Source: Candidatus Omnitrophota bacterium
GTDB lineage: Bacteria; Omnitrophota; Gorgyraeia; Gygaellales; Profunditerraquicolaceae
NCBI GenBank assembly: GCA_025453445.1
Contig: JALOQJ010000003.1
Span: 23,369 to 87,368, forward strand
Direction: 5' to 3'
DNA: 64,000 nucleotides
Below are positions 1-64,000 of the stretch, in pieces. Both the position numbers and the translations under genes were made by a program. A model generated the notes under the pieces. The model saw only the letters and a program-made list of their open reading frames with translations, had not been told where the DNA came from and did not search any database. The first letter of the stretch is position 1. Each line of letters begins with the position of its first letter.

Positions 1-1014
1 GTAATAGAAAATGATGGAAAAGATAGCTTTCAGCCTTCAGTTTTTAGCCGTCAGCAGGAAGAATTGGATAGATTAACGCCTGAGCAAATCCGCGCAATAG
101 TTTTTGAAGCAGGTATTGTCGGAATGGGGGGAGCTACTTTTCCAACGCATATAAAACTCAATTCTCCAAAACCAGTGGATACCTTAATCATTAATGGCGC
201 AGAATGCGAGCCGTATTTAACCGGTGATTCCCGGCTGATGATTGAGAAAACAGAAGAAATCATCAAGGGCATCGCTTTGCTTAAGCAATGCCTGGGTGTT
301 CAAAAAATATATATTGCTATTGAAGATAATAAACCGGAAGCAATTTCAGCTTTCAGCCTTCAGCCTTCAGCTTTCAGCTTTCAGCTAATAGTATTAAAAT
401 CAGCCTACCCGCAGGGCGGAGAAAAACAATTAATAAAAAATATTTTGGAGAAAGAAGTCCCTTCAGGCAAACTCCCTTTTGATATCGGCGTAGTAGTGCA
501 TAATGTGGCGACTGTTTATGCGGTTTATGAGGCAGTTTACAAAAATAAACCTCTTTATGAACGTGTGGTTACGGTAACCGGCAGTTGTTTAACTAATCCG
601 CAAAATCTTTTAGTGCGTTTAGGCACACCCATAAAAGAGTTGATTGATTTTTGCGGCCCACTTAAGGAAGAGCCGGCAAAGATTATCATCGGCGGGCCAA
701 TGATGGGCATTGCTCAATATACAGCTGATGTCCCAGTGATCAAATCTTCCGGAGGAGTTGTCCTCTTAAACAAAAAAGAGGCTAGGCAGCAGGAAGAAGA
801 ATCTTGTATTCGCTGCGGTGCTTGTGTCAGGGAATGCCCTGCAGGGCTTATGCCTTGCTTGATCAATCTGGCCTCGGAAAAAGAAATGTGGGATGAGGCG
901 AAGGCATATAAAGCTGCTGATTGTATTGAATGCGGTTTGTGCAATTATCTTTGTCCGGCAAAACGAAAATTAACTCAGTCTATTAAAAGGGCAAAGCTGG
1001 AGCTAAGCAGATGA
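1..1014 (+). CDS. rnfC: Rnf electron-transport complex subunit C (RnfC), 5'-truncated by window edge
   Basis: The reading frame is open from nt 1; the listed start at 64 is only an internal TTG. GIVGMGGATFPT motif and two 4Fe-4S ferredoxin motifs (CIRCGACVRECP, CIECGLCNYLCP). Followed by rnfG/D/E/A/B. Confidence 0.85.
   Translation, partial: VIENDGKDSFQPSVFSRQQEELDRLTPEQIRAIVFEAGIVGMGGATFPTHIKLNSPKPVDTLIINGAECEPYLTGDSRLMIEKTEEIIKGIALLKQCLGVQKIYIAIEDNKPEAISAFSLQPSAFSFQLIVLKSAYPQGGEKQLIKNILEKEVPSGKLPFDIGVVVHNVATVYAVYEAVYKNKPLYERVVTVTGSCLTNPQNLLVRLGTPIKELIDFCGPLKEEPAKIIIGGPMMGIAQYTADVPVIKSSGGVVLLNKKEARQQEEESCIRCGACVRECPAGLMPCLINLASEKEMWDEAKAYKAADCIECGLCNYLCPAKRKLTQSIKRAKLELSR
26..55. repeat. 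Degenerate heptamer (YTCAGCY-like) tandem array inside rnfC
   Basis: ctttcagc cttcagt ttttagc cgtcagc read in-frame as SFQPSVFSRQ. Confidence 0.4.
344..385. repeat. Tandem heptanucleotide array (T/C)TTCAGC x6, in-frame inside rnfC
   Basis: tttcagc tttcagc cttcagc cttcagc tttcagc tttcagc. Encodes SAFSLQPSAFSFQ within RnfC. Confidence 0.8.
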
Positions 1015-1092
1015 CCCATTCGACTCGCTTCGCTCGCTCAGGGTCATCCTGAGTGATAGATGCCGAGTAAGAAAGGCAGAAGTCGAAGGATG

Positions 1093-1605
1093 AAGGAAAT
1101 GATAAAATATGGTTTAATTCTGGCTTTGATTTGCATCATTGCCAGCGGCCTCTTAGCCTGCGTTAATACCCTGACTAAACCTTTGATTATTCGGCAGGCT
1201 CAGCTGGAAGAAGAGGCAAGCCTGAAAGCAGTTTTCCCTCAGGCAGAAACTTTTCAGCCAATAAAAAAAGATGAAACAATAATTTATTATCAGGCTTTGG
1301 ATAAAAGCGGAATACGCCAAGGCGTAGTTTTTAAAGCCTCTGGCAAAGGTTATTCCGGCGTGGTTGAAGCAATGGCAGGGATGTTTGAAGATGGCACGAT
1401 TGCAGCGATAAAAGTAGTGGCACAAAATGAAACACCCGGATTAGGCAGTAAAATTACTGAAGCAAGATTCCTTGAACAATTCAGCAATAAAAAAGATTTA
1501 TCCGGCATTCAGGCAATTAGCGGTGCAACCATATCTTCCAGAGCAGTAATTAATGCGGTTAAAGAAAAAGCAGCGGAAATAAGAGGATTAATCAAGAATG
1601 AATAA
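1093..1605 (+). CDS. rnfG: Rnf complex subunit G (FMN-binding)
   Basis: N-terminal TM helix plus FMN_bind-type SGATISS motif. Start chosen at MKEMIKYG (ATG 1093); ATG 1102 is also possible. Confidence 0.75.
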   Translation, partial: KEMIKYGLILALICIIASGLLACVNTLTKPLIIRQAQLEEEASLKAVFPQAETFQPIKKDETIIYYQALDKSGIRQGVVFKASGKGYSGVVEAMAGMFEDGTIAAIKVVAQNETPGLGSKITEARFLEQFSNKKDLSGIQAISGATISSRAVINAVKEKAAEIRGLIKNE

Positions 1606-2536
1606 ATTGATTGTTAGCCCTGCTCCGCATCTCTATAAAGGCGAATCTGTCAGCAGGATTATGTGGATGGTTGTGGCCAGCTTAATCCCTGCGGGCGTGG
1701 CAGGTATTTTTATTTTCGGGCCCTCGGCACTCTCGGTAATTATCACAGCTGTTATTTCTGCTTTGGCAGCAGAATTAATTTTACAGGTTGCCACAAAAAG
1801 AAAAATTACTGTTTTTGATGGCAGCGCAGTTATCACTGGTTTGTTATTAGCATACAACCTTCCTGCGCATGTGCCGTTATGGCTGCCGGTGATCGGGTCT
1901 TTTTTCTCGATTGCTATCGGCAAGCAGGTATTTGGGGGGTTAGGGCAGAATATTTTTAATCCTGCTTTAGTCGGCAGGGTATTTTTAATGGCTTCTTGGC
2001 CTAAATATATGACGGTTTTCACTCAGCCTTTAAATTATGATGCTATTGCTCAGGCAACGCCGCTTGCCGCTTTAAAAGAAGGCAAGATAATCGAGCATAT
2101 AACTTATCTCGATTTATTTTTAGGCAAAAGAGGCGGTTGTATAGGAGAAGTTTGTATTTTAGCCTTACTTATCGGAGCGGGGTTCCTTTTAATCCGGGGA
2201 TATATTTCCTGGCAGATTCCTTTTACTTATATTATAACAACAGGCGTATTTACCTATATCTTTGCAGGCAAAGGCTTATTTGCCGGAGATTGGCTGTTTC
2301 ATATTTTATCCGGTGGTTTAATTTTGGGCGCATTTTTTATGGCTACTGATTATGTTACTTCGCCATTGACTACTAAAGGGCAGATTGTTTTTGGTATAGG
2401 CTGCGGGTTATTAACGGCGATTATCCGGCTTTGGGGCGGTTATCCTGAAGGCGTATCTTATGCGATTTTAATGATGAACGCTGCAACGCCAATTATCGAC
2501 AGATTTACGAAAAACAGGGTGTATGGGAGTAGATGA
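1598..2536 (+). CDS. rnfD: Rnf complex subunit D (NqrB/RnfD family)
   Basis: Polytopic membrane protein with FGGLGQNIFNPALVGRVFL and MATDYVTSP (FMN attachment) motifs. Confidence 0.85.
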   Translation: MNKLIVSPAPHLYKGESVSRIMWMVVASLIPAGVAGIFIFGPSALSVIITAVISALAAELILQVATKRKITVFDGSAVITGLLLAYNLPAHVPLWLPVIGSFFSIAIGKQVFGGLGQNIFNPALVGRVFLMASWPKYMTVFTQPLNYDAIAQATPLAALKEGKIIEHITYLDLFLGKRGGCIGEVCILALLIGAGFLLIRGYISWQIPFTYIITTGVFTYIFAGKGLFAGDWLFHILSGGLILGAFFMATDYVTSPLTTKGQIVFGIGCGLLTAIIRLWGGYPEGVSYAILMMNAATPIIDRFTKNRVYGSR

Positions 2537-3123
2537 AAAAATTACTTTCTGAATTTTTTAAAGGCATTATCAAAGAAAATCCTACTTTTGTATTGGCATT
2601 AGGCCTTTGCCCGACACTGGCTGTGTCTGTTTCTGTAATTAACGGCATTGGCATGGGCGTTGCTGCTACTTTTGTCCTGCTGGGGTCAAATATGATTATT
2701 GCCCTGATCAAGAATTTTATTCCGGCAAGAATCAGGATTCCTTGTTATATCGTTGTAATTGCTACTTTCGTTACCATCGCAGAATTGGCGATGAAGGCAT
2801 ATAGCCCAATACTTGACAGGGCATTAGGGATATATGTGCCTTTGATTGTAGTGAATTGCATTGTTCTGGGCAGAGCAGAAGCGTATGCCTGTAAAAATTC
2901 CCTGGTTAATTCTTTTATGGATGGTTTAGGCATGGGCGTAGGTTTTACCCTGGCTTTAATTTTAATTTCCGGAATCAGGGAATTCCTCGGCGCCGGGACT
3001 ATTTTAGGCCATACAGTTGTTAAGGGGTTTGAGCCGGTGTTTGTCATGGGTATGCCATCTGGCGCGCTTTTGCTTATCGGGTTATTATTAGGTTTTTTTA
3101 ACCTAGCCAAGAGGAGAAACTAA
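2533..3123 (+). CDS. rnfE: Rnf complex subunit E (NqrD/RnfE family)
   Basis: LALGLCPTLAVS motif; ~196-aa polytopic membrane protein; start overlaps rnfD stop. Confidence 0.85.
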   Translation: MKKLLSEFFKGIIKENPTFVLALGLCPTLAVSVSVINGIGMGVAATFVLLGSNMIIALIKNFIPARIRIPCYIVVIATFVTIAELAMKAYSPILDRALGIYVPLIVVNCIVLGRAEAYACKNSLVNSFMDGLGMGVGFTLALILISGIREFLGAGTILGHTVVKGFEPVFVMGMPSGALLLIGLLLGFFNLAKRRN

Positions 3124-3732
3124 ATGGATCTCGGGCAATTTCTGGCTATTTTTATTTCCGCGGTATTTATCTACAATGTCATTTTGTCCCGTTTCCTGGG
3201 CTTATGTTCATTTATTGCAATTTCCAAAGAAACAAAACCAGCATTAGCAATGAGCTTGGCAGTAATGTTTGTTATTACCATGTCCTCGATGCTTACCTGG
3301 TTTATCTACCGGTTTTTATTAATTCCTTTTAATCTTACTTATTTGCGCACAATCTCTTTTATTCTGGTAATTGCAACATTCGTGCAGCTGGTAGAGATGG
3401 TAATTAGAAAAATCGCTCCGGCGATGTACAGGTTTTTCGGGATATACCTGCCTTTGATTACGGTTAATTGCGCGGTCCTCGGCGTAGCAGTATTAAATAT
3501 TGATATGTTTTTTATAAACGGCAAAGCTGTGCAGGGGAGCTTCTATTACTCGGCATTTCAGGGTGTTTGTGTTGGTTTAGGCTATACTTTGGCAATGCTT
3601 TTAATGTCAGGGATCCGGGAAAGGCTGGAATTGTGCAATGTGCCGAAAGCAATGAAGGATTTCCCGTTGGGGTTTGTGATTGCGGCAATTTTAAGTTTAA
3701 GTTTTATGGGGTTCAATGGGTTTAAATTTTAA
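3124..3732 (+). CDS. rnfA: Rnf complex subunit A (NqrE/RnfA family)
   Basis: Hydrophobic 202-aa protein in the RnfA/NqrE position, immediately after rnfE. Confidence 0.8.
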   Translation: MDLGQFLAIFISAVFIYNVILSRFLGLCSFIAISKETKPALAMSLAVMFVITMSSMLTWFIYRFLLIPFNLTYLRTISFILVIATFVQLVEMVIRKIAPAMYRFFGIYLPLITVNCAVLGVAVLNIDMFFINGKAVQGSFYYSAFQGVCVGLGYTLAMLLMSGIRERLELCNVPKAMKDFPLGFVIAAILSLSFMGFNGFKF

Positions 3733-4554
3733 ATGGATATTCTAATAGCGATTTTAACTTTAGGCAGTTTAGGTTTATTGTTTGGAGTAGGTTTGGCAGT
3801 TGCTTCTAAGCGGCTAAAAGTAGAAGTTGACCCGCGCTTGGAAAAAATCCATGGACTTTTGCCGGGATCAAACTGTGGCGCCTGCGGCGGTGCCGGATGT
3901 TTTGGTTTTGCCGAGGAGATTTTATCCGGAAAGAAAAAAATTGATGCTTGCCGGGTAAGTGAAGATAGCGTTAAAGAAGCGATTGCTGGAATTTTAGGCA
4001 GGGAATTAAAAAAAGATGTTAAAAAAATCGCTGTGCTGCATTGCGCAGGAGGAGTGAAAGTTAAGGATAAATTTATATATGATGGAATAGAGGATTGTAT
4101 TGCGGCAAATCAGGTTTTAGGTGGGATGAAAGAATGCGTATTTGGATGTTTGGGGCTGGGTACTTGCGTAAAAGTGTGCCCTTTTGATGCGATTAAAATG
4201 TCTGTGCCTGATGGTTTGCCAGTAGTTGATGAGAATAAATGTAAGGCCTGTAATAAATGCATTTTAGCCTGTCCTAAAAAATTATTCAGCCTGGTTCCTG
4301 CAACACATACGGTTTACCCCGCCCATGTGCACATGGGCGGGGTTTACGTTGCCTGTATGTCCCATGATTCAGGAAAAGACACCAAGGCAGTTTGTCCTGT
4401 GGGTTGTATTGCTTGTAAACTCTGTGAAAAGGCTTGCCCTGTGGATGCAATACATGTGATTGATAATCTGGCAGTAATAGATTATAATAAATGTACTTTC
4501 TGTGGGAAATGTGTGGAAGTTTGCCCAATGAAAACTATCAGGAAAAGAAAATAA
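3733..4554 (+). CDS. rnfB: Rnf complex subunit B (Fe-S protein)
   Basis: N-terminal TM anchor, CGACGGAGC Fe-S motif and multiple CxxCxxCxxxCP ferredoxin motifs. Confidence 0.8.
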   Translation: MDILIAILTLGSLGLLFGVGLAVASKRLKVEVDPRLEKIHGLLPGSNCGACGGAGCFGFAEEILSGKKKIDACRVSEDSVKEAIAGILGRELKKDVKKIAVLHCAGGVKVKDKFIYDGIEDCIAANQVLGGMKECVFGCLGLGTCVKVCPFDAIKMSVPDGLPVVDENKCKACNKCILACPKKLFSLVPATHTVYPAHVHMGGVYVACMSHDSGKDTKAVCPVGCIACKLCEKACPVDAIHVIDNLAVIDYNKCTFCGKCVEVCPMKTIRKRK

Positions 4555-5159
4555 TGAGAATAGCTGTTTTTGCTTCGGGAAGAGGCAGTAATTTTAACGC
4601 AATTGCAAAGGCTATAAAGAGCCAAAAAATTAAGGCAAGCCTTGCTTTATTAATTTGTGATAATCCAGATGCAGCTGTAATACTTAAGGCAAAACGCTTT
4701 GGGGTAAAAACATTTTTAATTAAACGTGCAGATTATAAAGATAAACCTGATTTTGAGAATAAGATTATTCAGGTTTTGCAAGAAGAAAAAATCAGCCTGA
4801 TTGTTTTGGCTGGGTTTATGCGCATATTAAGCAATGATTTCGTATTGAGATTTAAAAATAAGATCATCAATATACATCCTTCGCTTTTGCCTGCTTTTAA
4901 AGGATCGCATGCTATTCTTGATGCTTTTAATTATGGCGCCAAGGTTACTGGTGTTACTGTGCATTTTGTTGATGAATTAATGGATCATGGCCCGATAATT
5001 TTACAACAGGCATTAAAGATCGAAGAGAATGATACCCTGGAATCCCTTGAGGCAAAAATCCATAAAATAGAGCACAGGCTTTATCCGGAAGCAATCAGGT
5101 TGTGTGTGCAGGCAAGATTAAAGATAAAGGGAAGGAAAGTTCACCCCGCCCTTCATTAG
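4554..5159 (+). CDS. purN: Phosphoribosylglycinamide formyltransferase
   Basis: MRIAVFASGRGSNFNAI..., NIHPSLLPAFKG, formyltransferase core. ATG at 4554 overlaps the rnfB stop (TAATG). Confidence 0.85.
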   Translation: MRIAVFASGRGSNFNAIAKAIKSQKIKASLALLICDNPDAAVILKAKRFGVKTFLIKRADYKDKPDFENKIIQVLQEEKISLIVLAGFMRILSNDFVLRFKNKIINIHPSLLPAFKGSHAILDAFNYGAKVTGVTVHFVDELMDHGPIILQQALKIEENDTLESLEAKIHKIEHRLYPEAIRLCVQARLKIKGRKVHPALH

Positions 5160-5190
5160 TCATTAAGTTATGCCCGAAGAAGGGCGGGGT
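5138..5190. terminator. GC-rich inverted repeat CACCCCGCCCTTC...GAAGGGCGGGGTC between convergent purN and lipoprotein genes
   Basis: 11-12 bp GC stem with an ~18-nt loop in an AT-rich background; a member of the GAAGGGCGGGG repeat family. No strong T-run. Confidence 0.5.
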
Positions 5191-5199
5191 CAAGGTTAA

Positions 5200-6096
5200 C
5201 TAATCATCGGATCCGAGCAAGATAGCTGCCCTATTCAGAGTTACCTTCTTATTGGTTAATAAGTTGTGAAGTTTGACCTCGCCAAAATCTTTAAACCCAT
5301 AGGTCCTTAGAGTAAAAGCGGCAATCTTCTGTATCTCTTTATCAATATTTACCTTTTTTGGGTTAGTTAGTTCCGGTTTCTGAAATTTTAGCCTGATGCG
5401 CTGTTGGATTTGCGCGGCGATAAAGTCAGAGAGAAGGACATCTTTATAAATTAAATACTTGCCTGTTTTATCGTTTATAATTTTAGGGTCAATATTTGTT
5501 TCCTGTACTGTACGGTGTTGGTATTCATCATTGGAAATCAGGCCGTAAGAGACTTTTTTCAGATCGAGTGTATAAATTACCGTGCGGATATCAAATCCGG
5601 CCTTAGTATCGGCAATTACGATGACAATAAACTGCGGCCCTTGCCGCTTATGGTCAAGGCTGAAGAGTACGCGGCGCACTACCCTCCAGACGCTGCCTAA
5701 TTTCTCCGAAACGTTTTTATTGACATCATAATCTTCAGTCTGTTCTTTTTTCGGCACAGTTTTAATTGCGTATTCAATATTTAAAGCAGCGTTTTTAAAT
5801 TCGTTTTTATTTTGTTCGATTTTAAAAAGCTCTGTGGATTTTTTTGGTTTTTCAGCTTTGACAAAAATATCTTCTACGGGTAGGTAAATCCAGAGGGTGT
5901 TCTCGAACAGTTTTGTTTTTATATCAAGCTTAAGCTCTTTTTTTGCGAGGTCTTCGATACCAGAGGCAATCGTTTCTTTGGTATAGGTAGGGGTAGTGGA
6001 AGAACTGCAGCCACAGGCAAAGATTAGGATAAATAAAATAAAATTACTGAGCGCGGCTTTTGCCAAATTCTTTGAATATTGCTTCAATTTCATCAT
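5200..6096 (-). CDS. Hypothetical lipoprotein
   Basis: Start inferred at MMKLKQ...; signal peptide with lipobox-like IFACGC. Overlaps the ftsH 3' end by ~50 nt. Confidence 0.55.
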   Translation of the reverse strand: MMKLKQYSKNLAKAALSNFILFILIFACGCSSSTTPTYTKETIASGIEDLAKKELKLDIKTKLFENTLWIYLPVEDIFVKAEKPKKSTELFKIEQNKNEFKNAALNIEYAIKTVPKKEQTEDYDVNKNVSEKLGSVWRVVRRVLFSLDHKRQGPQFIVIVIADTKAGFDIRTVIYTLDLKKVSYGLISNDEYQHRTVQETNIDPKIINDKTGKYLIYKDVLLSDFIAAQIQQRIRLKFQKPELTNPKKVNIDKEIQKIAAFTLRTYGFKDFGEVKLHNLLTNKKVTLNRAAILLGSDD

Positions 6097-7732
6097 AGTT
6101 AAGCTCTTCTTTGGCGATGAGTTCTTTAGCCAGCCTCTCAAGGAGCGGATTTTCTTTGCGCAGCACTTCTTCAACTTCTTTCAGGCAGGTTTGTAAAATA
6201 TCCTGCACATCTTCATCCAGCCGGGCTTTAGTTTGTTCGGACAAAAAACTGCTACTTCTGCCGGTGTATGAATCTAAAGCATGAAAATCGCCGATTAATC
6301 CCGATTTTCCCATGCCCCAGTTCCAGACCATTTGATGCGCAGTAGAATAGGCATTGCCGAAATCGCTTCCCGGGCCGCTGCCTACGCCACTTGTGGTTTT
6401 GCCTAACTTTAATTTTTCCGCTGCGTAAGAGCCGAGGCAGGTTTTAATGTCGCATAAAAGTTTATCCCTGTCCGGGATTAAAGTTTCAATTTTTTCCGGG
6501 GTCCAGGTAACTCCGCCGGTATGCCCGCGTGGAGTAATGGTTATTTTAAAGACGTCTTGAGTAGGGACAAGTAGGTAGGTAATTACAGCATGCCCTGCTT
6601 CATGGTAGGCAGTCTGTTTTTTTTCTTCTTCGCTGTATTTAAACCTGCGCCGGATACCGAGTGAGATTCTTTCACGGGCATCGTCAATTTCCTTCATTGT
6701 AATCAGGGGCTTCTTATTGCGTACAGCAATTAAAGCCGCTTCCCTGACGATATTAGCGATATCAGCAGGAGTATTACCGACAGTAATCCGCGCTAAGCGA
6801 TCGAACTTTACGCTCTGCGGATCGAACTGGACTTTTTTTAGATAGTAATCAAATAGTTTCTGGCGGTCATCAAGATTGGGCTTATCAACATAGATCTTAC
6901 GATCAAACCTGCCCGGCCTTAACAATGCCTGATCAAGAAAGGTTTCCGGAGCGTTGGTTGCGCCGATTAATACGATGTTCATGTCTTTTTCTTTTAAGCC
7001 GTCCATTTCTACCAATAATTGGTTTAAGGTAGTATTGGATTCGGTTTGTCCTCCGAAACCGCGGTCAACGCTGCGCTGTGCGCCGACAGCGTCAATTTCA
7101 TCGATAAAAATAATACAGCCGCCTTCAAATTCTGCCATTTGCTGGGCTTGTTTAAAAAGGCTGCGGATGCGGCCTGCACCTACGCCGACGAACATTTCCA
7201 CAAATTCCGACCCGGACATGGAGATGAAGGGAAGTTTTGCTTCAGTGGCAATAGCCTTGGCAAGGTAAGTTTTGCCGCAGCCCGGCGGCCCGAGCATAAG
7301 GATGCCTTTTAAAATTTTTCCTCCGATACGCTGTAGTTCTGCACGATCGGTAATCAATTTAACTACTTCTAAGGCTTCCTGCTTGGCTTCTTCCATGCCG
7401 ATAACATCAACCCAGGTAATGCCCAATTCCTGTCCGTCAATGGATTTTTTGCTGGTCTGGGTAAAAGATTGTGCTCCGCGCTTAAACATTAGCCAATACC
7501 ACATGAAGGTATAGACTACGCCGAAAATCAAGGCCATGACTATCTGCAGGTATAATTGGAGCGGGATCATTGCCAGCTGCGACTGGCGCAAATATGACTC
7601 TGCTTCATTCCAGGCGCGCAAGCCGGTAATGATAAAAAAGATTAAGGAAATGAATAATGCAGTAACTCCGCCGATAATCAGGATTTTTATCCAGTGCAAT
7701 TTCCAATAAATCTTCAGTTTTTTCTTATTCAC
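6044..7732 (-). CDS. ftsH: ATP-dependent zinc metalloprotease FtsH
   Basis: Two N-terminal TM helices, AAA+ Walker A GPPGCGKTYLAKA, and zinc-binding HEAGHAV. Confidence 0.9.
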   Translation of the reverse strand: MNKKKLKIYWKLHWIKILIIGGVTALFISLIFFIITGLRAWNEAESYLRQSQLAMIPLQLYLQIVMALIFGVVYTFMWYWLMFKRGAQSFTQTSKKSIDGQELGITWVDVIGMEEAKQEALEVVKLITDRAELQRIGGKILKGILMLGPPGCGKTYLAKAIATEAKLPFISMSGSEFVEMFVGVGAGRIRSLFKQAQQMAEFEGGCIIFIDEIDAVGAQRSVDRGFGGQTESNTTLNQLLVEMDGLKEKDMNIVLIGATNAPETFLDQALLRPGRFDRKIYVDKPNLDDRQKLFDYYLKKVQFDPQSVKFDRLARITVGNTPADIANIVREAALIAVRNKKPLITMKEIDDARERISLGIRRRFKYSEEEKKQTAYHEAGHAVITYLLVPTQDVFKITITPRGHTGGVTWTPEKIETLIPDRDKLLCDIKTCLGSYAAEKLKLGKTTSGVGSGPGSDFGNAYSTAHQMVWNWGMGKSGLIGDFHALDSYTGRSSSFLSEQTKARLDEDVQDILQTCLKEVEEVLRKENPLLERLAKELIAKEELNYDEIEAIFKEFGKSRAQ

Positions 7733-7836
7733 GATTTTCTCCTTTTGTGTTTATTTATGCAAGATAGCATATCCAACAACCTTAGTCAAGGCTAAAAAAA
7801 TGTGGACATTCCTAAAACCTTTGTATAGCTACCCCT

Positions 7837-7930
7837 ATTGTCATTGCGACTGCGAGGCGAAGCCGAAGCAGGAAGCAATCTAAAAACGGATTGCTTCGTC
7901 GGGCTTCGCCCTCCTCGCAATGACACAATA
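7837..7930. repeat. ~94-nt imperfect palindrome (three stem segments, 8-nt loop) between divergent ftsH and eno
   Basis: TGTCATTGCGA...GGCGAAGCC...GAAGCAATC taaaaacg GATTGCTTC...GGCTTCGCC...TCGCAATGACA. Confidence 0.6.
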
Positions 7931-7939
7931 AAAAATCAT

Positions 7940-7968
7940 TTGACCGTATTTGTTTGCCGAGTATAATA
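7940..7968 (+). promoter_or_regulatory. Sigma70-like promoter for eno (TTGACC-17-TATAAT)
   Basis: TTGACC at 7940-7945 and TATAAT at 7963-7968 with a 17-nt spacer, ~45 nt upstream of the eno ATG. Confidence 0.5.
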
Positions 7969-8013
7969 TACCTCTACTTAGTTAAACCCCTAAAAAATTT
8001 AAGGAGAGCAAGA

Positions 8014-9273
8014 ATGGCAAAAATTAAAAAAGTCTTAGCACGAGAAATTCTGGATTCCCGCGGTAACCCTACGGTTGAAGTGGATATCATTTTGGATAAT
8101 GGTATTTTAGGCCGCGCAGCAGTTCCTTCAGGCGCTTCTACTGGAGATAACGAAGCTTTAGAATTGCGCGATCAAGATAAATCAAGATATTTAGGTAAAG
8201 GTGTTTTAAAAGCAGTGAATAATGTAAATACCATAATTGCCGGAAAAATAAATGGTTTAGAGCCTGATTTTAAGAAAATCGATGAGCTATTAATCAAGCT
8301 GGATGGAACAGAGAGTAAATCAAAACTCGGAGCGAATGCGATTCTCGGGGTATCGATGGCAGTTGCCAAGGCTGAGGCATTAGAAAAAAAAGAGCCGCTT
8401 TATAAATTTTTAGGCGGAGAAAAAGCGAGAATTTTACCTGTGCCGCAGATGAATATCTTAAACGGCGGGATGCACGCGGATAATAACCTAGACATTCAGG
8501 AATTTATGATTATGCCTAAAGGCGCTCCTAGTTTTCGCGAGGCTTTAAGGTATGCTGACGAGGTTTTTCATAATTTAAAGTCAATTTTGAAATCAAAAAA
8601 GTTGTCTACTTCCGTAGGCGATGAAGGCGGCTTTGCGCCTAATCTGCAGTCTAATGAAGAGGCTTTGGAATTAATTATTGCAGCTATTGAGAAAGCCGGA
8701 TATAAGCCGGGTAAAGATGTATTTCTTGCCCTTGACTGCGCAGCCAGCTCTTTTTACAAGGACGGGGCTTATAATTTTGAAAATACTAAGAAAGCCGCAG
8801 CCGATTTGATTAGTATCTACGACAAATGGATCGCTAAATATCCAATTTTGTCTATTGAAGACGGATTAGGAGAACATGATAAGCTAGGTTGGGTTGAAAT
8901 GACCAAGAAACTGGGCAATAAAATACAGCTGGTTGGCGACGATATCTTTGTTACCAACCCGCGGATTTTCAAGCAGGGGATTGCCGATAAAATCGCTAAT
9001 GCAATTTTGGTAAAAGTGAATCAAATCGGTACACTTTCTGAAACTCTGGAAGTAGTACAGATGGCAAAAGATAATAAATATGCCAGTGTGATGTCGCATC
9101 GTTCAGGCGAGACCGAAGATACAACCATCGCCCATCTTGCAGTAGCTACTGGTTGCGGCCAGATTAAGACTGGTTCTTTATCGCGCACTGACCGGATTTG
9201 TAAATATAATGAACTTTTGAGGATTGAAGAAGAATTAGGTTCGACTGCAGTATACGCAGGTAAGCAATGCTAA
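8014..9273 (+). CDS. eno: Enolase
   Basis: [24 protein letters not shown]...; RBS AAGGAG at 8001-8006; full-length, ~420 aa. Confidence 0.9.
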
Positions 9274-9539
9274 AAAGGGCATTCTGGCTTTTTGGGATTA
9301 CAATTGTCCTGCTGATTTTGTTCTTGCCTGGGTATACCAAACTGCAGGATTTGCGGGAAAAAAACCGCGATTTAACCGTTAAAATTAAACAGCTGCAGAT
9401 AGAGAATGCTTTGTTGGAGCAGCAGGCAAAGCGTATCGAGACTGACCCGGTTTATCAGGAAAAAATCGCCCGCGATAAAATGGGTGTTGTGCGTAAGGGT
9501 GAAATTCCGGTAAAAATCATCCCGGGAAAGAAAAGATAA
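9267..9539 (+). CDS. Septum formation initiator (FtsB/DivIC-like)
   Basis: Single TM helix followed by a coiled-coil ([28 protein letters not shown]). Conserved eno-ftsB adjacency. Confidence 0.6.
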
Positions 9540-9565
9540 TAATTGATTAGTGCTTTTTGGATATT

Positions 9566-9574
9566 GTGTTATAA
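9566..9574 (+). promoter_or_regulatory. Extended -10 (TGTTATAAT) upstream of tRNA-Met
   Basis: TGnTATAAT lies 7 nt upstream of the tRNA 5' end. Confidence 0.4.
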
Positions 9575-9580
9575 TAAATT

Positions 9581-9657
9581 CGCGGGGTGGAGCAGCCTGG
9601 TAGCTCGTCAGGCTCATAACCTGAAGGCCAGAGGTTCAAATCCTCTCCCCGCAACCA
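9581..9657 (+). tRNA. tRNA-Met (anticodon CAT), initiator-like with encoded CCA
   Basis: Cloverleaf CGCGGGG/CCCCGCA acceptor stem with a C1-A72 mismatch, anticodon loop CTCATAA, T-loop GGTTCAAATCC, 3' ACCA. Resembles E. coli tRNA-fMet. Confidence 0.85.
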
Positions 9658-9662
9658 AAACT

Positions 9663-9708
9663 AACCCCGTTTTTGCTAAATACATTTAAGCAAAGGCGGG
9701 GTTTTTTT
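9663..9708 (+). terminator. Rho-independent terminator after tRNA-Met
   Basis: AACCCCG...CGGGG stem followed by TTTTTTTGTTT. Confidence 0.7.
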
Positions 9709-9710
9709 GT

Positions 9711-9739
9711 TTGTCAAGCCCTGTAGTTAGCAGTATAAT
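9711..9739 (+). promoter_or_regulatory. Sigma70-like promoter TTGTCA-17-TATAAT for the histidine kinase gene
   Basis: Near-consensus hexamers with a 17-nt spacer, ~30 nt upstream of RBS AGGAGG and the ATG at 9771. Confidence 0.55.
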
Positions 9740-9770
9740 GCAACTAAGTAAGAAAACAGGAGGAATAAAA

Positions 9771-10763
9771 ATGGAAAAGAAGATTTCCGATAAAGAGAAA
9801 CACGAACTTGATTTAATCATGCGCGAACTGAAAGAGGATCCCTTCCGTAAATTTAACCTTGCCTTCTACCTGATGAGCCTGATCCCTTTTCTAGTGTTCA
9901 TTTATTTATTGGCGGCGAAGTTTTTTACCTGGAATATTTTGATCGGGGATATCGGTGTAATAATCCTCTCCGCAGCAATTATTGCTCTCTGTGGTTTTTA
10001 TATCGGCTACCGGATTATTAAAAGTATCCTTTCCAGAATGTTAGCCTATGCTATTCAGGCAAAACGCAGCGACGAACTGAAATCAACTTTTGTTGCCTCT
10101 GTTTCGCACGAGCTTAAAAATCCGATTCTCACCATTAAAATGAGCCTTTCTAATATCCGCGAAGGTCTTGCCGGCAAGATTTCCGAAGACCAGCAGAAAA
10201 TTATCGAGCTTTGTTACAGCATACTTGACCGCATGGGCCGCTTGATTAATGACCTTCTGGATGTGCATAAAATTGAAGCTGGGATGCTTGATTTAAAAAG
10301 AAGGCTTTGCAATATTATCGATATTCTCGATAAGCAGATCAGGGAGTTTGAAGCGATGATTAATCAAAAGCACATCAGGCTGAATAAAGAAGTTTTGCAT
10401 AAAGACCTCACCTTTTGGGCAGATGAAGATAAAATTACGCAGGTGGTGAATAATCTTTTAAGCAATGCTTTAAAATACAGCCCGGAAGGCGGCTCGGTTA
10501 CTCTGAAGGCAGATTACGAGGATAATTTTGTCAGGTTTGAATGTATGGATAATGGCCCGGGTATTCCTATGGATAAAATGGATAAGATATTCAATAAATT
10601 CGAAAGATTGAATATTACTAAAGAAGGTACAGGTTTAGGGTTGGCCATTTCTAAAGATATTGTGGAATTACATAAAGGCAAAATTTGGGTAGAGAATTTA
10701 CCGCAGGGTGGAAGTAAATTCACTGTGGTTCTACCGCGGGATTTAAGAAAAATCCCCAGATAA
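9771..10763 (+). CDS. Sensor histidine kinase (orphan; 2 TM + HisKA + HATPase_c)
   Basis: H-box SHELKNP, N-box NLLSNALKYS, G-boxes DNGPGIP and GTGLGLAISKDIVELH. No adjacent response regulator. Confidence 0.8.
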   Translation: MEKKISDKEKHELDLIMRELKEDPFRKFNLAFYLMSLIPFLVFIYLLAAKFFTWNILIGDIGVIILSAAIIALCGFYIGYRIIKSILSRMLAYAIQAKRSDELKSTFVASVSHELKNPILTIKMSLSNIREGLAGKISEDQQKIIELCYSILDRMGRLINDLLDVHKIEAGMLDLKRRLCNIIDILDKQIREFEAMINQKHIRLNKEVLHKDLTFWADEDKITQVVNNLLSNALKYSPEGGSVTLKADYEDNFVRFECMDNGPGIPMDKMDKIFNKFERLNITKEGTGLGLAISKDIVELHKGKIWVENLPQGGSKFTVVLPRDLRKIPR

Positions 10764-10776
10764 CAAGGAGGCTCAA

Positions 10777-11784
10777 ATGCCCAAAATCCTAAAATTTATC
10801 AGTATTATTCTTTTCTTCCTCAGTCTGTTCCCTATTGCTTCTTCTCAAGCTCAAACCACTGACCCTTCACCCTATGGCAGCTACCGGGAACTCAGGACTA
10901 AGAGAATGGCAATCGGATCTCTCTATACCTCAACTAAAGATTACTGCTGGCCGGAAGACGCAGGCTATACTTGCAGCCCAATTTACACTGACCTTGATAA
11001 CAATGGCTGGACCCCAGGAGAAGAAGATCTTGTAAGCCTTGTAGTCCAGGGTAATGTGGGGATTGGGACGACGAAGCCGGAAATGCGATTAGAAATTAGA
11101 GATGATAGAGGAGGTGCATCAGAAGGTACATATGTTCCTCTCCTAAAAATCGCACAGACCGATGACGCGATTAGAGGAACGATCGGCAATAGGGTGCTTT
11201 CCAACAATATAAGACAGGGATTAAAAATTTCTGCCTTGCAAAGCCTTACCCTCCATGCGCAGAACTACGATATTGATTTCCAAACAGGAACGGTTGCCGA
11301 TGAAACAAAGGATGACAATTTAGTAATGAGAATTAAAAATAACGGTAACGTCGGCATCGGGACGACGGAGCCGCAGGCAAAGCTGGAAGTTAACGATACT
11401 GTGAGATTTACTCCTCGCGCTTCAGAGCCTACCACTTGGGCCGCAGGATTAGGCGGAGAACTTGCCTTTTCTTCTATGTACGGTTCATTTTATTACTATA
11501 ATGGTTCTGCATGGGTAAAGCAGAGTGGCGGCGGAGTAGGTTTTACTTATTATTGTCATACAACTACTCAAACTTCCGGCAATAAATGTGTCGATGTGGG
11601 AGGAACGCAAAAATACTGCCCAAGCGGCTTTAAACAAATACAAGACCTCGGAGAATGGGGAACCTGTACTAGTCCATCTTTTGGATCACACTATGGTTTT
11701 CCCCCTGGCGGGGTGTGTTATTCCTCTTATGGTAGTTTTAGCAGGGATGTTGTAGGAAAGGCTTATTTCTGTGAGCAGCAATGA
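10777..11784 (+). CDS. Secreted hypothetical protein with repeated GNVGIGTT(K/E)P motif and Cys-rich C-terminus
   Basis: Signal peptide MPKILKFISIILFFLSLFPIASSQA. The GNVGIGTTxPxxxLEV motif occurs twice. RBS AGGAGG. Confidence 0.6.
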   Translation: MPKILKFISIILFFLSLFPIASSQAQTTDPSPYGSYRELRTKRMAIGSLYTSTKDYCWPEDAGYTCSPIYTDLDNNGWTPGEEDLVSLVVQGNVGIGTTKPEMRLEIRDDRGGASEGTYVPLLKIAQTDDAIRGTIGNRVLSNNIRQGLKISALQSLTLHAQNYDIDFQTGTVADETKDDNLVMRIKNNGNVGIGTTEPQAKLEVNDTVRFTPRASEPTTWAAGLGGELAFSSMYGSFYYYNGSAWVKQSGGGVGFTYYCHTTTQTSGNKCVDVGGTQKYCPSGFKQIQDLGEWGTCTSPSFGSHYGFPPGGVCYSSYGSFSRDVVGKAYFCEQQ

Positions 11785-12578
11785 GCATAAAGGTCTGGGG
11801 ATTCTTCTTCCTTTCCTTTTTATTTAATAATATTTGTTTTGCCTATGATATTAAGCTTTATCCGATCGAGCATTCTCTTGAATATAAGCCTACCCTTGAT
11901 TTAGTATTTTCCGGATTAAATTATCAGAATCAGAAAGTTTTTTTCAATGATATTGAAATATTCATTCAGAGATTAAAGCAAACCCGTCCGTTTACTGAAA
12001 ATTTTGGAAGAATAAAATTCTACTGTATTTATTTTTCCGAAAAAGAAAAAAACGTGATTTTTCAGCAGGTGCAGGGTTTTCCACCGTTAAAGGTACGCCA
12101 GGATTTTTTAGAAGATATTTTTGCCAGACTTAAATCTAATTATAAGTTAGTCATTATTGACGCTTCTGGTTTAACTTCTTGCGCAGAGTTGTCCAGCTCA
12201 GAGAAGGCTTCGTTAATTATTTTAGGTAAGGCGAGATATAAAGATAAACATAGTTTTGCCAAAGGCTTTTTGCATGAATTAGGCCATTCCTTAGGGCTAC
12301 GCGATGAGTGCGTTGATTGTCAGCAACTTCTTGCAGCCGGGCCGCCAAATTGTGCTGCTATTAGGGAAGATGCAGAGAAATGGTGGGGTGATTTGGTAGG
12401 AAAGGATTTAAGAGTAAACTATATTTCCGGTTGCTGCGGAAATAAAGACTATATACGGCCGACTATTGCTTCCTTTATGAATGACCCAGGCAAGGCAGAA
12501 GATTTTGGACCGGTTAATGAACGGTATTTAAACGAGTTATTAAAAAATAAAATAGTGAGTAACCCTTCAGGAAGCTAG
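11781..12578 (+). CDS. Putative secreted zinc metallopeptidase (HExxH)
   Basis: Signal peptide; HELGHSLGL motif; translationally coupled to the upstream gene. Confidence 0.5.
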   Translation: MSIKVWGFFFLSFLFNNICFAYDIKLYPIEHSLEYKPTLDLVFSGLNYQNQKVFFNDIEIFIQRLKQTRPFTENFGRIKFYCIYFSEKEKNVIFQQVQGFPPLKVRQDFLEDIFARLKSNYKLVIIDASGLTSCAELSSSEKASLIILGKARYKDKHSFAKGFLHELGHSLGLRDECVDCQQLLAAGPPNCAAIREDAEKWWGDLVGKDLRVNYISGCCGNKDYIRPTIASFMNDPGKAEDFGPVNERYLNELLKNKIVSNPSGS

Positions 12579-12605
12579 GGGACGTTTCTGGGTTTTTTAA
12601 ATTAG

Positions 12606-12649
12606 GGGGACGATTCTATTGCGAGAATCGTCCGCTTTTATTTTATTTG
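12606..12649 (+). terminator. Rho-independent terminator
   Basis: GGACGATTCT attgcg AGAATCGTCC followed by GCTTTTATTTTATTT. Confidence 0.65.
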
Positions 12650-12697
12650 CTAAAATAAGGCTTTTTTGCTACAATATATTCCTCCTAAGGAGTTAAT

Positions 12698-13999
12698 ATG
12701 ATCGAACGTTATAGCCTACCTAAAATGCAAAATATCTGGCAGGATGAGTTTAAGTTTCAGTCCATGCTGGATATAGAGCTTTTTACTCTAGAGGCTTTAG
12801 CTAAACAAAAACAAGTTCCTTCTGATGCCGTAGCAAGAATCAAGAGAAAAGCTAAATTTAACCTCGCGCAGATTAAAAAAATTGAAGAAAAGACACAACA
12901 TGATATAGTGGCATTCGTCAGCTCCATAGCACAATATATTGGGGCTGATGCTAAATACCTGCATTTAGGCCTGACTTCTTCAGATCTTTTAGATACCACT
13001 CTTGGTTTACAATTGAAAGCTGCTTCAGATATTTTGATTGATGATTTGAATATATTACTTAAAGTATTGGCGCAAAAAGCTAAAAAATGCAAGGATATGG
13101 TTTGTATCGGCCGCACCCATGGCGTACATGCTGAGCCGGTTACTTTGGGCCTGAAATTTGCGCTTTGGTATGATGAAACTAAACGTAATTTAAAACGGCT
13201 TAAGGATGCTAAAGAAGAAATTTCAGTTGGTAAAATCTCCGGAGCAGTCGGTACTTATGCTAATGTTGGGCCGGAAGTAGAAAGTTACGTCTGTAAAAAA
13301 CTTGGGCTAAAGCCGGTGAATATTTCTACGCAGGTTATTCAGAGAGATATTTACGCGCAGTATATGGCAACATTAGCAGTGATTGCAGCTTCATTAGAAA
13401 AATTCGCCCTTGAAATTAGGCATTTGCAACGCACCGAGGTGCGCGAAGTAGAAGAGCCGTTTGCTAAAGGCCAAAAAGGTTCATCTGCTATGCCGCATAA
13501 AAGAAATCCAATAATCTGCGAACGCATTTGTGGCTTAAGCCGTATTTTACGTGCCAATGCAATGGTGGCAATGGAAAATGTTGCTCTTTGGCATGAGCGC
13601 GATATATCGCATTCCTCCGCAGAGCGAATAATTATGCCTGATTCTACAATTCTCCTTGATTACATGCTGCATAAATTTATTAATGTGGCTGAGGGGCTTT
13701 TGGTTTATCCTGAGAATATGCTAAGCAACTTGGTAAAAACAAAAGGTTTATTATTTTCCCAGAGAGTGCTTTTGAATTTGATGGATAAAGGCCTGCCTCG
13801 CCTGAAAGCCTATGATTTAGTGCAGCGTGCAGCAATGCAAGTATGGAAGGAAAATTTGGATTTTAAAGAAACGCTCCTCAAAGACGAAGAAGTCGCCCGT
13901 ATCCTCACAAGAAAAGATTTGGATAAGATTTTTAACTTGGATTATTATTTGCGCAACATAAACAAGATTTATAAAAAAGTCGGTTTAAGGCCCGCCTAA
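12698..13999 (+). CDS. purB: Adenylosuccinate lyase
   Basis: MIERYSLPKMQNIW..., fumarate-lyase signature GSSAMPHKRNP. Confidence 0.9.
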   Translation: MIERYSLPKMQNIWQDEFKFQSMLDIELFTLEALAKQKQVPSDAVARIKRKAKFNLAQIKKIEEKTQHDIVAFVSSIAQYIGADAKYLHLGLTSSDLLDTTLGLQLKAASDILIDDLNILLKVLAQKAKKCKDMVCIGRTHGVHAEPVTLGLKFALWYDETKRNLKRLKDAKEEISVGKISGAVGTYANVGPEVESYVCKKLGLKPVNISTQVIQRDIYAQYMATLAVIAASLEKFALEIRHLQRTEVREVEEPFAKGQKGSSAMPHKRNPIICERICGLSRILRANAMVAMENVALWHERDISHSSAERIIMPDSTILLDYMLHKFINVAEGLLVYPENMLSNLVKTKGLLFSQRVLLNLMDKGLPRLKAYDLVQRAAMQVWKENLDFKETLLKDEEVARILTRKDLDKIFNLDYYLRNINKIYKKVGLRPA

Positions 14000-14016
14000 G
14001 TTTTCTTATCATTACC

Positions 14017-16908
14017 ATGGGATATAAGATTGAAATTAAGGAAAGACCGGGAATTTTTGATGCTGTGGGTAATGGCGTCAAAAAAGACATCCTTGATTTG
14101 GGGATAAATTCCGTAGATCGGGTGCAGTTTATACAAATTTATCTGATTGAAGGCAATATTTCTCAGGATGAAGTAAAGAAAATCTGCGAAGATCTGTTGG
14201 TGGATAAAATCAGCCAGGATTATTCTATCAATAATTCTCAGCCTCCGGTAGCCCGCCGGAATGAATTTGTTGTAGAAGTTGCATATAATCCCGGAGTAAT
14301 GGATCCTGTGGAGTTGTCGGTATTAAAAGCAATTAAAGACTTGGGCATAGACGGCGCTGAGGGAGTAAAAACCGCAAAGAAATACCTGCTCAGGGGAAAA
14401 CTCTCTGCAATACAGCTAAAAACAATTTCTGAAAAACTGCTTTATAATAAATTAATCCAGCATATCGTCAGCTCTCAGCTTTCAGCTCTCAGCTTTCAGC
14501 CTGCCGGGTATAAATTTAATCTTATTACTGTTGATCTTTCAGGCGCTTCCGATAAAAAATTGGAAAAAATCAGCAAAGACGGTCAATTATTTTTGAATCT
14601 TAAAGAAATGCGCCAGATTAAAAATTATTTTAAGGGGTTAGACCGTAATCCCACTGATTGCGAATTAGAAACCTTGGCGCAGACTTGGTCTGAACATTGC
14701 GGGCACAAGACATTTAGAGGAAGAATAAAATATACTGAGCAAATTAAAGATTCAAAACCCAAAACAAAGTTAATAGATAATCTTTTAAAATCTACAATTG
14801 TTAAAGTTACAAAAGAATTGAAAAAGCCGTGGTGTGTTTCGGTATTCCATGATAATTCCGGAGTAATTAAGTTTGACGATAAATATAATGTCTGTTTTAA
14901 AGTAGAAACGCACAATCACCCATCGGCATTGGAGCCTTTTGGCGGAGCAAACACTGGTATCGGGGGCGTGATCCGTGATCCGTTAGGCACAGGTTTGGGC
15001 GCTAAGCCGATTTTAAATACTGATGTTTTCTGTTTTGCGCCGCCTGATTATCCGTTTGATAAATTGCCTCAGGGTACACTTCATCCTAAGAGGATTATGA
15101 AAGGCGTAGTTTCCGGAGTGCGTGATTATGGCAATAAGATGGGAATTCCTACGGTTAACGGTGCAGTATTATTCCATGAAAGATTTGTCGGCAATCCGCT
15201 TGTTTATTGCGGTACTGTGGGAATTATGCCTAAAGATAAGACTTTTAAAGAAACTAAAGTTGGGGATTTGATTGTAGTGGTAGGCGGCCGCACCGGCAGA
15301 GACGGAATTCACGGCGCAACTTTTTCATCCGGTGAACTGACGCATGAGTCGGAAACTATTTCATCCGGAGCAGTGCAAATCGGAAACCCGATCCAGGAAA
15401 AGAAAATGGTAGATACGATATTACAGGCACGCGACATGAATTTATATAACGCGATTACTGACTGCGGAGCAGGCGGCCTCTCTAGCGCAGTCGGAGAGAT
15501 GGGCGCTGAAATCGGGGCAAGAGTTGATTTAGATAAAGTGCCCTTAAAATATTCCGGGTTAACTTATGCGGAAATCTGGATTTCCGAGTCGCAGGAAAGA
15601 ATGGTTTTGGCAGTGCCTAAAACTAATATTGATCGATTGCTTGAGGTTTTTGCTGCGGAAAATGTTGAAGCTACGGTCATCGGAGAATTTAACCAGACAA
15701 AACGGCTCGAACTTTTTTATCAGGGTAATCTGGTTTGTGATTTAAAGATGAAGTTTCTCCACGACGGCCTGCCGCAGCTGGAAAAGAAAGCTGTATTTAT
15801 TCAGGAAAAACACAGAGAGCCGAAATTGCCTGAAACCCAAAACCTGACAAAAAATTTATCAGAGTTATTATCGCATTATGATATTTGTTCCAAGGAATGG
15901 GTGATCCGGCAGTATGATCACGAAGTGCAGGGTGGGTCAATTTTAAAACCTTTAATAGGTATTGTGAATGATGGGCCGTCTGATGCTGCAGTAGCACAGC
16001 CAGTATTAGGCTCAAAAAAAGGCCTGATTATTTCTAACGGGATAAATTTCCGTTTTGGTTTTATTGATCCTTACTGGATGGCGGCATCTTGTATTGATGA
16101 GGCCTTGCGCCAGATTATTTCTGTAGGAGGATCATTGAAAGAAGTGGCGATTCTGGATAATTTTTGCTGGGGTAATCCTGATAAGCCGGACAGGCTTGGT
16201 GGCCTGGTCAGGGCAGCAAACGGATGCTATGATATTGCTAAGGGTTTTGGCGTGCCGTTTATTTCCGGCAAGGACAGCCTTTATAACGAATACAGCGTAA
16301 ATAATAAATCTTTGCCCATACCCGGCACGCTTTTGATTTCTGCCATCGCTGTGATGGATGATATCGCGAAAACAATTTCTATGTATGCAAAAAAATCTGG
16401 TAATTTAATTTATGTAGTCGGCGATACATATGATGAATTAGGCGGTTCGCATTATTATGATACTTTGGGATTTTTAGGCAATAATTGCCCGCGTGTAAAT
16501 ACCAAAAAAGCAAAAGAGGTTTTTAATGCTTTGAGTGCAGCATCATCTGCGGGTTTAATTGAGGCAATGCATGATTGCTCAGAAGGCGGCATTGCTGTGG
16601 CAGCAGCAGAAATGGCTTTTAGCGGCGAGTTGGGAATGGAATTATTTTTATCGGAAGTGCCCTATAAAATGCAAAGCGTAAGGAATGATTCTATACTATT
16701 TTCTGAATCAAATTCCAGATTTATTGTTGAAGTAGAAAAGAAGAATCAGAAAGCCTTTGAGCAAGAATTGCAGGGAATATCTTTTGGCTTGATTGGCTGT
16801 TTATCAAAAGATAAAAATTTTAAGGTGCACAGTATAGAGGGGAAAATCTGTATTGAAGCAGGGATTAATCAATTAAAAGAAGCATGGCTTAAACCATTGA
16901 GGTGGTAG
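14017..16908 (+). CDS. purL: Phosphoribosylformylglycinamidine synthase, PurS-PurL fusion
   Basis: 963 aa. The N-terminal ~80 aa resemble PurS. PurL AIR-synthase-like domains (GIGGVIRDP, GGRTGRDGIHGATFSS). Contains an in-frame heptamer-repeat insertion. Confidence 0.85.
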   Translation: MGYKIEIKERPGIFDAVGNGVKKDILDLGINSVDRVQFIQIYLIEGNISQDEVKKICEDLLVDKISQDYSINNSQPPVARRNEFVVEVAYNPGVMDPVELSVLKAIKDLGIDGAEGVKTAKKYLLRGKLSAIQLKTISEKLLYNKLIQHIVSSQLSALSFQPAGYKFNLITVDLSGASDKKLEKISKDGQLFLNLKEMRQIKNYFKGLDRNPTDCELETLAQTWSEHCGHKTFRGRIKYTEQIKDSKPKTKLIDNLLKSTIVKVTKELKKPWCVSVFHDNSGVIKFDDKYNVCFKVETHNHPSALEPFGGANTGIGGVIRDPLGTGLGAKPILNTDVFCFAPPDYPFDKLPQGTLHPKRIMKGVVSGVRDYGNKMGIPTVNGAVLFHERFVGNPLVYCGTVGIMPKDKTFKETKVGDLIVVVGGRTGRDGIHGATFSSGELTHESETISSGAVQIGNPIQEKKMVDTILQARDMNLYNAITDCGAGGLSSAVGEMGAEIGARVDLDKVPLKYSGLTYAEIWISESQERMVLAVPKTNIDRLLEVFAAENVEATVIGEFNQTKRLELFYQGNLVCDLKMKFLHDGLPQLEKKAVFIQEKHREPKLPETQNLTKNLSELLSHYDICSKEWVIRQYDHEVQGGSILKPLIGIVNDGPSDAAVAQPVLGSKKGLIISNGINFRFGFIDPYWMAASCIDEALRQIISVGGSLKEVAILDNFCWGNPDKPDRLGGLVRAANGCYDIAKGFGVPFISGKDSLYNEYSVNNKSLPIPGTLLISAIAVMDDIAKTISMYAKKSGNLIYVVGDTYDELGGSHYYDTLGFLGNNCPRVNTKKAKEVFNALSAASSAGLIEAMHDCSEGGIAVAAAEMAFSGELGMELFLSEVPYKMQSVRNDSILFSESNSRFIVEVEKKNQKAFEQELQGISFGLIGCLSKDKNFKVHSIEGKICIEAGINQLKEAWLKPLRW
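14466..14500. repeat. Tandem heptamer array YTCAGCY x5 in-frame inside purL
   Basis: cgtcagc tctcagc tttcagc tctcagc tttcagc, encoding SSQLSALSFQP. Confidence 0.8.
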
Positions 16909-17579
16909 GTATGGGAAAAATTAAAAAAATCAGAAGAATTAAAGATGATTTTACCAAAGAAGATCCTTGGCGGGTTTTCAGGATTATGTCAGAATTTGTT
17001 GATGGTTTTGAAGTGCTTTCTAGGGTGGGAAAAGCAGTGTCTATGTTCGGCGGCAGCAGAATTTCTGCCGGCCATAAATATTACAAACTGGCTGAAGAAA
17101 CTGCCTATTTATTAGCAAAAGCAGGCTTTGCAGTAATTACAGGCTCTGGCCCGGGGATCATGGAGGCAGGTAATAAGGGTGCACAGCGCGCTAATGGGCT
17201 TTCTATAGGCCTAAATATTCAGATTCCCACTGAGCAAAAAGCGAATAAGTATGTGGGTACACTTCTGGATTTTCATTACTTTTTTGTGCGCAAAGTGATG
17301 TTTGTTAAATACGCCAAAGCATTTGTAATTATGCCCGGAGGCTATGGTACTTTGGATGAATTATTTGAATCATTGAATTTAATCCAGACTGAACGTATTG
17401 GAAAATTTCCGGTTATTCTGATGGGGAAAAAATACTGGAAAGGCATGCTTAATTGGCTAGGTGATACTGTATTGACAAACAAGACTATCTCAAAAGGTGA
17501 TTTGGATATATTTACCGTTACGGATGATCCGAAAGAAGTAGTCAGGTTAATTAAGAAATTTTATGAAAAGAAATCCTAA
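16902..17579 (+). CDS. LOG-family nucleotide 5'-monophosphate nucleosidase (TIGR00730-type Rossmann protein)
   Basis: PGGYGTLDELFE and GxGxxE motifs typical of LOG/YvdD. Overlaps the purL stop and purQ start. Confidence 0.75.
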   Translation: MVGMGKIKKIRRIKDDFTKEDPWRVFRIMSEFVDGFEVLSRVGKAVSMFGGSRISAGHKYYKLAEETAYLLAKAGFAVITGSGPGIMEAGNKGAQRANGLSIGLNIQIPTEQKANKYVGTLLDFHYFFVRKVMFVKYAKAFVIMPGGYGTLDELFESLNLIQTERIGKFPVILMGKKYWKGMLNWLGDTVLTNKTISKGDLDIFTVTDDPKEVVRLIKKFYEKKS

Positions 17580-18354
17580 GGTTTGTGTATTAAGGACAGC
17601 AGGGACTAACTGCGATAAAGAAACTGCATTTGCTTTTGTGCAAGCCGGCGCGGATGCAGAATTGGTGCATATCAATAAATTTATTCAGCGGGAAAGGAAT
17701 TTTTCCGATTATGAGATTCTTGCCATTCCGGGGGGGTTTAGTTATGGGGATGATGTGGCAGCGGGAAAAATTCTGGCCAATGAATTGCGCACTAAATTAA
17801 TAGATGATTTAAGGCAATTCATTCAGGACGGCAAGTTGATTATCGGGATTTGCAATGGCTTCCAGATTTTAGTTAAAAGCGGTTTACTGCCTGGCAATGA
17901 TATGTTCGAGCAGGAAGTGAGCCTGGTTATAAACGATTCGGGGAAATTTGAGGATCGTTGGGTGTATTTAAAAAGTAAAAAGTCGAAAGTAAACAGTCAA
18001 AAGTGTGTCTGGACGAAGCATTTGCCGGAGGTAATTTATCTGCCGGTGGCGCATGGAGAGGGAAAGTTTATTGTTCAGGATGAAACAATTTTAAAAAAAC
18101 TGAAAGACAACAACGAGGTTGTATTTCAGTATTGCGATGAAGCGGGAAAATTAGCAGGCTATCCGGATAATCCTAATGGTTCGCTGGAGAATATCGCCGG
18201 TATTACTGATCAAACCGGCAGGATTCTCGGGTTAATGCCGCATCCGGAGAGGCATATCAGTGTATTACAGCATCCGCGTTGGATGGGTAAAAAAGAAGGC
18301 GATGGCCTGAGAATTTTTAAAAACGGCGTAGATTATATCAGGAATCATTTTTAA
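17563..18354 (+). CDS. purQ: Phosphoribosylformylglycinamidine synthase glutaminase subunit
   Basis: Class I GATase with catalytic GICNGFQ Cys and MPHPER His. 263 aa. Confidence 0.85.
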   Translation: MKRNPKVCVLRTAGTNCDKETAFAFVQAGADAELVHINKFIQRERNFSDYEILAIPGGFSYGDDVAAGKILANELRTKLIDDLRQFIQDGKLIIGICNGFQILVKSGLLPGNDMFEQEVSLVINDSGKFEDRWVYLKSKKSKVNSQKCVWTKHLPEVIYLPVAHGEGKFIVQDETILKKLKDNNEVVFQYCDEAGKLAGYPDNPNGSLENIAGITDQTGRILGLMPHPERHISVLQHPRWMGKKEGDGLRIFKNGVDYIRNHF

Positions 18355-18363
18355 TATGTATTT

Positions 18364-18397
18364 GGTTGTAGCGGAGGTTTAAACCTCCGCTACAACC
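18364..18397. repeat. 34-bp perfect palindrome centred on GTTTAAAC
   Basis: GGTTGTAGCGGAGGTTTAAACCTCCGCTACAACC. A partial third arm (GCGGAGGTTAACC) supplies the purF-like RBS. A near-identical palindrome is at 39728. Confidence 0.7.
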
Positions 18398-18414
18398 ATG
18401 GCGGAGGTTAACCA

Positions 18415-19812
18415 ATGAGCGGAATTTTCGGGGTAGTATCAAAAAATAATTGCCAGGAAGATCTGTATTATGGTACAGACTATCATTCGCATTTAGGGAC
18501 ACAATTCGCCGGCCTTGCTGTCTGGCAGAATAATGAAATTGCGCGTAAAATTCATGATATTAAGGGAAGCCAGTTCAAGGCAAAATTTTATCAGGATTAT
18601 AAAGAACTACACGGGAAAAAAGGAATAGGCGTAATCAGCGGGCACGAAGAACAGCCGATTTTGGTGCATTCTAAATTTGGGCCCTTTGCCATAGTTACTA
18701 ATGGCTTTATTGAAAATGCCAATGAGCTGGCACAAGAATTATACAAGCAGGGAAAATCTTTTAGTGAAGTTACAAACGGAAGCGTTAATTCCACGGAATT
18801 AATTGCTAAGTTAATTATTTGCGGGAAGGATATCGTTTCTGGTATCGAGGGAATGTTTTCTAAAATAAAAGGCTCCTGTTCGCTGCTTCTTTTAAATAAG
18901 GACGGGCTCTATGCAGCAAGGGATAAGTTTGGTTATTCGCCGTTAATCATCGGGCAAAAAGGCGATGAATGGGCAGTAACTACGGAAAGTTCAGCTCTTT
19001 ATAATTTGGGTTTCAAGGTAAAAAAGAATATCGAGCCCGGAGAAATTGTCTTGCTTGATGACAGCGGCATAAAATCTAAATCCAAACCTGGTAAATGCAG
19101 CCAAATATGTTCTTTTCTCTGGATTTATACCGGTTTTCCTGCTTCTTGTTATGATGGGATTAATGTGGAGATGTCCCGGGAAAGATGCGGCAGATGCTTG
19201 GCGAAAAACGATAAAGTAAGGGCTGATATGGTTTCAGGTATCCCTGATTCAGGGACTGCCCATGCTGTTGGTTATGCTATGGAGTCGAAAGTTCCTTTCC
19301 GCAGGCCGCTGGTAAAATATACGCCCGGATTTGACCGCAGCTATACTCCGGCTTTACAGGAAAGGCGCGATTTAATCGCCCGGATGAAACTTATACCCAT
19401 AGAAGATATCATCAGAGGCAAACGGATTATTTTTTGCGATGATTCCATTGTCAGAGGCACGCAGCTGAAAAATTACACTATTCAGAAACTTAACGAATGC
19501 GGGGCAAAGGAAATCCATTTAAGGATTGCTTGTCCGCCATTAATGTTTCCCTGTAAGTTTAATTATTCCACGCGCACGTTACAGGAATTGGTGGCGCGAC
19601 GGGCGATAAAAACGCTGGAAGGTAAAGACCTGGAGAATGTTTCTGATTATCTTGATGAAGACTCCGGAAAATATAAAAAAATGGTTGCCTGGATCGCCAA
19701 GGATCTGGGGGCAACTACGCTGAAATACCAGAAGATGAGCGATATGATTAATGCCATAGGCCTGCCTAAGAGCAAATTGTGTTTATATTGTTGGACAGGG
19801 AGAGAGGTATGA
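18415..19812 (+). CDS. Amidophosphoribosyltransferase-like protein (PurF homolog with Ser in place of the N-terminal Cys nucleophile)
   Basis: Ntn-GATase-like N-terminus MSGIFGV (PurF is MCGIVG). PRTase motif FCDDSIVRGTQ. Located in the purF position between purQ and purM. Confidence 0.75.
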   Translation: MSGIFGVVSKNNCQEDLYYGTDYHSHLGTQFAGLAVWQNNEIARKIHDIKGSQFKAKFYQDYKELHGKKGIGVISGHEEQPILVHSKFGPFAIVTNGFIENANELAQELYKQGKSFSEVTNGSVNSTELIAKLIICGKDIVSGIEGMFSKIKGSCSLLLLNKDGLYAARDKFGYSPLIIGQKGDEWAVTTESSALYNLGFKVKKNIEPGEIVLLDDSGIKSKSKPGKCSQICSFLWIYTGFPASCYDGINVEMSRERCGRCLAKNDKVRADMVSGIPDSGTAHAVGYAMESKVPFRRPLVKYTPGFDRSYTPALQERRDLIARMKLIPIEDIIRGKRIIFCDDSIVRGTQLKNYTIQKLNECGAKEIHLRIACPPLMFPCKFNYSTRTLQELVARRAIKTLEGKDLENVSDYLDEDSGKYKKMVAWIAKDLGATTLKYQKMSDMINAIGLPKSKLCLYCWTGREV

Positions 19813-20810
19813 CCATGCTTACTTATAAAAAAGCAGGGGTGGATATAAATAAAGCCACGGGCTTTAAAACCAAGATCAAGGCGTTGGTGAGAAAGTCATT
19901 CCGGCCGGAAGTTTTAAAAGATATCGGCGGCTTCGGCAGTTTTTTCAGCATGCCGAAAAATTATAAAGATCCGGTTTTGGTTTCTTCTACCGATGGCGTG
20001 GGGACAAAGTTAAAAATCGCCATCCTTGCGCATAAGCACGATACTATCGGCATTGATGCCGTAGGGATGAACGTAAATGATATTTTATGCACCGGGGCAG
20101 AGCCATTATTTTTCTTAGACTATATCGCAAGCGGTAAATTAAAACCAGATGTGCTTTTTGATGTGGTTAAGGGCATCAATGACGGATGCATTGAGGCAGG
20201 TTGTTCTTTGATCGGAGGTGAAACTGCGGAAATGCCCGGGATGTATAAGGAAGGTGAATACGATATCGGGGCATTTTGCGTAGGCGTTGTAGAGCGTAAG
20301 AATATCATCGATGGTTCAAAGGTTGCTTGCGGAGATGTTGTGATTGGTTTGGAATCAAGCGGGATACATTCCAATGGTTATTCTTTGGTAAGAAAGGTAT
20401 TTACTAAAAATGAATTAATCAGGATGAGTGATGAATTGCTTAAGCCAACACGCATTTATGTTAAACCGGTCCTGGGTTTATTGAAGAAATATCCGCGTTC
20501 GGTCAATGGTATTGCCCATATTACCGGAGGAGCCTTTTACGATAAAATTTCCCGGATTTTGCCGGATAATATAAATGTGAGGATTTATAAAAATTCCTGG
20601 GTTGTGCCGAAGATTTTCCGGCTAATGCAGACTAAGGGTATTATAGAAGATAAAGAGATGTATCATACTTTTAATATGGGTATTGGTATGGTTTTAATTG
20701 TAAAGCCTGAGTTTACCAAAATGATCATTGCTAAATTAGCTGAGTTTCGGCTTAAGGCATGGGTCATAGGTGAGGCAATAAAAGGGAAAAAAGAAGTGGA
20801 ATTGATTTAA
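19809..20810 (+). CDS. purM: Phosphoribosylformylglycinamidine cyclo-ligase (AIR synthetase)
   Basis: DGVGTKLKIA and GGETAEMPG motifs. ATG overlaps the purF-like stop (ATGA). Confidence 0.85.
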   Translation: MTMLTYKKAGVDINKATGFKTKIKALVRKSFRPEVLKDIGGFGSFFSMPKNYKDPVLVSSTDGVGTKLKIAILAHKHDTIGIDAVGMNVNDILCTGAEPLFFLDYIASGKLKPDVLFDVVKGINDGCIEAGCSLIGGETAEMPGMYKEGEYDIGAFCVGVVERKNIIDGSKVACGDVVIGLESSGIHSNGYSLVRKVFTKNELIRMSDELLKPTRIYVKPVLGLLKKYPRSVNGIAHITGGAFYDKISRILPDNINVRIYKNSWVVPKIFRLMQTKGIIEDKEMYHTFNMGIGMVLIVKPEFTKMIIAKLAEFRLKAWVIGEAIKGKKEVELI

Positions 20811-20823
20811 CAAAGGAGGCAAG

Positions 20824-21699
20824 ATGGGTATTATGTCTTTAATCGGAATAATTGTGGTTGTTATATTTTTTATGGGTATCAGAATTGTCCGTCCGACGCA
20901 TCGCGGGCTGATCGAGAGATTCGGTAAATATAACCGTTTTGCCAATCCGGGATTTAACTGGATTTTTCCTGTTATCGAGAATATTTATCAGGTGAATATT
21001 ACTGAGCAGATGGTGGATGCTGAGCCGCAGGAAATTATCACCAATGATAACCTGAATGCCAAAGTGGATGCGCAGGTTTATTTTAAGGTCAAGCCTTCTG
21101 AGCAGGATGTAAAAAACGCAATTTACAATGTGTTTAATTTCCAGTATCAGATTGTCAATTTAGCAAGGACTACCCTTAGGAATATTATCGGCACTCTGAC
21201 ACTTAAATCCGCAAATTCCGAGCGCGGAAAAATTAATGCCGAATTACACCGGACTTTGATGGAAGAAACCTCAAGCTGGGGTATTGAGATTGTTAGGACG
21301 GAATTAAAAGAAATTGACCCGCCTAAAGATGTGCAGGAGACGATGAACAAGGTTGTCAAGGCTGAGAATGAGAAAATTGCGGCTATAGATTATGCTACAG
21401 CTACTGAAACTGCTGCGGATGGCCAGAAGCGCGCGGAGATTAAAAAAGCCGAAGGTATTAAACAGGCTCGGATTCTTGAAGCAGAAGGCGAAGCTGAGGC
21501 AATTAAGCTTGTTAATGAAGCAGCAGAGCATTATTTTGTCGGCAATGCGCAGGTGTTGCGCAAGCTTGAGGCAGTTGAAAAGTCCTTGCAGCATAACGCA
21601 AAGATTGTAGTTCCGGCAAATACAGAGTTAGTTAATGTCATCGGTGAGATGGCAGGTTTCCTGCCGTTGAAAAAAGAAGTAAAGGAAGACAAGAAATAA
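20824..21699 (+). CDS. SPFH/Band-7 (stomatin/prohibitin-like) membrane protein
   Basis: N-terminal TM helix, SPFH core, and an Ala/Glu-rich coiled-coil tail. Confidence 0.8.
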   Translation: MGIMSLIGIIVVVIFFMGIRIVRPTHRGLIERFGKYNRFANPGFNWIFPVIENIYQVNITEQMVDAEPQEIITNDNLNAKVDAQVYFKVKPSEQDVKNAIYNVFNFQYQIVNLARTTLRNIIGTLTLKSANSERGKINAELHRTLMEETSSWGIEIVRTELKEIDPPKDVQETMNKVVKAENEKIAAIDYATATETAADGQKRAEIKKAEGIKQARILEAEGEAEAIKLVNEAAEHYFVGNAQVLRKLEAVEKSLQHNAKIVVPANTELVNVIGEMAGFLPLKKEVKEDKK

Positions 21700-21776
21700 A
21701 AAATTTAACAGGGACTGTCCCCGTCCAAGTCGTTTAACTGTATTTTAAGGGGACTGTCCCGTTGGTTCTTTCACAG

Positions 21777-21979
21777 TTTCGCGTGTGCCTTGTCTAGTTT
21801 CTCGCTCATTAGTATTGAGCGGGTCCTGTCTGCCGATCCACCTCGCCGTCCTCGTTATTCGCTGCGGGCGGCAAGGTCTTCGTCTCGGCAGCCACCCGCA
21901 AAAAAAGAATCTTTTTTCAATTAGGGGGGGGAGTTGGTTGGGGCGTTCCTGAGAAAACACAGACAAGACAGACGCGAGA
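21777..21979 (+). mobile_element. MITE-like GC-rich repeat, copy A, with ~22-bp terminal inverted repeats
   Basis: Left TIR GTTTCGCGTGTGCCTTGTCTAG and right TIR CACAGACAAGACAGACGCGAGAC. Internal similarity to copies at 40645 and 42150-42366 (shared AATCTTTTTTCAATTA). Contains a G8 tract. Confidence 0.55.
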
Positions 21980-22069
21980 CTTGAGAATAAATAGATTACG
22001 GCAGCAGATGGTTAAACAACAGAAGCAGTACATCGCCTGAGAAATTAGACAGGCGATAAAGGAGGAAAG

Positions 22070-22255
22070 ATGGCGTACGGACAAGGTGGTGGCGGTTATG
22101 GTGGCGGTGGTGGCGGATTCGGCGGTCCTCGTGAAATGCACAAAGCAATATGCGCGGATTGCAAAAAAGAATGCGAAGTTCCCTTTAAACCAAAAGAAGA
22201 CCGTCCGGTTTATTGCAGGGATTGTTTTTCCAAGCGTAAAGACAGCGGCCGGTAA
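22070..22255 (+). CDS. Small glycine-rich zinc-ribbon protein (61 aa)
   Basis: Strong RBS AAAGGAGGAAAG. N-terminal GQGGGGYGGGGGGFGG then CADC-x13-CRDC zinc ribbon. Confidence 0.6.
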   Translation: MAYGQGGGGYGGGGGGFGGPREMHKAICADCKKECEVPFKPKEDRPVYCRDCFSKRKDSGR

Positions 22256-22266
22256 AAGATATAAAG

Positions 22267-23577
22267 ATGAGAATTCTGGTGATTGGCTCAGGCGGCAGAG
22301 AGCATGCGTTAGTCTGGAAAATTGCGCAGTCGAAGCTGGCGGATAAGATATTTTGTGCGCCGGGAAATGGCGGGATTGCCAATTTTGCCGAATGCATTGA
22401 TATTAAGGCTGATGATATCTTGAAGCTGCTTGAGTTTGCCGGAAAAGAAAAAATTGATCTAACAGTTGTCGGCCCGGAGGCACCTTTGTCCTCTGGGATC
22501 GTTGATGAATTTGTTGCGCGGGGATTAAAAATCTTCGGGCCGAGTAAACTGGCAGCACAGTTAGAGGCAAGTAAAGTTTTTGCCAAGGAATTAATGGCAA
22601 AATATTCTGTGCCGACTGCTGCTTTTAAGGTCTTTGACAATCCTGAAGAAGCAAAAAAATATATTGAGCAAGCCGGGGCTCCCTGCGTAGTGAAAGCTGA
22701 TGGCTTGGCAGCCGGAAAAGGCGTAGTTGTGGCTAAAACCGTTGATGAAGCAAAACAGGCTGTCAGAGCAATAATGGAAGAGAGGATTTTTGGCGCATCC
22801 GGCAATAAAATAATTATTGAGGAATGTTTAGAAGGCGAAGAAGCCTCAATTCTCGTTATTACCGACGGTAAAGAAGTAGTTGCTTTGGCTTCAGCCCAAG
22901 ATCATAAAAGAATAAATGACGGAGATTGCGGGCCGAATACCGGCGGTATGGGCGCATATTCTCCGGCGCCGGCAGTGACAAAAGAATTATTCAAAGAAAT
23001 TTTAGATAAAGTAATTTATCGTACCATAGATGGTTTAGCTAAAGAAGGAATAAATTATCATGGCGTTTTATACGCAGGTATTATGTTGACTAAAGATGGC
23101 CCGAAGACGCTGGAATTTAATGTGCGTTTTGGCGATCCGGAGACAGAAGCGATTTTGCCGCGTTTAAAATCCGATTTAGTAGAAATTATGCTTGCTGCTT
23201 CAGAAGGAAAACTTGCGCGCTTAAAGAGCCTGGAATGGGATCCCCGCGCTTGTGTCTGCGTTATCTGTGCCTCAGGCGGTTATCCGGATAATTATGAAAA
23301 AGGAAAAATAATCAGTGGATTAGAAGACGCGCAAAAATTAAATGATATCGTAATTTTTCACGCTGGCACTAAATTGCGCATAATTAATGATGTCGGACAA
23401 AGGCAGGAAAGAGAATATTTAACCGATGGCGGAAGAGTATTGGGCGTGACGGGCCTGGGGAAAACAATTAAGGAAGCTATCGCGCATACTTATCAGGCAG
23501 TAGAAAAAATAAATTTTTCCGGGATGCATTATCGCCGTGATATCGGAAAAAAGGCAGTAGCGAGGGAGGAAAGATGA
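22267..23577 (+). CDS. purD: Phosphoribosylamine--glycine ligase
   Basis: MRILVIGSGGREHALVWKIAQS..., ATP-grasp fold, 436 aa. Confidence 0.9.
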   Translation: MRILVIGSGGREHALVWKIAQSKLADKIFCAPGNGGIANFAECIDIKADDILKLLEFAGKEKIDLTVVGPEAPLSSGIVDEFVARGLKIFGPSKLAAQLEASKVFAKELMAKYSVPTAAFKVFDNPEEAKKYIEQAGAPCVVKADGLAAGKGVVVAKTVDEAKQAVRAIMEERIFGASGNKIIIEECLEGEEASILVITDGKEVVALASAQDHKRINDGDCGPNTGGMGAYSPAPAVTKELFKEILDKVIYRTIDGLAKEGINYHGVLYAGIMLTKDGPKTLEFNVRFGDPETEAILPRLKSDLVEIMLAASEGKLARLKSLEWDPRACVCVICASGGYPDNYEKGKIISGLEDAQKLNDIVIFHAGTKLRIINDVGQRQEREYLTDGGRVLGVTGLGKTIKEAIAHTYQAVEKINFSGMHYRRDIGKKAVAREER

Positions 23578-24050
23578 TCAGTATAATTATGGGTAGTCAG
23601 TCGGATCTGGATACTGTGCAGGAAGCAATTAATGTTTTAAAAGAATTTAAGGCAAAATTTGAGCTAAAGATTTTATCTGCGCACAGGACTCCCAAAGAAT
23701 TAGCTGCTTATATTGAAACTGCCTCGAAAAAATCTACAAAAGTATTCATCTGCGCTGCCGGAGGAGCTGCTGCTTTAGCCGGAGTAGTTGCTGCTCATAC
23801 AACGCTGCCGGTTATTGGTATACCTATTGAGACTAGCAGCTTGAAAGGGATTGATTCGCTACTTTCAACTGTCCAGATGCCCGGAGGAATTCCGGTTGCT
23901 TCAATGAGCATAGGCAAAGCAGGAGCTAAAAACGCAGCACTCTTTGCACTGGAAATTTTGGGCATAAAGAATAAATTAATCAGCGCACAACTGATTAATT
24001 ATAAGCGGCAGATGGCTGAAAAAATCAAAAAAACCAAAATTAAATTATGA
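23574..24050 (+). CDS. purE: N5-carboxyaminoimidazole ribonucleotide mutase
   Basis: IMGSQSDL and SAHRTP motifs (class I PurE). Confidence 0.9.
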   Translation: MISIIMGSQSDLDTVQEAINVLKEFKAKFELKILSAHRTPKELAAYIETASKKSTKVFICAAGGAAALAGVVAAHTTLPVIGIPIETSSLKGIDSLLSTVQMPGGIPVASMSIGKAGAKNAALFALEILGIKNKLISAQLINYKRQMAEKIKKTKIKL

Positions 24051-25105
24051 GTTTGGCGAAAATCGTCAAAATAAGCCCCCAGGGCCCTGATGAAGGATAT
24101 CTTCAGGAAGCAGCCAAAGTTATTAAAAACGGCGGCTTGGTGATAATACCCACGGAAACCGTCTATGGTATTGCCGCTGACATGCTTAATCCGGAAACAA
24201 TCAGCAGGCTATACGAAATAAAAGGCCGGCCCAAGGATAAGCCATTTTCCCTGCATATTGATTCAAAAGAAAAAATTAAAAATTTTGCCAAGGATATTCC
24301 GGTTACGGCATGGAAATTAATTGATAGGTTTTGGCCCGGGCCGTTGACGATAATTTTAGAATCAAAAAATAACTCTACCATCGGCATGCGCATGCCTGAT
24401 GATGAAATAGCCTTGCAGGTGATTGCTTTATCCGGTGTACCCGTAGTTTGCCCTTCGGCAAACCTTTCAGGAAGGCCGGCCCCAATAAATTTTGAACAGG
24501 CGATAAAAGACCTCAAAGATAAGGTAGATTTTGCCATTGACGCAGGCGATGTTTCCCTTGGCAAGGAATCTTCAATCGTAGATTTAACCCGGGATCCTTT
24601 AAAGATTTTGCGCATAGGTGCTATAACAAAAGAAACAATCGAACAGGTGGTGGGTAGAAAAACCGTGCTTTTTGTCTGTACCGGTAATTCCTGCCGTTCG
24701 GTGATGGCCAAGGCGCTTTTAGAAAAGAGCCTAAAACTTAAAAAACGCAGTGACGTAGAAGTCCTTTCTGCCGGAATGATGAGCGCTGGTATGGGCGCTA
24801 CTGAAGCAACTAAGGAAGTGCTGGCAGAAGAAGGCATAGATGTATCGGATCATCGTTCGCAGCGGGTAAGTGAAGATATGCTTAGAAAATCAGATTTAAT
24901 TCTGGTGATGGAAAAAATACACGAAGAAAGAATTCTGCAGCTGGTACCGGAGATAAAAAACAGAGTGTTTTTATTAAAAGAATTTGCTAAAATAGATGAC
25001 ATGAATATTAATATCGATGATCCTATCGGCAGGCCGCTGGAATTTTATGAATTAACTATGGAAACTATAAAAGAGGCAGTGGAAAGGATAAGTAATATAA
25101 TATGA
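24047..25105 (+). CDS. Fusion of threonylcarbamoyl-AMP synthase (YrdC/Sua5/YwlC domain) and low-molecular-weight protein (Tyr/Arg) phosphatase (YwlE-like)
   Basis: N-terminal domain has VIIPTETVYGIAAD (YrdC). C-terminal domain has the CTGNSCRS P-loop of LMW-PTPs. Followed by rpiB and glyA, as in B. subtilis ywlC-ywlE-ywlF-glyA. Confidence 0.8.
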   Translation: MSLAKIVKISPQGPDEGYLQEAAKVIKNGGLVIIPTETVYGIAADMLNPETISRLYEIKGRPKDKPFSLHIDSKEKIKNFAKDIPVTAWKLIDRFWPGPLTIILESKNNSTIGMRMPDDEIALQVIALSGVPVVCPSANLSGRPAPINFEQAIKDLKDKVDFAIDAGDVSLGKESSIVDLTRDPLKILRIGAITKETIEQVVGRKTVLFVCTGNSCRSVMAKALLEKSLKLKKRSDVEVLSAGMMSAGMGATEATKEVLAEEGIDVSDHRSQRVSEDMLRKSDLILVMEKIHEERILQLVPEIKNRVFLLKEFAKIDDMNINIDDPIGRPLEFYELTMETIKEAVERISNII

Positions 25106-25554
25106 AGACTATATTGATTGCTTCGGATCACGCTGGCTTCGGCCTCAAAGAAAAAATTAAGCTTTATCTGCAGAAAACGGGTTTTAAAGTAAATGATTTA
25201 GGCACTTATTCTGAGGAGCGTTGCGATTACCCTGAGTTTGCAGCAAGGCTTGCAAAGTTAATTCCCCGCCAGAAAAATAGCCGCGGTATACTCATTTGTG
25301 GTTCTGGCATAGGCGTAGCGATTGTTGCCAACCGTTTTAAGGGCGTTAGGGCAGCTGTTTGCCATAATATTCAAGCAGCGGAATTTTCCCGTCGGCACAA
25401 TGATAGTAATGTTTTGGCGTTAGGCGCGCGAATTGCCGGGCTTGAGCTGCAGAAAAAGATTTTAAAAATCTGGCTTAATACAAAATTTGAAGGCGGCAGG
25501 CACAGAAGAAGATTGAATTTATTAAAAAGAATAGAAGAGGAAATAACAAAATGA
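25102..25554 (+). CDS. rpiB: Ribose-5-phosphate isomerase B
   Basis: [19 protein letters not shown]..., RpiB/LacAB family, 150 aa. Confidence 0.85.
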
Positions 25555-26807
25555 AAAGTTTAGAGCATTTGAAAAAAGTTGACCCGGAAATTTATCAGGC
25601 GATAGCAGATGAAATCCGCAGGCAGGAAGATAACCTGGAATTTATTGCCTCGGAGAACTTTACTTCTTTGGCTGTTTTGGAGGCGCAAGGTTCAGTGCTG
25701 ACTAATAAATATGCCGAAGGTTATCCCAGCGCCCGCTGGTATGGCGGATGCGCTAATGTGGATGCTGCTGAAAGCCTTGCGATTGAGAGGGCAAAAAAAT
25801 TATTTGGCGCTGAACACGTTAACGTGCAGGCGCATTCAGGGACACAGGCAAATATGGCAGTGTATTTTGCGGCATTAAATTTAGGGGATACGATTTTAGC
25901 TTTGGATTTGGCCTGCGGCGGGCATCTTTCGCATGGGCATGCGCATAATTTTTCAGGTATGTTTTATAATGTTGTTGCTTATGGTGTGGATAAAAAGACA
26001 GAAATGCTGGACTACGATCACATTGCTGTTTTAGCAAAACAAAATAAGCCGAAATTAATTTTAGCAGGTGCTTCGGCTTACCCGAGAAAATTGGATTTTA
26101 AAAAATTCCGTAAAATTGCCGATAGCGTAGGCGCGTATTTATTTGTGGATATGGCGCATATTGCAGGGTTAGTTGCTGCAGGGGTGCATCCTTCGCCTGT
26201 GCCTTACGCGGAATTTGTTACTTCTACGACGCACAAAACTTTACGCGGGCCTCGTGGCGGATTTGTTATCTGTAAAAAAGAATTTGCCAAAAAAATCGAT
26301 TCGCGGATTTTTCCCGGCATACAAGGCGGGCCTCTGATGCATGTGATTGCTGCCAAAGCAGTGGCTTTTCACGAAGCATTGACCCCTGCTTTTCGAACCT
26401 ATCAGCGCCAGATTGTTAAAAATTCTAAAGAGCTGGCCAATGCCTTGAGCACAAAAGGTTTTCGTATTGTTTCCGGAGGCACGGATACGCATTTATTCTT
26501 AGTGGACTTAAATGAGAAAGGTATTACCGGTAAAGACGCTTCCAGTGCGCTTGAAGAGGCCGGCATTACAGTGAATAAAAACCTGATTCCTTTTGATCAG
26601 AAAAGCCCGGCAGTAACCAGCGGTATACGTTTAGGCACAGCTGCTGTGACTACACGCAAGATGAAAGAGCGGGAGATGCATAAAATTTCTGAATTAATCA
26701 ACCAAGCGGTTGAAGGAAGCGATAAACCTGAAATTTTAAAAGCAGTGCGAATAGAAGTTTTGGAATTAGCCAGAAGATTTCCTTTATATCCGGAGCTAAA
26801 ACAATGA
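25551..26807 (+). CDS. glyA: Serine hydroxymethyltransferase
   Basis: [26 protein letters not shown] and PLP-Lys region [12 protein letters not shown]. Confidence 0.9.
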
Positions 26808-27265
26808 AAAAGAATTTAACGCATGTCAGGCCTACATGGGATGAATATTTTTTGGAAGTAGCAGGATTGGTTTCTAAAAGGGCAACCTGTTTGCGCAGGA
26901 AAGTCGGTGCTGTACTGGTCAGGGATAAGAAAATTTTAGCCACAGGTTATAACGGCGCGCCTTCCGGGCTTAAGCATTGCCTTGATATAGAGTGTATCAG
27001 GGAAAAATTGAAAATTCCATCTGGCCAGCGCCATGAGCTTTGCCGCGGCCTGCATGCGGAGCAGAATGTCCTTCTGCAGGCAGCTTTGCACGGCACGAGC
27101 ACTAAAGAAAGTGTCTTGTATGTCACTAATCAGCCATGCTCTATTTGCGCTAAAATGCTGATTAATGCCGGCATTCGGGAGATTGTCATTGCCGACGGCT
27201 ATCCTGATGAGATGGCCGGAAAATTTTTGAGAGAAGCTAAAATAAAAATCAGAAAAGTTAAATAA
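26804..27265 (+). CDS. dCMP deaminase (ComEB-like)
   Basis: [11 protein letters not shown] and [14 protein letters not shown] zinc-binding CDA motifs. Confidence 0.8.
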
Positions 27266-27735
27266 TGAAGTGCCCTTACTGTGGCCATAAAGAAGACAAA
27301 GTGGTTGATTCGCGCTCAACTCAGGAAGAATCAGCAATCCGGCGCAGGCGCGAGTGCCTAAAGTGCGGTAAGCGTTTTACCACCTACGAATATATCGAAG
27401 AAATGTCTTTTATGGTGGTAAAAAAAGATAACCGCAGGCAGGCATTTGACCGTAAAAAGATTTTAGCCGGGATTATCCGTGCCTGCGAGAAAAGGCCGGT
27501 GAGTATTGAAAAGATGGAGGAAATTGTTACACAGGTCGAGCGGGCAATTCAGAAAAAATATGACCGCGAGGTGCCTTCTGCTAAAGTCGGTGAATTGGTA
27601 ATGGAAAAGCTAAAATCGCTGGATGATGTGGCATATGTTAGATTTGCTTCGGTGTACCGGCAGTTTAAAGATGTGGGCCAGTTTATGGTAGAATTAAAGG
27701 GTATGCTAAATACAGAACGCCGCAAAAATAGATAA
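27265..27735 (+). CDS. nrdR: Transcriptional repressor NrdR
   Basis: [17 protein letters not shown] zinc ribbon plus ATP-cone. Confidence 0.85.
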
Positions 27736-27748
27736 AGGGGTATAAGTT

Positions 27749-28162
27749 ATGGTAGAGATGGAATTGAATAAGATTGTTATTGATGAGAAAAGGCATGATC
27801 AGCTGATTGTGCTTAAAGAAAAAAACGGCGAGCGGATTCTGCCGATTGTCATCGGCCTGCCGGAGGCTTCGGCAATAAAATTAAAAATCAGCGGTTTCAA
27901 TCCTCCTCGGCCTCTGACCCATGATTTATTGCACACTACAATCGAATACCTCCAGGCCAAAATAGACAGGATCATTATTGACAGGCTGGAAGAGAGCACT
28001 TTTCATGCCAAGCTTGTGATCAAGGCCTCAAACGGAGAAGATAAGGCCATTGATGCCCGGCCGTCGGATTGTATTGCTCTGGCAGTAAGGGCGCATGCGC
28101 CGATATTCGTGGAAGATGAAGTAATTAAACAGTCGGAAATATTTAATAAAGATAAACTTTAG
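27749..28162 (+). CDS. Bifunctional nuclease family protein (DUF151/BFN domain)
   Basis: PIVIGLPEASAI and IDARPSDCIALAVRA motifs typical of the BFN family. Confidence 0.7.
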   Translation: MVEMELNKIVIDEKRHDQLIVLKEKNGERILPIVIGLPEASAIKLKISGFNPPRPLTHDLLHTTIEYLQAKIDRIIIDRLEESTFHAKLVIKASNGEDKAIDARPSDCIALAVRAHAPIFVEDEVIKQSEIFNKDKL

Positions 28163-28198
28163 TTCCCTCAAAGAACAATTTTTCCCCAAAATTTTAAG

Positions 28199-29644
28199 AT
28201 GAATTATTTATTCAAAGAAGATTCCCGGCATTTGCTGAATGAGGTTTTAAGTTTCAGCCGTGAGAAAAAAGTCCGCCTCTATATTGTCGGCGGATTTTTA
28301 AGGGATTATATCCTAAAAAGATCAAGGGTAAATCCGGATATCGATTTTTGCCTGAAAAAAGGCTCAATTAATTTCGGGAGAAAACTCTCCGCCAAAATAA
28401 AAGCCGGGTTTGTAGTTTTAGATAAAGAGCACGGCGCCTGCCGGCTGGTTAAAAAAATAAAAGATAAAATTTATACCCTGGATTTTACCGATTTCCGCGG
28501 TAAAACCCTTGAGGAAGATCTTTTGCACCGCGATTTCACTATTAATACTTTAGCCTTGGGCCTGGAAGAAGCAACCGGGCTTAGAGAGAAGACTGTTCTG
28601 ATCGACCTTTATGGGGCAGCAGAAGATTTACGTAAAAAAATAATCAGAATGGTAAATAAAGAGGCATTTGATGAAGATCCTCTAAGGATATTGCGCGCCT
28701 TCAGCCTTTCTGCTGTGCTGGGTTTTAAAATTGACAGTACTACTTTAAAATTAATCAGGGTAAAACGGAATAAATTAACTGCAGTTTCCTGCGAGCGCCT
28801 GCGTGAGGAGTTGTTTAAAATTTTTGATACAGAGAGATCATATGAACATATGGTAATGATGGATAAACATAAAGTTTTACAAGTGGTGATCCCGGAAATT
28901 GAATTAATGCGTGGAATAACTCAGGGTCCGTATCATCATTTGGATGTTTTAAAACATAGTTTTGAGACCATAAGGCAGTTGGAGAATTTCCTAGCCGAAA
29001 ATAAATTTAACAGGGATATCAATAATTATCTGAACGAGGAGCTTTCCAGCGGCCGCAGGAGATATGCTTTGATAAAATTAGGCGCTTTTTTGCATGATAT
29101 CGGAAAACCGCAGGCAAAACGCCGCTTAAAAGGCAGGACAATGTTCCACGGCCATGAGCGTATCGGTTCAGCGATAACAACGGTAATTGCCCGGAGGCTT
29201 AAGTTGTCCAATGTTGAAATAGATGCCTTAAGGAAGATGGTTTTTTGGCATTTACGTCCTGGTTATTTAGCTGATAATGAAGAAATCTCGGCGCGGGCAA
29301 ATTTCCGCTATTTTCGTGATACTGCAAAAGAGGGGGTAAGTGTTTTGTTGCTCTCGTTGGGCGATCAGCGCGCTACGAGGGGAAGGCTTACTTCTGAAGA
29401 ATCCCGCCTTACCCATGAGAAGGTAGTGATCAGTTTAATCAAAGAGTATTTTCGGAGGAGTAAAGAAAAAAAATTAAAGCGCTTAGTAACCGGCAATGAC
29501 CTGATGAGAAAATTTAAATTGCCTCCATCGCCTTTAATCGGCAGGATACTAATTCATCTTGAGGAATTGCAGGCAATCGCTAAGATTAATTCAAAACAAG
29601 AGGCACTTAAAGCTGCCAATATTTTTTTAAAAAAGGAAGGTTAA
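28199..29644 (+). CDS. cca: CCA-adding tRNA nucleotidyltransferase / poly(A) polymerase with HD domain
   Basis: PolyA_pol head (GGFLRDYILKR...DIDF) followed by an HD domain (HHLDVLKHS, FLHDIGKP). Confidence 0.75.
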   Translation: MNYLFKEDSRHLLNEVLSFSREKKVRLYIVGGFLRDYILKRSRVNPDIDFCLKKGSINFGRKLSAKIKAGFVVLDKEHGACRLVKKIKDKIYTLDFTDFRGKTLEEDLLHRDFTINTLALGLEEATGLREKTVLIDLYGAAEDLRKKIIRMVNKEAFDEDPLRILRAFSLSAVLGFKIDSTTLKLIRVKRNKLTAVSCERLREELFKIFDTERSYEHMVMMDKHKVLQVVIPEIELMRGITQGPYHHLDVLKHSFETIRQLENFLAENKFNRDINNYLNEELSSGRRRYALIKLGAFLHDIGKPQAKRRLKGRTMFHGHERIGSAITTVIARRLKLSNVEIDALRKMVFWHLRPGYLADNEEISARANFRYFRDTAKEGVSVLLLSLGDQRATRGRLTSEESRLTHEKVVISLIKEYFRRSKEKKLKRLVTGNDLMRKFKLPPSPLIGRILIHLEELQAIAKINSKQEALKAANIFLKKEG

Positions 29645-29645
29645 T

Positions 29646-30302
29646 ATGCATGCACAAAGGACAAAATCTTTAGAGGGGCTGGAAGAAAAAATGCAGGGTA
29701 TCGCAGATAAGGATTCGCTGCGTTACCGTATTCTTGATAACACTAAAAATTTTAAAACCTCATGGGTTGAGCTAGGGCAGGCGCTTTATACGGTCTGGAA
29801 AGACAAATTATATAAGGATTGGGGCTATGGAGAATTTAATATTTATACGGCAAAAGAAATCGGGATCAGGAAAGAGACGGCGCTGAAGCTTTTAAGGTCG
29901 TATTATTTTCTGGAAAAAGAAGAGCCTGTTTGGTTAAAGCAGGAATTTACTCAGGCACAGGATGCCGCACTGGTGCCGACTCTGGAAGCAGTTGGTGTTT
30001 TGCGTACGGCGAAAAACAAAAAATTACTTGATGCAGAAGATTATGCGCGTATCAAAAGTGAAATTTTTGAGAAAGGCAAGGATGCGCGTGAGGTTAAGAG
30101 GAGTATGGGTATTTTAATCAGGGAAAGGCAGGAACTTGACCCGGAGGAAGCCCAGCAAAAGAAGAAAAACTCGGTTGTAAAACGCTTAGTCGGTACTCTA
30201 AAGAGCCTGAAGAATGAGGTAGAAATCTTAAAATTACTGCCGGCATCACTGGTTAAAGAGACAGAAGATTTGATAAAAAAGCTTGAATACGAACTGGATT
30301 AG
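29646..30302 (+). CDS. Hypothetical protein
   Basis: 218-aa ORF, Lys/Glu-rich and coiled-coil-like, overlapping the cca stop. No recognisable motif. Confidence 0.45.
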   Translation: MHAQRTKSLEGLEEKMQGIADKDSLRYRILDNTKNFKTSWVELGQALYTVWKDKLYKDWGYGEFNIYTAKEIGIRKETALKLLRSYYFLEKEEPVWLKQEFTQAQDAALVPTLEAVGVLRTAKNKKLLDAEDYARIKSEIFEKGKDAREVKRSMGILIRERQELDPEEAQQKKKNSVVKRLVGTLKSLKNEVEILKLLPASLVKETEDLIKKLEYELD

Positions 30303-30334
30303 TATTATCATAAATATAATAAGGAGGAGAGAAT

Positions 30335-30778
30335 ATGAAAAAGATAGCTTCGTTTATGATGATTTCAGTTTTAATTTTAGTAAGTTGCTTGGGGTGTGCG
30401 GAAAATAAGACTCGGGTAGCTGAAGGGGCAGTTGCCGGAGGCGCATTAGGCGCTTTAGCCGGCGGGTTACTCAAGGGCGGTACCGGAGCTGCTGTCGGCG
30501 CAGCTATTGGTGCTACGGGTGGAGCGTTAGTCGGCGCACAAATAGATAAAAAACCAGAACAGGCTGAAGCAGCAGAAGTTAAAACAGCCTCTGATCCTAA
30601 CGCAACACAGATGTCCATTCTGCAGGTAATTGAACTTTCCAAACAAGGCACTCCGGATAGCGTGATTATCGATAAAATAAAAAAGAGTAATTCCAAGTTT
30701 AACCTTAGTTTGGAAGATATTAATTATCTGAAAAAACAAGGCATGAGCGACAAAGTGATTAATGTGATGAGGGAGTAA
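30335..30778 (+). CDS. Lipoprotein with glycine-zipper region
   Basis: RBS AAGGAGGAG. Lipoprotein signal VSCLGC, then a Gly/Ala zipper GAVAGGALGALAGG... Confidence 0.6.
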   Translation: MKKIASFMMISVLILVSCLGCAENKTRVAEGAVAGGALGALAGGLLKGGTGAAVGAAIGATGGALVGAQIDKKPEQAEAAEVKTASDPNATQMSILQVIELSKQGTPDSVIIDKIKKSNSKFNLSLEDINYLKKQGMSDKVINVMRE

Positions 30779-30791
30779 AAAGGAGGTTAGT

Positions 30792-30953
30792 ATGATCGAA
30801 AGAACTGAATTCAAAGGTAAACCGGTTTTAATCTTAAAACGCAATGCAGAGGATAAATACCCCTTTTCTTTTGGTGCGTCTAAAGCAAGGCTGATCTTGG
30901 AAAACATTGAAGAAATAAAAAAATTCGTCGAAGAAAATCAGGAACAGGCTTAA
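30792..30953 (+). CDS. Small hypothetical protein (53 aa; below the ORF-track cutoff)
   Basis: Perfect RBS AAAGGAGGTTAGT 5 nt before the ATG; uninterrupted frame ending ...ENQEQA. Confidence 0.4.
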   Translation: MIERTEFKGKPVLILKRNAEDKYPFSFGASKARLILENIEEIKKFVEENQEQA

Positions 30954-30968
30954 AAACAACCTGGCAAA

Positions 30969-31571
30969 ATGAAACATTTAAAAAGGCATTTAATTACCGG
31001 GCTTCTGGTAATTGCCCCGATTTTCCTCACTGCCTATGTTATTATCGTCATTTTTAAGTTCGCCGACGGTATTTTAGGCGATCATATTAATGCTTATGTG
31101 AAGGGTTTGCTGGGTTTTTATATTCCCGGTTTAGGGGTGATTCTATCCCTAATAATCATCCTCACAGTGGGTTTTTTTACCGAATTTTTCGTTGGTAAAA
31201 AGATCTTACCTTATTTTGAGAAGATTTTTTGCGCATTCCCCTTAGTAAAAAATATCTACCCTGCTTTTAAACAATTAGTTTCTTTTTTGCTGGCGCAAAA
31301 GAAATTTAATTTCAAAAAAGTAGTGTTGGTAGAATATCCTTCCCGCGGCATTTGGTCAATCGGGTTTTTAACCAATGAGAAGAATGAAGTTATCAGTCAG
31401 GTTTTAGGCAGGGAAATGCTGCCGGTTTTTATAGGTACAACTCCCGGGCCGTTTTCAGGTTTTGTAGTTTTTATCCCTAAAGAAGAAGTGAAATTTATCG
31501 ATATCTCCATTACTGATGCCTTGAAAATAATTATTTCAGGCGGCGTCTATAATGCTGATAAGTTGAATTAG
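30969..31571 (+). CDS. DUF502 family membrane protein
   Basis: Two N-terminal TM helices and a DUF502-like core (HLITGLLVIAPIFLTAYVI...). Confidence 0.65.
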   Translation: MKHLKRHLITGLLVIAPIFLTAYVIIVIFKFADGILGDHINAYVKGLLGFYIPGLGVILSLIIILTVGFFTEFFVGKKILPYFEKIFCAFPLVKNIYPAFKQLVSFLLAQKKFNFKKVVLVEYPSRGIWSIGFLTNEKNEVISQVLGREMLPVFIGTTPGPFSGFVVFIPKEEVKFIDISITDALKIIISGGVYNADKLN

Positions 31572-31591
31572 GATTTAACGAAAGGATTCAG

Positions 31592-32068
31592 ATGGATTCT
31601 TCGGATATTTATTTGACCCGTTCAGGTTACGAAAAATTAGTACAGGAATTGGAAACTTTAAAAACCGTGCGCAGGCGGGAACTATCTAAGGCAATCGGAG
31701 AGGCGCGCGCTCACGGCGATATCAGCGAAAATGCCGAATATGACGCTGCTAAAGATGCGCAAGGCATGAATGAGAAACGGATTTCTGAACTTGAGTCCAA
31801 ATTAAGTTGTGCGCGGATTCTCGATGATGAAAATATGTCTTCGGATGAGGTCCTGATTGGCGCTACCGTGAAATTAGAGGATATGGATACCGCTGAAAAG
31901 CTGGAATATATGCTTGTGTCTCAGGAAGAATCAGATTACACGCAAAATAAAATCTCTATTGCTTCTCCTGTGGGTAAGGCCCTTATGGGCCATAAAGTAG
32001 GTGAAGTGCTGGAAATTAAAATCCCCGCAGGAATTCTGAAATATAAAATATTAAACATATCCCGGTGA
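31592..32068 (+). CDS. greA: Transcription elongation factor GreA
   Basis: LTRSGYEKL...GDISENAEYDAAKD coiled-coil plus FKBP-like C-terminal domain. Confidence 0.85.
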   Translation: MDSSDIYLTRSGYEKLVQELETLKTVRRRELSKAIGEARAHGDISENAEYDAAKDAQGMNEKRISELESKLSCARILDDENMSSDEVLIGATVKLEDMDTAEKLEYMLVSQEESDYTQNKISIASPVGKALMGHKVGEVLEIKIPAGILKYKILNISR

Positions 32069-32823
32069 AGCGCACTCTTTTTTTAATCCCCGTAATATTT
32101 TTTGTTTTTCTGGAAACTTCCTTTGCCGATAAACTATATCTTAAGAACGGCCGCAGCCTTGAAGGGTTGATCAGGGAAGAGAGTGACAGCCGCGTGGAGC
32201 TGGATGTTGGTTTTGGCACAGTTACTTTCGAAAAAAGCGCTATTGAGCGGCTGGAGAAATCAAATCCTGAAGAGACGGCAATAATTTTAAAACACTGGGC
32301 AAGCGAGCGGGCAAAGTCCGAGTTGATGAGGGCAAAGGCAGAAGAAGAATGGAACAAGTCTTTGGCAGAATGGAAAGAGAAGCAGTCTCGTCAGGCAGCG
32401 CAAGAAGAAGCCGACGCAGATGCAGGGCCCAAAGAAGTGGCTTTGGCTCGGGAAATGGGCCATATGCGCGCGGATGTTGTTTTAAATAAAAAAGTTAATG
32501 CTTCGCTCTTAGTAGACACAGGGGCATCTTTGGTAATTATTACTAAAGCTACTGCCGACAGGCTCAGGTTGGATACGAATAAGGAAGGTACTCCCATTCA
32601 ATTACAAGTTGCCGATGGCAGGAAAATAGATGCGAGATATGTTGTTTTAGCGAGTATCAAGATAGGCGATGTCGAGGCGAAAAATGTTGAAACAGCAGTG
32701 CTGATGGATACAAAACAAGACTTTGGTTTTAAGGACGGTTTATTAGGAATGTCATTTCTGCGGCGTTTTAATTTTAAATTCGATTATAATAGTAACAAAC
32801 TAATCTTAGAAAGATTGAAATAA
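32065..32823 (+). CDS. Retropepsin-like aspartic protease (clan AA) with signal peptide
   Basis: LLVDTGASLVIITKATADRL catalytic D-T-G motif. Confidence 0.7.
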   Translation: MKRTLFLIPVIFFVFLETSFADKLYLKNGRSLEGLIREESDSRVELDVGFGTVTFEKSAIERLEKSNPEETAIILKHWASERAKSELMRAKAEEEWNKSLAEWKEKQSRQAAQEEADADAGPKEVALAREMGHMRADVVLNKKVNASLLVDTGASLVIITKATADRLRLDTNKEGTPIQLQVADGRKIDARYVVLASIKIGDVEAKNVETAVLMDTKQDFGFKDGLLGMSFLRRFNFKFDYNSNKLILERLK

Positions 32824-32825
32824 CT

Positions 32826-32862
32826 ATGCGCCCCGCCCTTCTTTGATATAGGAAGGGCAGGG
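32826..32862. terminator. GC-rich hairpin CGCCCCGCCCTTC...GAAGGGCAGGGGC (GAAGGGCGGGG family)
   Basis: 12-bp stem with an ~9-nt loop, immediately after the protease stop. A further direct copy at 32889-32903 overlaps the next gene's ATG. Confidence 0.55.
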
Positions 32863-32889
32863 GCATATAATAAAGGACTAAATAAAAAA

Positions 32890-33849
32890 ATGAAGGGCGG
32901 GGTGCGTATTAAGGATGTGGAAATAAAAATCATTCAGGCAGATATCACTACCTTGAAAGTCGATGCTATTGTTAATGCTGCTAATAATAAATTAGTCATG
33001 GGTGGCGGGGTGGCAGGTAGCATTAAAAGAAAAGGCGGCCAGGTTATCGAGGATGAAGCAGTAAAACTCGGGCCGATAAAAATCGGTTCTTCGGTTGCAA
33101 CCGGCGCAGGAAGTTTAGGTGCAAAATATATTATTCATGCCTCGACCATGGGCACGGATTTCAAAACCGATGAAATAAAAATCAGGGATGCAATAAGCAG
33201 CGCGTTAAAGCTGGCTAATCAGCTTAAAATAAATTCAATTGCTTTCCCTGCGCTGGGCTGCGGTACAGGAGGGTTTGCTTATTTGCCTGCAGCAAAAATC
33301 ATGGCGCAGGAGTTATTAAAACAGCTGCGCGAAAGTAAAACTTCATTAAAAGAGGTTATTTTTTGCCTTAATGATAAAGAGGCTTTTGTAATTTTTGAAC
33401 AAGGTGTTATCAAATACCTGGAGCATGTTGTAGAGAAACTGCAAAAAGGCCCGTTTACTACGGTAGATGCGATTATTGAGTTGGATTCCGGGATAGTAAT
33501 TATCGAAAGAAAAAATCCTCCTTTTGGCTGGGCTCTGCCAGGCGGTTTCGTTGATTATGGGGAGAGTTTAGAAGATGCAGTCAAGCGCGAAGCGCAGGAA
33601 GAAACCGGGCTGATTTTAAGCGAAGTAAAACAATTTCATACTTACTCCGATCCTAGCCGCGATGAACGCTTCCACACAATCTCTACTGTATTTATTGCTA
33701 GAGGAGGAGGCAAGCCGCAGGCAGGCGATGATGCGGCAAATCTTCGAATAGTCAGGCCTGAAGAGTTCAAAAAAGTAAATTTTGCTTTTGATCATCAAAA
33801 AATACTTGCGGATTATCTGGAATATGCCGCAGGCCGCCCGCCTTTTTAA
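32890..33849 (+). CDS. Macro domain - NUDIX hydrolase fusion protein
   Basis: Macro motifs [20 protein letters not shown]-terminal Nudix box [24 protein letters not shown]. Confidence 0.8.
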
Positions 33850-33855
33850 AAAATA

Positions 33856-34272
33856 ATGCAGAAATTTATTATTTTATTTTTTTTATTATTTAGACCGTTT
33901 GCTTTTGCAGAGGTTTCTTTGCAGGAGGTCTGTGTTAAAAATACCTGTTTGAAAGCAGAGATTGCTTCCTCTCTGGAGGAGCGCAGGTTGGGGTTAATGT
34001 TCAGGGAATCCTTACCTAAAGACAGGGGCATGCTTTTTATTCTTGATTTTAAGGAAAGTAGCAGCTTCTGGATGAAAAATATGCAGTTCCCTTTGGATAT
34101 TATCTGGATCGATAAAGATAAAGTAATCAGCGAAATTATGCAAAACGTCTTACCGTGCAGCAAGAGCTGCCCGGATCTTATTCCACAGCAACAAGCCAGT
34201 TTTGTTTTGGAAGTAAATGCAGGTTTTGTCCAAAAACACCGCATTAAAGCAGGCGACAAGGTAAGATTTTAG
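33856..34272 (+). CDS. DUF192 (COG1430) family secreted protein
   Basis: Signal peptide and MQFPLDIIWIDKD motif. Confidence 0.6.
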   Translation: MQKFIILFFLLFRPFAFAEVSLQEVCVKNTCLKAEIASSLEERRLGLMFRESLPKDRGMLFILDFKESSSFWMKNMQFPLDIIWIDKDKVISEIMQNVLPCSKSCPDLIPQQQASFVLEVNAGFVQKHRIKAGDKVRF

Positions 34273-36146
34273 CCGGTACGCAGCTGTTTTTCCGCATCAA
34301 CCACATCGCGGTTAATCACGCGGATAGTTTCTTTAATTCTTTCTTTTATTACGGCTGAGGTAGCGCCGGCGTCGTTTATTTCTTTTAAGATCTGGATGCT
34401 CATCCTAAAATACCTGACTACTTCGCCTTCGTCAGTATCGGTAAACTGCAATATCTTTTCAAAATTTGTCCCGCGCAGCCACGCTTCCATGCAATTGCTT
34501 AAGTGAAAATACGGCTGTTTACTAAAGGAATAAATGCGGTGTTTTCTTTCCCGTTCCCTGATCTGTAAATAAAATTCTTCGGCAAGGCTTTTAATTTTAC
34601 GGCCTGCCTTGGAGAGGCTGAGTAAGTGCTGATTTTTACGCGGCTCAAAGACCACCGAAGCAGTAAGAATCCCCAGCCCGAATTCATCCAGTTGTTCCAG
34701 TATGCCTGCTCCGAAAAGCTCTGAAAGGATTAACTCATATCCATAAACTGTTTTGGCGAATTTACCCTTTTGGGTAAGGGCGTTATTTTCAATATAGCCT
34801 AATTCTTTGAGCAGGTTTAATTTTGCCTCAATTGCCTGCAATGCCGCTTTTTGTTCATTTTTACGCGATTGGAAATAATGTAGAGAAAGTGGGTAGATTT
34901 TAAAAAGCCCCTCCTGATATTTTTCGTAAAGGTTCAATATTGTTGCATAAGAAGTGTTAAACTGGCTTTTTACCGGCTCCGCAGGGGAATAAATGATGCG
35001 TTTTACTTCTTGCGGGTCAATACGCCGGGGATTAATCCGGCAGTAAACAAAGCCTTCTTTATCAATGCCGCGCCTACCTGCACGGCCAGCCATCTGGTAA
35101 AAATCGCGCGTCTTTAAGTTCCGCACATAATGGCCGTAGAATTTTCTCAATTCATCAAAAATAACACTGCGGCTGGGCATATTGATGCCGAGGGCAAAGG
35201 TTTCAGTGGTAAAAATAACTTTCAGCAGCCGGCTGGTAAATAATCTTTCGATTACTTCTTTTAAAGTCGGCAGCATCCCGGCATGATGATAAGCAATGCC
35301 TTTTTGAACCAGTGGTAGCATTTCAGCGGCAGTGCGGTCGTCTTTCAGGTCAAAGCGCTGGCAGAGGTTGCTATATAGTTCACAGATCTGTATTTTTTCT
35401 TTTGAGCTGAGGAAATTATAATTAAATAATTCCTGCGCCAATTCTTCGGCTCGGCGCCTGCCAAAAACAAAATAAATACAAGGCAAGCCTTCTTCCTGCT
35501 GCAGGTAGCTGATCAGTGAGCTGATTCTGTTTACCCTGCTGTCTTTGCGGTGCCGTATACCGTTTAAATTATTCAGTATTTCATTTTGGTATTGATAAAA
35601 AAAATGCAAAGGTACCGGCCTTTTTTCCTCAAGTACGGTTTTTACCTGTTTCTTGTGGATTGATTCGATCCATTTGGCAATTTGCGCAATATTGGGGATA
35701 GTCGCTGAGAGCGCTAAAATATTCATATGGGCCGGTAAAAAAATCAGGGATTCTTCCCAGACTGTACCGCGCTCGGGATTATCAAGGTAATGCACCTCGT
35801 CAAAAATTACCCATTGATAGGGTTTTAGGCTTTGCGGTTCATCGAGGATTTTGTTACGGAAGATTTCCGTAGTCATGATTAATACCGGCGCCCCGGGGTT
35901 CAAGGAAACATCGCCGGTTAAGATGCCGATATTATCGCCGTATTGGCTTTGGAAATCGCGGAATTTCTGGTTGGAAAGGGCTTTAATCGGCGCGGTATAA
36001 ATGACTCCGGTTTTTTTCTCAATGCAGCTGGTAATAATATGTTCTGCAATTGCGGTTTTCCCTGCGCCTGTAGGCGCTGAGACGATTACCGAATGTCCCT
36101 GATTAATATAATCAATGGCTTCCTGCTGAAAACGATCGTAAAGCAT
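34269..36146 (-). CDS. DEAD/DEAH-box helicase, Ski2-like
   Basis: Walker A SAPTGAGKTAIAEH, DEVH box (FDEVHYL), helicase C-terminal region QMAGRAGRRG. 625 aa. Confidence 0.8.
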   Translation of the reverse strand: MLYDRFQQEAIDYINQGHSVIVSAPTGAGKTAIAEHIITSCIEKKTGVIYTAPIKALSNQKFRDFQSQYGDNIGILTGDVSLNPGAPVLIMTTEIFRNKILDEPQSLKPYQWVIFDEVHYLDNPERGTVWEESLIFLPAHMNILALSATIPNIAQIAKWIESIHKKQVKTVLEEKRPVPLHFFYQYQNEILNNLNGIRHRKDSRVNRISSLISYLQQEEGLPCIYFVFGRRRAEELAQELFNYNFLSSKEKIQICELYSNLCQRFDLKDDRTAAEMLPLVQKGIAYHHAGMLPTLKEVIERLFTSRLLKVIFTTETFALGINMPSRSVIFDELRKFYGHYVRNLKTRDFYQMAGRAGRRGIDKEGFVYCRINPRRIDPQEVKRIIYSPAEPVKSQFNTSYATILNLYEKYQEGLFKIYPLSLHYFQSRKNEQKAALQAIEAKLNLLKELGYIENNALTQKGKFAKTVYGYELILSELFGAGILEQLDEFGLGILTASVVFEPRKNQHLLSLSKAGRKIKSLAEEFYLQIRERERKHRIYSFSKQPYFHLSNCMEAWLRGTNFEKILQFTDTDEGEVVRYFRMSIQILKEINDAGATSAVIKERIKETIRVINRDVVDAEKQLRTG

Positions 36147-36228
36147 AGATTATATTATAATCTAAAATATTGATTTATCCAATAAAAAAGGGTAGAATAA
36201 CAATGAATGATAGATAATATTTGTTTGC

Positions 36229-36298
36229 TATCAGTCATCAGCTTTCAGCTATCAGCTTAAAGCTGAAGGCTGACAGTTAAAGGCTGACAGCTGAAAAT
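36229..36298. repeat. Intergenic heptamer array (NNTCAGC-like units) arranged as direct units followed by inverted units
   Basis: tatcagt catcagc tttcagc tatcagc ttaaagc | tgaaggc tgacagt taaaggc tgacagc tgaaaat. Confidence 0.55.
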
Positions 36299-36848
36299 GG
36301 GTTATCAAGCAGCGAAAGATAAGGCCTGGAATGATTTAGGGAAATTGACTTCTGAAAAAAATTTTTCTCTCAGGTTTCTGGCAGATGAATATAGTATAGA
36401 TTTAGAGAAGAAATCAGTAATTTCACTAAGTTGTAATGTCCCGGCTAAGGATTTTAGCGTTATAATTATCCTGCATTATCTAATTGAGCAAATAAAAGGG
36501 CTTCCAGTGCTGGCGGGAGTTTGGCTGACATTCAGGGAATTAGCCGGCGTCGAAGGCTACGCAGCGGCCTTCCGTAAAAGAGCGATTGAGCCTCTGATCA
36601 GGAAATATGGCAGGAATCCGGAAAACATTTTTTCGTTGTTGACTCGGCTGCCTGCGAGAAAAGCTGATTTTAAAGATGTGAGTATTATCATTGAGGCATT
36701 TTCTGGAGTGCCGGTTTTGCTGAAGCTTTTCCGCTCAGATGAAGAATTCGGCTCTGATGCAAATATACTTTTTGATAAAAGTATAACTTCTATATTTTGC
36801 ACGGAAGATATTATTGTTTTGGCGCAGATTATTGCCGGTAGTGTTTAA
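36297..36848 (+). CDS. Hypothetical protein
   Basis: 183-aa ORF starting inside the heptamer array. No recognised motifs. Confidence 0.45.
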   Translation: MGYQAAKDKAWNDLGKLTSEKNFSLRFLADEYSIDLEKKSVISLSCNVPAKDFSVIIILHYLIEQIKGLPVLAGVWLTFRELAGVEGYAAAFRKRAIEPLIRKYGRNPENIFSLLTRLPARKADFKDVSIIIEAFSGVPVLLKLFRSDEEFGSDANILFDKSITSIFCTEDIIVLAQIIAGSV

Positions 36849-36865
36849 TTAAAGGAGAGTCTTAG

Positions 36866-37435
36866 ATGAAAAATTTACCGTGGTTTATTTTAGGGCTTTT
36901 TGGCCTGGTATTTTTGCTGGGTGCCTCATCGTGCGTAAAAGACCCGGTAGATGTGCAATATTCATCTGAGAGCGGAGTTTTTAGCGTTCCTTTCGGAGAT
37001 TCGTATAATTATACTGATATCCGGGTAACCCGGGCAGTTGACGGCGATACCTTATTGCTTGAAAGCGGAGAAAGGGTCCGGCTGATCGGCATAGATACTC
37101 CGGAAATGCATGAATCAAAAAAATTATACAAAGATGCTGAGCGGGCAAAAGAAGATATCAGCACCATCCAGAAATTAGGCAGGCGTTCTTACGAATTTAC
37201 CAAAAATCTTGTTGAGGGCAAACGTGTATCTTTGGAATTCGACGCAGAAAGATACGACCGTTATAAACGGCTGCTGGCTTATGTATATCTAAAAGACGGC
37301 ACATTTGTCAATGCCGAAATTGTAAAACAGGGATACGCCTCTTTAATGACTTTTCCGCCAAATGTAAAATATGCGGATTTATTTCTTAAACTTTATCAGG
37401 AAGCGCGCCAAGAGAGAAGGGGGCTCTGGAAATAA
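36866..37435 (+). CDS. Thermonuclease (SNase-like) with signal peptide
   Basis: RVTRAVDGDTL...RVRLIGIDTPE staphylococcal-nuclease motifs. RBS AAAGGAG. Confidence 0.75.
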   Translation: MKNLPWFILGLFGLVFLLGASSCVKDPVDVQYSSESGVFSVPFGDSYNYTDIRVTRAVDGDTLLLESGERVRLIGIDTPEMHESKKLYKDAERAKEDISTIQKLGRRSYEFTKNLVEGKRVSLEFDAERYDRYKRLLAYVYLKDGTFVNAEIVKQGYASLMTFPPNVKYADLFLKLYQEARQERRGLWK

Positions 37436-37438
37436 AAA

Positions 37439-38329
37439 ATGATTCCTCAAAGGACTGTTAGTAAAAAACTTGGTGATTTATTGATTGAGCGCCGGCTGGT
37501 TACGCTGGAGCAGCTTAAGCTTGCCTTGGGAGAGCAGCGTAAAAAGGGCGGATATTTGAGCCAGCACTTAATTGCCATGGGCTTTACTGCGGAGAAAGAT
37601 ATTGCCGTTTGTTTATCCAACCAGTATAATTTCGCCTACATTCCTTTAAGAAATTATTCTATTGCTCCTGAAGTGCTGGATAATATCCCGTTGAAATGGA
37701 TTAAAATTTATACCCTTATTCCTCTGGATAAAGTACGCAATGTTTTATCTGTAGCCATGGCTGATCCGCTCAACGAAGGCGTGATTCAGATGTTGGAGCA
37801 AATTACTAATTGCGAAATACAGATTTTTATTTCTACTTACAGCGAGCTTAATGAGGCGATTATCCGCTATTTTGGAGAAAAACTGCAGGATTTAAAAGAA
37901 GCGTATTTGGATGCCAAAGATTTAGGTAAAATTTTGACGGCGAACCAGTTTATTCATACGAAAAAATACGAGGGCCAGGAACGCAGGATATATGTCAGGG
38001 TAAATAAAGAGGTCGAGATTTCTTATTACTATCACGGGAAAACTTTTCAGGCCAAAACAAAAGATATAAGTTACGGTGGGATAGCTTTTTTCTCAGATAT
38101 CTTTATTCCCATAGATACGGAGCTGGCTTTTAAAATTTATTTAAAGGAGAAACAGCCGCCGATTGATGTGGTGATTAATATCCTAAGAGTACAGGAAAAG
38201 GGCGGTCCTGAAACTAGTGGCACAGAAGGGCCTAAGTCAGGCGGTTATGAAATAGCCGGTATTTTTGAATTCATTACTTACGAAGACAGGGATAGTTTAG
38301 TTTCTTTCTTAAAGGAGAACATAAAATAA
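37439..38329 (+). CDS. T2SS-E N-terminal (GspE_N)-like domain fused to PilZ c-di-GMP-binding domain
   Basis: N-terminus LGDLLIERRLVTLEQLKLALGEQ. C-terminal PilZ motifs QERRIYVR (RxxxR) and DISYGGIAF (DxSxGG). Confidence 0.65.
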   Translation: MIPQRTVSKKLGDLLIERRLVTLEQLKLALGEQRKKGGYLSQHLIAMGFTAEKDIAVCLSNQYNFAYIPLRNYSIAPEVLDNIPLKWIKIYTLIPLDKVRNVLSVAMADPLNEGVIQMLEQITNCEIQIFISTYSELNEAIIRYFGEKLQDLKEAYLDAKDLGKILTANQFIHTKKYEGQERRIYVRVNKEVEISYYYHGKTFQAKTKDISYGGIAFFSDIFIPIDTELAFKIYLKEKQPPIDVVINILRVQEKGGPETSGTEGPKSGGYEIAGIFEFITYEDRDSLVSFLKENIK

Positions 38330-38342
38330 TAGGGAGGTAATT

Positions 38343-39383
38343 ATGTTGAGATATCTGACTGCAGGGGAATCGCATGGCGCAGGGCTGGTGGCAATTTTAG
38401 AAGGTATTCCCGCAGGTTTGAAACTGGACGCCAATAAAATTAATTACGAATTAAAGCGCAGGCAGGCAGGATACGGCCGCGGCAAGCGCATGCAGATTGA
38501 AAAAGATAAAGTGGAAGTGCTTTCCGGAATAAAAAAAGGCTCAACTTTAGGCAGCCCGATTGCTTTACTAATTGAGAACAAAGATTTTAGTATTGAAAAA
38601 TTACCAGCAATATCCTGCCCGCGGCCAGGCCATGCAGATCTGTCAGGAGTTTTAAAATACGGTTTTAAGGATATCAGGAATGTATTGGAGCGTGCTTCTG
38701 CCCGTGAAACTGCTGCTCGCGTTGCTGTAGGCGCTGTTTGCAAAATGCTTCTTGATGAATTTAAAATTAAAATTTCCAGTAAAGTTTTATTAATCGGCGG
38801 CGAATGTTCACCGCAGGCAATGATGAAAAGAATTATTCAGGCACAGGCAAAGAAGGATACTGTAGGCGGGATTTTTGAAGTTGAGGCTGCAGGTGTTCCT
38901 GTGGGCTTAGGCAATTATACAAGTGCTGATAAGCGCCTGGATGCGCGCTTAAGCGCCAGTATTATGTCTATACCGGGGATTAAAGCAGTCGGGTTTGGTT
39001 TGGGATTTGGCTATGCGCATCGCTTTGGCTCAGCCTGCCACGATGCAATTTATTACGCTAAAAATAAAGGGTATTTCCGTAAAACCAATAATGCCGGCGG
39101 TATTGAAGGCGGTATTTCTAATGGCGAAGATATCATAATTCATGCTTGCATGAAACCGATTGCAACGCTGCTTAAGCCGCTCGATTCTGTTAATATCAAT
39201 AATAAAAAATCAGCCAAAGCTACGGTGGAGCGTTCTGACACCTGTGCCGTAGAATCTGCCGCAGTAATTGCCGAGGCAGGGGCTGCTTTTGTCTTAACAG
39301 ATGCCTTACTGGAAAAATTCGGCACTGATGCTTTGGATGATATTAAGCTAAGCTACAAAAATTATTTAAAAAAAATTAGTTAG
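38343..39383 (+). CDS. aroC: Chorismate synthase
   Basis: MLRYLTAGESHGAGLVAILEGIPAGL and GRSSARETAARVA-like motifs. Confidence 0.85.
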   Translation: MLRYLTAGESHGAGLVAILEGIPAGLKLDANKINYELKRRQAGYGRGKRMQIEKDKVEVLSGIKKGSTLGSPIALLIENKDFSIEKLPAISCPRPGHADLSGVLKYGFKDIRNVLERASARETAARVAVGAVCKMLLDEFKIKISSKVLLIGGECSPQAMMKRIIQAQAKKDTVGGIFEVEAAGVPVGLGNYTSADKRLDARLSASIMSIPGIKAVGFGLGFGYAHRFGSACHDAIYYAKNKGYFRKTNNAGGIEGGISNGEDIIIHACMKPIATLLKPLDSVNINNKKSAKATVERSDTCAVESAAVIAEAGAAFVLTDALLEKFGTDALDDIKLSYKNYLKKIS

Positions 39384-39429
39384 ATTTCTTCACCTCCTGC
39401 GTCTATTAAGTTAAAAGGAGGTGATGAAT

Positions 39430-39684
39430 ATGGAAAAGTCTTTAATAGAAGTCAGCCGGATTCATAAGCTTGAGGGCGACTCTAAAACAAAGGCCTTTGT
39501 AGATGTTTCGCTCGGTGGTATTGTGGTAAAAGGCTTAAAGGTGATTGACGGCAGCAATGGGTTGTTTGTTGGCATGCCGCGACATCAGGGTAAAGACGGG
39601 AAGTGGTATGATACCGTTTATCCTTCTACAAAGGAAATTAAAGAAGAATTGTCCAGCTTGGTATTAGCAGCGTATCAGGAGTAG
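39430..39684 (+). CDS. spoVG: SpoVG family protein
   Basis: IEVSRIHKLEGDSKTKAFVDVSLGGIVVKGLKVIDGSNGLFVGMP. RBS AAAGGAGG. ATG at 39430 preferred over the GTG at 39421. Confidence 0.8.
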   Translation: MEKSLIEVSRIHKLEGDSKTKAFVDVSLGGIVVKGLKVIDGSNGLFVGMPRHQGKDGKWYDTVYPSTKEIKEELSSLVLAAYQE

Positions 39685-39727
39685 GGTTGTGAGGATGCAA
39701 CAAAATCGTTAACAGTAGTTAGGAGCT

Positions 39728-39759
39728 GCCGTAGCGGAGGTTTAAACCTCCGCTACGGC
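39728..39759. repeat. 32-bp perfect palindrome centred on GTTTAAAC (same family as 18364)
   Basis: GCCGTAGCGGAGGTTTAAACCTCCGCTACGGC, 8 nt upstream of aroK. Confidence 0.7.
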
Positions 39760-39767
39760 ATTAGGTT

Positions 39768-40286
39768 ATGAACAATATTTATTTAGTCGGTTTTATGGGC
39801 ACAGGTAAGACTTCCGTCGGATATGAGCTTGCCAAAAAGATAAAGCAGCAGTTTATTGATCTTGATTCTTTGATTGAGCTGCGTGAGAAAAAGCTGATTG
39901 CAGATATTTTTGCCGAAAAAGGCGAGCCATATTTCCGTAAAGTTGAAAAGCAAGCTTTAAAAGAAGTTGCGAAAGAAAAAGGTTTTGTTGTTGCTACTGG
40001 CGGTGGGATTGTGATCAATCCGGAAAATATTAAAATTATGAAAGAAACAGGTATGTTGATTTGTTTGAGTGCGTCGCCCGAAGTAATTTTAAAAAGGGTG
40101 TCGGGATTAGACCTTCGGCCGCTTATGAATGTTAAAGATCCCAAAAAACAAATTGAACTGCTGTTAAAACTACGCGCGCCATATTATGCCTTGGCAGGTA
40201 AAACAATTGATACATCTAAGTTATCGGTAGGCCGAGTTGTACAAAATATCATCAAAGTCATCAGTAAGAGAGGTTCAAAAAGATGA
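39768..40286 (+). CDS. aroK: Shikimate kinase
   Basis: [16 protein letters not shown]-loop and SK fold. Confidence 0.85.
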
Positions 40287-40609
40287 AGAAATGCCCTTAT
40301 TGCGCAGAAGAAATACAGGACGAGGCGATAAAGTGCAGATATTGTGGGGAGATGTTGGAAAATAAGGTGCCTAAACCTAAGTGGTACCTCAAGACCTCCT
40401 CGCTAGTTATCGCTTTTTTATGTGTCGGCCCTCTGGCTTTGCCATTAATCTGGATAAATCCTCGTTTCAGCAAGAATAGTAAAATAATCATTACAATTGT
40501 GGTTATTATCCTAACCTATTACTTAGGTTCTTGGGTGTTAAGTTCTCTAAAGTCAATAAAAGAATATTACGGCCCGATCTTTGAAAATAATGCAGTTACC
40601 CTATATTAG
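40283..40609 (+). CDS. Zinc-ribbon membrane protein (hypothetical)
   Basis: CPYCAEE...CRYCGE zinc ribbon followed by two TM helices. Confidence 0.55.
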
Positions 40610-40644
40610 CTTCAAATATAATGACTAAGCTTGAGTCTATAATT

Positions 40645-40862
40645 GTTTCGCGTGTGTCTTGTCTGTATTTTTGCGGGAACGTTTGCCCCGCCCCAGCGTG
40701 GCGGGGCTGCACTTCGTTCCAGCCCCTCGCTCTCCCGCAGCCGGGCGGTGGATAAAATCGTTTTTTTATTAAGGAGCCGGCTGCGGGAACCGTGCCCGCT
40801 CGGGGCTTCCAAGATCCCGCAAAAACACATCCAAGCCACCCGCTGGACACAGGACAGTGCAA
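40645..40862 (+). mobile_element. MITE-like GC-rich repeat, copy B
   Basis: Left TIR GTTTCGCGTGTGTCTTGTCTG and degenerate right TIR GGACACAGGACAG. ~200 nt alignable with the reverse complement of 42150-42366. The listed ORF 40643..41236 N-terminus and the 40596/40612 - strand ORFs are translations of this repeat. Confidence 0.55.
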
Positions 40863-40906
40863 GGGAGCATGGGGGGGGTTATAGAGTTTTAGGAAAGGGA
40901 GGTAAC

Positions 40907-41236
40907 ATGAGAATATTTTTGTTATTAGTACTATGTTTGGGATTATGCGGGTGTGTAACTACATCATCGAGAATCAACAATATTTCTTTAGGAATGACCA
41001 AGGCAAATGTCCTCAGGTCTATGGGAACACCGACAAGCACATCTGCTAAAGGAACGACGGAATATTTGACTTATAAATTAATAGTAGCTTATGACCGTGT
41101 TGACCCAATTTATAATGACTACTTTGTTAAACTTATTGATGGAAAAGTCGAATCATACGGTAAGGTCGGGGATTTTGATTCTGTCAAGAATCCCACTAAC
41201 GATATAAATCTAAATGTTAAAAGTGTAATTAAATAG
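40907..41236 (+). CDS. BamE/SmpA_OmlA-like small lipoprotein
   Basis: RBS AAAGGGAGG. Lipobox LCGC. LGMTKANVLRSMGTPTSTS matches the SmpA/OmlA core. Confidence 0.6.
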   Translation: MRIFLLLVLCLGLCGCVTTSSRINNISLGMTKANVLRSMGTPTSTSAKGTTEYLTYKLIVAYDRVDPIYNDYFVKLIDGKVESYGKVGDFDSVKNPTNDINLNVKSVIK

Positions 41237-41285
41237 AAATAATGCGGTGTCCGAAGGAGCTTCAAAAATATATAGGACTTATCCA

Positions 41286-41317
41286 GAGAGTAGGTGACGT
41301 TTAAACGTCACCTACTC
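41286..41317. repeat. 32-bp perfect palindrome centred on GTTTAAAC (third family member)
   Basis: AGAGTAGGTGACGTTTAAACGTCACCTACTCT. Confidence 0.6.
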
Positions 41318-41432
41318 TTACCCTATGGATAATTCGGGGTTTTTAAAGTCGCGCCCCCTGTCTGATAGTAGGTGGAGAATCGCGTTTTGCCAACTGTCCA
41401 GAGAGGACAACGTAACAAAGTAAAGGTTGATA

Positions 41433-42137
41433 ATGGACGAAAATAAAATTGATGCAGCAGATTATTTACAAAGGTTTAGCGCAAAGGTTCTATGGCATTT
41501 TACAGGCTATAATAAGTCGTCGAAAGACTCTTTTGCCCGCTTAGTTTCGATAGCAAAAGAAGGATTATTAAAAATTTCCGATAGATCTTTTCCAATAAAA
41601 ATGCCCAATGGCGAAAAAAGAATTGGATTTCCTTCTTCTTGTGTTTGTGATATTCCTTTTAAAGACTTAAGATTGCATATTTTAAGATATGGAGGATTCG
41701 GAATCGCGTTTAATAAAGAAAAGGCAATTCTTACTGGGCACTTCAATCCTGTTTTATATATAAATAAGAATCATATTTTTTTTAAGCATGCAGAAAAAAT
41801 TTTACCAGAGTTAGAACGATTAGAGTCTTCGTGTGGAAATTCAAAACAAGTTTTACAAGAATATTTAAAGATGATGGGAACATATGTAAAACGTTGCGAT
41901 TTAACAAGTATAATACATCTTGATCCAAAGATTGATGAAGAGCAAAACAATAACTTTTATTATGAAAGAGAATGGCGTTCAGCTTATGATTGGAATTTTA
42001 TTAGAGGTGACGTAGTGACAGTAATGATGCCGCAAGATTATATTGGTTTATTTCAGGAAGAGCTCAAAGGAAGCAAAGGGGAAGGGGTATTTAAAAATCT
42101 TTCAATTATTTCGACAGAAATGGTAGAAATATTATAA
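41433..42137 (+). CDS. Hypothetical protein (234 aa); possible divergent ADP-ribosyltransferase-fold (DarT/DUF4433-like?) protein
   Basis: RBS AAAGG 6 nt before the ATG. Motifs LWHFTG...LVSIAKEGLL, YYEREWR and C-terminal STEMVEIL. Visibly more AT-rich than the flanks. The family call is recollection-level only. Confidence 0.5.
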   Translation: MDENKIDAADYLQRFSAKVLWHFTGYNKSSKDSFARLVSIAKEGLLKISDRSFPIKMPNGEKRIGFPSSCVCDIPFKDLRLHILRYGGFGIAFNKEKAILTGHFNPVLYINKNHIFFKHAEKILPELERLESSCGNSKQVLQEYLKMMGTYVKRCDLTSIIHLDPKIDEEQNNNFYYEREWRSAYDWNFIRGDVVTVMMPQDYIGLFQEELKGSKGEGVFKNLSIISTEMVEIL

Positions 42138-42149
42138 TGAAATAAGTAA

Positions 42150-42366
42150 CGGAGGGGGAGATTTTTAGCGTGGGGATTGGCTGGGATTTCGAGGGACGTG
42201 GAGGCAAGGAGCGGGCATGGTTCCCACATCCGGCTCATTAATTGAAAAAAGATTTTATCCACGGCCCGGATGCGGGAGAGCGACGCAGCCGACCCGAGCG
42301 AAGTTTTGCCTCGCAGGGGCAAAACGAGCGCTCCCGAGAAACCCAGATAAGACACACGCGAGACAA
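42150..42366 (-). mobile_element. MITE-like GC-rich repeat, copy C (inverted relative to copy B)
   Basis: The reverse complement starts GTCTCGCGTGTGTCTTATCTG (the TIR) and aligns with copy B through CTCGCTCTCCCGCA..CCGGG..GTGGATAAAATC. The listed ORF 42053..42355(-) is a translation of it. Confidence 0.55.
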
Positions 42367-42379
42367 TATATAAAATAAA

Positions 42380-43474
42380 ATGACAAAACTCGAAGCATTA
42401 ATTAGTTTAAACATGGTAGGCGAAATCGGCAGTATTCGCCTTGGAAGGCTGTTGGATTATTTTGGCAAGTTTGAGAATGTCTTCCGGGCGAGTGCGGAGA
42501 AATTAATTACTATTGCCGGAATCAGCGAGAATGTTGCTAATAGAATTCATACATTCAAACCTGAAGATTTAACCAGAGAATTAGAGTCAGCGCAGAAACT
42601 AGGCTTAAAGATTATTATTTTAGGCGACGCGGATTATCCGGAAATTCTAAAGAATATTCCTAGTCCTCCGATTGTGCTCTATGTCAAAGGCAAATTGGAA
42701 AAAGAAGATAATCTTGCCATTGGTATTGTCGGCAGCCGCCGCGCTTCATATTACGGCCTGTCTTCAGCAGAAAAATTTGCTGCAGAATTGGCAGGTTGCG
42801 GTTTAACTATTGTTTCCGGTATGGCGCGCGGCATTGATACAGCTGCTCACCGGGGAGCTTTAAAGATGAAAGGCCGCACGCTTGCTGTAATCGGCAGTGG
42901 GTTTAAGCACATTTATCCGGAAGAAAATATTGCATTAGCAGAAGAAATCACTGCTAATGGCGCAGTAATTTCTGAATTCAGCATTAATACACAGCCTTTT
43001 AAAGAAAATTTTCCCCGCAGGAACCGGTTAATTAGCGGTCTAAGTTTGGGGACTCTGGTAGTAGAGGCAGCCAGAAACAGCGGAGCGTTAATTACCGCGG
43101 ATTTTGCCCTTGAGCAGGGCAAAGAAGTATTTTGCCTTCCCGGCAGGATTGATTCTCCCGGTTCATTCGGGACAAACGAGTTGATTAAACAAGGAGCAAA
43201 ATTAGTTTCTACAAAAGACGATATTTTGGAAGAGCTGCAGGTTCCCTTAAGGATAGGTATTAAAGAAACTAAAATCAAAAACCGCCTACAAAATCATTCA
43301 GCAGGCAGTGAATCTGCTTTGTATGATTTAATTCCAACTAAGCCTGTTTTCTTAGATGAGCTTTTAGAAAAAACAGGCTTGCAAATTCCTCAGGCATATG
43401 AGATACTCTTGAGGCTGAAGATGCAAAAATTAATAAAACAGCTACCCGGAAAACAATTTATGAGGAGTAATTAA
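42380..43474 (+). CDS. dprA: DNA processing protein A (DprA/Smf)
   Basis: SAM-like N-terminus, Rossmann DprA core (GIVGSRR..., GMARGIDTAAHRGAL), C-terminal winged helix. Confidence 0.85.
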   Translation: MTKLEALISLNMVGEIGSIRLGRLLDYFGKFENVFRASAEKLITIAGISENVANRIHTFKPEDLTRELESAQKLGLKIIILGDADYPEILKNIPSPPIVLYVKGKLEKEDNLAIGIVGSRRASYYGLSSAEKFAAELAGCGLTIVSGMARGIDTAAHRGALKMKGRTLAVIGSGFKHIYPEENIALAEEITANGAVISEFSINTQPFKENFPRRNRLISGLSLGTLVVEAARNSGALITADFALEQGKEVFCLPGRIDSPGSFGTNELIKQGAKLVSTKDDILEELQVPLRIGIKETKIKNRLQNHSAGSESALYDLIPTKPVFLDELLEKTGLQIPQAYEILLRLKMQKLIKQLPGKQFMRSN

Positions 43475-45471
43475 TGGAAGCTAAAAATTTGGTGATTGTA
43501 GAATCGCCGACAAAAGCAAAAACCATCGGTAAAATATTAGGAAGCAACTTTACGGTTATTTCTTCGATGGGCCATTTGATTGACCTGCCGCAAAAAAGCT
43601 TAGGCGTGGATATCGAGAAAGATTTTAACCCCGAATATGTTGTAATCCCCGCTAGAAGAAAAACCCTGGCGGATTTAAAAAAAGAAGCCAAGAAGAACGA
43701 TTTTATTTATATCGCCACTGACCCTGACCGTGAAGGCGAGGCGATTGGTTTTAATATCAGGGATAATCTTCCCAAAGGGAAAAAAGTTTTACGCGTTTTA
43801 TTCCATGAAATTACCTCCAGCGCTATCAAAGAAGCATTCCAGCATGCGCGCGATTTTGACCTTAATATGGTTGAGGCGCAGGTAGGCAGGCGTATTTTAG
43901 ACAGGATTGTAGGTTATTTTTTAAGCCCTTTATTATGGAAAAAAATCGCCCGGGGCTTAAGCGCAGGCAGGGTACAGTCTGTAGCTTTAAGGTTGGTTGT
44001 GGACAGGGAAAAAGAAATTAAGAAATTTATCCCTCAGGAATATTGGGAAATTGAAGCAGAGTTTAAAAAAGATGCGGTTAAATTTTTAGCTAAGCTAGAA
44101 AAAATAGAAGGCAAGAAAATAGAGATAAAGAATAAGGAAGAAGCAGAAAAAATTACCGGCATTGTAAGAATTAAAAAATTTCTGGTTACCGGCGTTGAGG
44201 AAAAAGAAAAGAATCGTTATCCCAGCCCGCCTTTTATTACCAGTACCCTGCAGCAGGATGCCTTCAATAAACTTAAGTTCAATGCCAGTAAGACGATGAT
44301 TATCGCTCAGCAGCTCTATGAAGGCCTTAATATAGGCCAGGATGAAACTGTTGGTTTGATTACTTATATGCGTACGGATTCCCCGCGTGTGTCAGCTGAA
44401 GCCATTAAAGAAGTTAGGGTTGCGATCAGCAAAAAATTTGGACAGGATTATTTACCTGCTGAACCAAATTACTATAAGGTAAAAAAGCACGCTCAGGAAG
44501 CTCATGAAGCAATCAGACCGAGTTTAATTTCCCGCGATCCACAAAGCATGAAAGATTTTCTTACCCCTGAACAGTTTGAATTGTATGAATTGATTTATAA
44601 CCGTTTTCTCGCCAGCCAGATGATGCCTGCGCGCTACCTGACGACCAGTATTGATATTTCAGCAGATGAGTATTTATTTACTGCCTCCGGATCAAAACTG
44701 GCTTTTGCCGGATTTTTAGCAGCTTATAATCACGAAGAGAAAGAAGAAAAAACAATTATTCCGTACCTGGCAAAAGATGAAGAGTTAATTTTGTCGAAAT
44801 TGACTCCTTCACAGCATTTTACCAAGCCTCCGGCAAGGTATTCCGATAGTTCTCTGGTAAAAGATTTGGAAGAAGATGGCGTAGGCCGGCCTTCAACTTA
44901 TGCGCCGATTATCTATACGCTGATTTTGCGCGATTATATGCGCCGGATCAGGGGATATTTTCATCCCACTGAACTGGGGATTAAAGTTTGTGATATGCTT
45001 GTTGGATATTTCCCGAAAATTATGGATATCCAGTTTACAGCGCAAATGGAAGAAGAGCTGGATGAAATCGAAGAAGGAAAATTCAACCGGCTAAAGGTAC
45101 TGCAGGAGTTTTATAAGCCTTTTAAAGAAAGCCTTGATTATGCGCAGGACAATATTAAAAAGGAAGTGATAAAGACCGACCAAGTTTGCGAAAAGTGCGG
45201 CAAGCCAATGATTATCAAATGGGGCAGAAAAGGGAAATTTTTAAGCTGCTCTGCCTATCCTGTTTGTACTCATTCCAAATCAATTACCACGGGCGTCAAA
45301 TGCCCTCAGGAGAACTGCGGCGGAGAGCTGATTGAGCGGCACTCGCGCAGAGGATTTTTCTATGGCTGTTCCAATTATCCCCGCTGCACTTTTATTGCCA
45401 AACACCTGCCACAGGAAGACGAATCAAAAGACGAACAGAAAGAAGAATTAAAAGAAGAGCCGAAAGAATAA
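43474..45471 (+). CDS. topA: DNA topoisomerase I
   Basis: Toprim NLVIVESPTKAKTI, active-site Tyr region, C-terminal Cys4 zinc ribbons. Overlaps the dprA stop (TAATG). Confidence 0.9.
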   Translation: MEAKNLVIVESPTKAKTIGKILGSNFTVISSMGHLIDLPQKSLGVDIEKDFNPEYVVIPARRKTLADLKKEAKKNDFIYIATDPDREGEAIGFNIRDNLPKGKKVLRVLFHEITSSAIKEAFQHARDFDLNMVEAQVGRRILDRIVGYFLSPLLWKKIARGLSAGRVQSVALRLVVDREKEIKKFIPQEYWEIEAEFKKDAVKFLAKLEKIEGKKIEIKNKEEAEKITGIVRIKKFLVTGVEEKEKNRYPSPPFITSTLQQDAFNKLKFNASKTMIIAQQLYEGLNIGQDETVGLITYMRTDSPRVSAEAIKEVRVAISKKFGQDYLPAEPNYYKVKKHAQEAHEAIRPSLISRDPQSMKDFLTPEQFELYELIYNRFLASQMMPARYLTTSIDISADEYLFTASGSKLAFAGFLAAYNHEEKEEKTIIPYLAKDEELILSKLTPSQHFTKPPARYSDSSLVKDLEEDGVGRPSTYAPIIYTLILRDYMRRIRGYFHPTELGIKVCDMLVGYFPKIMDIQFTAQMEEELDEIEEGKFNRLKVLQEFYKPFKESLDYAQDNIKKEVIKTDQVCEKCGKPMIIKWGRKGKFLSCSAYPVCTHSKSITTGVKCPQENCGGELIERHSRRGFFYGCSNYPRCTFIAKHLPQEDESKDEQKEELKEEPKE

Positions 45472-45477
45472 TTTATA

Positions 45478-46347
45478 ATGGAAAGATATATTGAAAAATT
45501 CCGGCGCTACCTGGAAATCGAAAAAAATTATTCTCCGCATACGCTGTTAAATTATACTCTTGACCTGGAGGATTTTCAGGCATTCTTCAGCGCTCAGCCG
45601 ATAGAGGGCGCGGATTATCTGGTTTTCAGGAAGTATCTGGCTACTCTGAAAGAAAAAAATATGCAGAGCCGCACCATTGCCCGCCGGCTCTCGAGTTTAA
45701 GGTCGTTTTTTAAATTTTTAACCCGTGAAGGCTATATTAAAGCCAATCCTATGCTTAGTCTCTCAAGCCCGAAACTTGATAAGCATCTGCCGCAATTTTT
45801 GACTGAAGAGGAAGTGATGAAAGTAATCAACGCGGTTATCCCTAAGAGTGGGCATGATAACTTAAGTTTTCGTAACCGCGCGATATTGGAAACATTTTAC
45901 AGCACGGGTGTGAGGATTTCAGAATTGGTAGGTTTAAATATTGACGATATAGATTTTATCAGTTGTGTTGCCAAAGTCAGGGGTAAGGGTAAGAAGGAAC
46001 GTATGGTGCCGATTGGAGACCATGCCATAAAAGCAATCCAGGAGTATTTGTTGATCAGGGATAATCCAGAGAATGCTCTTTTTCTAAACAGATCTGGCAG
46101 GCGTATTACTGACCGCGGGGTGCGTGATGCCGTGGGTAAATACCTGCATCTGGCAAGTATCCGGCAGGGGGTTTCTCCGCATAGCTTAAGGCATTCGTTT
46201 GCAACGCACCTTTTAAACCGCGGGGCGGATTTAAGAAGCGTGCAGGAGCTATTGGGGCATGCTAATCTTTCTACCACACAGATTTATACGCATTTAACGA
46301 CGGACAGGTTGAAAAAAGTTTATGATAAGGCACATCCGAGGGCGTAA
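45478..46347 (+). CDS. Tyrosine recombinase XerC/XerD family
   Basis: Catalytic R...HxxR...Y: RHSFATHLL and LGHANLSTTQIYTHL. Confidence 0.85.
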   Translation: MERYIEKFRRYLEIEKNYSPHTLLNYTLDLEDFQAFFSAQPIEGADYLVFRKYLATLKEKNMQSRTIARRLSSLRSFFKFLTREGYIKANPMLSLSSPKLDKHLPQFLTEEEVMKVINAVIPKSGHDNLSFRNRAILETFYSTGVRISELVGLNIDDIDFISCVAKVRGKGKKERMVPIGDHAIKAIQEYLLIRDNPENALFLNRSGRRITDRGVRDAVGKYLHLASIRQGVSPHSLRHSFATHLLNRGADLRSVQELLGHANLSTTQIYTHLTTDRLKKVYDKAHPRA

Positions 46348-46352
46348 AGAGC

Positions 46353-46380
46353 AGTAGTTAGTAGTGAGTAGCGAGGGGTG
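46353..46380. repeat. Short heptamer tandem repeat AGTAG(T/C)N x3-4
   Basis: agtagtt agtagtg agtagcg aggggtg, between the xer gene and waaA. Confidence 0.4.
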
Positions 46381-46387
46381 AGGAGAA

Positions 46388-47656
46388 GTGTTAATAATTT
46401 ACGATTTAATATTTATTATTGTGGCTTTACTTTATTTGCCGGCATATTTATTGAAGAAGAAATTGCACCGTGGGTTCCTGATGCGTTTAGGTATCCTGCC
46501 AAAGGTACTGAAGTTGGACCGGCCAATCTGGGTGCATGCTGTCAGTGTAGGCGAAGCCATGGCTATCAGGGGCCTTCTTGAAGGTTTAAGAAAGGCGTAT
46601 CCTGCTAAAAAAATAGTGATTTCTACGGTAACTGCAACCGGAAATAAAATCGCCAAGAGCATTGCCCACGAAGGAGATTTTGTAACGTATCTTCCTTTGG
46701 ATCTGGGTTTTATCGTCAGAAAAACCATCGCTAAGATAAACCCGTCGTTATTTATTATTGCTGAAACGGAAATTTGGCCTAACTTAATCACTTGCCTTAA
46801 CCGTAAAAATGTTCCGGTGATCGTGGTAAACGGCAGGATCTCTGATCGTTCTTTTCAAGGCTATATGGCAGTGAAGTTTTTCCTCAAAGCCATATTGAAT
46901 AAGGTGAGCTTATTTTGCGTACAGTCTGAACGCGACAGCCAAAGATTAATTGATATGGGCGTACATTCCGATAAGGTAGCGGTTGCAGGGAATATGAAAT
47001 TTGATACCGCGGATTATACAGATATAAGAGTGACGGATTGCACAGATTTAAAAACCAAATTATGGCTTGATCCGGAAGGAAAATTAATTGTTGCCGGCAG
47101 CACCCATCCCGGAGAAGAAGAAATTATTTTGAGCGCCTATGAGAAATTATTGCCTGATTTTCCGGCAATCAGGCTGCTTATTGCCCCGCGTCATCCGGAA
47201 AGAGCAGATGAAGTAGCCGAAATTAGCGCAAAATACGGTTTTAGGCCGGCTTTTATCTCCTGGCTTGGAACTAAATGTGAAGTTTGCTCAAAGCCGCCGG
47301 TATTTATACTTGATACAATCGGTAAGCTGATGGATTTTTATGGGCTCGCTGATATTGTTTTTGTCGGCGGCAGCCTGATTAATAAAGGCGGGCATAATAT
47401 TTTAGAGCCGGCATCTTTAGCTAAACCTATTCTTTTTGGGCCGCAGATGTTTAATTTCCGGGATATCGCGGATTTATTCCTGGAAAACAATGCTTGTATT
47501 TTAGTGCGTAACGAAGAAGAAATCCGTAAAGCAATCAGGGATTTATTGGGAAATCCTGCTAAAATGGCTACTTTAGGCCAGAGAGCACAGGGTTTAATTG
47601 TAGAAAATCAGGGCGCTACCCGGCGCACACTGGAGTTAATCAAGCAATATGCTTAA
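46388..47656 (+). CDS. waaA: 3-deoxy-D-manno-octulosonic acid (Kdo) transferase
   Basis: N-terminal TM helix, PIWVHAVSVGE motif, GT30 family. GTG start at 46388 is uncertain. Confidence 0.8.
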   Translation: MLIIYDLIFIIVALLYLPAYLLKKKLHRGFLMRLGILPKVLKLDRPIWVHAVSVGEAMAIRGLLEGLRKAYPAKKIVISTVTATGNKIAKSIAHEGDFVTYLPLDLGFIVRKTIAKINPSLFIIAETEIWPNLITCLNRKNVPVIVVNGRISDRSFQGYMAVKFFLKAILNKVSLFCVQSERDSQRLIDMGVHSDKVAVAGNMKFDTADYTDIRVTDCTDLKTKLWLDPEGKLIVAGSTHPGEEEIILSAYEKLLPDFPAIRLLIAPRHPERADEVAEISAKYGFRPAFISWLGTKCEVCSKPPVFILDTIGKLMDFYGLADIVFVGGSLINKGGHNILEPASLAKPILFGPQMFNFRDIADLFLENNACILVRNEEEIRKAIRDLLGNPAKMATLGQRAQGLIVENQGATRRTLELIKQYA

Positions 47657-48056
47657 AAAAATTACTACAAAAAATTTCCGGCCTTTTGGCCGGGTAATCG
47701 AATACCCTGCTAAGGGGTTAAAAAATAAAAAGACCAACCTTTTTTGTATTGTGCTTACTGAATCGCAGCCGCGGGGATGGCGGATTGCATATCTGGTGGT
47801 AAGGGATAAGGCAATTGATAAATTAGAGCGCCATCCTGATACTTATGAAAGTTTCGAACCGGTTTCCGGGAAAACCATCCTTTATCTGGCAAGGCCAGGG
47901 ATCCCTTCCAAAGTCGAATCTTTTATCCTTGATAAGCCGGTTATTCTGAATAAAGGCGTCTGGCATGGAGTGGTAACTTTAAGCAATGAATCCGAGATAA
48001 AAATCACTGAAAATGCTAGGGTTAAGTCTGATTTCCGCAATCTTCCTTCCCGATAA
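47649..48056 (+). CDS. Hypothetical protein
   Basis: 135-aa ORF overlapping the waaA stop. No motif recognised. Confidence 0.45.
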   Translation: MLKKITTKNFRPFGRVIEYPAKGLKNKKTNLFCIVLTESQPRGWRIAYLVVRDKAIDKLERHPDTYESFEPVSGKTILYLARPGIPSKVESFILDKPVILNKGVWHGVVTLSNESEIKITENARVKSDFRNLPSR

Positions 48057-48100
48057 ATTTTAAAGACAACGGTTATAATTTCTGCTATAATATTTTCCCT

Positions 48101-48823
48101 ATGGAGATCAGAGCCCGGTCAAAAGACAACCTTGTGATTTTAGATTTATCCGGCAGAATTGACGTTAATTCTGCCAATTTAATCGAAGCCATTGGCCAGT
48201 GTTTGCGCGATGGTTACAGCGATATTCTCTGTAATTTTGAGGAGATTGAGTTTATTGATTACATGGGGATTTCAGCAATTGTTCTTGCCTATAAGGAAGT
48301 GATAAATAATAGCGGCAGAATTAAATTTACCAATATTCCGGCGCATTTAAAAAATTTATTCTCGGTAACCGGCCTGGACAGGTCCATTGATATTTACGCA
48401 GAAGAGGATTTAGCGGTCAATAGTTTTAAAGAAGATAAGGTAATCGAAAATATCCAGAAAATGCAGCTGCGCCGCCGCTTCAAGCGCCTGCCCATAGATA
48501 TTAAAATTGAGTTAAAAAATAAATACGCTACACCGGCACACTGCCTGAAAATGGATATTTTAAACCTCAGTGCTATCGGGGCTTATATCTATGGCTGCGA
48601 TCAATTTAAGTTAGGCGATGAAGTAATTTTAAAATTCAAGCTTCCTCCCCTGCAGGAGGAGATGGAGATTGAAGCAAAAGTTGTCTGGCTTTCAGATAAG
48701 CAGGTTCAACCGCATATTCATCCTGGCATTGCCGTGGAATTCAGCCATATGCCCGCAGCTACTCAAAGTAAATTGCTTGAATTTATTGAACGTAACCTCT
48801 CGTTTATGTCCAGCGGCGATTAA
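48101..48823 (+). CDS. STAS (anti-sigma-factor antagonist-like) domain fused to PilZ domain
   Basis: N-terminal STAS (LVILDLSGRID...). C-terminal PilZ motifs RRRFKRLP (RxxxR) and DILNLSAIGAYIYG (DxSxxG). Confidence 0.6.
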   Translation: MEIRARSKDNLVILDLSGRIDVNSANLIEAIGQCLRDGYSDILCNFEEIEFIDYMGISAIVLAYKEVINNSGRIKFTNIPAHLKNLFSVTGLDRSIDIYAEEDLAVNSFKEDKVIENIQKMQLRRRFKRLPIDIKIELKNKYATPAHCLKMDILNLSAIGAYIYGCDQFKLGDEVILKFKLPPLQEEMEIEAKVVWLSDKQVQPHIHPGIAVEFSHMPAATQSKLLEFIERNLSFMSSGD

Positions 48824-48856
48824 TCATCAAAGACAAGGCAGGTATGATTTAGAAAT

Positions 48857-49930
48857 ATGCGCGAATTTCTCTATAATTTAGCTACGGATAAAAGCCAGGG
48901 CTTTTTGGCGGAAGCTGCCAAAATGGGCCTATTTTTTCTCTCATTAATTTACGGTTTAATTGTCAGAGTGCTGGCTGTTTTTTACGGGTTAAAACCGTAT
49001 TCTGCAGGCTGCAAGGTTATCAGCGTCGGTAATATTACTTTGGGCGGCACGGGAAAGACTGTTTTGGTTGAACATATTGCCAGGTTCCTGAAAGGCCAGG
49101 GCCGCGCAATTGCAATTCTTAGCCGCGGCTATAAAAGAAATTTAAAGACTTATGACTTAAAGCTTACGGCATTTGAAAATATGGGCGATGAGCCGTGTAT
49201 GCTGCAGTCTAAGTTAACCGGTATTCCGATTATCGTGGATGCGGACAGGATGCAGGGAGCAAAAAAAGCAGTGCGCGACTATGCTGTGGATACTGTAATA
49301 CTGGATGATGGGTTTCAGCAGTGGAAGATAAAAAAAGACCTCGATATCGTAACCATTGATGCAACGGATCCTTTCGGCAATCAACAGGTGTTGCCGCGGG
49401 GGATTTTACGCGAGCCTCTTTCGTCTTTGAAGCGTGCAGGAATTTTCGTTTTAACTAAAACCAACCTTAATCCTAATATTGAAGATATTGTAGAATTTTT
49501 ACAGGAAATTAATCCGCAGGCGTTAATCGTGGAATCAGCACATCAGCCGCGTTGTATTTTTAAGCTGGGCAATCGTGAGGAAGTTTTTGATTTAAGCCTG
49601 CTAAAAGGCAAAACCATAGCTTTATTTTGCGGTATCGGAGACCCGGATTCTTTTGAGAATCTGTCGTTAGGTTTAGGCGCGCGGATTGGGTTATCGAAGC
49701 AATTCTCCGATCATCACAATTATTCCCGTCAGGATCTGGAAAATATTATCCGGCAGGCAGAGGAAGAAGGTATTGATACGATTGTTACTACTGAAAAAGA
49801 TGCTGTACGCCTTAACGGGCAGGGGTTTGAGGGGTTAAAGATACAGATACTGGTGTTGCATATTGAGCTGAAGATTACTAAAAATGAAGAAGGATTATAT
49901 ACTCGATTACGTCAGTTGTATAATTTTTAG
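48857..49930 (+). CDS. lpxK: Tetraacyldisaccharide 4'-kinase
   Basis: VISVGNITLGGTGKT P-loop. Confidence 0.8.
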   Translation: MREFLYNLATDKSQGFLAEAAKMGLFFLSLIYGLIVRVLAVFYGLKPYSAGCKVISVGNITLGGTGKTVLVEHIARFLKGQGRAIAILSRGYKRNLKTYDLKLTAFENMGDEPCMLQSKLTGIPIIVDADRMQGAKKAVRDYAVDTVILDDGFQQWKIKKDLDIVTIDATDPFGNQQVLPRGILREPLSSLKRAGIFVLTKTNLNPNIEDIVEFLQEINPQALIVESAHQPRCIFKLGNREEVFDLSLLKGKTIALFCGIGDPDSFENLSLGLGARIGLSKQFSDHHNYSRQDLENIIRQAEEEGIDTIVTTEKDAVRLNGQGFEGLKIQILVLHIELKITKNEEGLYTRLRQLYNF

Positions 49931-51821
49931 GCTGTTTGGCCCGGTAGTTAGGGCATTGCCTTTGAAGTTCAGCCTATTTCTTGGCAGGGTTATCGGATGC
50001 TGCCTGTATTTTTTTGATTTTAAACATCGGGCTATTTCCTATTCCAATATCAGGCAGGCATTTGCCGGGGAATTATCGCCTGCCGAGATTTCGGCGATGA
50101 ACAAAAAGTTTTACAAGAATTTCGGCCAGAATGTAATTGAAGTATTTCTTATTCCGATAGTTAAAAAGAAATACTTCAATAAGTATATTACTGTTGACGG
50201 TAAAGAACATACTTATGAAGCTTTTAAGCAGGGTAAGGGAGTAATTCTGGCTGCTTTTCATGCCGGTAATTGGGAACTCTCGAATATCGTCTGCGCTAAC
50301 TTAGGGTTTAGTTTCAGCCTGTTTGTGCGCGAGCAGCAGCTTGTCCGTTTAAACGAGTTGCTGAATTCTCTGCGTTGCGCCCAGGGTTATAAGATTATTC
50401 AGAGAGGGAATCAGGTCCGCGGTTTAGTTGAGGCACTGAAAAAAAATGAAGCAGTAGGAATGACTGTAGATCAGGGTGGTAAAACCGGAGAATTGGTTAA
50501 ATTTTTTGGCAAGGAAGCTTCTATGGCTACCGGTGCGGTGAAGCTCGCCTTAAAATATGGTGCGGTTATTTTGCCGGCTTATTATACGCGTATCAATGGC
50601 CCTTATCAGAAGGTAATTATTGGCGAAGCATTTCCGATTAATCAGGAGAAAAGCGTAAAAGAAAATTTACAGAGGCTTGTTTCTGTTTTTGAGAAAATTA
50701 TCCGGCAATATCCACATGAATACTACTGGCCGTATAAAATCTGGAAATACACAAAAGAGAAAAATATTTTAATTTTAAGCGATGGTAAAGCCGGGCATCT
50801 CAGGCAGTCTCAGGCAGTTGCTGTTATCGTAAAAAAAACCCTGGAGGCATGGGGAGTCAAAACCAGCCTTGAGTTATTGCAGATAGAATTTAAGAATAAA
50901 TTTTCCCGGCATCTTTTGGCTTGCACAGGATGTTTAAGTGGGAAATACAGCTGTAAGGGTTGCCTGTGGTGCTTAAGAAATAGCCTGCAAAATAACACTT
51001 ATCAGGCTTTGCTTAGGCAAAAACCGGATATTGTGATTTCCTGCGGCGCAGGTTTAGCTGCTGTCAACCGCCTGCTTGCAAAAGAAAGCCTCGCTAAATC
51101 GATTGTTCTGATGAAGCCGTCTATTTTAAGCACAAAAAAATTTGATCTGGTAATTATGCCGCGGCATGACCAGCCGCCAAAGAGAAAAAATGTCCTTATT
51201 ACGGAAGGCGCGCTGAATTTAATAGACGAAAATTATCTGCGAGAAGAAGCTAAGGAAATGAAAAATTTTATATCACCTGGTTTGCAGACGGCAGCAATTT
51301 ACATCGGGTTATTAATCGGAGGGGATACCAAGAAATTTCATTTGAACCCGCAGGCAGTTAAGGGAATAGTCAGGCAGGTAAAGTCCATTGCCGAAGGTAA
51401 TAACGCCGCTATTCTGGCAACGACTTCCCGCAGGACTTCCCCGGCAATAGAGAATATGTTGAAGAGCGAGCTGAAAAATTTCCCGCTTTGCCATTCGTTG
51501 ATTACTGCCAATGAAAAAAACCCTTCTTTTTCCGTAGGGGGGATACTGGGATTATCGGAGATTATCGTGGTTTCTCCTGAAAGTATATCCATGGTTTCTG
51601 AAGCATCAACCAGCGGGAAATATGTCGTTGTATTTGATGATGCGGATTTAGATAGAAAACATCGCAGGTTCCTGAAATATTTCGCCGAGAAAAAATATAT
51701 TTATCTTATCAAGCCGCAGGAGCTGGAGGAGCAAATAGCATATTTGAGATTAAACAAGCCAAAGATAAATGTTTTAAACGACAGAGAGCTTATTACTGAA
51801 GCGATTAAAAAAATACTATGA
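49884..51821 (+). CDS. Lipid A late acyltransferase (LpxL/HtrB-like) fused to a C-terminal ELM1/DUF1022-like domain
   Basis: N-terminal ~290 aa of LPLAT family with the AFHAGNWE motif. C-terminal ~350 aa resemble the Mito_fiss_Elm1-type domain (ILILSDGKAGHLRQSQAVA...). Confidence 0.6.
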   Translation: MKKDYILDYVSCIIFRLFGPVVRALPLKFSLFLGRVIGCCLYFFDFKHRAISYSNIRQAFAGELSPAEISAMNKKFYKNFGQNVIEVFLIPIVKKKYFNKYITVDGKEHTYEAFKQGKGVILAAFHAGNWELSNIVCANLGFSFSLFVREQQLVRLNELLNSLRCAQGYKIIQRGNQVRGLVEALKKNEAVGMTVDQGGKTGELVKFFGKEASMATGAVKLALKYGAVILPAYYTRINGPYQKVIIGEAFPINQEKSVKENLQRLVSVFEKIIRQYPHEYYWPYKIWKYTKEKNILILSDGKAGHLRQSQAVAVIVKKTLEAWGVKTSLELLQIEFKNKFSRHLLACTGCLSGKYSCKGCLWCLRNSLQNNTYQALLRQKPDIVISCGAGLAAVNRLLAKESLAKSIVLMKPSILSTKKFDLVIMPRHDQPPKRKNVLITEGALNLIDENYLREEAKEMKNFISPGLQTAAIYIGLLIGGDTKKFHLNPQAVKGIVRQVKSIAEGNNAAILATTSRRTSPAIENMLKSELKNFPLCHSLITANEKNPSFSVGGILGLSEIIVVSPESISMVSEASTSGKYVVVFDDADLDRKHRRFLKYFAEKKYIYLIKPQELEEQIAYLRLNKPKINVLNDRELITEAIKKIL

Positions 51822-51900
51822 ACCCTGCCCTTCCTAAAAATTATTACATGCTAGTAAAATTAAAGGATGGAAGGGGTATGATTAAGGAAGGAAGGGCGGG
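51822..51900. repeat. GAAGGGCGGGG-family inverted repeats (CCCTGCCCTTCC ... GGAAGGGCGGGGTG)
   Basis: Left arm at 51825-51836. Right arm at 51883-51897 overlaps the GTG start of the next gene. A degenerate middle copy GGAAGGGGTATG is also present. Confidence 0.45.
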
Positions 51901-53991
51901 GTGAACATCCTGCAAATTTTACCAGAGCTACGCGTTGGCGGAGTAGAAACCGGTACAGTTGATTTGGCCCGTCATTTGGTCAAGCTGGGGCATAAAGCAG
52001 TGGTAATTTCTGCCGGCGGAGAGCTGGTAAAGGAACTGGAAGCTGCCGGTGTCTCGCATTATCAGCTGCCTGTGCATAAGAAATCGTTCTTTACCATGCT
52101 GAAGATGATTCCGGCGATTGCCTCGATTATTATTAAGGAAAATATAGATATTGTGCATGCGCGTTCGCGGGTGCCGGCATGGAGCGCTTATTTTGCCAGC
52201 CGTCGGACTGGAAAGGTGTTTATTACCACCTGTCATGGTTTTTATAATAAACAGCCCTTTAGCTATGTTATGGGCTGGGGCAGGAAGGTAATTGCTCCTA
52301 GTAATGTAATTGCCCGGCACATGATTGATGACTTTGGAGTGCCTCATGAACGGATCAGTTTAGTGCCGCGCAGCGTAGATCTCTCAAGGTTCAGGTATAC
52401 CAATCCCGATGAAAAAAGAAAAGAAGAATTTAACGTTGGTATTATTGGCAGGGTTACTCCGATTAAAGGGCATTTGCATTTTATCAAGGCTATGCATAAG
52501 GCCTCTAAAAGCATCCCGCGCCTAAAAATATGGATAGTTGGAGATGCGCCTTCTTCTAAAGAGGCTTACAAAGAACAATTACAAGTTTTAATCAAGCGCC
52601 TCGGGCTTTGGCACAATACAGAATTCCTCGGTACACAGCGGGATATTCCGGCGATACTGACTCATCTGGATCTTTTAGTAATGGCAACGACTACACAGGA
52701 GGCATTCGGTCGCGTAGTGATCGAAGCACAGGCAGCAGGAGTGCCGGTTGTGGCAACAAAAGTCGGAGGAGTGATTGATGTTATTGAGGACGGTAGGACC
52801 GGGCTTTTAGTCCCTGCTGCAGACCCACAAAGCATGAGCGAAGCAGTAGTGAAGATTTTTAAGGATAAATCTCTGGCGCGCCGGCTTGCCGAAGAAGCAG
52901 TAAAAAACGTGGGCGAAAAATATAACCTGGATTTAATGGTTAAAAATACGCTGAAGGTTTATGAAGGCGCCCTGAAGAACCATAAGATTATGGTGATTAA
53001 ATTCAGTTCTGCCGGAGATGTAATTCTTTCTACTGCGGCAATCAGGGCAATCAGGGAAAAGTTTAATCACAGCTATAAGATTAGTTTTCTTACCGGGGAA
53101 GGGTCAAAAGATGTTTTATTAAGATGCCCTTATATTGATGAATTATTAGTATGCGACTTAAAAAATAAAGATAAAGGTTTTAAAGGCCTGATTAAGTGGG
53201 GAGCGATCTTAAGAAAGAAAGATTTTGATATTGTTATTGACCTGCAAAATAACCGTAAAAGCCATATCTTGGCAGCCTTAAGCCTGGCCCTGGATCGCTA
53301 CGGTTATGATAATAAAAAATTCGGCTTCCTGCTTAATCACCGGATTAGAGATGATAAACCGTTAATCAGCCCTTTGGAACATCAATTCAAGATATTGAAG
53401 ATGCTGGGTATCGAATCACAGGATCATCAGCTGGAATTGTGGCAATCAGGCGATGATATGAGCTATATAGAGGAATTACTTGGCGCAGAGTGGTTAAGTG
53501 CCAATTCAAAACTCGTTGGAATCAATATCAGTGCCAGCCCGCGTTGGCTGACTAAAAATTTAACTTTAGCGCAGCTGGAGAAGCTTTGCGCAGGGCTGGG
53601 AGGTAAGGATATGCGTATTGTGCTTACCGGCATAGAAAAAGATTCTGCAACTGCCGAAATTCTTGCCAATGCCCTAAAAAATATAAAATTAATTAATCTT
53701 TGCGGTAAAACTACGATTAATCAGCTTGCTTGTTTGATAAAAAAATGCAGTGTATATATCTCTTCTGATTCAGCGCCCATGCATATTGCAAGTGCTGTGC
53801 GATCGCCGTTTGTGGCGTTATTCGGCCCGACAGATCCCCGCCGGCACCTGCCACCGGCAAAGAATTTCGTGATGATCAGAAAAGATTTAGCCTGCAGCCC
53901 GTGCTATAAACCTAAATGTAAAACCAATGAATGCATGAAAACAATAGCCGTAGACGAGATATTAGAAGCAGTAGATAAATTGTTAAAATAA
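51901..53991 (+). CDS. Fusion of a GT4 glycosyltransferase and a GT9 (heptosyltransferase-like) domain
   Basis: N-terminal GT4 (EAFGRVVIEAQAAGVPVVATKVGG). C-terminal GT9 (IMVIKFSSAGDVILSTAAIRAI). GTG start. Confidence 0.7.
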   Translation: MNILQILPELRVGGVETGTVDLARHLVKLGHKAVVISAGGELVKELEAAGVSHYQLPVHKKSFFTMLKMIPAIASIIIKENIDIVHARSRVPAWSAYFASRRTGKVFITTCHGFYNKQPFSYVMGWGRKVIAPSNVIARHMIDDFGVPHERISLVPRSVDLSRFRYTNPDEKRKEEFNVGIIGRVTPIKGHLHFIKAMHKASKSIPRLKIWIVGDAPSSKEAYKEQLQVLIKRLGLWHNTEFLGTQRDIPAILTHLDLLVMATTTQEAFGRVVIEAQAAGVPVVATKVGGVIDVIEDGRTGLLVPAADPQSMSEAVVKIFKDKSLARRLAEEAVKNVGEKYNLDLMVKNTLKVYEGALKNHKIMVIKFSSAGDVILSTAAIRAIREKFNHSYKISFLTGEGSKDVLLRCPYIDELLVCDLKNKDKGFKGLIKWGAILRKKDFDIVIDLQNNRKSHILAALSLALDRYGYDNKKFGFLLNHRIRDDKPLISPLEHQFKILKMLGIESQDHQLELWQSGDDMSYIEELLGAEWLSANSKLVGINISASPRWLTKNLTLAQLEKLCAGLGGKDMRIVLTGIEKDSATAEILANALKNIKLINLCGKTTINQLACLIKKCSVYISSDSAPMHIASAVRSPFVALFGPTDPRRHLPPAKNFVMIRKDLACSPCYKPKCKTNECMKTIAVDEILEAVDKLLK

Positions 53992-54000
53992 AAATTAAAA

Positions 54001-55098
54001 ATGAATATTTTATTATTAAGCAATCACCTTAATGTCGGCGGGATTTCCAGCTATATTCTGACCTTAGCAAAAGGCCTGCAGAACAAGGGCCATAAAGTTT
54101 ATGTTGCTTCTGGTGCAGGTGAATTACTGGTGCGTTTAAAAGATGAAGGCATAATTCATATCCCCGTACCATTAAAGACTAAGGCAGAGATAAGCCCGAA
54201 TGTTTTAATCAGTTTTTTCAAATTATTGCCTGAGATGAAGAAAAAAAATATTGATATTATCCATGCCAATACACGGGTAACTCAGGTATTAAGCTGTTTC
54301 TTGAGCCGGTATTCAGGTGCGCCGTTTATTTCTACCTGCCACGGATTTTTTAAAAAAAGGTTGTTCCGGAAGATCTTATCCTGCTGGGGAGAGAGGGTAA
54401 TTGCTATCAGTGAACAGGTAAAAGAGCATTTGGTAAATGATTTTGGAGTTCAGAAAAATAGAATCAGGCTCGTTCATAATGGTATAGATTTAACTAAATT
54501 CAGCCCTCAGCTTTCAGCCTTCAGCTTTCAGCAAAAGAAAGATTTTGCTTTAAGCGACGGCCCGGTTATCGGGATTGTTGCCAGGCTCTCCGATGTTAAA
54601 GGGCATATTTACCTGATTCAGGCAATGAAAATGGTCTTAGAAAAAATTCCTTCAGCGCAACTGGTTATTGTCGGCGAGGGTAAGATTAAAGATAGCCTGG
54701 TCAAATTAAGCCGGGAACTTTGCATTGAGAAAAGCATGAAATTTATTCCCAATGTAATGGATACAAGGGGTATTTTATCGGTTATTGATTTATTTGTCCT
54801 GCCTTCTTTAAAAGAAGGGCTGGGCCTGAGCCTGATGGAGGCAATGAGCATGGGCAAAGCAGTGGTTGGCTCGAATATCGGCGGAATAAAAAGCCTGATT
54901 CAGCACAGGGTAAACGGGCTCTTGGTTGAACCTGCTAATCCTGAACAGTTAGCTTTAGCAATAATTGAGCTTCTGCAGGATGCAGCAAAAAGAGAATTAT
55001 TCGGCCAAAGGGCATTGGAATTTATCGCCGGAAATTTTTCTCAAAGTGACATGATTTCTAAGACGGAAGAGGTTTATCAGGAATGCGTAAAGCGCTGA
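54001..55098 (+). CDS. GT4-family glycosyltransferase
   Basis: EGLGLSLMEAMSMGKAVVGSNIGG. Contains an in-frame heptamer-repeat insertion. Confidence 0.8.
   Translation: MNILLLSNHLNVGGISSYILTLAKGLQNKGHKVYVASGAGELLVRLKDEGIIHIPVPLKTKAEISPNVLISFFKLLPEMKKKNIDIIHANTRVTQVLSCFLSRYSGAPFISTCHGFFKKRLFRKILSCWGERVIAISEQVKEHLVNDFGVQKNRIRLVHNGIDLTKFSPQLSAFSFQQKKDFALSDGPVIGIVARLSDVKGHIYLIQAMKMVLEKIPSAQLVIVGEGKIKDSLVKLSRELCIEKSMKFIPNVMDTRGILSVIDLFVLPSLKEGLGLSLMEAMSMGKAVVGSNIGGIKSLIQHRVNGLLVEPANPEQLALAIIELLQDAAKRELFGQRALEFIAGNFSQSDMISKTEEVYQECVKR
54498..54532. repeat. Tandem heptamer array YTCAGCY x5 in-frame inside the GT4 gene
   Basis: attcagc cctcagc tttcagc cttcagc tttcagc, encoding SPQLSAFSFQQ. Confidence 0.8.
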
Positions 55099-55877
55099 TT
55101 TTGTTTCTTGTTCTGCTAGTTGTACTTTTATCGCTGGGCATCTTTTTTAAAGATAAATATGTCCTGCCGATACTGATGTATCATATGGTTTACCCCCAAG
55201 CTGAAGCACGGTACCGGCCGGCAGTGCGGGATGTAACTTTTGCCCGTCAGATGAAGTTTTTAAAAACTTTCCGTTATAATGTAATCCCTCTTGAAAAAGC
55301 TATGCAATTAATCCGAGAAAAAAAGAAAATCCCTCCTCGTACGGTTGTGCTTACCTTTGACGATGGATATAGGGATAACCTTATTTATGCTCTGCCGATA
55401 CTGAAAAAATATAATTTCCCGGCAACAATATTTATCATTGTTGATGAAGTGGAGAAAAATCCGCAAAAGCTTACCTGGGCAGATATAAAAGTTATGCAAA
55501 ATTCAGGATTGATTTCCTTTGGCAGCCATTGCTTGGGTGCCGAGCCTTTAGTAAATATAAGATCAGTTGATGAAATAAAAAGGCAGATATTTGAATCAAA
55601 GAAGATACTGGAGGAAAAATTAGGTAGAGAAGTCAAATTATTCAGCTATCCCGAGGGAATGTTTAATGATAAGATAAGGCAGCTGGTAATAGATGCCGGT
55701 TATTCCGGGGCTGTAACTACCAATCCCGGGAAACATTATTCCAGCGATGATGTTTTTGCTTTAAAAAGATTAAGGATCTCCGAAAATGCCGCTAATTTGT
55801 TTATCTTTGCCGTTGAGTCATCAGGTTACTATACTTTTATGAAAGAAAATAAGAGGAAGAAGCATGGAAAAAAATAA
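55083..55877 (+). CDS. Polysaccharide deacetylase (NodB-homology)
   Basis: VLTFDDGYRDN motif. Confidence 0.8.
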   Translation: MRKALILFLVLLVVLLSLGIFFKDKYVLPILMYHMVYPQAEARYRPAVRDVTFARQMKFLKTFRYNVIPLEKAMQLIREKKKIPPRTVVLTFDDGYRDNLIYALPILKKYNFPATIFIIVDEVEKNPQKLTWADIKVMQNSGLISFGSHCLGAEPLVNIRSVDEIKRQIFESKKILEEKLGREVKLFSYPEGMFNDKIRQLVIDAGYSGAVTTNPGKHYSSDDVFALKRLRISENAANLFIFAVESSGYYTFMKENKRKKHGKK

Positions 55878-56892
55878 ACGTATCCTGATTTTTAATGTAA
55901 ACTGGATTGGCGATGTATTGTTTTCTACGGCGGTGTTAAGGAATATCCGGCGCAATTATCCCGGCAGCTTTATTGCCTGTATTATCCCGGGGCGCTGTTA
56001 CCCGGTACTTAAGGGTAACCCGCATCTGGATGAAGTAATTATTTTTGACGAGCACGACCGGCATAAGAATGTTTTTTCGAAGTTTTCTTTTGTCCAGCTT
56101 CTGAAACGTAAACGTTTTGATACGGCAATCCTCTTGCATGGCTCGCTGACCCGCGCGCTGATTTGTAAACTGGCGGATATTCCGGAGATTATCGGATACA
56201 ATACCAAGAAGCGGGGATGGCTCTTAAGCAAAAAAATCCCGTTGCCGGCTAAAGATGCGCTGCACCGCATAGATTTTTACTTAAATATCATTGAAAAGGC
56301 GGGCTTAAGAGTAGAAGACAGGTATCTTGAGTTTTTTATTTCCGAAGATGATGAGAAATTTACTATAGAATTTCTGGATAAGCAGGGGATAGCCAGAAAC
56401 GAAACCATTATCGGCATTAACACCGGAGGTAACTGGCTGCCGAAACGCTGGCCGAAAGAATACTGGATGAAACTCATCCAGTTGATTCAGAATGAGCTTG
56501 GATTAAAAGTAGTCATCAGTGGAGGGCATCAGGATCTGACTTTGGCAAGGAAAATCAGCGAGCAATTACAAGACAAGCCGTTGATTACCTGCGGCTTGCT
56601 GAATTTAAAGCAGTCGGCCGCGCTTTTAAAAAGGCTGGACTTATTTATTTCCGGAGATAGCGGCCCTTTGCATATTGCTAATACTGTGGGGACAAAAAAA
56701 ATTATTGCTCTCTTTGGCCCGACACATTCTTCTATCACTGGACCGTTTCCCGCGAAAAATGTGACTATACTACAGAAAGATGTGGGTTGCAAGGTTCCTT
56801 GCTATGAGGTGAATTGCGAAGATAACCGCTGTATGAAGGCAATTACGCCGGAAGAAGTTTTGGGCCAAATAAAAATGTCATTGAATGAATAA
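55864..56892 (+). CDS. GT9 glycosyltransferase (heptosyltransferase WaaC/WaaF-like)
   Basis: RILIFNVNWIGDVLFSTAVLRNI N-terminal motif. 342 aa. Confidence 0.8.
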   Translation: MEKNKRILIFNVNWIGDVLFSTAVLRNIRRNYPGSFIACIIPGRCYPVLKGNPHLDEVIIFDEHDRHKNVFSKFSFVQLLKRKRFDTAILLHGSLTRALICKLADIPEIIGYNTKKRGWLLSKKIPLPAKDALHRIDFYLNIIEKAGLRVEDRYLEFFISEDDEKFTIEFLDKQGIARNETIIGINTGGNWLPKRWPKEYWMKLIQLIQNELGLKVVISGGHQDLTLARKISEQLQDKPLITCGLLNLKQSAALLKRLDLFISGDSGPLHIANTVGTKKIIALFGPTHSSITGPFPAKNVTILQKDVGCKVPCYEVNCEDNRCMKAITPEEVLGQIKMSLNE

Positions 56893-58912
56893 AACCAATA
56901 AGATCCTTTTTATTACTTTAAGCAATATCGGGGATGCAATCCTTACCCTGCCGGCGCTGGATGCCTTGATTGCGAATTTTCCTAAAGGAAAAATTACAGT
57001 GGTTTGCGGCCCACGGCCGAAAGAATTATTCATGCATAATCCGTATGTCAGTAAGTTGATTATTTTTGATAAACATTCCCGGATGCGCGAAAAAATTAGA
57101 TTGTTCCGGCAGTTAAAAAAAGAAAAATTCGATTTAGTTATAGACCTGCGCAATAGTTTATTCGGAGTAATGTTGGCCCCCTTATCTAGAATTCAGCCGC
57201 GCCTTGTGCTGTTGCAGAACAAAAAACATATGCAGGATAGCCACTTGTGTAAAACACAGGTAAAAGCTGGTTTAAAATCACCAAAGATATCTTTTTGTAT
57301 TAATGAGCAGGATAAGGCATATGCAAGAAGGATGCTTTCGGAAAGCGGAATTGCTGAGCATGACAAGTTGATTGTAATTGCCGCAGGCGCAAGAAGCCAT
57401 ATTAAGAGGTGGCCGCAGCATAAGTTTGTTGAATTGATTCCTTCTTTAATAGAGGAATTCAGAGCAAAAGTAGTTTTAGCCGGGGATAAAGATGATTCTG
57501 CGGTAAACAAATACATTGCTTCGCAACTTAAGCAACCGGTTTTGGATTTAAGCGGTAAGACTACACTTTCCCAGATGGCGGCTTTGTTAAGTGTAGCAGA
57601 TTTGCTTATTACTAATGACAGCGCTACTATGCATCTGGCAAGCTATCTTAATTTGCCGGTTGTGGCAATTTTCGGGCCGACTAATGAATTAAAATACGGG
57701 CCATGGTCCGAGAATAGCGCTGTTGTAAAAAAGGATATTCATTGCCGTCCCTGCGAAAAAGCCCAGTGTAGATTCGGCACTCTCAGATGTATGGAAGTCA
57801 TTCAGCCGGAAGATGTTTTGAATCAGGTAAGAAAAATATTAGACCAAAGACCAAAGACCGCAGACCAAAGACCAAAAGAAGAATTTAAGCGAATATTAGT
57901 TGTTAGGACGGACAGAATTGGCGATGTGGTGCTTTCAACCCCGGTAATTAAGGCTTTAAGGGTTAGTTATCCACAGGCATTTATCGCAATGATGGTTTCT
58001 CCATACGCCAAAGATATCTTAGACGGCAATCCTTATTTGGACGAGGTAATTACTTTTGATAAAGATAGGAAAGAAAAAAGTTGGTGGGGTTGTTTTAAAT
58101 TCAGCCACTTTTTAAAAAAGAAAAAATTTGATTTGGCGATTGTGCTGCATCCCACGCAGCGCGTGCATTTAGTTATCTTCCATTCCGGTATTCCCAAAAG
58201 AGTAGGCTACAACAATAAATATGGTTTTCTCCTGACGGATAAATTTGAACACACCAAGCAACGTGGAGAAAAGCATGAATTAGAATATAATCTTGATTTG
58301 ATTGAGCGCCTCGGCATTGAGCCAAAAGATAAATTGCCCTTTGTGGCGATAAAGCCGGAATCCGAGCAATGGGTGGAGGAACTTTTTGAAAAAGAAACAA
58401 TCCGTAAGGCAGACAAATTACTGGCAATTAACCCGGGCGCAAGCTGCCCGTCAAAAATCTGGCCGGCTGAGAGGTTTGCTGAAGCTGCGGATAAATTAGT
58501 TGCTAAATTCGGATTTAAAGTATTGGTTGTTTCCGGGTCACGCGAAACAGCCTTAGCAGAAAATGTTATCCGGTATATGCATAATAAACCGGTTAATCTT
58601 GCCGGCCGGACATCAGTAAGCCAGTTGGCAAGTATTTTAAAAAGATGCAGGCTTTTTATCTCTAATGATTCCGGGCCGGTGCATATTGCCACTGCTGTGG
58701 GTGTGCCGGTGATTTCTATTTTTGGCAGGGCGCAGGCAGGCCTAGGGCCGAAACGTTGGGGGCCTGTAGGAGAAAAGGGCCGCATTTTACATAAAACTGT
58801 CGGTTGCGTAGAATGCCTTGCCCATAACTGCACCAAAGGTTTTCTTTGCCTGAAGGCAATTACCGTTGATGATGTGTTGAGTTTGGCTACTTCCATAATG
58901 GAAGAAGCCTGA
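56885..58912 (+). CDS. Tandem double GT9 heptosyltransferase-like protein
   Basis: Two complete GT9 modules (KILFITLSNIGDAILTLPALDAL and RILVVRTDRIGDVVLSTPVIKAL) joined by a repeat-encoded linker DQRPKTADQRPKEE. Confidence 0.7.
   Translation: MNKTNKILFITLSNIGDAILTLPALDALIANFPKGKITVVCGPRPKELFMHNPYVSKLIIFDKHSRMREKIRLFRQLKKEKFDLVIDLRNSLFGVMLAPLSRIQPRLVLLQNKKHMQDSHLCKTQVKAGLKSPKISFCINEQDKAYARRMLSESGIAEHDKLIVIAAGARSHIKRWPQHKFVELIPSLIEEFRAKVVLAGDKDDSAVNKYIASQLKQPVLDLSGKTTLSQMAALLSVADLLITNDSATMHLASYLNLPVVAIFGPTNELKYGPWSENSAVVKKDIHCRPCEKAQCRFGTLRCMEVIQPEDVLNQVRKILDQRPKTADQRPKEEFKRILVVRTDRIGDVVLSTPVIKALRVSYPQAFIAMMVSPYAKDILDGNPYLDEVITFDKDRKEKSWWGCFKFSHFLKKKKFDLAIVLHPTQRVHLVIFHSGIPKRVGYNNKYGFLLTDKFEHTKQRGEKHELEYNLDLIERLGIEPKDKLPFVAIKPESEQWVEELFEKETIRKADKLLAINPGASCPSKIWPAERFAEAADKLVAKFGFKVLVVSGSRETALAENVIRYMHNKPVNLAGRTSVSQLASILKRCRLFISNDSGPVHIATAVGVPVISIFGRAQAGLGPKRWGPVGEKGRILHKTVGCVECLAHNCTKGFLCLKAITVDDVLSLATSIMEEA
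57841..57875. repeat. Tandem heptamer array AGACCAA x5 (one unit AGACCGC) encoding an inter-domain linker
   Basis: agaccaa agaccaa agaccgc agaccaa agaccaa. Confidence 0.75.
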
Positions 58913-58929
58913 TTTTCAGGGAGGCTAAG

Positions 58930-59481
58930 ATGCAGAAAAAATATTTATTTCTTTTAGTATGTTTTTTTGCGCTGACATTTTTTTTGTTCAGCTTTGCCAA
59001 GGATGTAATCTTAATGGAAGTATTTAGTCTGGACGACTGGAAGTGTAAGATGGCAACAGTCCTTTATGATAATATTACCCAGGAATTAAGGATGCAGAAA
59101 ACAGGTTTTACTCCGGGCTGGGGAAGTGCGAGATTAGAATTGGGTAAAATTAATGTTTCTGACCCGCAGGAAAATTACCTGAAGTTTGAGCCTTGGGATT
59201 TAAATGGCAATTATGCCCTGAATATACATTACGGCGGCAAAGCTCTTTACGACAGCCAGTATATAAAACTCCAGCATAAGACTGATATGACAGGTGATCG
59301 TAAATACAATGTCAGCGAGGCATTACGTTCAGCGGGCTTAAGCGGAACGCAGGAAATCCAGCTTGAATTTATCCTTTTTGATAATGATGACCAGCCCGGG
59401 CAGGCGCAGATAGTAATAAAGAATTTAGCTTTTGGCTATGATGATGATTTTGCCGTGAGCAAGCCGAAAATGGTTGATTAA
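58930..59481 (+). CDS. Hypothetical secreted protein
   Basis: Signal peptide MQKKYLFLLVCFFALTFFLFSFA. RBS GGGAGG. Confidence 0.5.
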   Translation: MQKKYLFLLVCFFALTFFLFSFAKDVILMEVFSLDDWKCKMATVLYDNITQELRMQKTGFTPGWGSARLELGKINVSDPQENYLKFEPWDLNGNYALNIHYGGKALYDSQYIKLQHKTDMTGDRKYNVSEALRSAGLSGTQEIQLEFILFDNDDQPGQAQIVIKNLAFGYDDDFAVSKPKMVD

Positions 59482-59514
59482 GCCGTATTTTATGTTAAAA
59501 TTAATCCACAATCT

Positions 59515-60450
59515 ATGCAGACGATTAATCTGAAAAAAATCAAGACTTATCCGCTTAAAAAACGCTCCAGCAAGGTGAAATTGAGTAATTTTGCCCATCC
59601 GCCGCTGCCGGGAAAAAGTTTTTCACGTTTTTTCCAATCCCTGCCTGATATCCTTAAAGCCAAAGATCTGCATGCTGTAGTTGATGCGGTAGTAAAGGCG
59701 CGCAAATCAGCTAAGCCGGTAATTTTAATGTGCGGGGCGCATGTAATTAAATGCGGTTTGAATCCGGTATTGATCGAATTAATCAGAAAGAGAATTATCA
59801 CCTGCCTTGCTTTGAACGGCGCCTGCGTTATTCATGATTTTGAACTGAGCTTACAGGGAGAGACATCCGAAGATGTCACGGAGAACTTAAAATACGGTAA
59901 GTTCGGCATGGGCAGGGAAACCGCGGATTTTATAAATTATGCGGTTAAAGATGGTGTTTTAGCCGGTTTTGGCATCGGCGAATCAGTGGCTAAGAAAATC
60001 GCTGATAGTAAATTACCGCATAAAAAATTAAGTTTAATTTATAATGCCTATAAGAATCATATACCGGTTAGCGTGCATGTGGCTATCGGCACTGACATTA
60101 TTCATCAGCACGCTTCTTTTGACGGATCAGCCACCGGCGAAGGCAGTATCCGCGATTTTTACCGGCTTACTGAATGCGTGCGCGGTTTAAATAACGGCGG
60201 AGTAGTATTGAATTTTGGGTCGGCTGTAATCATGCCGGAAGTTTTTTTAAAGGCGTTGAATTTGGCGCGTAATTTAGGTTTCCCGGTAAAAAATTTTACT
60301 ACCGCAAATTTTGATATGATTTATCAGTATCGCCCTGCTCAAAATGTAGTAATTCGTCCGGTCAGTTCAGGCGGTAAAGGTTATTATATTATCGGCCATC
60401 ACGAGATCATGCTGCCTTTACTGGCGCAGGCGATTATCGAAAAATTATGA
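59515..60450 (+). CDS. Hypothetical protein (in LPS/heptose cluster)
   Basis: 311-aa ORF translationally coupled to the hldE kinase gene. No motif confidently recognised. Confidence 0.5.
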   Translation: MQTINLKKIKTYPLKKRSSKVKLSNFAHPPLPGKSFSRFFQSLPDILKAKDLHAVVDAVVKARKSAKPVILMCGAHVIKCGLNPVLIELIRKRIITCLALNGACVIHDFELSLQGETSEDVTENLKYGKFGMGRETADFINYAVKDGVLAGFGIGESVAKKIADSKLPHKKLSLIYNAYKNHIPVSVHVAIGTDIIHQHASFDGSATGEGSIRDFYRLTECVRGLNNGGVVLNFGSAVIMPEVFLKALNLARNLGFPVKNFTTANFDMIYQYRPAQNVVIRPVSSGGKGYYIIGHHEIMLPLLAQAIIEKL

Positions 60451-61469
60451 GAAACCTGCAATCGATTATCCGTAAATTTCCCAAGGCAAAAGTATTGGTT
60501 GTCGGCGATTTAATCCTCGACCAGTATATCTGGGGCGATGTGGAAAGAGTTTCTCCGGAAGCGCCTGTGCCTGTAGTCTGGGCCAAAAATCGGACATATG
60601 TACCCGGCGGCGCAGCTAACGTTGCCAATAATATCCGTGCTTTAGACGGGGAGGTTTCCCTTCTGGGCGTAGTCGGCAGGGATATGCACGCGGAAATCCT
60701 GATAAAGGAATTAAAAAAAAGAAAAATCGATACCAAGGGCATCTTCACTGAGCCGCAAAGATGCACAATATTAAAAACCCGCGTGATTGCCGGGCATCAG
60801 CAGGTAGTGCGGGTAGATTGGGAGCATACTGAAGTTATCCGTAAAGAGACAGAAGATAAACTATCCAGTTTTATCGATAATAATATAAAAAATTTTGATG
60901 CGGTAATCATCGAAGATTACGGCAAAGGGCTCTTAAGCAATGTTTTATTAAGCAGGATTATTTCCCGGGCAAGACAGCTTAAGAAAATTATTACTGTTGA
61001 CCCCAAGCAGGACAATTTTGAACATTATTGGGGAGTTACCTGCATTACTCCGAATAAAAAAGAAGCGCAAAACGCAGTCAGGTATCTGAAAATGAAGGAT
61101 CAGACCAATCAGTTTCAGATTTACCATGACGCGTTAATTAATTTCAATGATATTGACCACGCGGGAAAAATGATCCTGCAATATCTTAACCTGGAATCTT
61201 TGTTGATTACACTGGGCGAGCAGGGGATGTTTTTATTCCAGAAAGATAAGTCAAGAATTCATATACCAACAGTAGCGCAGGAAGTTTTTGATGTTTCCGG
61301 CGCAGGCGATACAGTGATTGCTGCTTTTACTTTAGCGCTTGCCTGTGGTGCCAATAAAGAAGCAGCAGCGCACCTGGCAAATTTTGCTGCCGGGATTGTC
61401 GTCGGTAAATTAGGCACGGCAACAACCAGTAGAAAAGAATTATTAGAGAGGATAAGTAAATTAAGATGA
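60447..61469 (+). CDS. hldE: D-beta-D-heptose 7-phosphate kinase (RfaE domain I only; pfkB family)
   Basis: KVLVVGDLILDQYIWGDVERVSPEAPVPVV and C-terminal GAGDT motif. No fused adenylyltransferase domain. Confidence 0.8.
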   Translation: MRNLQSIIRKFPKAKVLVVGDLILDQYIWGDVERVSPEAPVPVVWAKNRTYVPGGAANVANNIRALDGEVSLLGVVGRDMHAEILIKELKKRKIDTKGIFTEPQRCTILKTRVIAGHQQVVRVDWEHTEVIRKETEDKLSSFIDNNIKNFDAVIIEDYGKGLLSNVLLSRIISRARQLKKIITVDPKQDNFEHYWGVTCITPNKKEAQNAVRYLKMKDQTNQFQIYHDALINFNDIDHAGKMILQYLNLESLLITLGEQGMFLFQKDKSRIHIPTVAQEVFDVSGAGDTVIAAFTLALACGANKEAAAHLANFAAGIVVGKLGTATTSRKELLERISKLR

Positions 61470-62212
61470 ATGTAATCGGTGTAATACCTGCGCGGTATTC
61501 TTCCACGCGTTTTGATGGCAAGGTGCTTGCGGATATTTCCGGCAAACCGATGCTGCAGCATGTTTGGGAACGCGCAAAACAAGCGGTTGCCCTGGACGAT
61601 TTAATTATCGCTTGTGATGACGAACGCGTAGCTAAAGCAGCTGAAGGCTTCGGCGCTAAAGTAATCATGACTGCTAAGGCGCATACATGCGGCACAGACC
61701 GGATTTGCGAAATCGTCAATTTCCTGGACGTAAACATTATCATTAACATTCAGGCTGATGAGCCTTTGATCCATCCGGTAATGATTGATACTGTAGCACG
61801 GGCATTATTGGATGATCAGTCAGTACCGATGGCAACCCTGATGAAAAAAATCTCGGATATTCAGGAGATTAATGACCCGCATGTGGTAAAAGTAGTGGTG
61901 GACAAAAATAATTTCGCCTTGTATTTTTCCCGCGCCAGTATCCCATACTTAGCTGTAAATTCTTCGGTCACTTCGCCTGTCTATTATAAGCATATCGGCC
62001 TCTACGGCTACACAAAGGATTTTTTGTTTACTTATAAAAACCTGCCGGTTTCTACTCTGGAGAGTATCGAGAAGCTCGAGCAACTGAGAGTGCTGCATGA
62101 AGGGTTAAAGATCAAGGTAATCGAGACTAAATACGAAACCATCGGCGTGGATACGCCGCATGATTTGGAAAAAGTTAAACTTTTTTTAAGCGGACAAATT
62201 CATAATGCATAA
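61466..62212 (+). CDS. kdsB: 3-deoxy-manno-octulosonate cytidylyltransferase
   Basis: MNVIGVIPARYSSTRFDGKVLADISGKPM. Confidence 0.85.
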   Translation: MNVIGVIPARYSSTRFDGKVLADISGKPMLQHVWERAKQAVALDDLIIACDDERVAKAAEGFGAKVIMTAKAHTCGTDRICEIVNFLDVNIIINIQADEPLIHPVMIDTVARALLDDQSVPMATLMKKISDIQEINDPHVVKVVVDKNNFALYFSRASIPYLAVNSSVTSPVYYKHIGLYGYTKDFLFTYKNLPVSTLESIEKLEQLRVLHEGLKIKVIETKYETIGVDTPHDLEKVKLFLSGQIHNA

Positions 62213-63017
62213 AGTTAAAGTTGGTAATTTAGAAGTTGGAGCAAAGAATAAGTTGGTTTTAATTGCCGGGCCGTGCGTGATTGAATCTGAAAGAATGACT
62301 CTTGAAACAGCAAAGAGGATTAAAGAAATTACGCAGAGAGTAGGTATTGGTTTTATTTTTAAATCCAGTTTTGACAAGGCAAACCGGCTTTCTCTTGATT
62401 CCTTCCGCGGGCCGGGGTTGAAAAAAGGCTTGGAAGTTTTAGCAAAAGTAAAAAAAGAATTAAAGGTGCCTATTCTTAGCGATATCCATTGCACGCGCGA
62501 TATCGATAAAGTAAAAGATGTTTTGGATATTATTCAGATCCCGGCATTTTTGTGCCGGCAGACCGATATTGTAGTTGCTGCAGCTCGAACAGGGAAAGTG
62601 ATAAATATTAAAAAGGGCCAATTCTTAGCGCCATGGGATATCCTGCCGATTATTAAAAAAGTTGAATCAACCGGCAATAAAAAAATCATTATTACCGAGC
62701 GCGGGGTTTCTTTCGGCTATAATAATCTGGTGACTGATTTCAGGGGTTTAAAGATTATGCAGGATTTTGGTTATCCGGTAATTTATGATGCTACACATAG
62801 CGTGCAGCTTCCCGGAGGCAAGGGCAATTGTTCCGGAGGCCAGCGGGAATTTATCGCCGGCTTAACCCGTGCAGCAGTTGCTTTTGGCTGCGATGGATTA
62901 TTTTTAGAAGTGCACCCTTCGCCGGATAAGGCGCTTTGCGACGGAGCGAACATGGTTGCTTTGAAAGACCTGGAAAAATTACTTATGCAAGTGAAGAAAG
63001 TCGGGGCAGCATTATGA
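62205..63017 (+). CDS. kdsA: 2-dehydro-3-deoxyphosphooctonate aldolase (Kdo8P synthase)
   Basis: LVLIAGPCVIESE, DAHP-synthase-I fold. Confidence 0.85.
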   Translation: MHKVKVGNLEVGAKNKLVLIAGPCVIESERMTLETAKRIKEITQRVGIGFIFKSSFDKANRLSLDSFRGPGLKKGLEVLAKVKKELKVPILSDIHCTRDIDKVKDVLDIIQIPAFLCRQTDIVVAAARTGKVINIKKGQFLAPWDILPIIKKVESTGNKKIIITERGVSFGYNNLVTDFRGLKIMQDFGYPVIYDATHSVQLPGGKGNCSGGQREFIAGLTRAAVAFGCDGLFLEVHPSPDKALCDGANMVALKDLEKLLMQVKKVGAAL

Positions 63018-63979
63018 AAAATACCATTAAACGCGCAAGAGAAGTTTTTGATATCGAGGCTGAGGCAATCAAGGCATTAAAGCCACGGGTGGGTGCCAAT
63101 TTTAATAAAGCAGTAGATTTATTGTTCAAAACAAAAGGCAGAGTAGTAGTCAGCGGTATGGGCAAAACCGGTATTATTGCCCAGAAATTTTCCGCTACTC
63201 TTGCTTCAACCGGTACTCCGAGTTTATTTTTGCATTCTGCTGAAGCATCGCATGGAGATTTAGGTAAGGTTACGGTTCAGGATGTGGTAATTGTAGTTTC
63301 TAATAGCGGCGGGACCGCGGAGATAAAACAGCTTCTGCCGCTTTTAAAAAAAATCGGCTGCAGAATTATTGCCATTACCGGCAATATTAAATCAGAGTTA
63401 GCCAAATACAGTGACTGTTTGTTGGATGTATCGGTGAAAAAAGAAGCCTGTCCCTTGGGCTTGGCTCCGACTGCATCTACCACTGCGACATTGGCAATGA
63501 CAGATGCTTTAGCAGTTTGCCTGTTAGAATTAAAAGGCTTTAAAGAGAAAGATTTTGCTTTTTATCATCCGGGCGGGGCGCTGGGCAGGAAATTATTGCT
63601 TAAAGTTGAAGATATTATGCGCAAAGGCAGAGAAAACCCGATCGTAAATGAAAACCAGAAAGTATCCCAAGTGCTTTTAAAAATTACTCAGGCGCGCGCA
63701 GGAAGCGCTTCAGTTGTTAATAAGCAGGGAAAGCTGACAGGTATTTTTACCGACGGTGATTTACGCAGGCATCTGGAGACAGACCCTAACCTTGCGCGGC
63801 GCTGCGTTAATGAAGTAATGACCCATCATCCTACTGCGGTGCATCCGGAAATGCTTGCAGCTGAAGCAATGTGTGTTATGAAAGAGAAGAAGATTGATGA
63901 ATTGCCTGTAGTGGACAGTTGCGCGCATCCGGTAGGGTTGTTGGATGTACAGGATATCCTGAAAGCCGGATTAGTATAG
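63014..63979 (+). CDS. kdsD: Arabinose-5-phosphate isomerase (SIS + CBS)
   Basis: SIS motif VVVSGMGKTGIIAQK and C-terminal CBS pair. ATG at 63014 overlaps the kdsA stop. Confidence 0.85.
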   Translation: MKNTIKRAREVFDIEAEAIKALKPRVGANFNKAVDLLFKTKGRVVVSGMGKTGIIAQKFSATLASTGTPSLFLHSAEASHGDLGKVTVQDVVIVVSNSGGTAEIKQLLPLLKKIGCRIIAITGNIKSELAKYSDCLLDVSVKKEACPLGLAPTASTTATLAMTDALAVCLLELKGFKEKDFAFYHPGGALGRKLLLKVEDIMRKGRENPIVNENQKVSQVLLKITQARAGSASVVNKQGKLTGIFTDGDLRRHLETDPNLARRCVNEVMTHHPTAVHPEMLAAEAMCVMKEKKIDELPVVDSCAHPVGLLDVQDILKAGLV

Positions 63980-64000
63980 TAGCCTGCCGCCACCCTTAAT

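Follow-up and report, generated by a model that had tools for sequence, protein, structure and literature searches.

The abortive infection system AbiG of lactococci has two components, with abiGi followed directly by abiGii in a single operon. Each of the two proteins proved non-toxic in Escherichia coli (PMC3985639), so that the 'antitoxin' label of AbiGi is a putative one, given by analogy. A survey of families resembling ADP-ribosyltransferases (ARTs) lists AbiGi as known but 'poorly studied', with similarity to DUF2971 and DarT (10.1101/2024.07.30.605764 = PMC12522546), and a 2026 review reports no fold matches for the lactococcal protein (PMC13064643). DarT is a single-stranded DNA thymidine or guanosine ADP-ribosyltransferase of DarTG toxin-antitoxin systems, where a macrodomain (DarG) or NADAR antitoxin gene adjoins it. 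The Tpt1/KptA enzymes feature an N-terminal winged-helix domain and an R-H-R-R catalytic tetrad (PMC8120803). DUF2971 (PF11185), a separate Pfam family, is reported to be significantly similar to both AbiGi and DarT; its motif II contains a Tyr and its motif III an E-x-E (PMC12522546).

Pairs of MITEs are known to flank integrons in Acinetobacter in a composite-transposon-like arrangement (PMC6382973), with identical 439-bp MITEs around class 1 integrons. A pair of MITE-297 on pA297-3 is another example of a MITE-bounded structure of this type. Other short, multi-copy, intergenic and hairpin-forming sequences with terminal inverted repeats include the Correia elements, ERIC, RUP, BOX and REP/BIME, a class that can supply promoters or terminators to adjoining genes.

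Here, we report on a locus in a 64-kb stretch of Omnitrophota DNA (hereafter the window). It is a further member of the AbiGi/ART-fold group, in a known kind of MITE-bracketed layout, from an under-studied phylum. We consider it probable, though well short of certain, that the locus is an accessory island in which imported genes for a lipoprotein and a solo ART-fold AbiGi protein lie between outward-facing MITE-like repeats, the latter being the probable route of arrival.

Family membership and predicted fold of the 234-aa protein

The larger of the two cargo genes (41433-42137, + strand) encodes a 234-aa protein, which the first-pass annotation had presented as an orphan and the core of a novel system. 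This framing does not hold, as the protein belongs to the catalogued AbiGi family: it scores 64 bits against Pfam PF10899 (cut-off 22.4; E 2.3e-17) and 1.3e-18 with the PADLOC AbiGi model, it aligns with AbiGi homologues, and an identical protein bears the NCBI name 'abortive infection system antitoxin AbiGi family protein'. The equivalog model of lactococcal AbiGI (NCBIfam NF042957) gives it 22.1 bits, far from the cut-off of 300. The family is large: homologues numbered 94 in a clustered protein database, metagenome contigs yielded 217 confirmed relatives, and the AbiGi profile retrieved 3,569 matches at E<=1e-3 from 1.84 billion representatives (cluster representatives at 50% identity), among which the top 150 all consist of one domain and measure about 130-370 aa. 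The closest homologue (locus L025, GCA_028716245.1) is 74% identical in amino acids and 77% in nucleotides. To our knowledge, no biochemical study of the AbiGi family has been published to date.

An alignment of 61 homologues, all of which match PF10899, revealed 17 invariant columns that hold down to 27% identity: W21, H22, G25, L46, D73, I74, P75, L79, H82, Y86, F104, P106, Y109, Y176, R179, E180 and W181. Q13, R14, C70, C72, E178 and R182 are nearly invariant. These positions form three motifs, namely WHFTG around H22, C-x-C followed by D-I-P ahead of a conserved helix, and Y-Y-E-R-E-W-R running into a later strand.

In the predicted structural model, the protein shows the split β-sheet core of ADP-ribosyltransferases, and its nearest solved relatives by fold are DarT and Tpt1, both nucleic-acid-modifying enzymes; searching the PDB by sequence and by profile with the 234-aa protein found nothing. 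This predicted fold agrees with the placement of AbiGi among ART-like families (PMC12522546). An initial guess at a DarT-type ART was thus right as to a modelled fold near DarT and Tpt1, but not as to membership of PF14487/DUF4433. H22, within H-F-T, lies on the first strand of the model; C70-x-C72 lies at strand 69-72 and is followed by D73, before helix 76-86; and E178-x-E180 runs into strand 180-183. Judged from the order of these secondary-structure elements rather than from a residue-level superposition, H22 would represent motif I, C70-x-C72-D73 and/or Y109 motif II, and E178-x-E180 motif III. This correspondence makes the protein a candidate, and probably active, NAD+-using transferase acting on DNA or RNA.

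The protein nonetheless differs from each of the neighbouring enzyme groups. The gene lacks the macrodomain or NADAR antitoxin gene that adjoins DarT. Compared with Tpt1/KptA, it encodes a single domain without a winged helix and with an E-x-E, and the R-H-R-R tetrad is not evident because W-H, not R-H, is found at the first-strand His. DUF2971 gave weak matches in two of the 61 homologues and none for the window protein. With lactococcal AbiG, the protein shares the Pfam family, the format of a small, free-standing 200-250-aa domain and a location on accessory low-GC DNA, whereas its sequence is distant, no AbiGii gene adjoins it and its host is an uncultured member of the Omnitrophota (Candidatus Omnitrophica/Omnitrophota), represented by a metagenome-assembled genome.

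The gene stands by itself. There is no AbiGii-type gene within +/-10 kb, and no macrodomain or NADAR gene is adjacent, the neighbours being the lipoprotein gene and dprA. The first-pass annotation had already remarked on the missing macrodomain antitoxin and placed the nearest Macro-NUDIX gene 8.5 kb upstream, rightly in both respects; since that gene is syntenic in the related contig L031, where the cassette is absent, nothing ties it to AbiGi. Of the neighbour families at 48 subfamily loci, none was found at more than four, those four being related contigs; the ones that recur carry no Pfam domain, and the lipoprotein gene is not a conserved neighbour elsewhere. Two more distant AbiGi members, from one Bacillales genome and one metagenome contig, are also solo. 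The member on the metagenome contig sits in a phage-like tail module, beside a tape-measure gene.

Given the modelled fold, the conserved residues and the family context, the most likely activity would be a phage-triggered modification of nucleic acids with NAD+. By analogy with lactococcal AbiG, the protein may act as a phage-triggered abortive-infection or defence effector, in a single-gene module without an AbiGii or macrodomain partner, and such a trigger-dependent effector role would suit an intact ART core better than the role of an antitoxin.

The insert between aroK and dprA

All three features that had been placed within the bracket, namely a lipoprotein ORF, a palindrome and the 234-aa ORF, were found. 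The first cargo gene (40907-41236, + strand) encodes a 109-aa lipoprotein with a signal peptide and the Cys, although its similarity to BamE (20.9 bits) is below the cut-off of 23.2. A perfect 32-nt palindrome centred on GTTTAAAC (41287-41318, no strand) separates the two cargo genes and is probably a hairpin or terminator that keeps their transcription apart. A gene for a 108-aa protein with a zinc ribbon and a transmembrane segment (40283-40609, + strand) overlaps the stop codon of aroK. Its GC content is native-like and it is absent from the orthologous site of relatives L031 and L033; whether it forms part of the insert is uncertain. Among the matches listed in a PADLOC scan of 65 window ORFs, there were only domain-level ones to housekeeping genes (DprA to ShosA, a Ski2-type helicase to HamB).

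The cargo differs in composition from the rest of the window. The AbiGi gene has a GC content of 0.316 and a GC3 of 0.234 (both z about -3.9), the lowest values among the 63 window genes, which bears out the impression that its DNA was richer in AT than the flanks; the lipoprotein gene has a GC content of 0.342 (z -2.9, same 63 genes).

Synteny was compared on contigs of DprA homologues at 68-85% identity; a search of genome contigs with DprA gave a best match only 40% identical and no usable synteny. The empty site that had been proposed between aroK and dprA exists in two of these relatives. In L031 (DprA 75% identical), aroK and dprA are separated by a 140-nt spacer, and in L033 (DprA 68% identical) by one of 88 nt, both relatives being without the zinc-ribbon gene, the lipoprotein gene and AbiGi. 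Their gene order is otherwise kept (Macro-NUDIX or NUDIX ... aroC-spoVG-aroK | dprA-topA-xerC-waaA). For the closest relative (L029/L030, DprA 85% identical), two independent assemblies both break off within another kind of GC-rich repeat, about 150 nt before dprA. The complete unit of cargo and bracketing repeats is known at one locus only, on three contigs of the same sequence.

The bracketing repeats and their family

The insert is bracketed by repeat copies B (40642-40862, + strand; nhmmer E 3e-67) and C (42148-42367, - strand; E 4e-70), two GC-rich, structured, MITE-like elements in inverted orientation. A repeat search of the sequence found inverted arms at 40669-40811 and 42199-42341 (143 nt, 73% complementary), BLAST aligned the copies over 208 nt at 74% identity (E 1e-29), and MAFFT gave about 80% column identity over about 205 nt. 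The 13-mer TCGCGTGTGTCTT is exact in both copies, at the end facing away from the cargo. The well-conserved terminal repeat of B is oriented toward aroK, and the corresponding outer end of C stops 13 nt before the dprA start codon. The pair is real and above chance; arms, BLAST, MAFFT, nhmmer and the exact 13-mer all agree with the original description of inverted GC-rich copies of about 210 bp with their ends outward. C is closer to a copy on another contig (L028:12202-12428) than to B; the L028 copy is 81-83% identical to C and 77.5% to B. These three copies each have one good and one weaker end, and this shared asymmetry points to an ancestral state of their sub-lineage, without independent decay.

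A third, more diverged copy, A, occupies the spacer after a Band_7 gene (21776-21981) and was found by nhmmer, with clean terminal inverted repeats of about 25 nt at both ends. A scan of the 64-kb window for GC-rich islands listed twelve regions; with four of the twelve inspected, copies A, B and C were the only non-coding islands identified, and the region 30373-30580 is coding, for a Gly-rich lipoprotein. Beyond the window, the family includes the L028 copy, a copy at L063:1-167 (nhmmer E 2e-11), a fragment in L025 and, within the aroK-dprA spacer of L031, a GC-rich mini-element of about 110 nt that matches the copy A core at 80% identity and whose end precedes dprA with the polarity of copy C. 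In their size (165-225 nt), non-coding nature and terminal inverted repeats, the units correspond to MITEs, as they do in their dispersal, with three copies in the window in addition to those of L028, L063, L031 and the L025 fragment.

None of the copies A, B and C, nor that of L028, has a convincing direct repeat around it, since a TA that may be present is uninformative in AT-rich sequence, and no target duplication was found around the whole unit of B, cargo and C. A search of 118 loci yielded no transposase-bearing parent element with the same ends, the end motif being confined to the known copies; a terminal-repeat pattern search of viral contigs gave 0 matches, and a protein database search with an alignment of the spurious ORFs encoded by the repeat gave none. 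Rfam held no family for the repeat at gathering or E-value thresholds, and no literature tying Omnitrophota to MITEs was found. As far as searched, this family of GC-rich structured Omnitrophota repeats is undescribed. It has no sequence relationship to Correia elements, ERIC, RUP, BOX or REP/BIME and differs from them in being GC-rich within an AT-rich genome and in a three-helix architecture backed by covariation. A scan for promoters and terminators did no better than on shuffled sequence.

RNA folding makes each unit a long imperfect hairpin (-106.6 kcal/mol, z -5.2, for B; -73.3 kcal/mol, z -2.9, for C). Applied to four sequences, RNAalifold predicted that the terminal repeats pair as a closing stem and that there are two hairpins, a long central one and one to the side. 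Within the covariation alignment of B, C, L028 and L063, the same four sequences from which the structure was derived, compensatory double changes were found in 14 of 50 pairs, and 93.7% of the cells were paired. Shuffled alignments reached the observed values in <=1/500 cases on four of five measures and in 27/500 for further pair types, while slid-register controls gave at most 7 double-change pairs, versus the 14 observed. The compensatory changes extend to the side hairpin, outside the terminal repeats, whose stem reads GCCCCGCC/GGCGGGGC in B, GTTTTGCC/GGCAAAAC in C, GCTGCGCC/GGCGCAGC in L028 and GATTTTCC/GGAAAATC in L063. Cells with G-U and A-C numbered 7 v 3, which shows no clear strand preference.

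The family recurs beside other AbiGi genes. In L028, an AbiGi gene whose product is 48% identical to that of the window is followed, 1.5 kb downstream, by a copy in the orientation of C, and in L063, a copy in the orientation of B lies 55 nt upstream of one whose product is 40% identical. In L025, AbiGi directly follows a Band_7 gene downstream of a pur cluster, and the region is collinear with positions 12698-21699 of the window, so that AbiGi occupies there the same spacer as copy A does here. In L042, AbiGi is bracketed by an inverted pair (105 nt, 78%) of a different GC-rich family, the one found upstream of dprA in L029/L030. According to nhmmer searches of all fetched loci, L028 and L063 are the only other places where the present family adjoins AbiGi, and bracketing inverted repeats occur at three of the 21 AbiGi loci whose flanks each reach 500 nt or more, counts that are biased since the fetched loci are centred on AbiGi. 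A degenerate repeat upstream of the L025 gene was not significant (z about 1 or less), and a repeat-like stretch just after the stop codon of the L028 gene was marginal (z 4.5, score 26 versus a null maximum of 25). The repeat also occurs without AbiGi, as copy A and as the L031 mini-element. The low share of bracketed loci, the bias of the counts, the lack of a significant copy upstream of the L025 gene and these occurrences without AbiGi argue against a strict functional tie between repeat and AbiGi. That the conserved ends point outward and that AbiGi has changed from one repeat-marked spacer to another argues, in turn, that the association is not pure chance.

Origin of the bracket and role of the element

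Under the explanation that we favour, and rate as probable as a whole, the low-GC lipoprotein and stand-alone AbiGi genes would have been acquired from elsewhere and lodged in the aroK-dprA spacer, which would long have been occupied by anciently diverged MITE-like structured repeats. The repeats would mark that the cargo arrived or was relocated, a step that they probably mediated, either with their outward-facing ends mobilised in trans as a composite unit or through recombination or insertion at repeat-occupied spacers acting as hot spots. We infer this repeat-mediated arrival from the layout, from the empty sites and from the presence of AbiGi in different repeat-marked spacers of relatives. 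The divergence of B from C, together with the greater proximity of C to a copy from another genome, argues against a recent composite made by duplication of one element. As in the known MITE-bounded composites, two short non-coding elements with terminal inverted repeats flank a cargo and relatives carry the empty site; however, the paired elements of those composites match completely or almost completely and target duplications are seen, whereas B and C are 74-80% identical, no duplication was found at the locus, no parent IS is known, and the cargo is a defence-type gene. The composite-transposon-like layout advanced in the first-pass annotation accordingly stands for the paired copies, the outward ends and the empty site, but not for near-identity, target duplication or multiple sites. 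An integron cassette with attC and an invertible segment were also considered and dropped, as the copies are inverted, about 210 nt long and 74-80% identical, with no adjacent integrase or invertase. The adjoining xerC-type gene is syntenic in relatives without the insert.

The bracket could also be a coincidence, the aroK|dprA site being a permissive hot spot that gathered two repeat insertions at different times and, independently, the low-GC genes, with repeats that moved nothing. This is a serious but unlikely alternative. The modest identity of B and C and the closer match of C to the L028 copy than to B (81-83%) would be expected from it, as would the related mini-element without cargo in the same spacer of L031, the other GC-rich repeat at the same place in L029/L030, the lack of a visible target-site duplication around the unit and the fact that the majority of AbiGi loci have no bracketing repeats. 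It fits less well with the fact that only three copies were identified in 64 kb, two of which flank the unit with matching outward polarity while the third, A, marks the AbiGi site of the relative L025; with about 60 spacers, we estimate the chance at 1-2% per coincidence. Furthermore, the AbiGi gene of L042 lies between inverted copies of another, unrelated repeat that have the same polarity.

The remaining readings concern function rather than arrival. The element might be a functional structured RNA or single-stranded DNA partner of the solo AbiGi protein (RNA antitoxin, regulator or decoy) that replaces a protein partner, a proposal we hold to be improbable, and equally so in the form of a three-helix element that is the dedicated partner of a single-protein ART defence module and maybe also a vehicle carrying the gene between spacers. 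Its appeal lies in the structure kept by compensatory changes in 14 of 50 pairs, including the side hairpin, in copies that lie beside AbiGi genes whose products are only 40-48% identical to the window's (L028 and L063), and in precedent, as several lactococcal Abi systems couple a protein with an RNA (PMC13064643) and DarT and Tpt1 act on single-stranded DNA and RNA. If true, it would mean an ART-plus-structured-RNA system without a protein antitoxin. However, the element is found without AbiGi (copy A and the L031 mini-element) and on either side of it in both orientations, the lipoprotein gene and a strong palindrome intervene between B and AbiGi, and the closest homologue, L025, has no significant upstream copy. 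Moreover, 18 of the 21 two-flank AbiGi loci have no bracketing inverted repeats, this family adjoins AbiGi elsewhere only in L028 and L063, there is neither a clear strand preference (G-U versus A-C, 7 v 3) nor an Rfam match, and transposase-binding ends, too, would be expected to show covariation in their terminal stem. Less credible still is that the AbiGi gene is an inactive remnant, an 'antitoxin' left without its AbiGii toxin and without any function of its own: the label given to the family by Pfam and NCBI, the lack of a nearby AbiGii and a score far below the NCBIfam cut-off for lactococcal AbiGI (22 vs 300) would fit, but the ORF is intact, the candidate catalytic H and E-x-E are among the 17 columns invariant in 61 homologues, all 48 loci of the subfamily carry the gene solo and intact, and the label was given by analogy, neither lactococcal AbiG protein being toxic in E. 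coli.

We thus return to an imported AbiGi gene whose arrival the repeats probably mediated. Neither what it suggests about AbiGi effectors nor the repeat family would upset current understanding. A DarT/Tpt1-like ART model whose candidate catalytic residues are conserved, in an always solo subfamily, supports the view of AbiGi proteins as effectors, namely nucleic-acid ADP-ribosyltransferases, rather than antitoxins, and the compact 234-aa protein is a candidate for testing AbiGi activity. What is new here is chiefly the structured repeat family, together with its puzzling repeated occurrence next to AbiGi genes: these GC-rich repeats mark variable spacers in Omnitrophota and may shuttle small defence genes.

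The spacer between aroK and dprA

Besides the low-GC cassette that carries the AbiGi-family gene, the spacer between aroK and dprA holds a gene for a 108-amino-acid protein with a zinc ribbon and a transmembrane segment (40283-40609), which overlaps the aroK stop codon (ATGA). This gene is missing from the orthologous site in the relatives L031 and L033, whose AroK proteins instead extend into a longer lysine-rich tail at that position. Its GC content is native-like, so the gene may have joined the spacer before the cassette did.

At the other side of the spacer, the outer end of copy C, one of the two GC-rich MITE-like repeats bracketing the cassette, features a pair of sigma-70-like hexamers (AAGACA and TAAAAT, 16 nt apart; 42349-42376), and the dprA start codon lies 4 nt beyond it. 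Because the promoter scan overall performed no better than on shuffled sequence, the pair is only a hint that copy C could supply a promoter.

At the domain level, PADLOC strongly matched DprA itself (42380-43471) to ShosA (5.5e-67) and a Ski2-type DEAD helicase (34272-36146) to HamB (~1e-34). Further housekeeping genes of the window also gave strong domain-level PADLOC matches. Syntenic conservation in relatives argues against reading these genes as defence systems.

Palindromes and intergenic repeats

A 34-nt palindrome between spoVG and aroK (39727-39760) and a 26-nt one (18368-18393), both perfect, resemble the 32-nt palindrome of the cassette and are probably hairpin terminators. A TCAGC(T/C)T-type heptamer also forms short tandem arrays in intergenic spacers of the window (16-67, 346-411, 14468-14533, 36224-36289 and 54493-54544); some of these arrays are inverted relative to one another, and the motif recurs 5' of dprA in L033 (9960-10000). 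These arrays are a second intergenic repeat class in these genomes, unrelated to the GC-rich MITE-like repeat.

A GC-rich repeat family distinct from that of the window brackets the AbiGi homologue of locus L042 as an inverted pair (1571-1673 and 2874-2973). In the closest relative, this family directly precedes dprA (L029:1-155; L030:1-146), and two independent assemblies both break at the repeat.

Possible insertions beside AbiGi homologues and signs of mobility

In locus L028, a 46-nt inverted repeat (8480-8524 and 10756-10801) encloses Trypsin_2, DUF7694 and AbiGi genes. The same locus harbors a 142-nt direct duplication (11058-11198 and 12437-12578, 92% identical) that contains a 40-amino-acid Desulfoferrodoxin_N mini-gene; since its copies bracket an ORF6N gene, a small membrane protein and a copy of the GC-rich MITE-like repeat, the segment looks like a second small insertion beside AbiGi. 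In L063, 52-nt direct repeats with an internal near-palindrome (965-1016 and 1559-1610, 92% identical) enclose a gene for a 166-amino-acid lipoprotein just 3' of AbiGi, an arrangement resembling a cassette. A tandem array of ~1 kb with a period of ~120 nt (L047:6528-7578) lies a few hundred nucleotides 5' of another AbiGi homologue.

Across loci L025-L077, AbiGi-subfamily genes have a GC content below that of their own contig in nearly every locus, for instance 0.31 versus 0.50 in L057 and 0.49 versus 0.66 in L058, a recurring signature of an AT-rich mobile gene. P0085 (L120:4001-4684), a gene for a distant member of the AbiGi family, resides within an apparent phage tail module; a tape-measure gene precedes it and long unannotated ORFs lie around it. 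This suggests that phages carry some members of the family.
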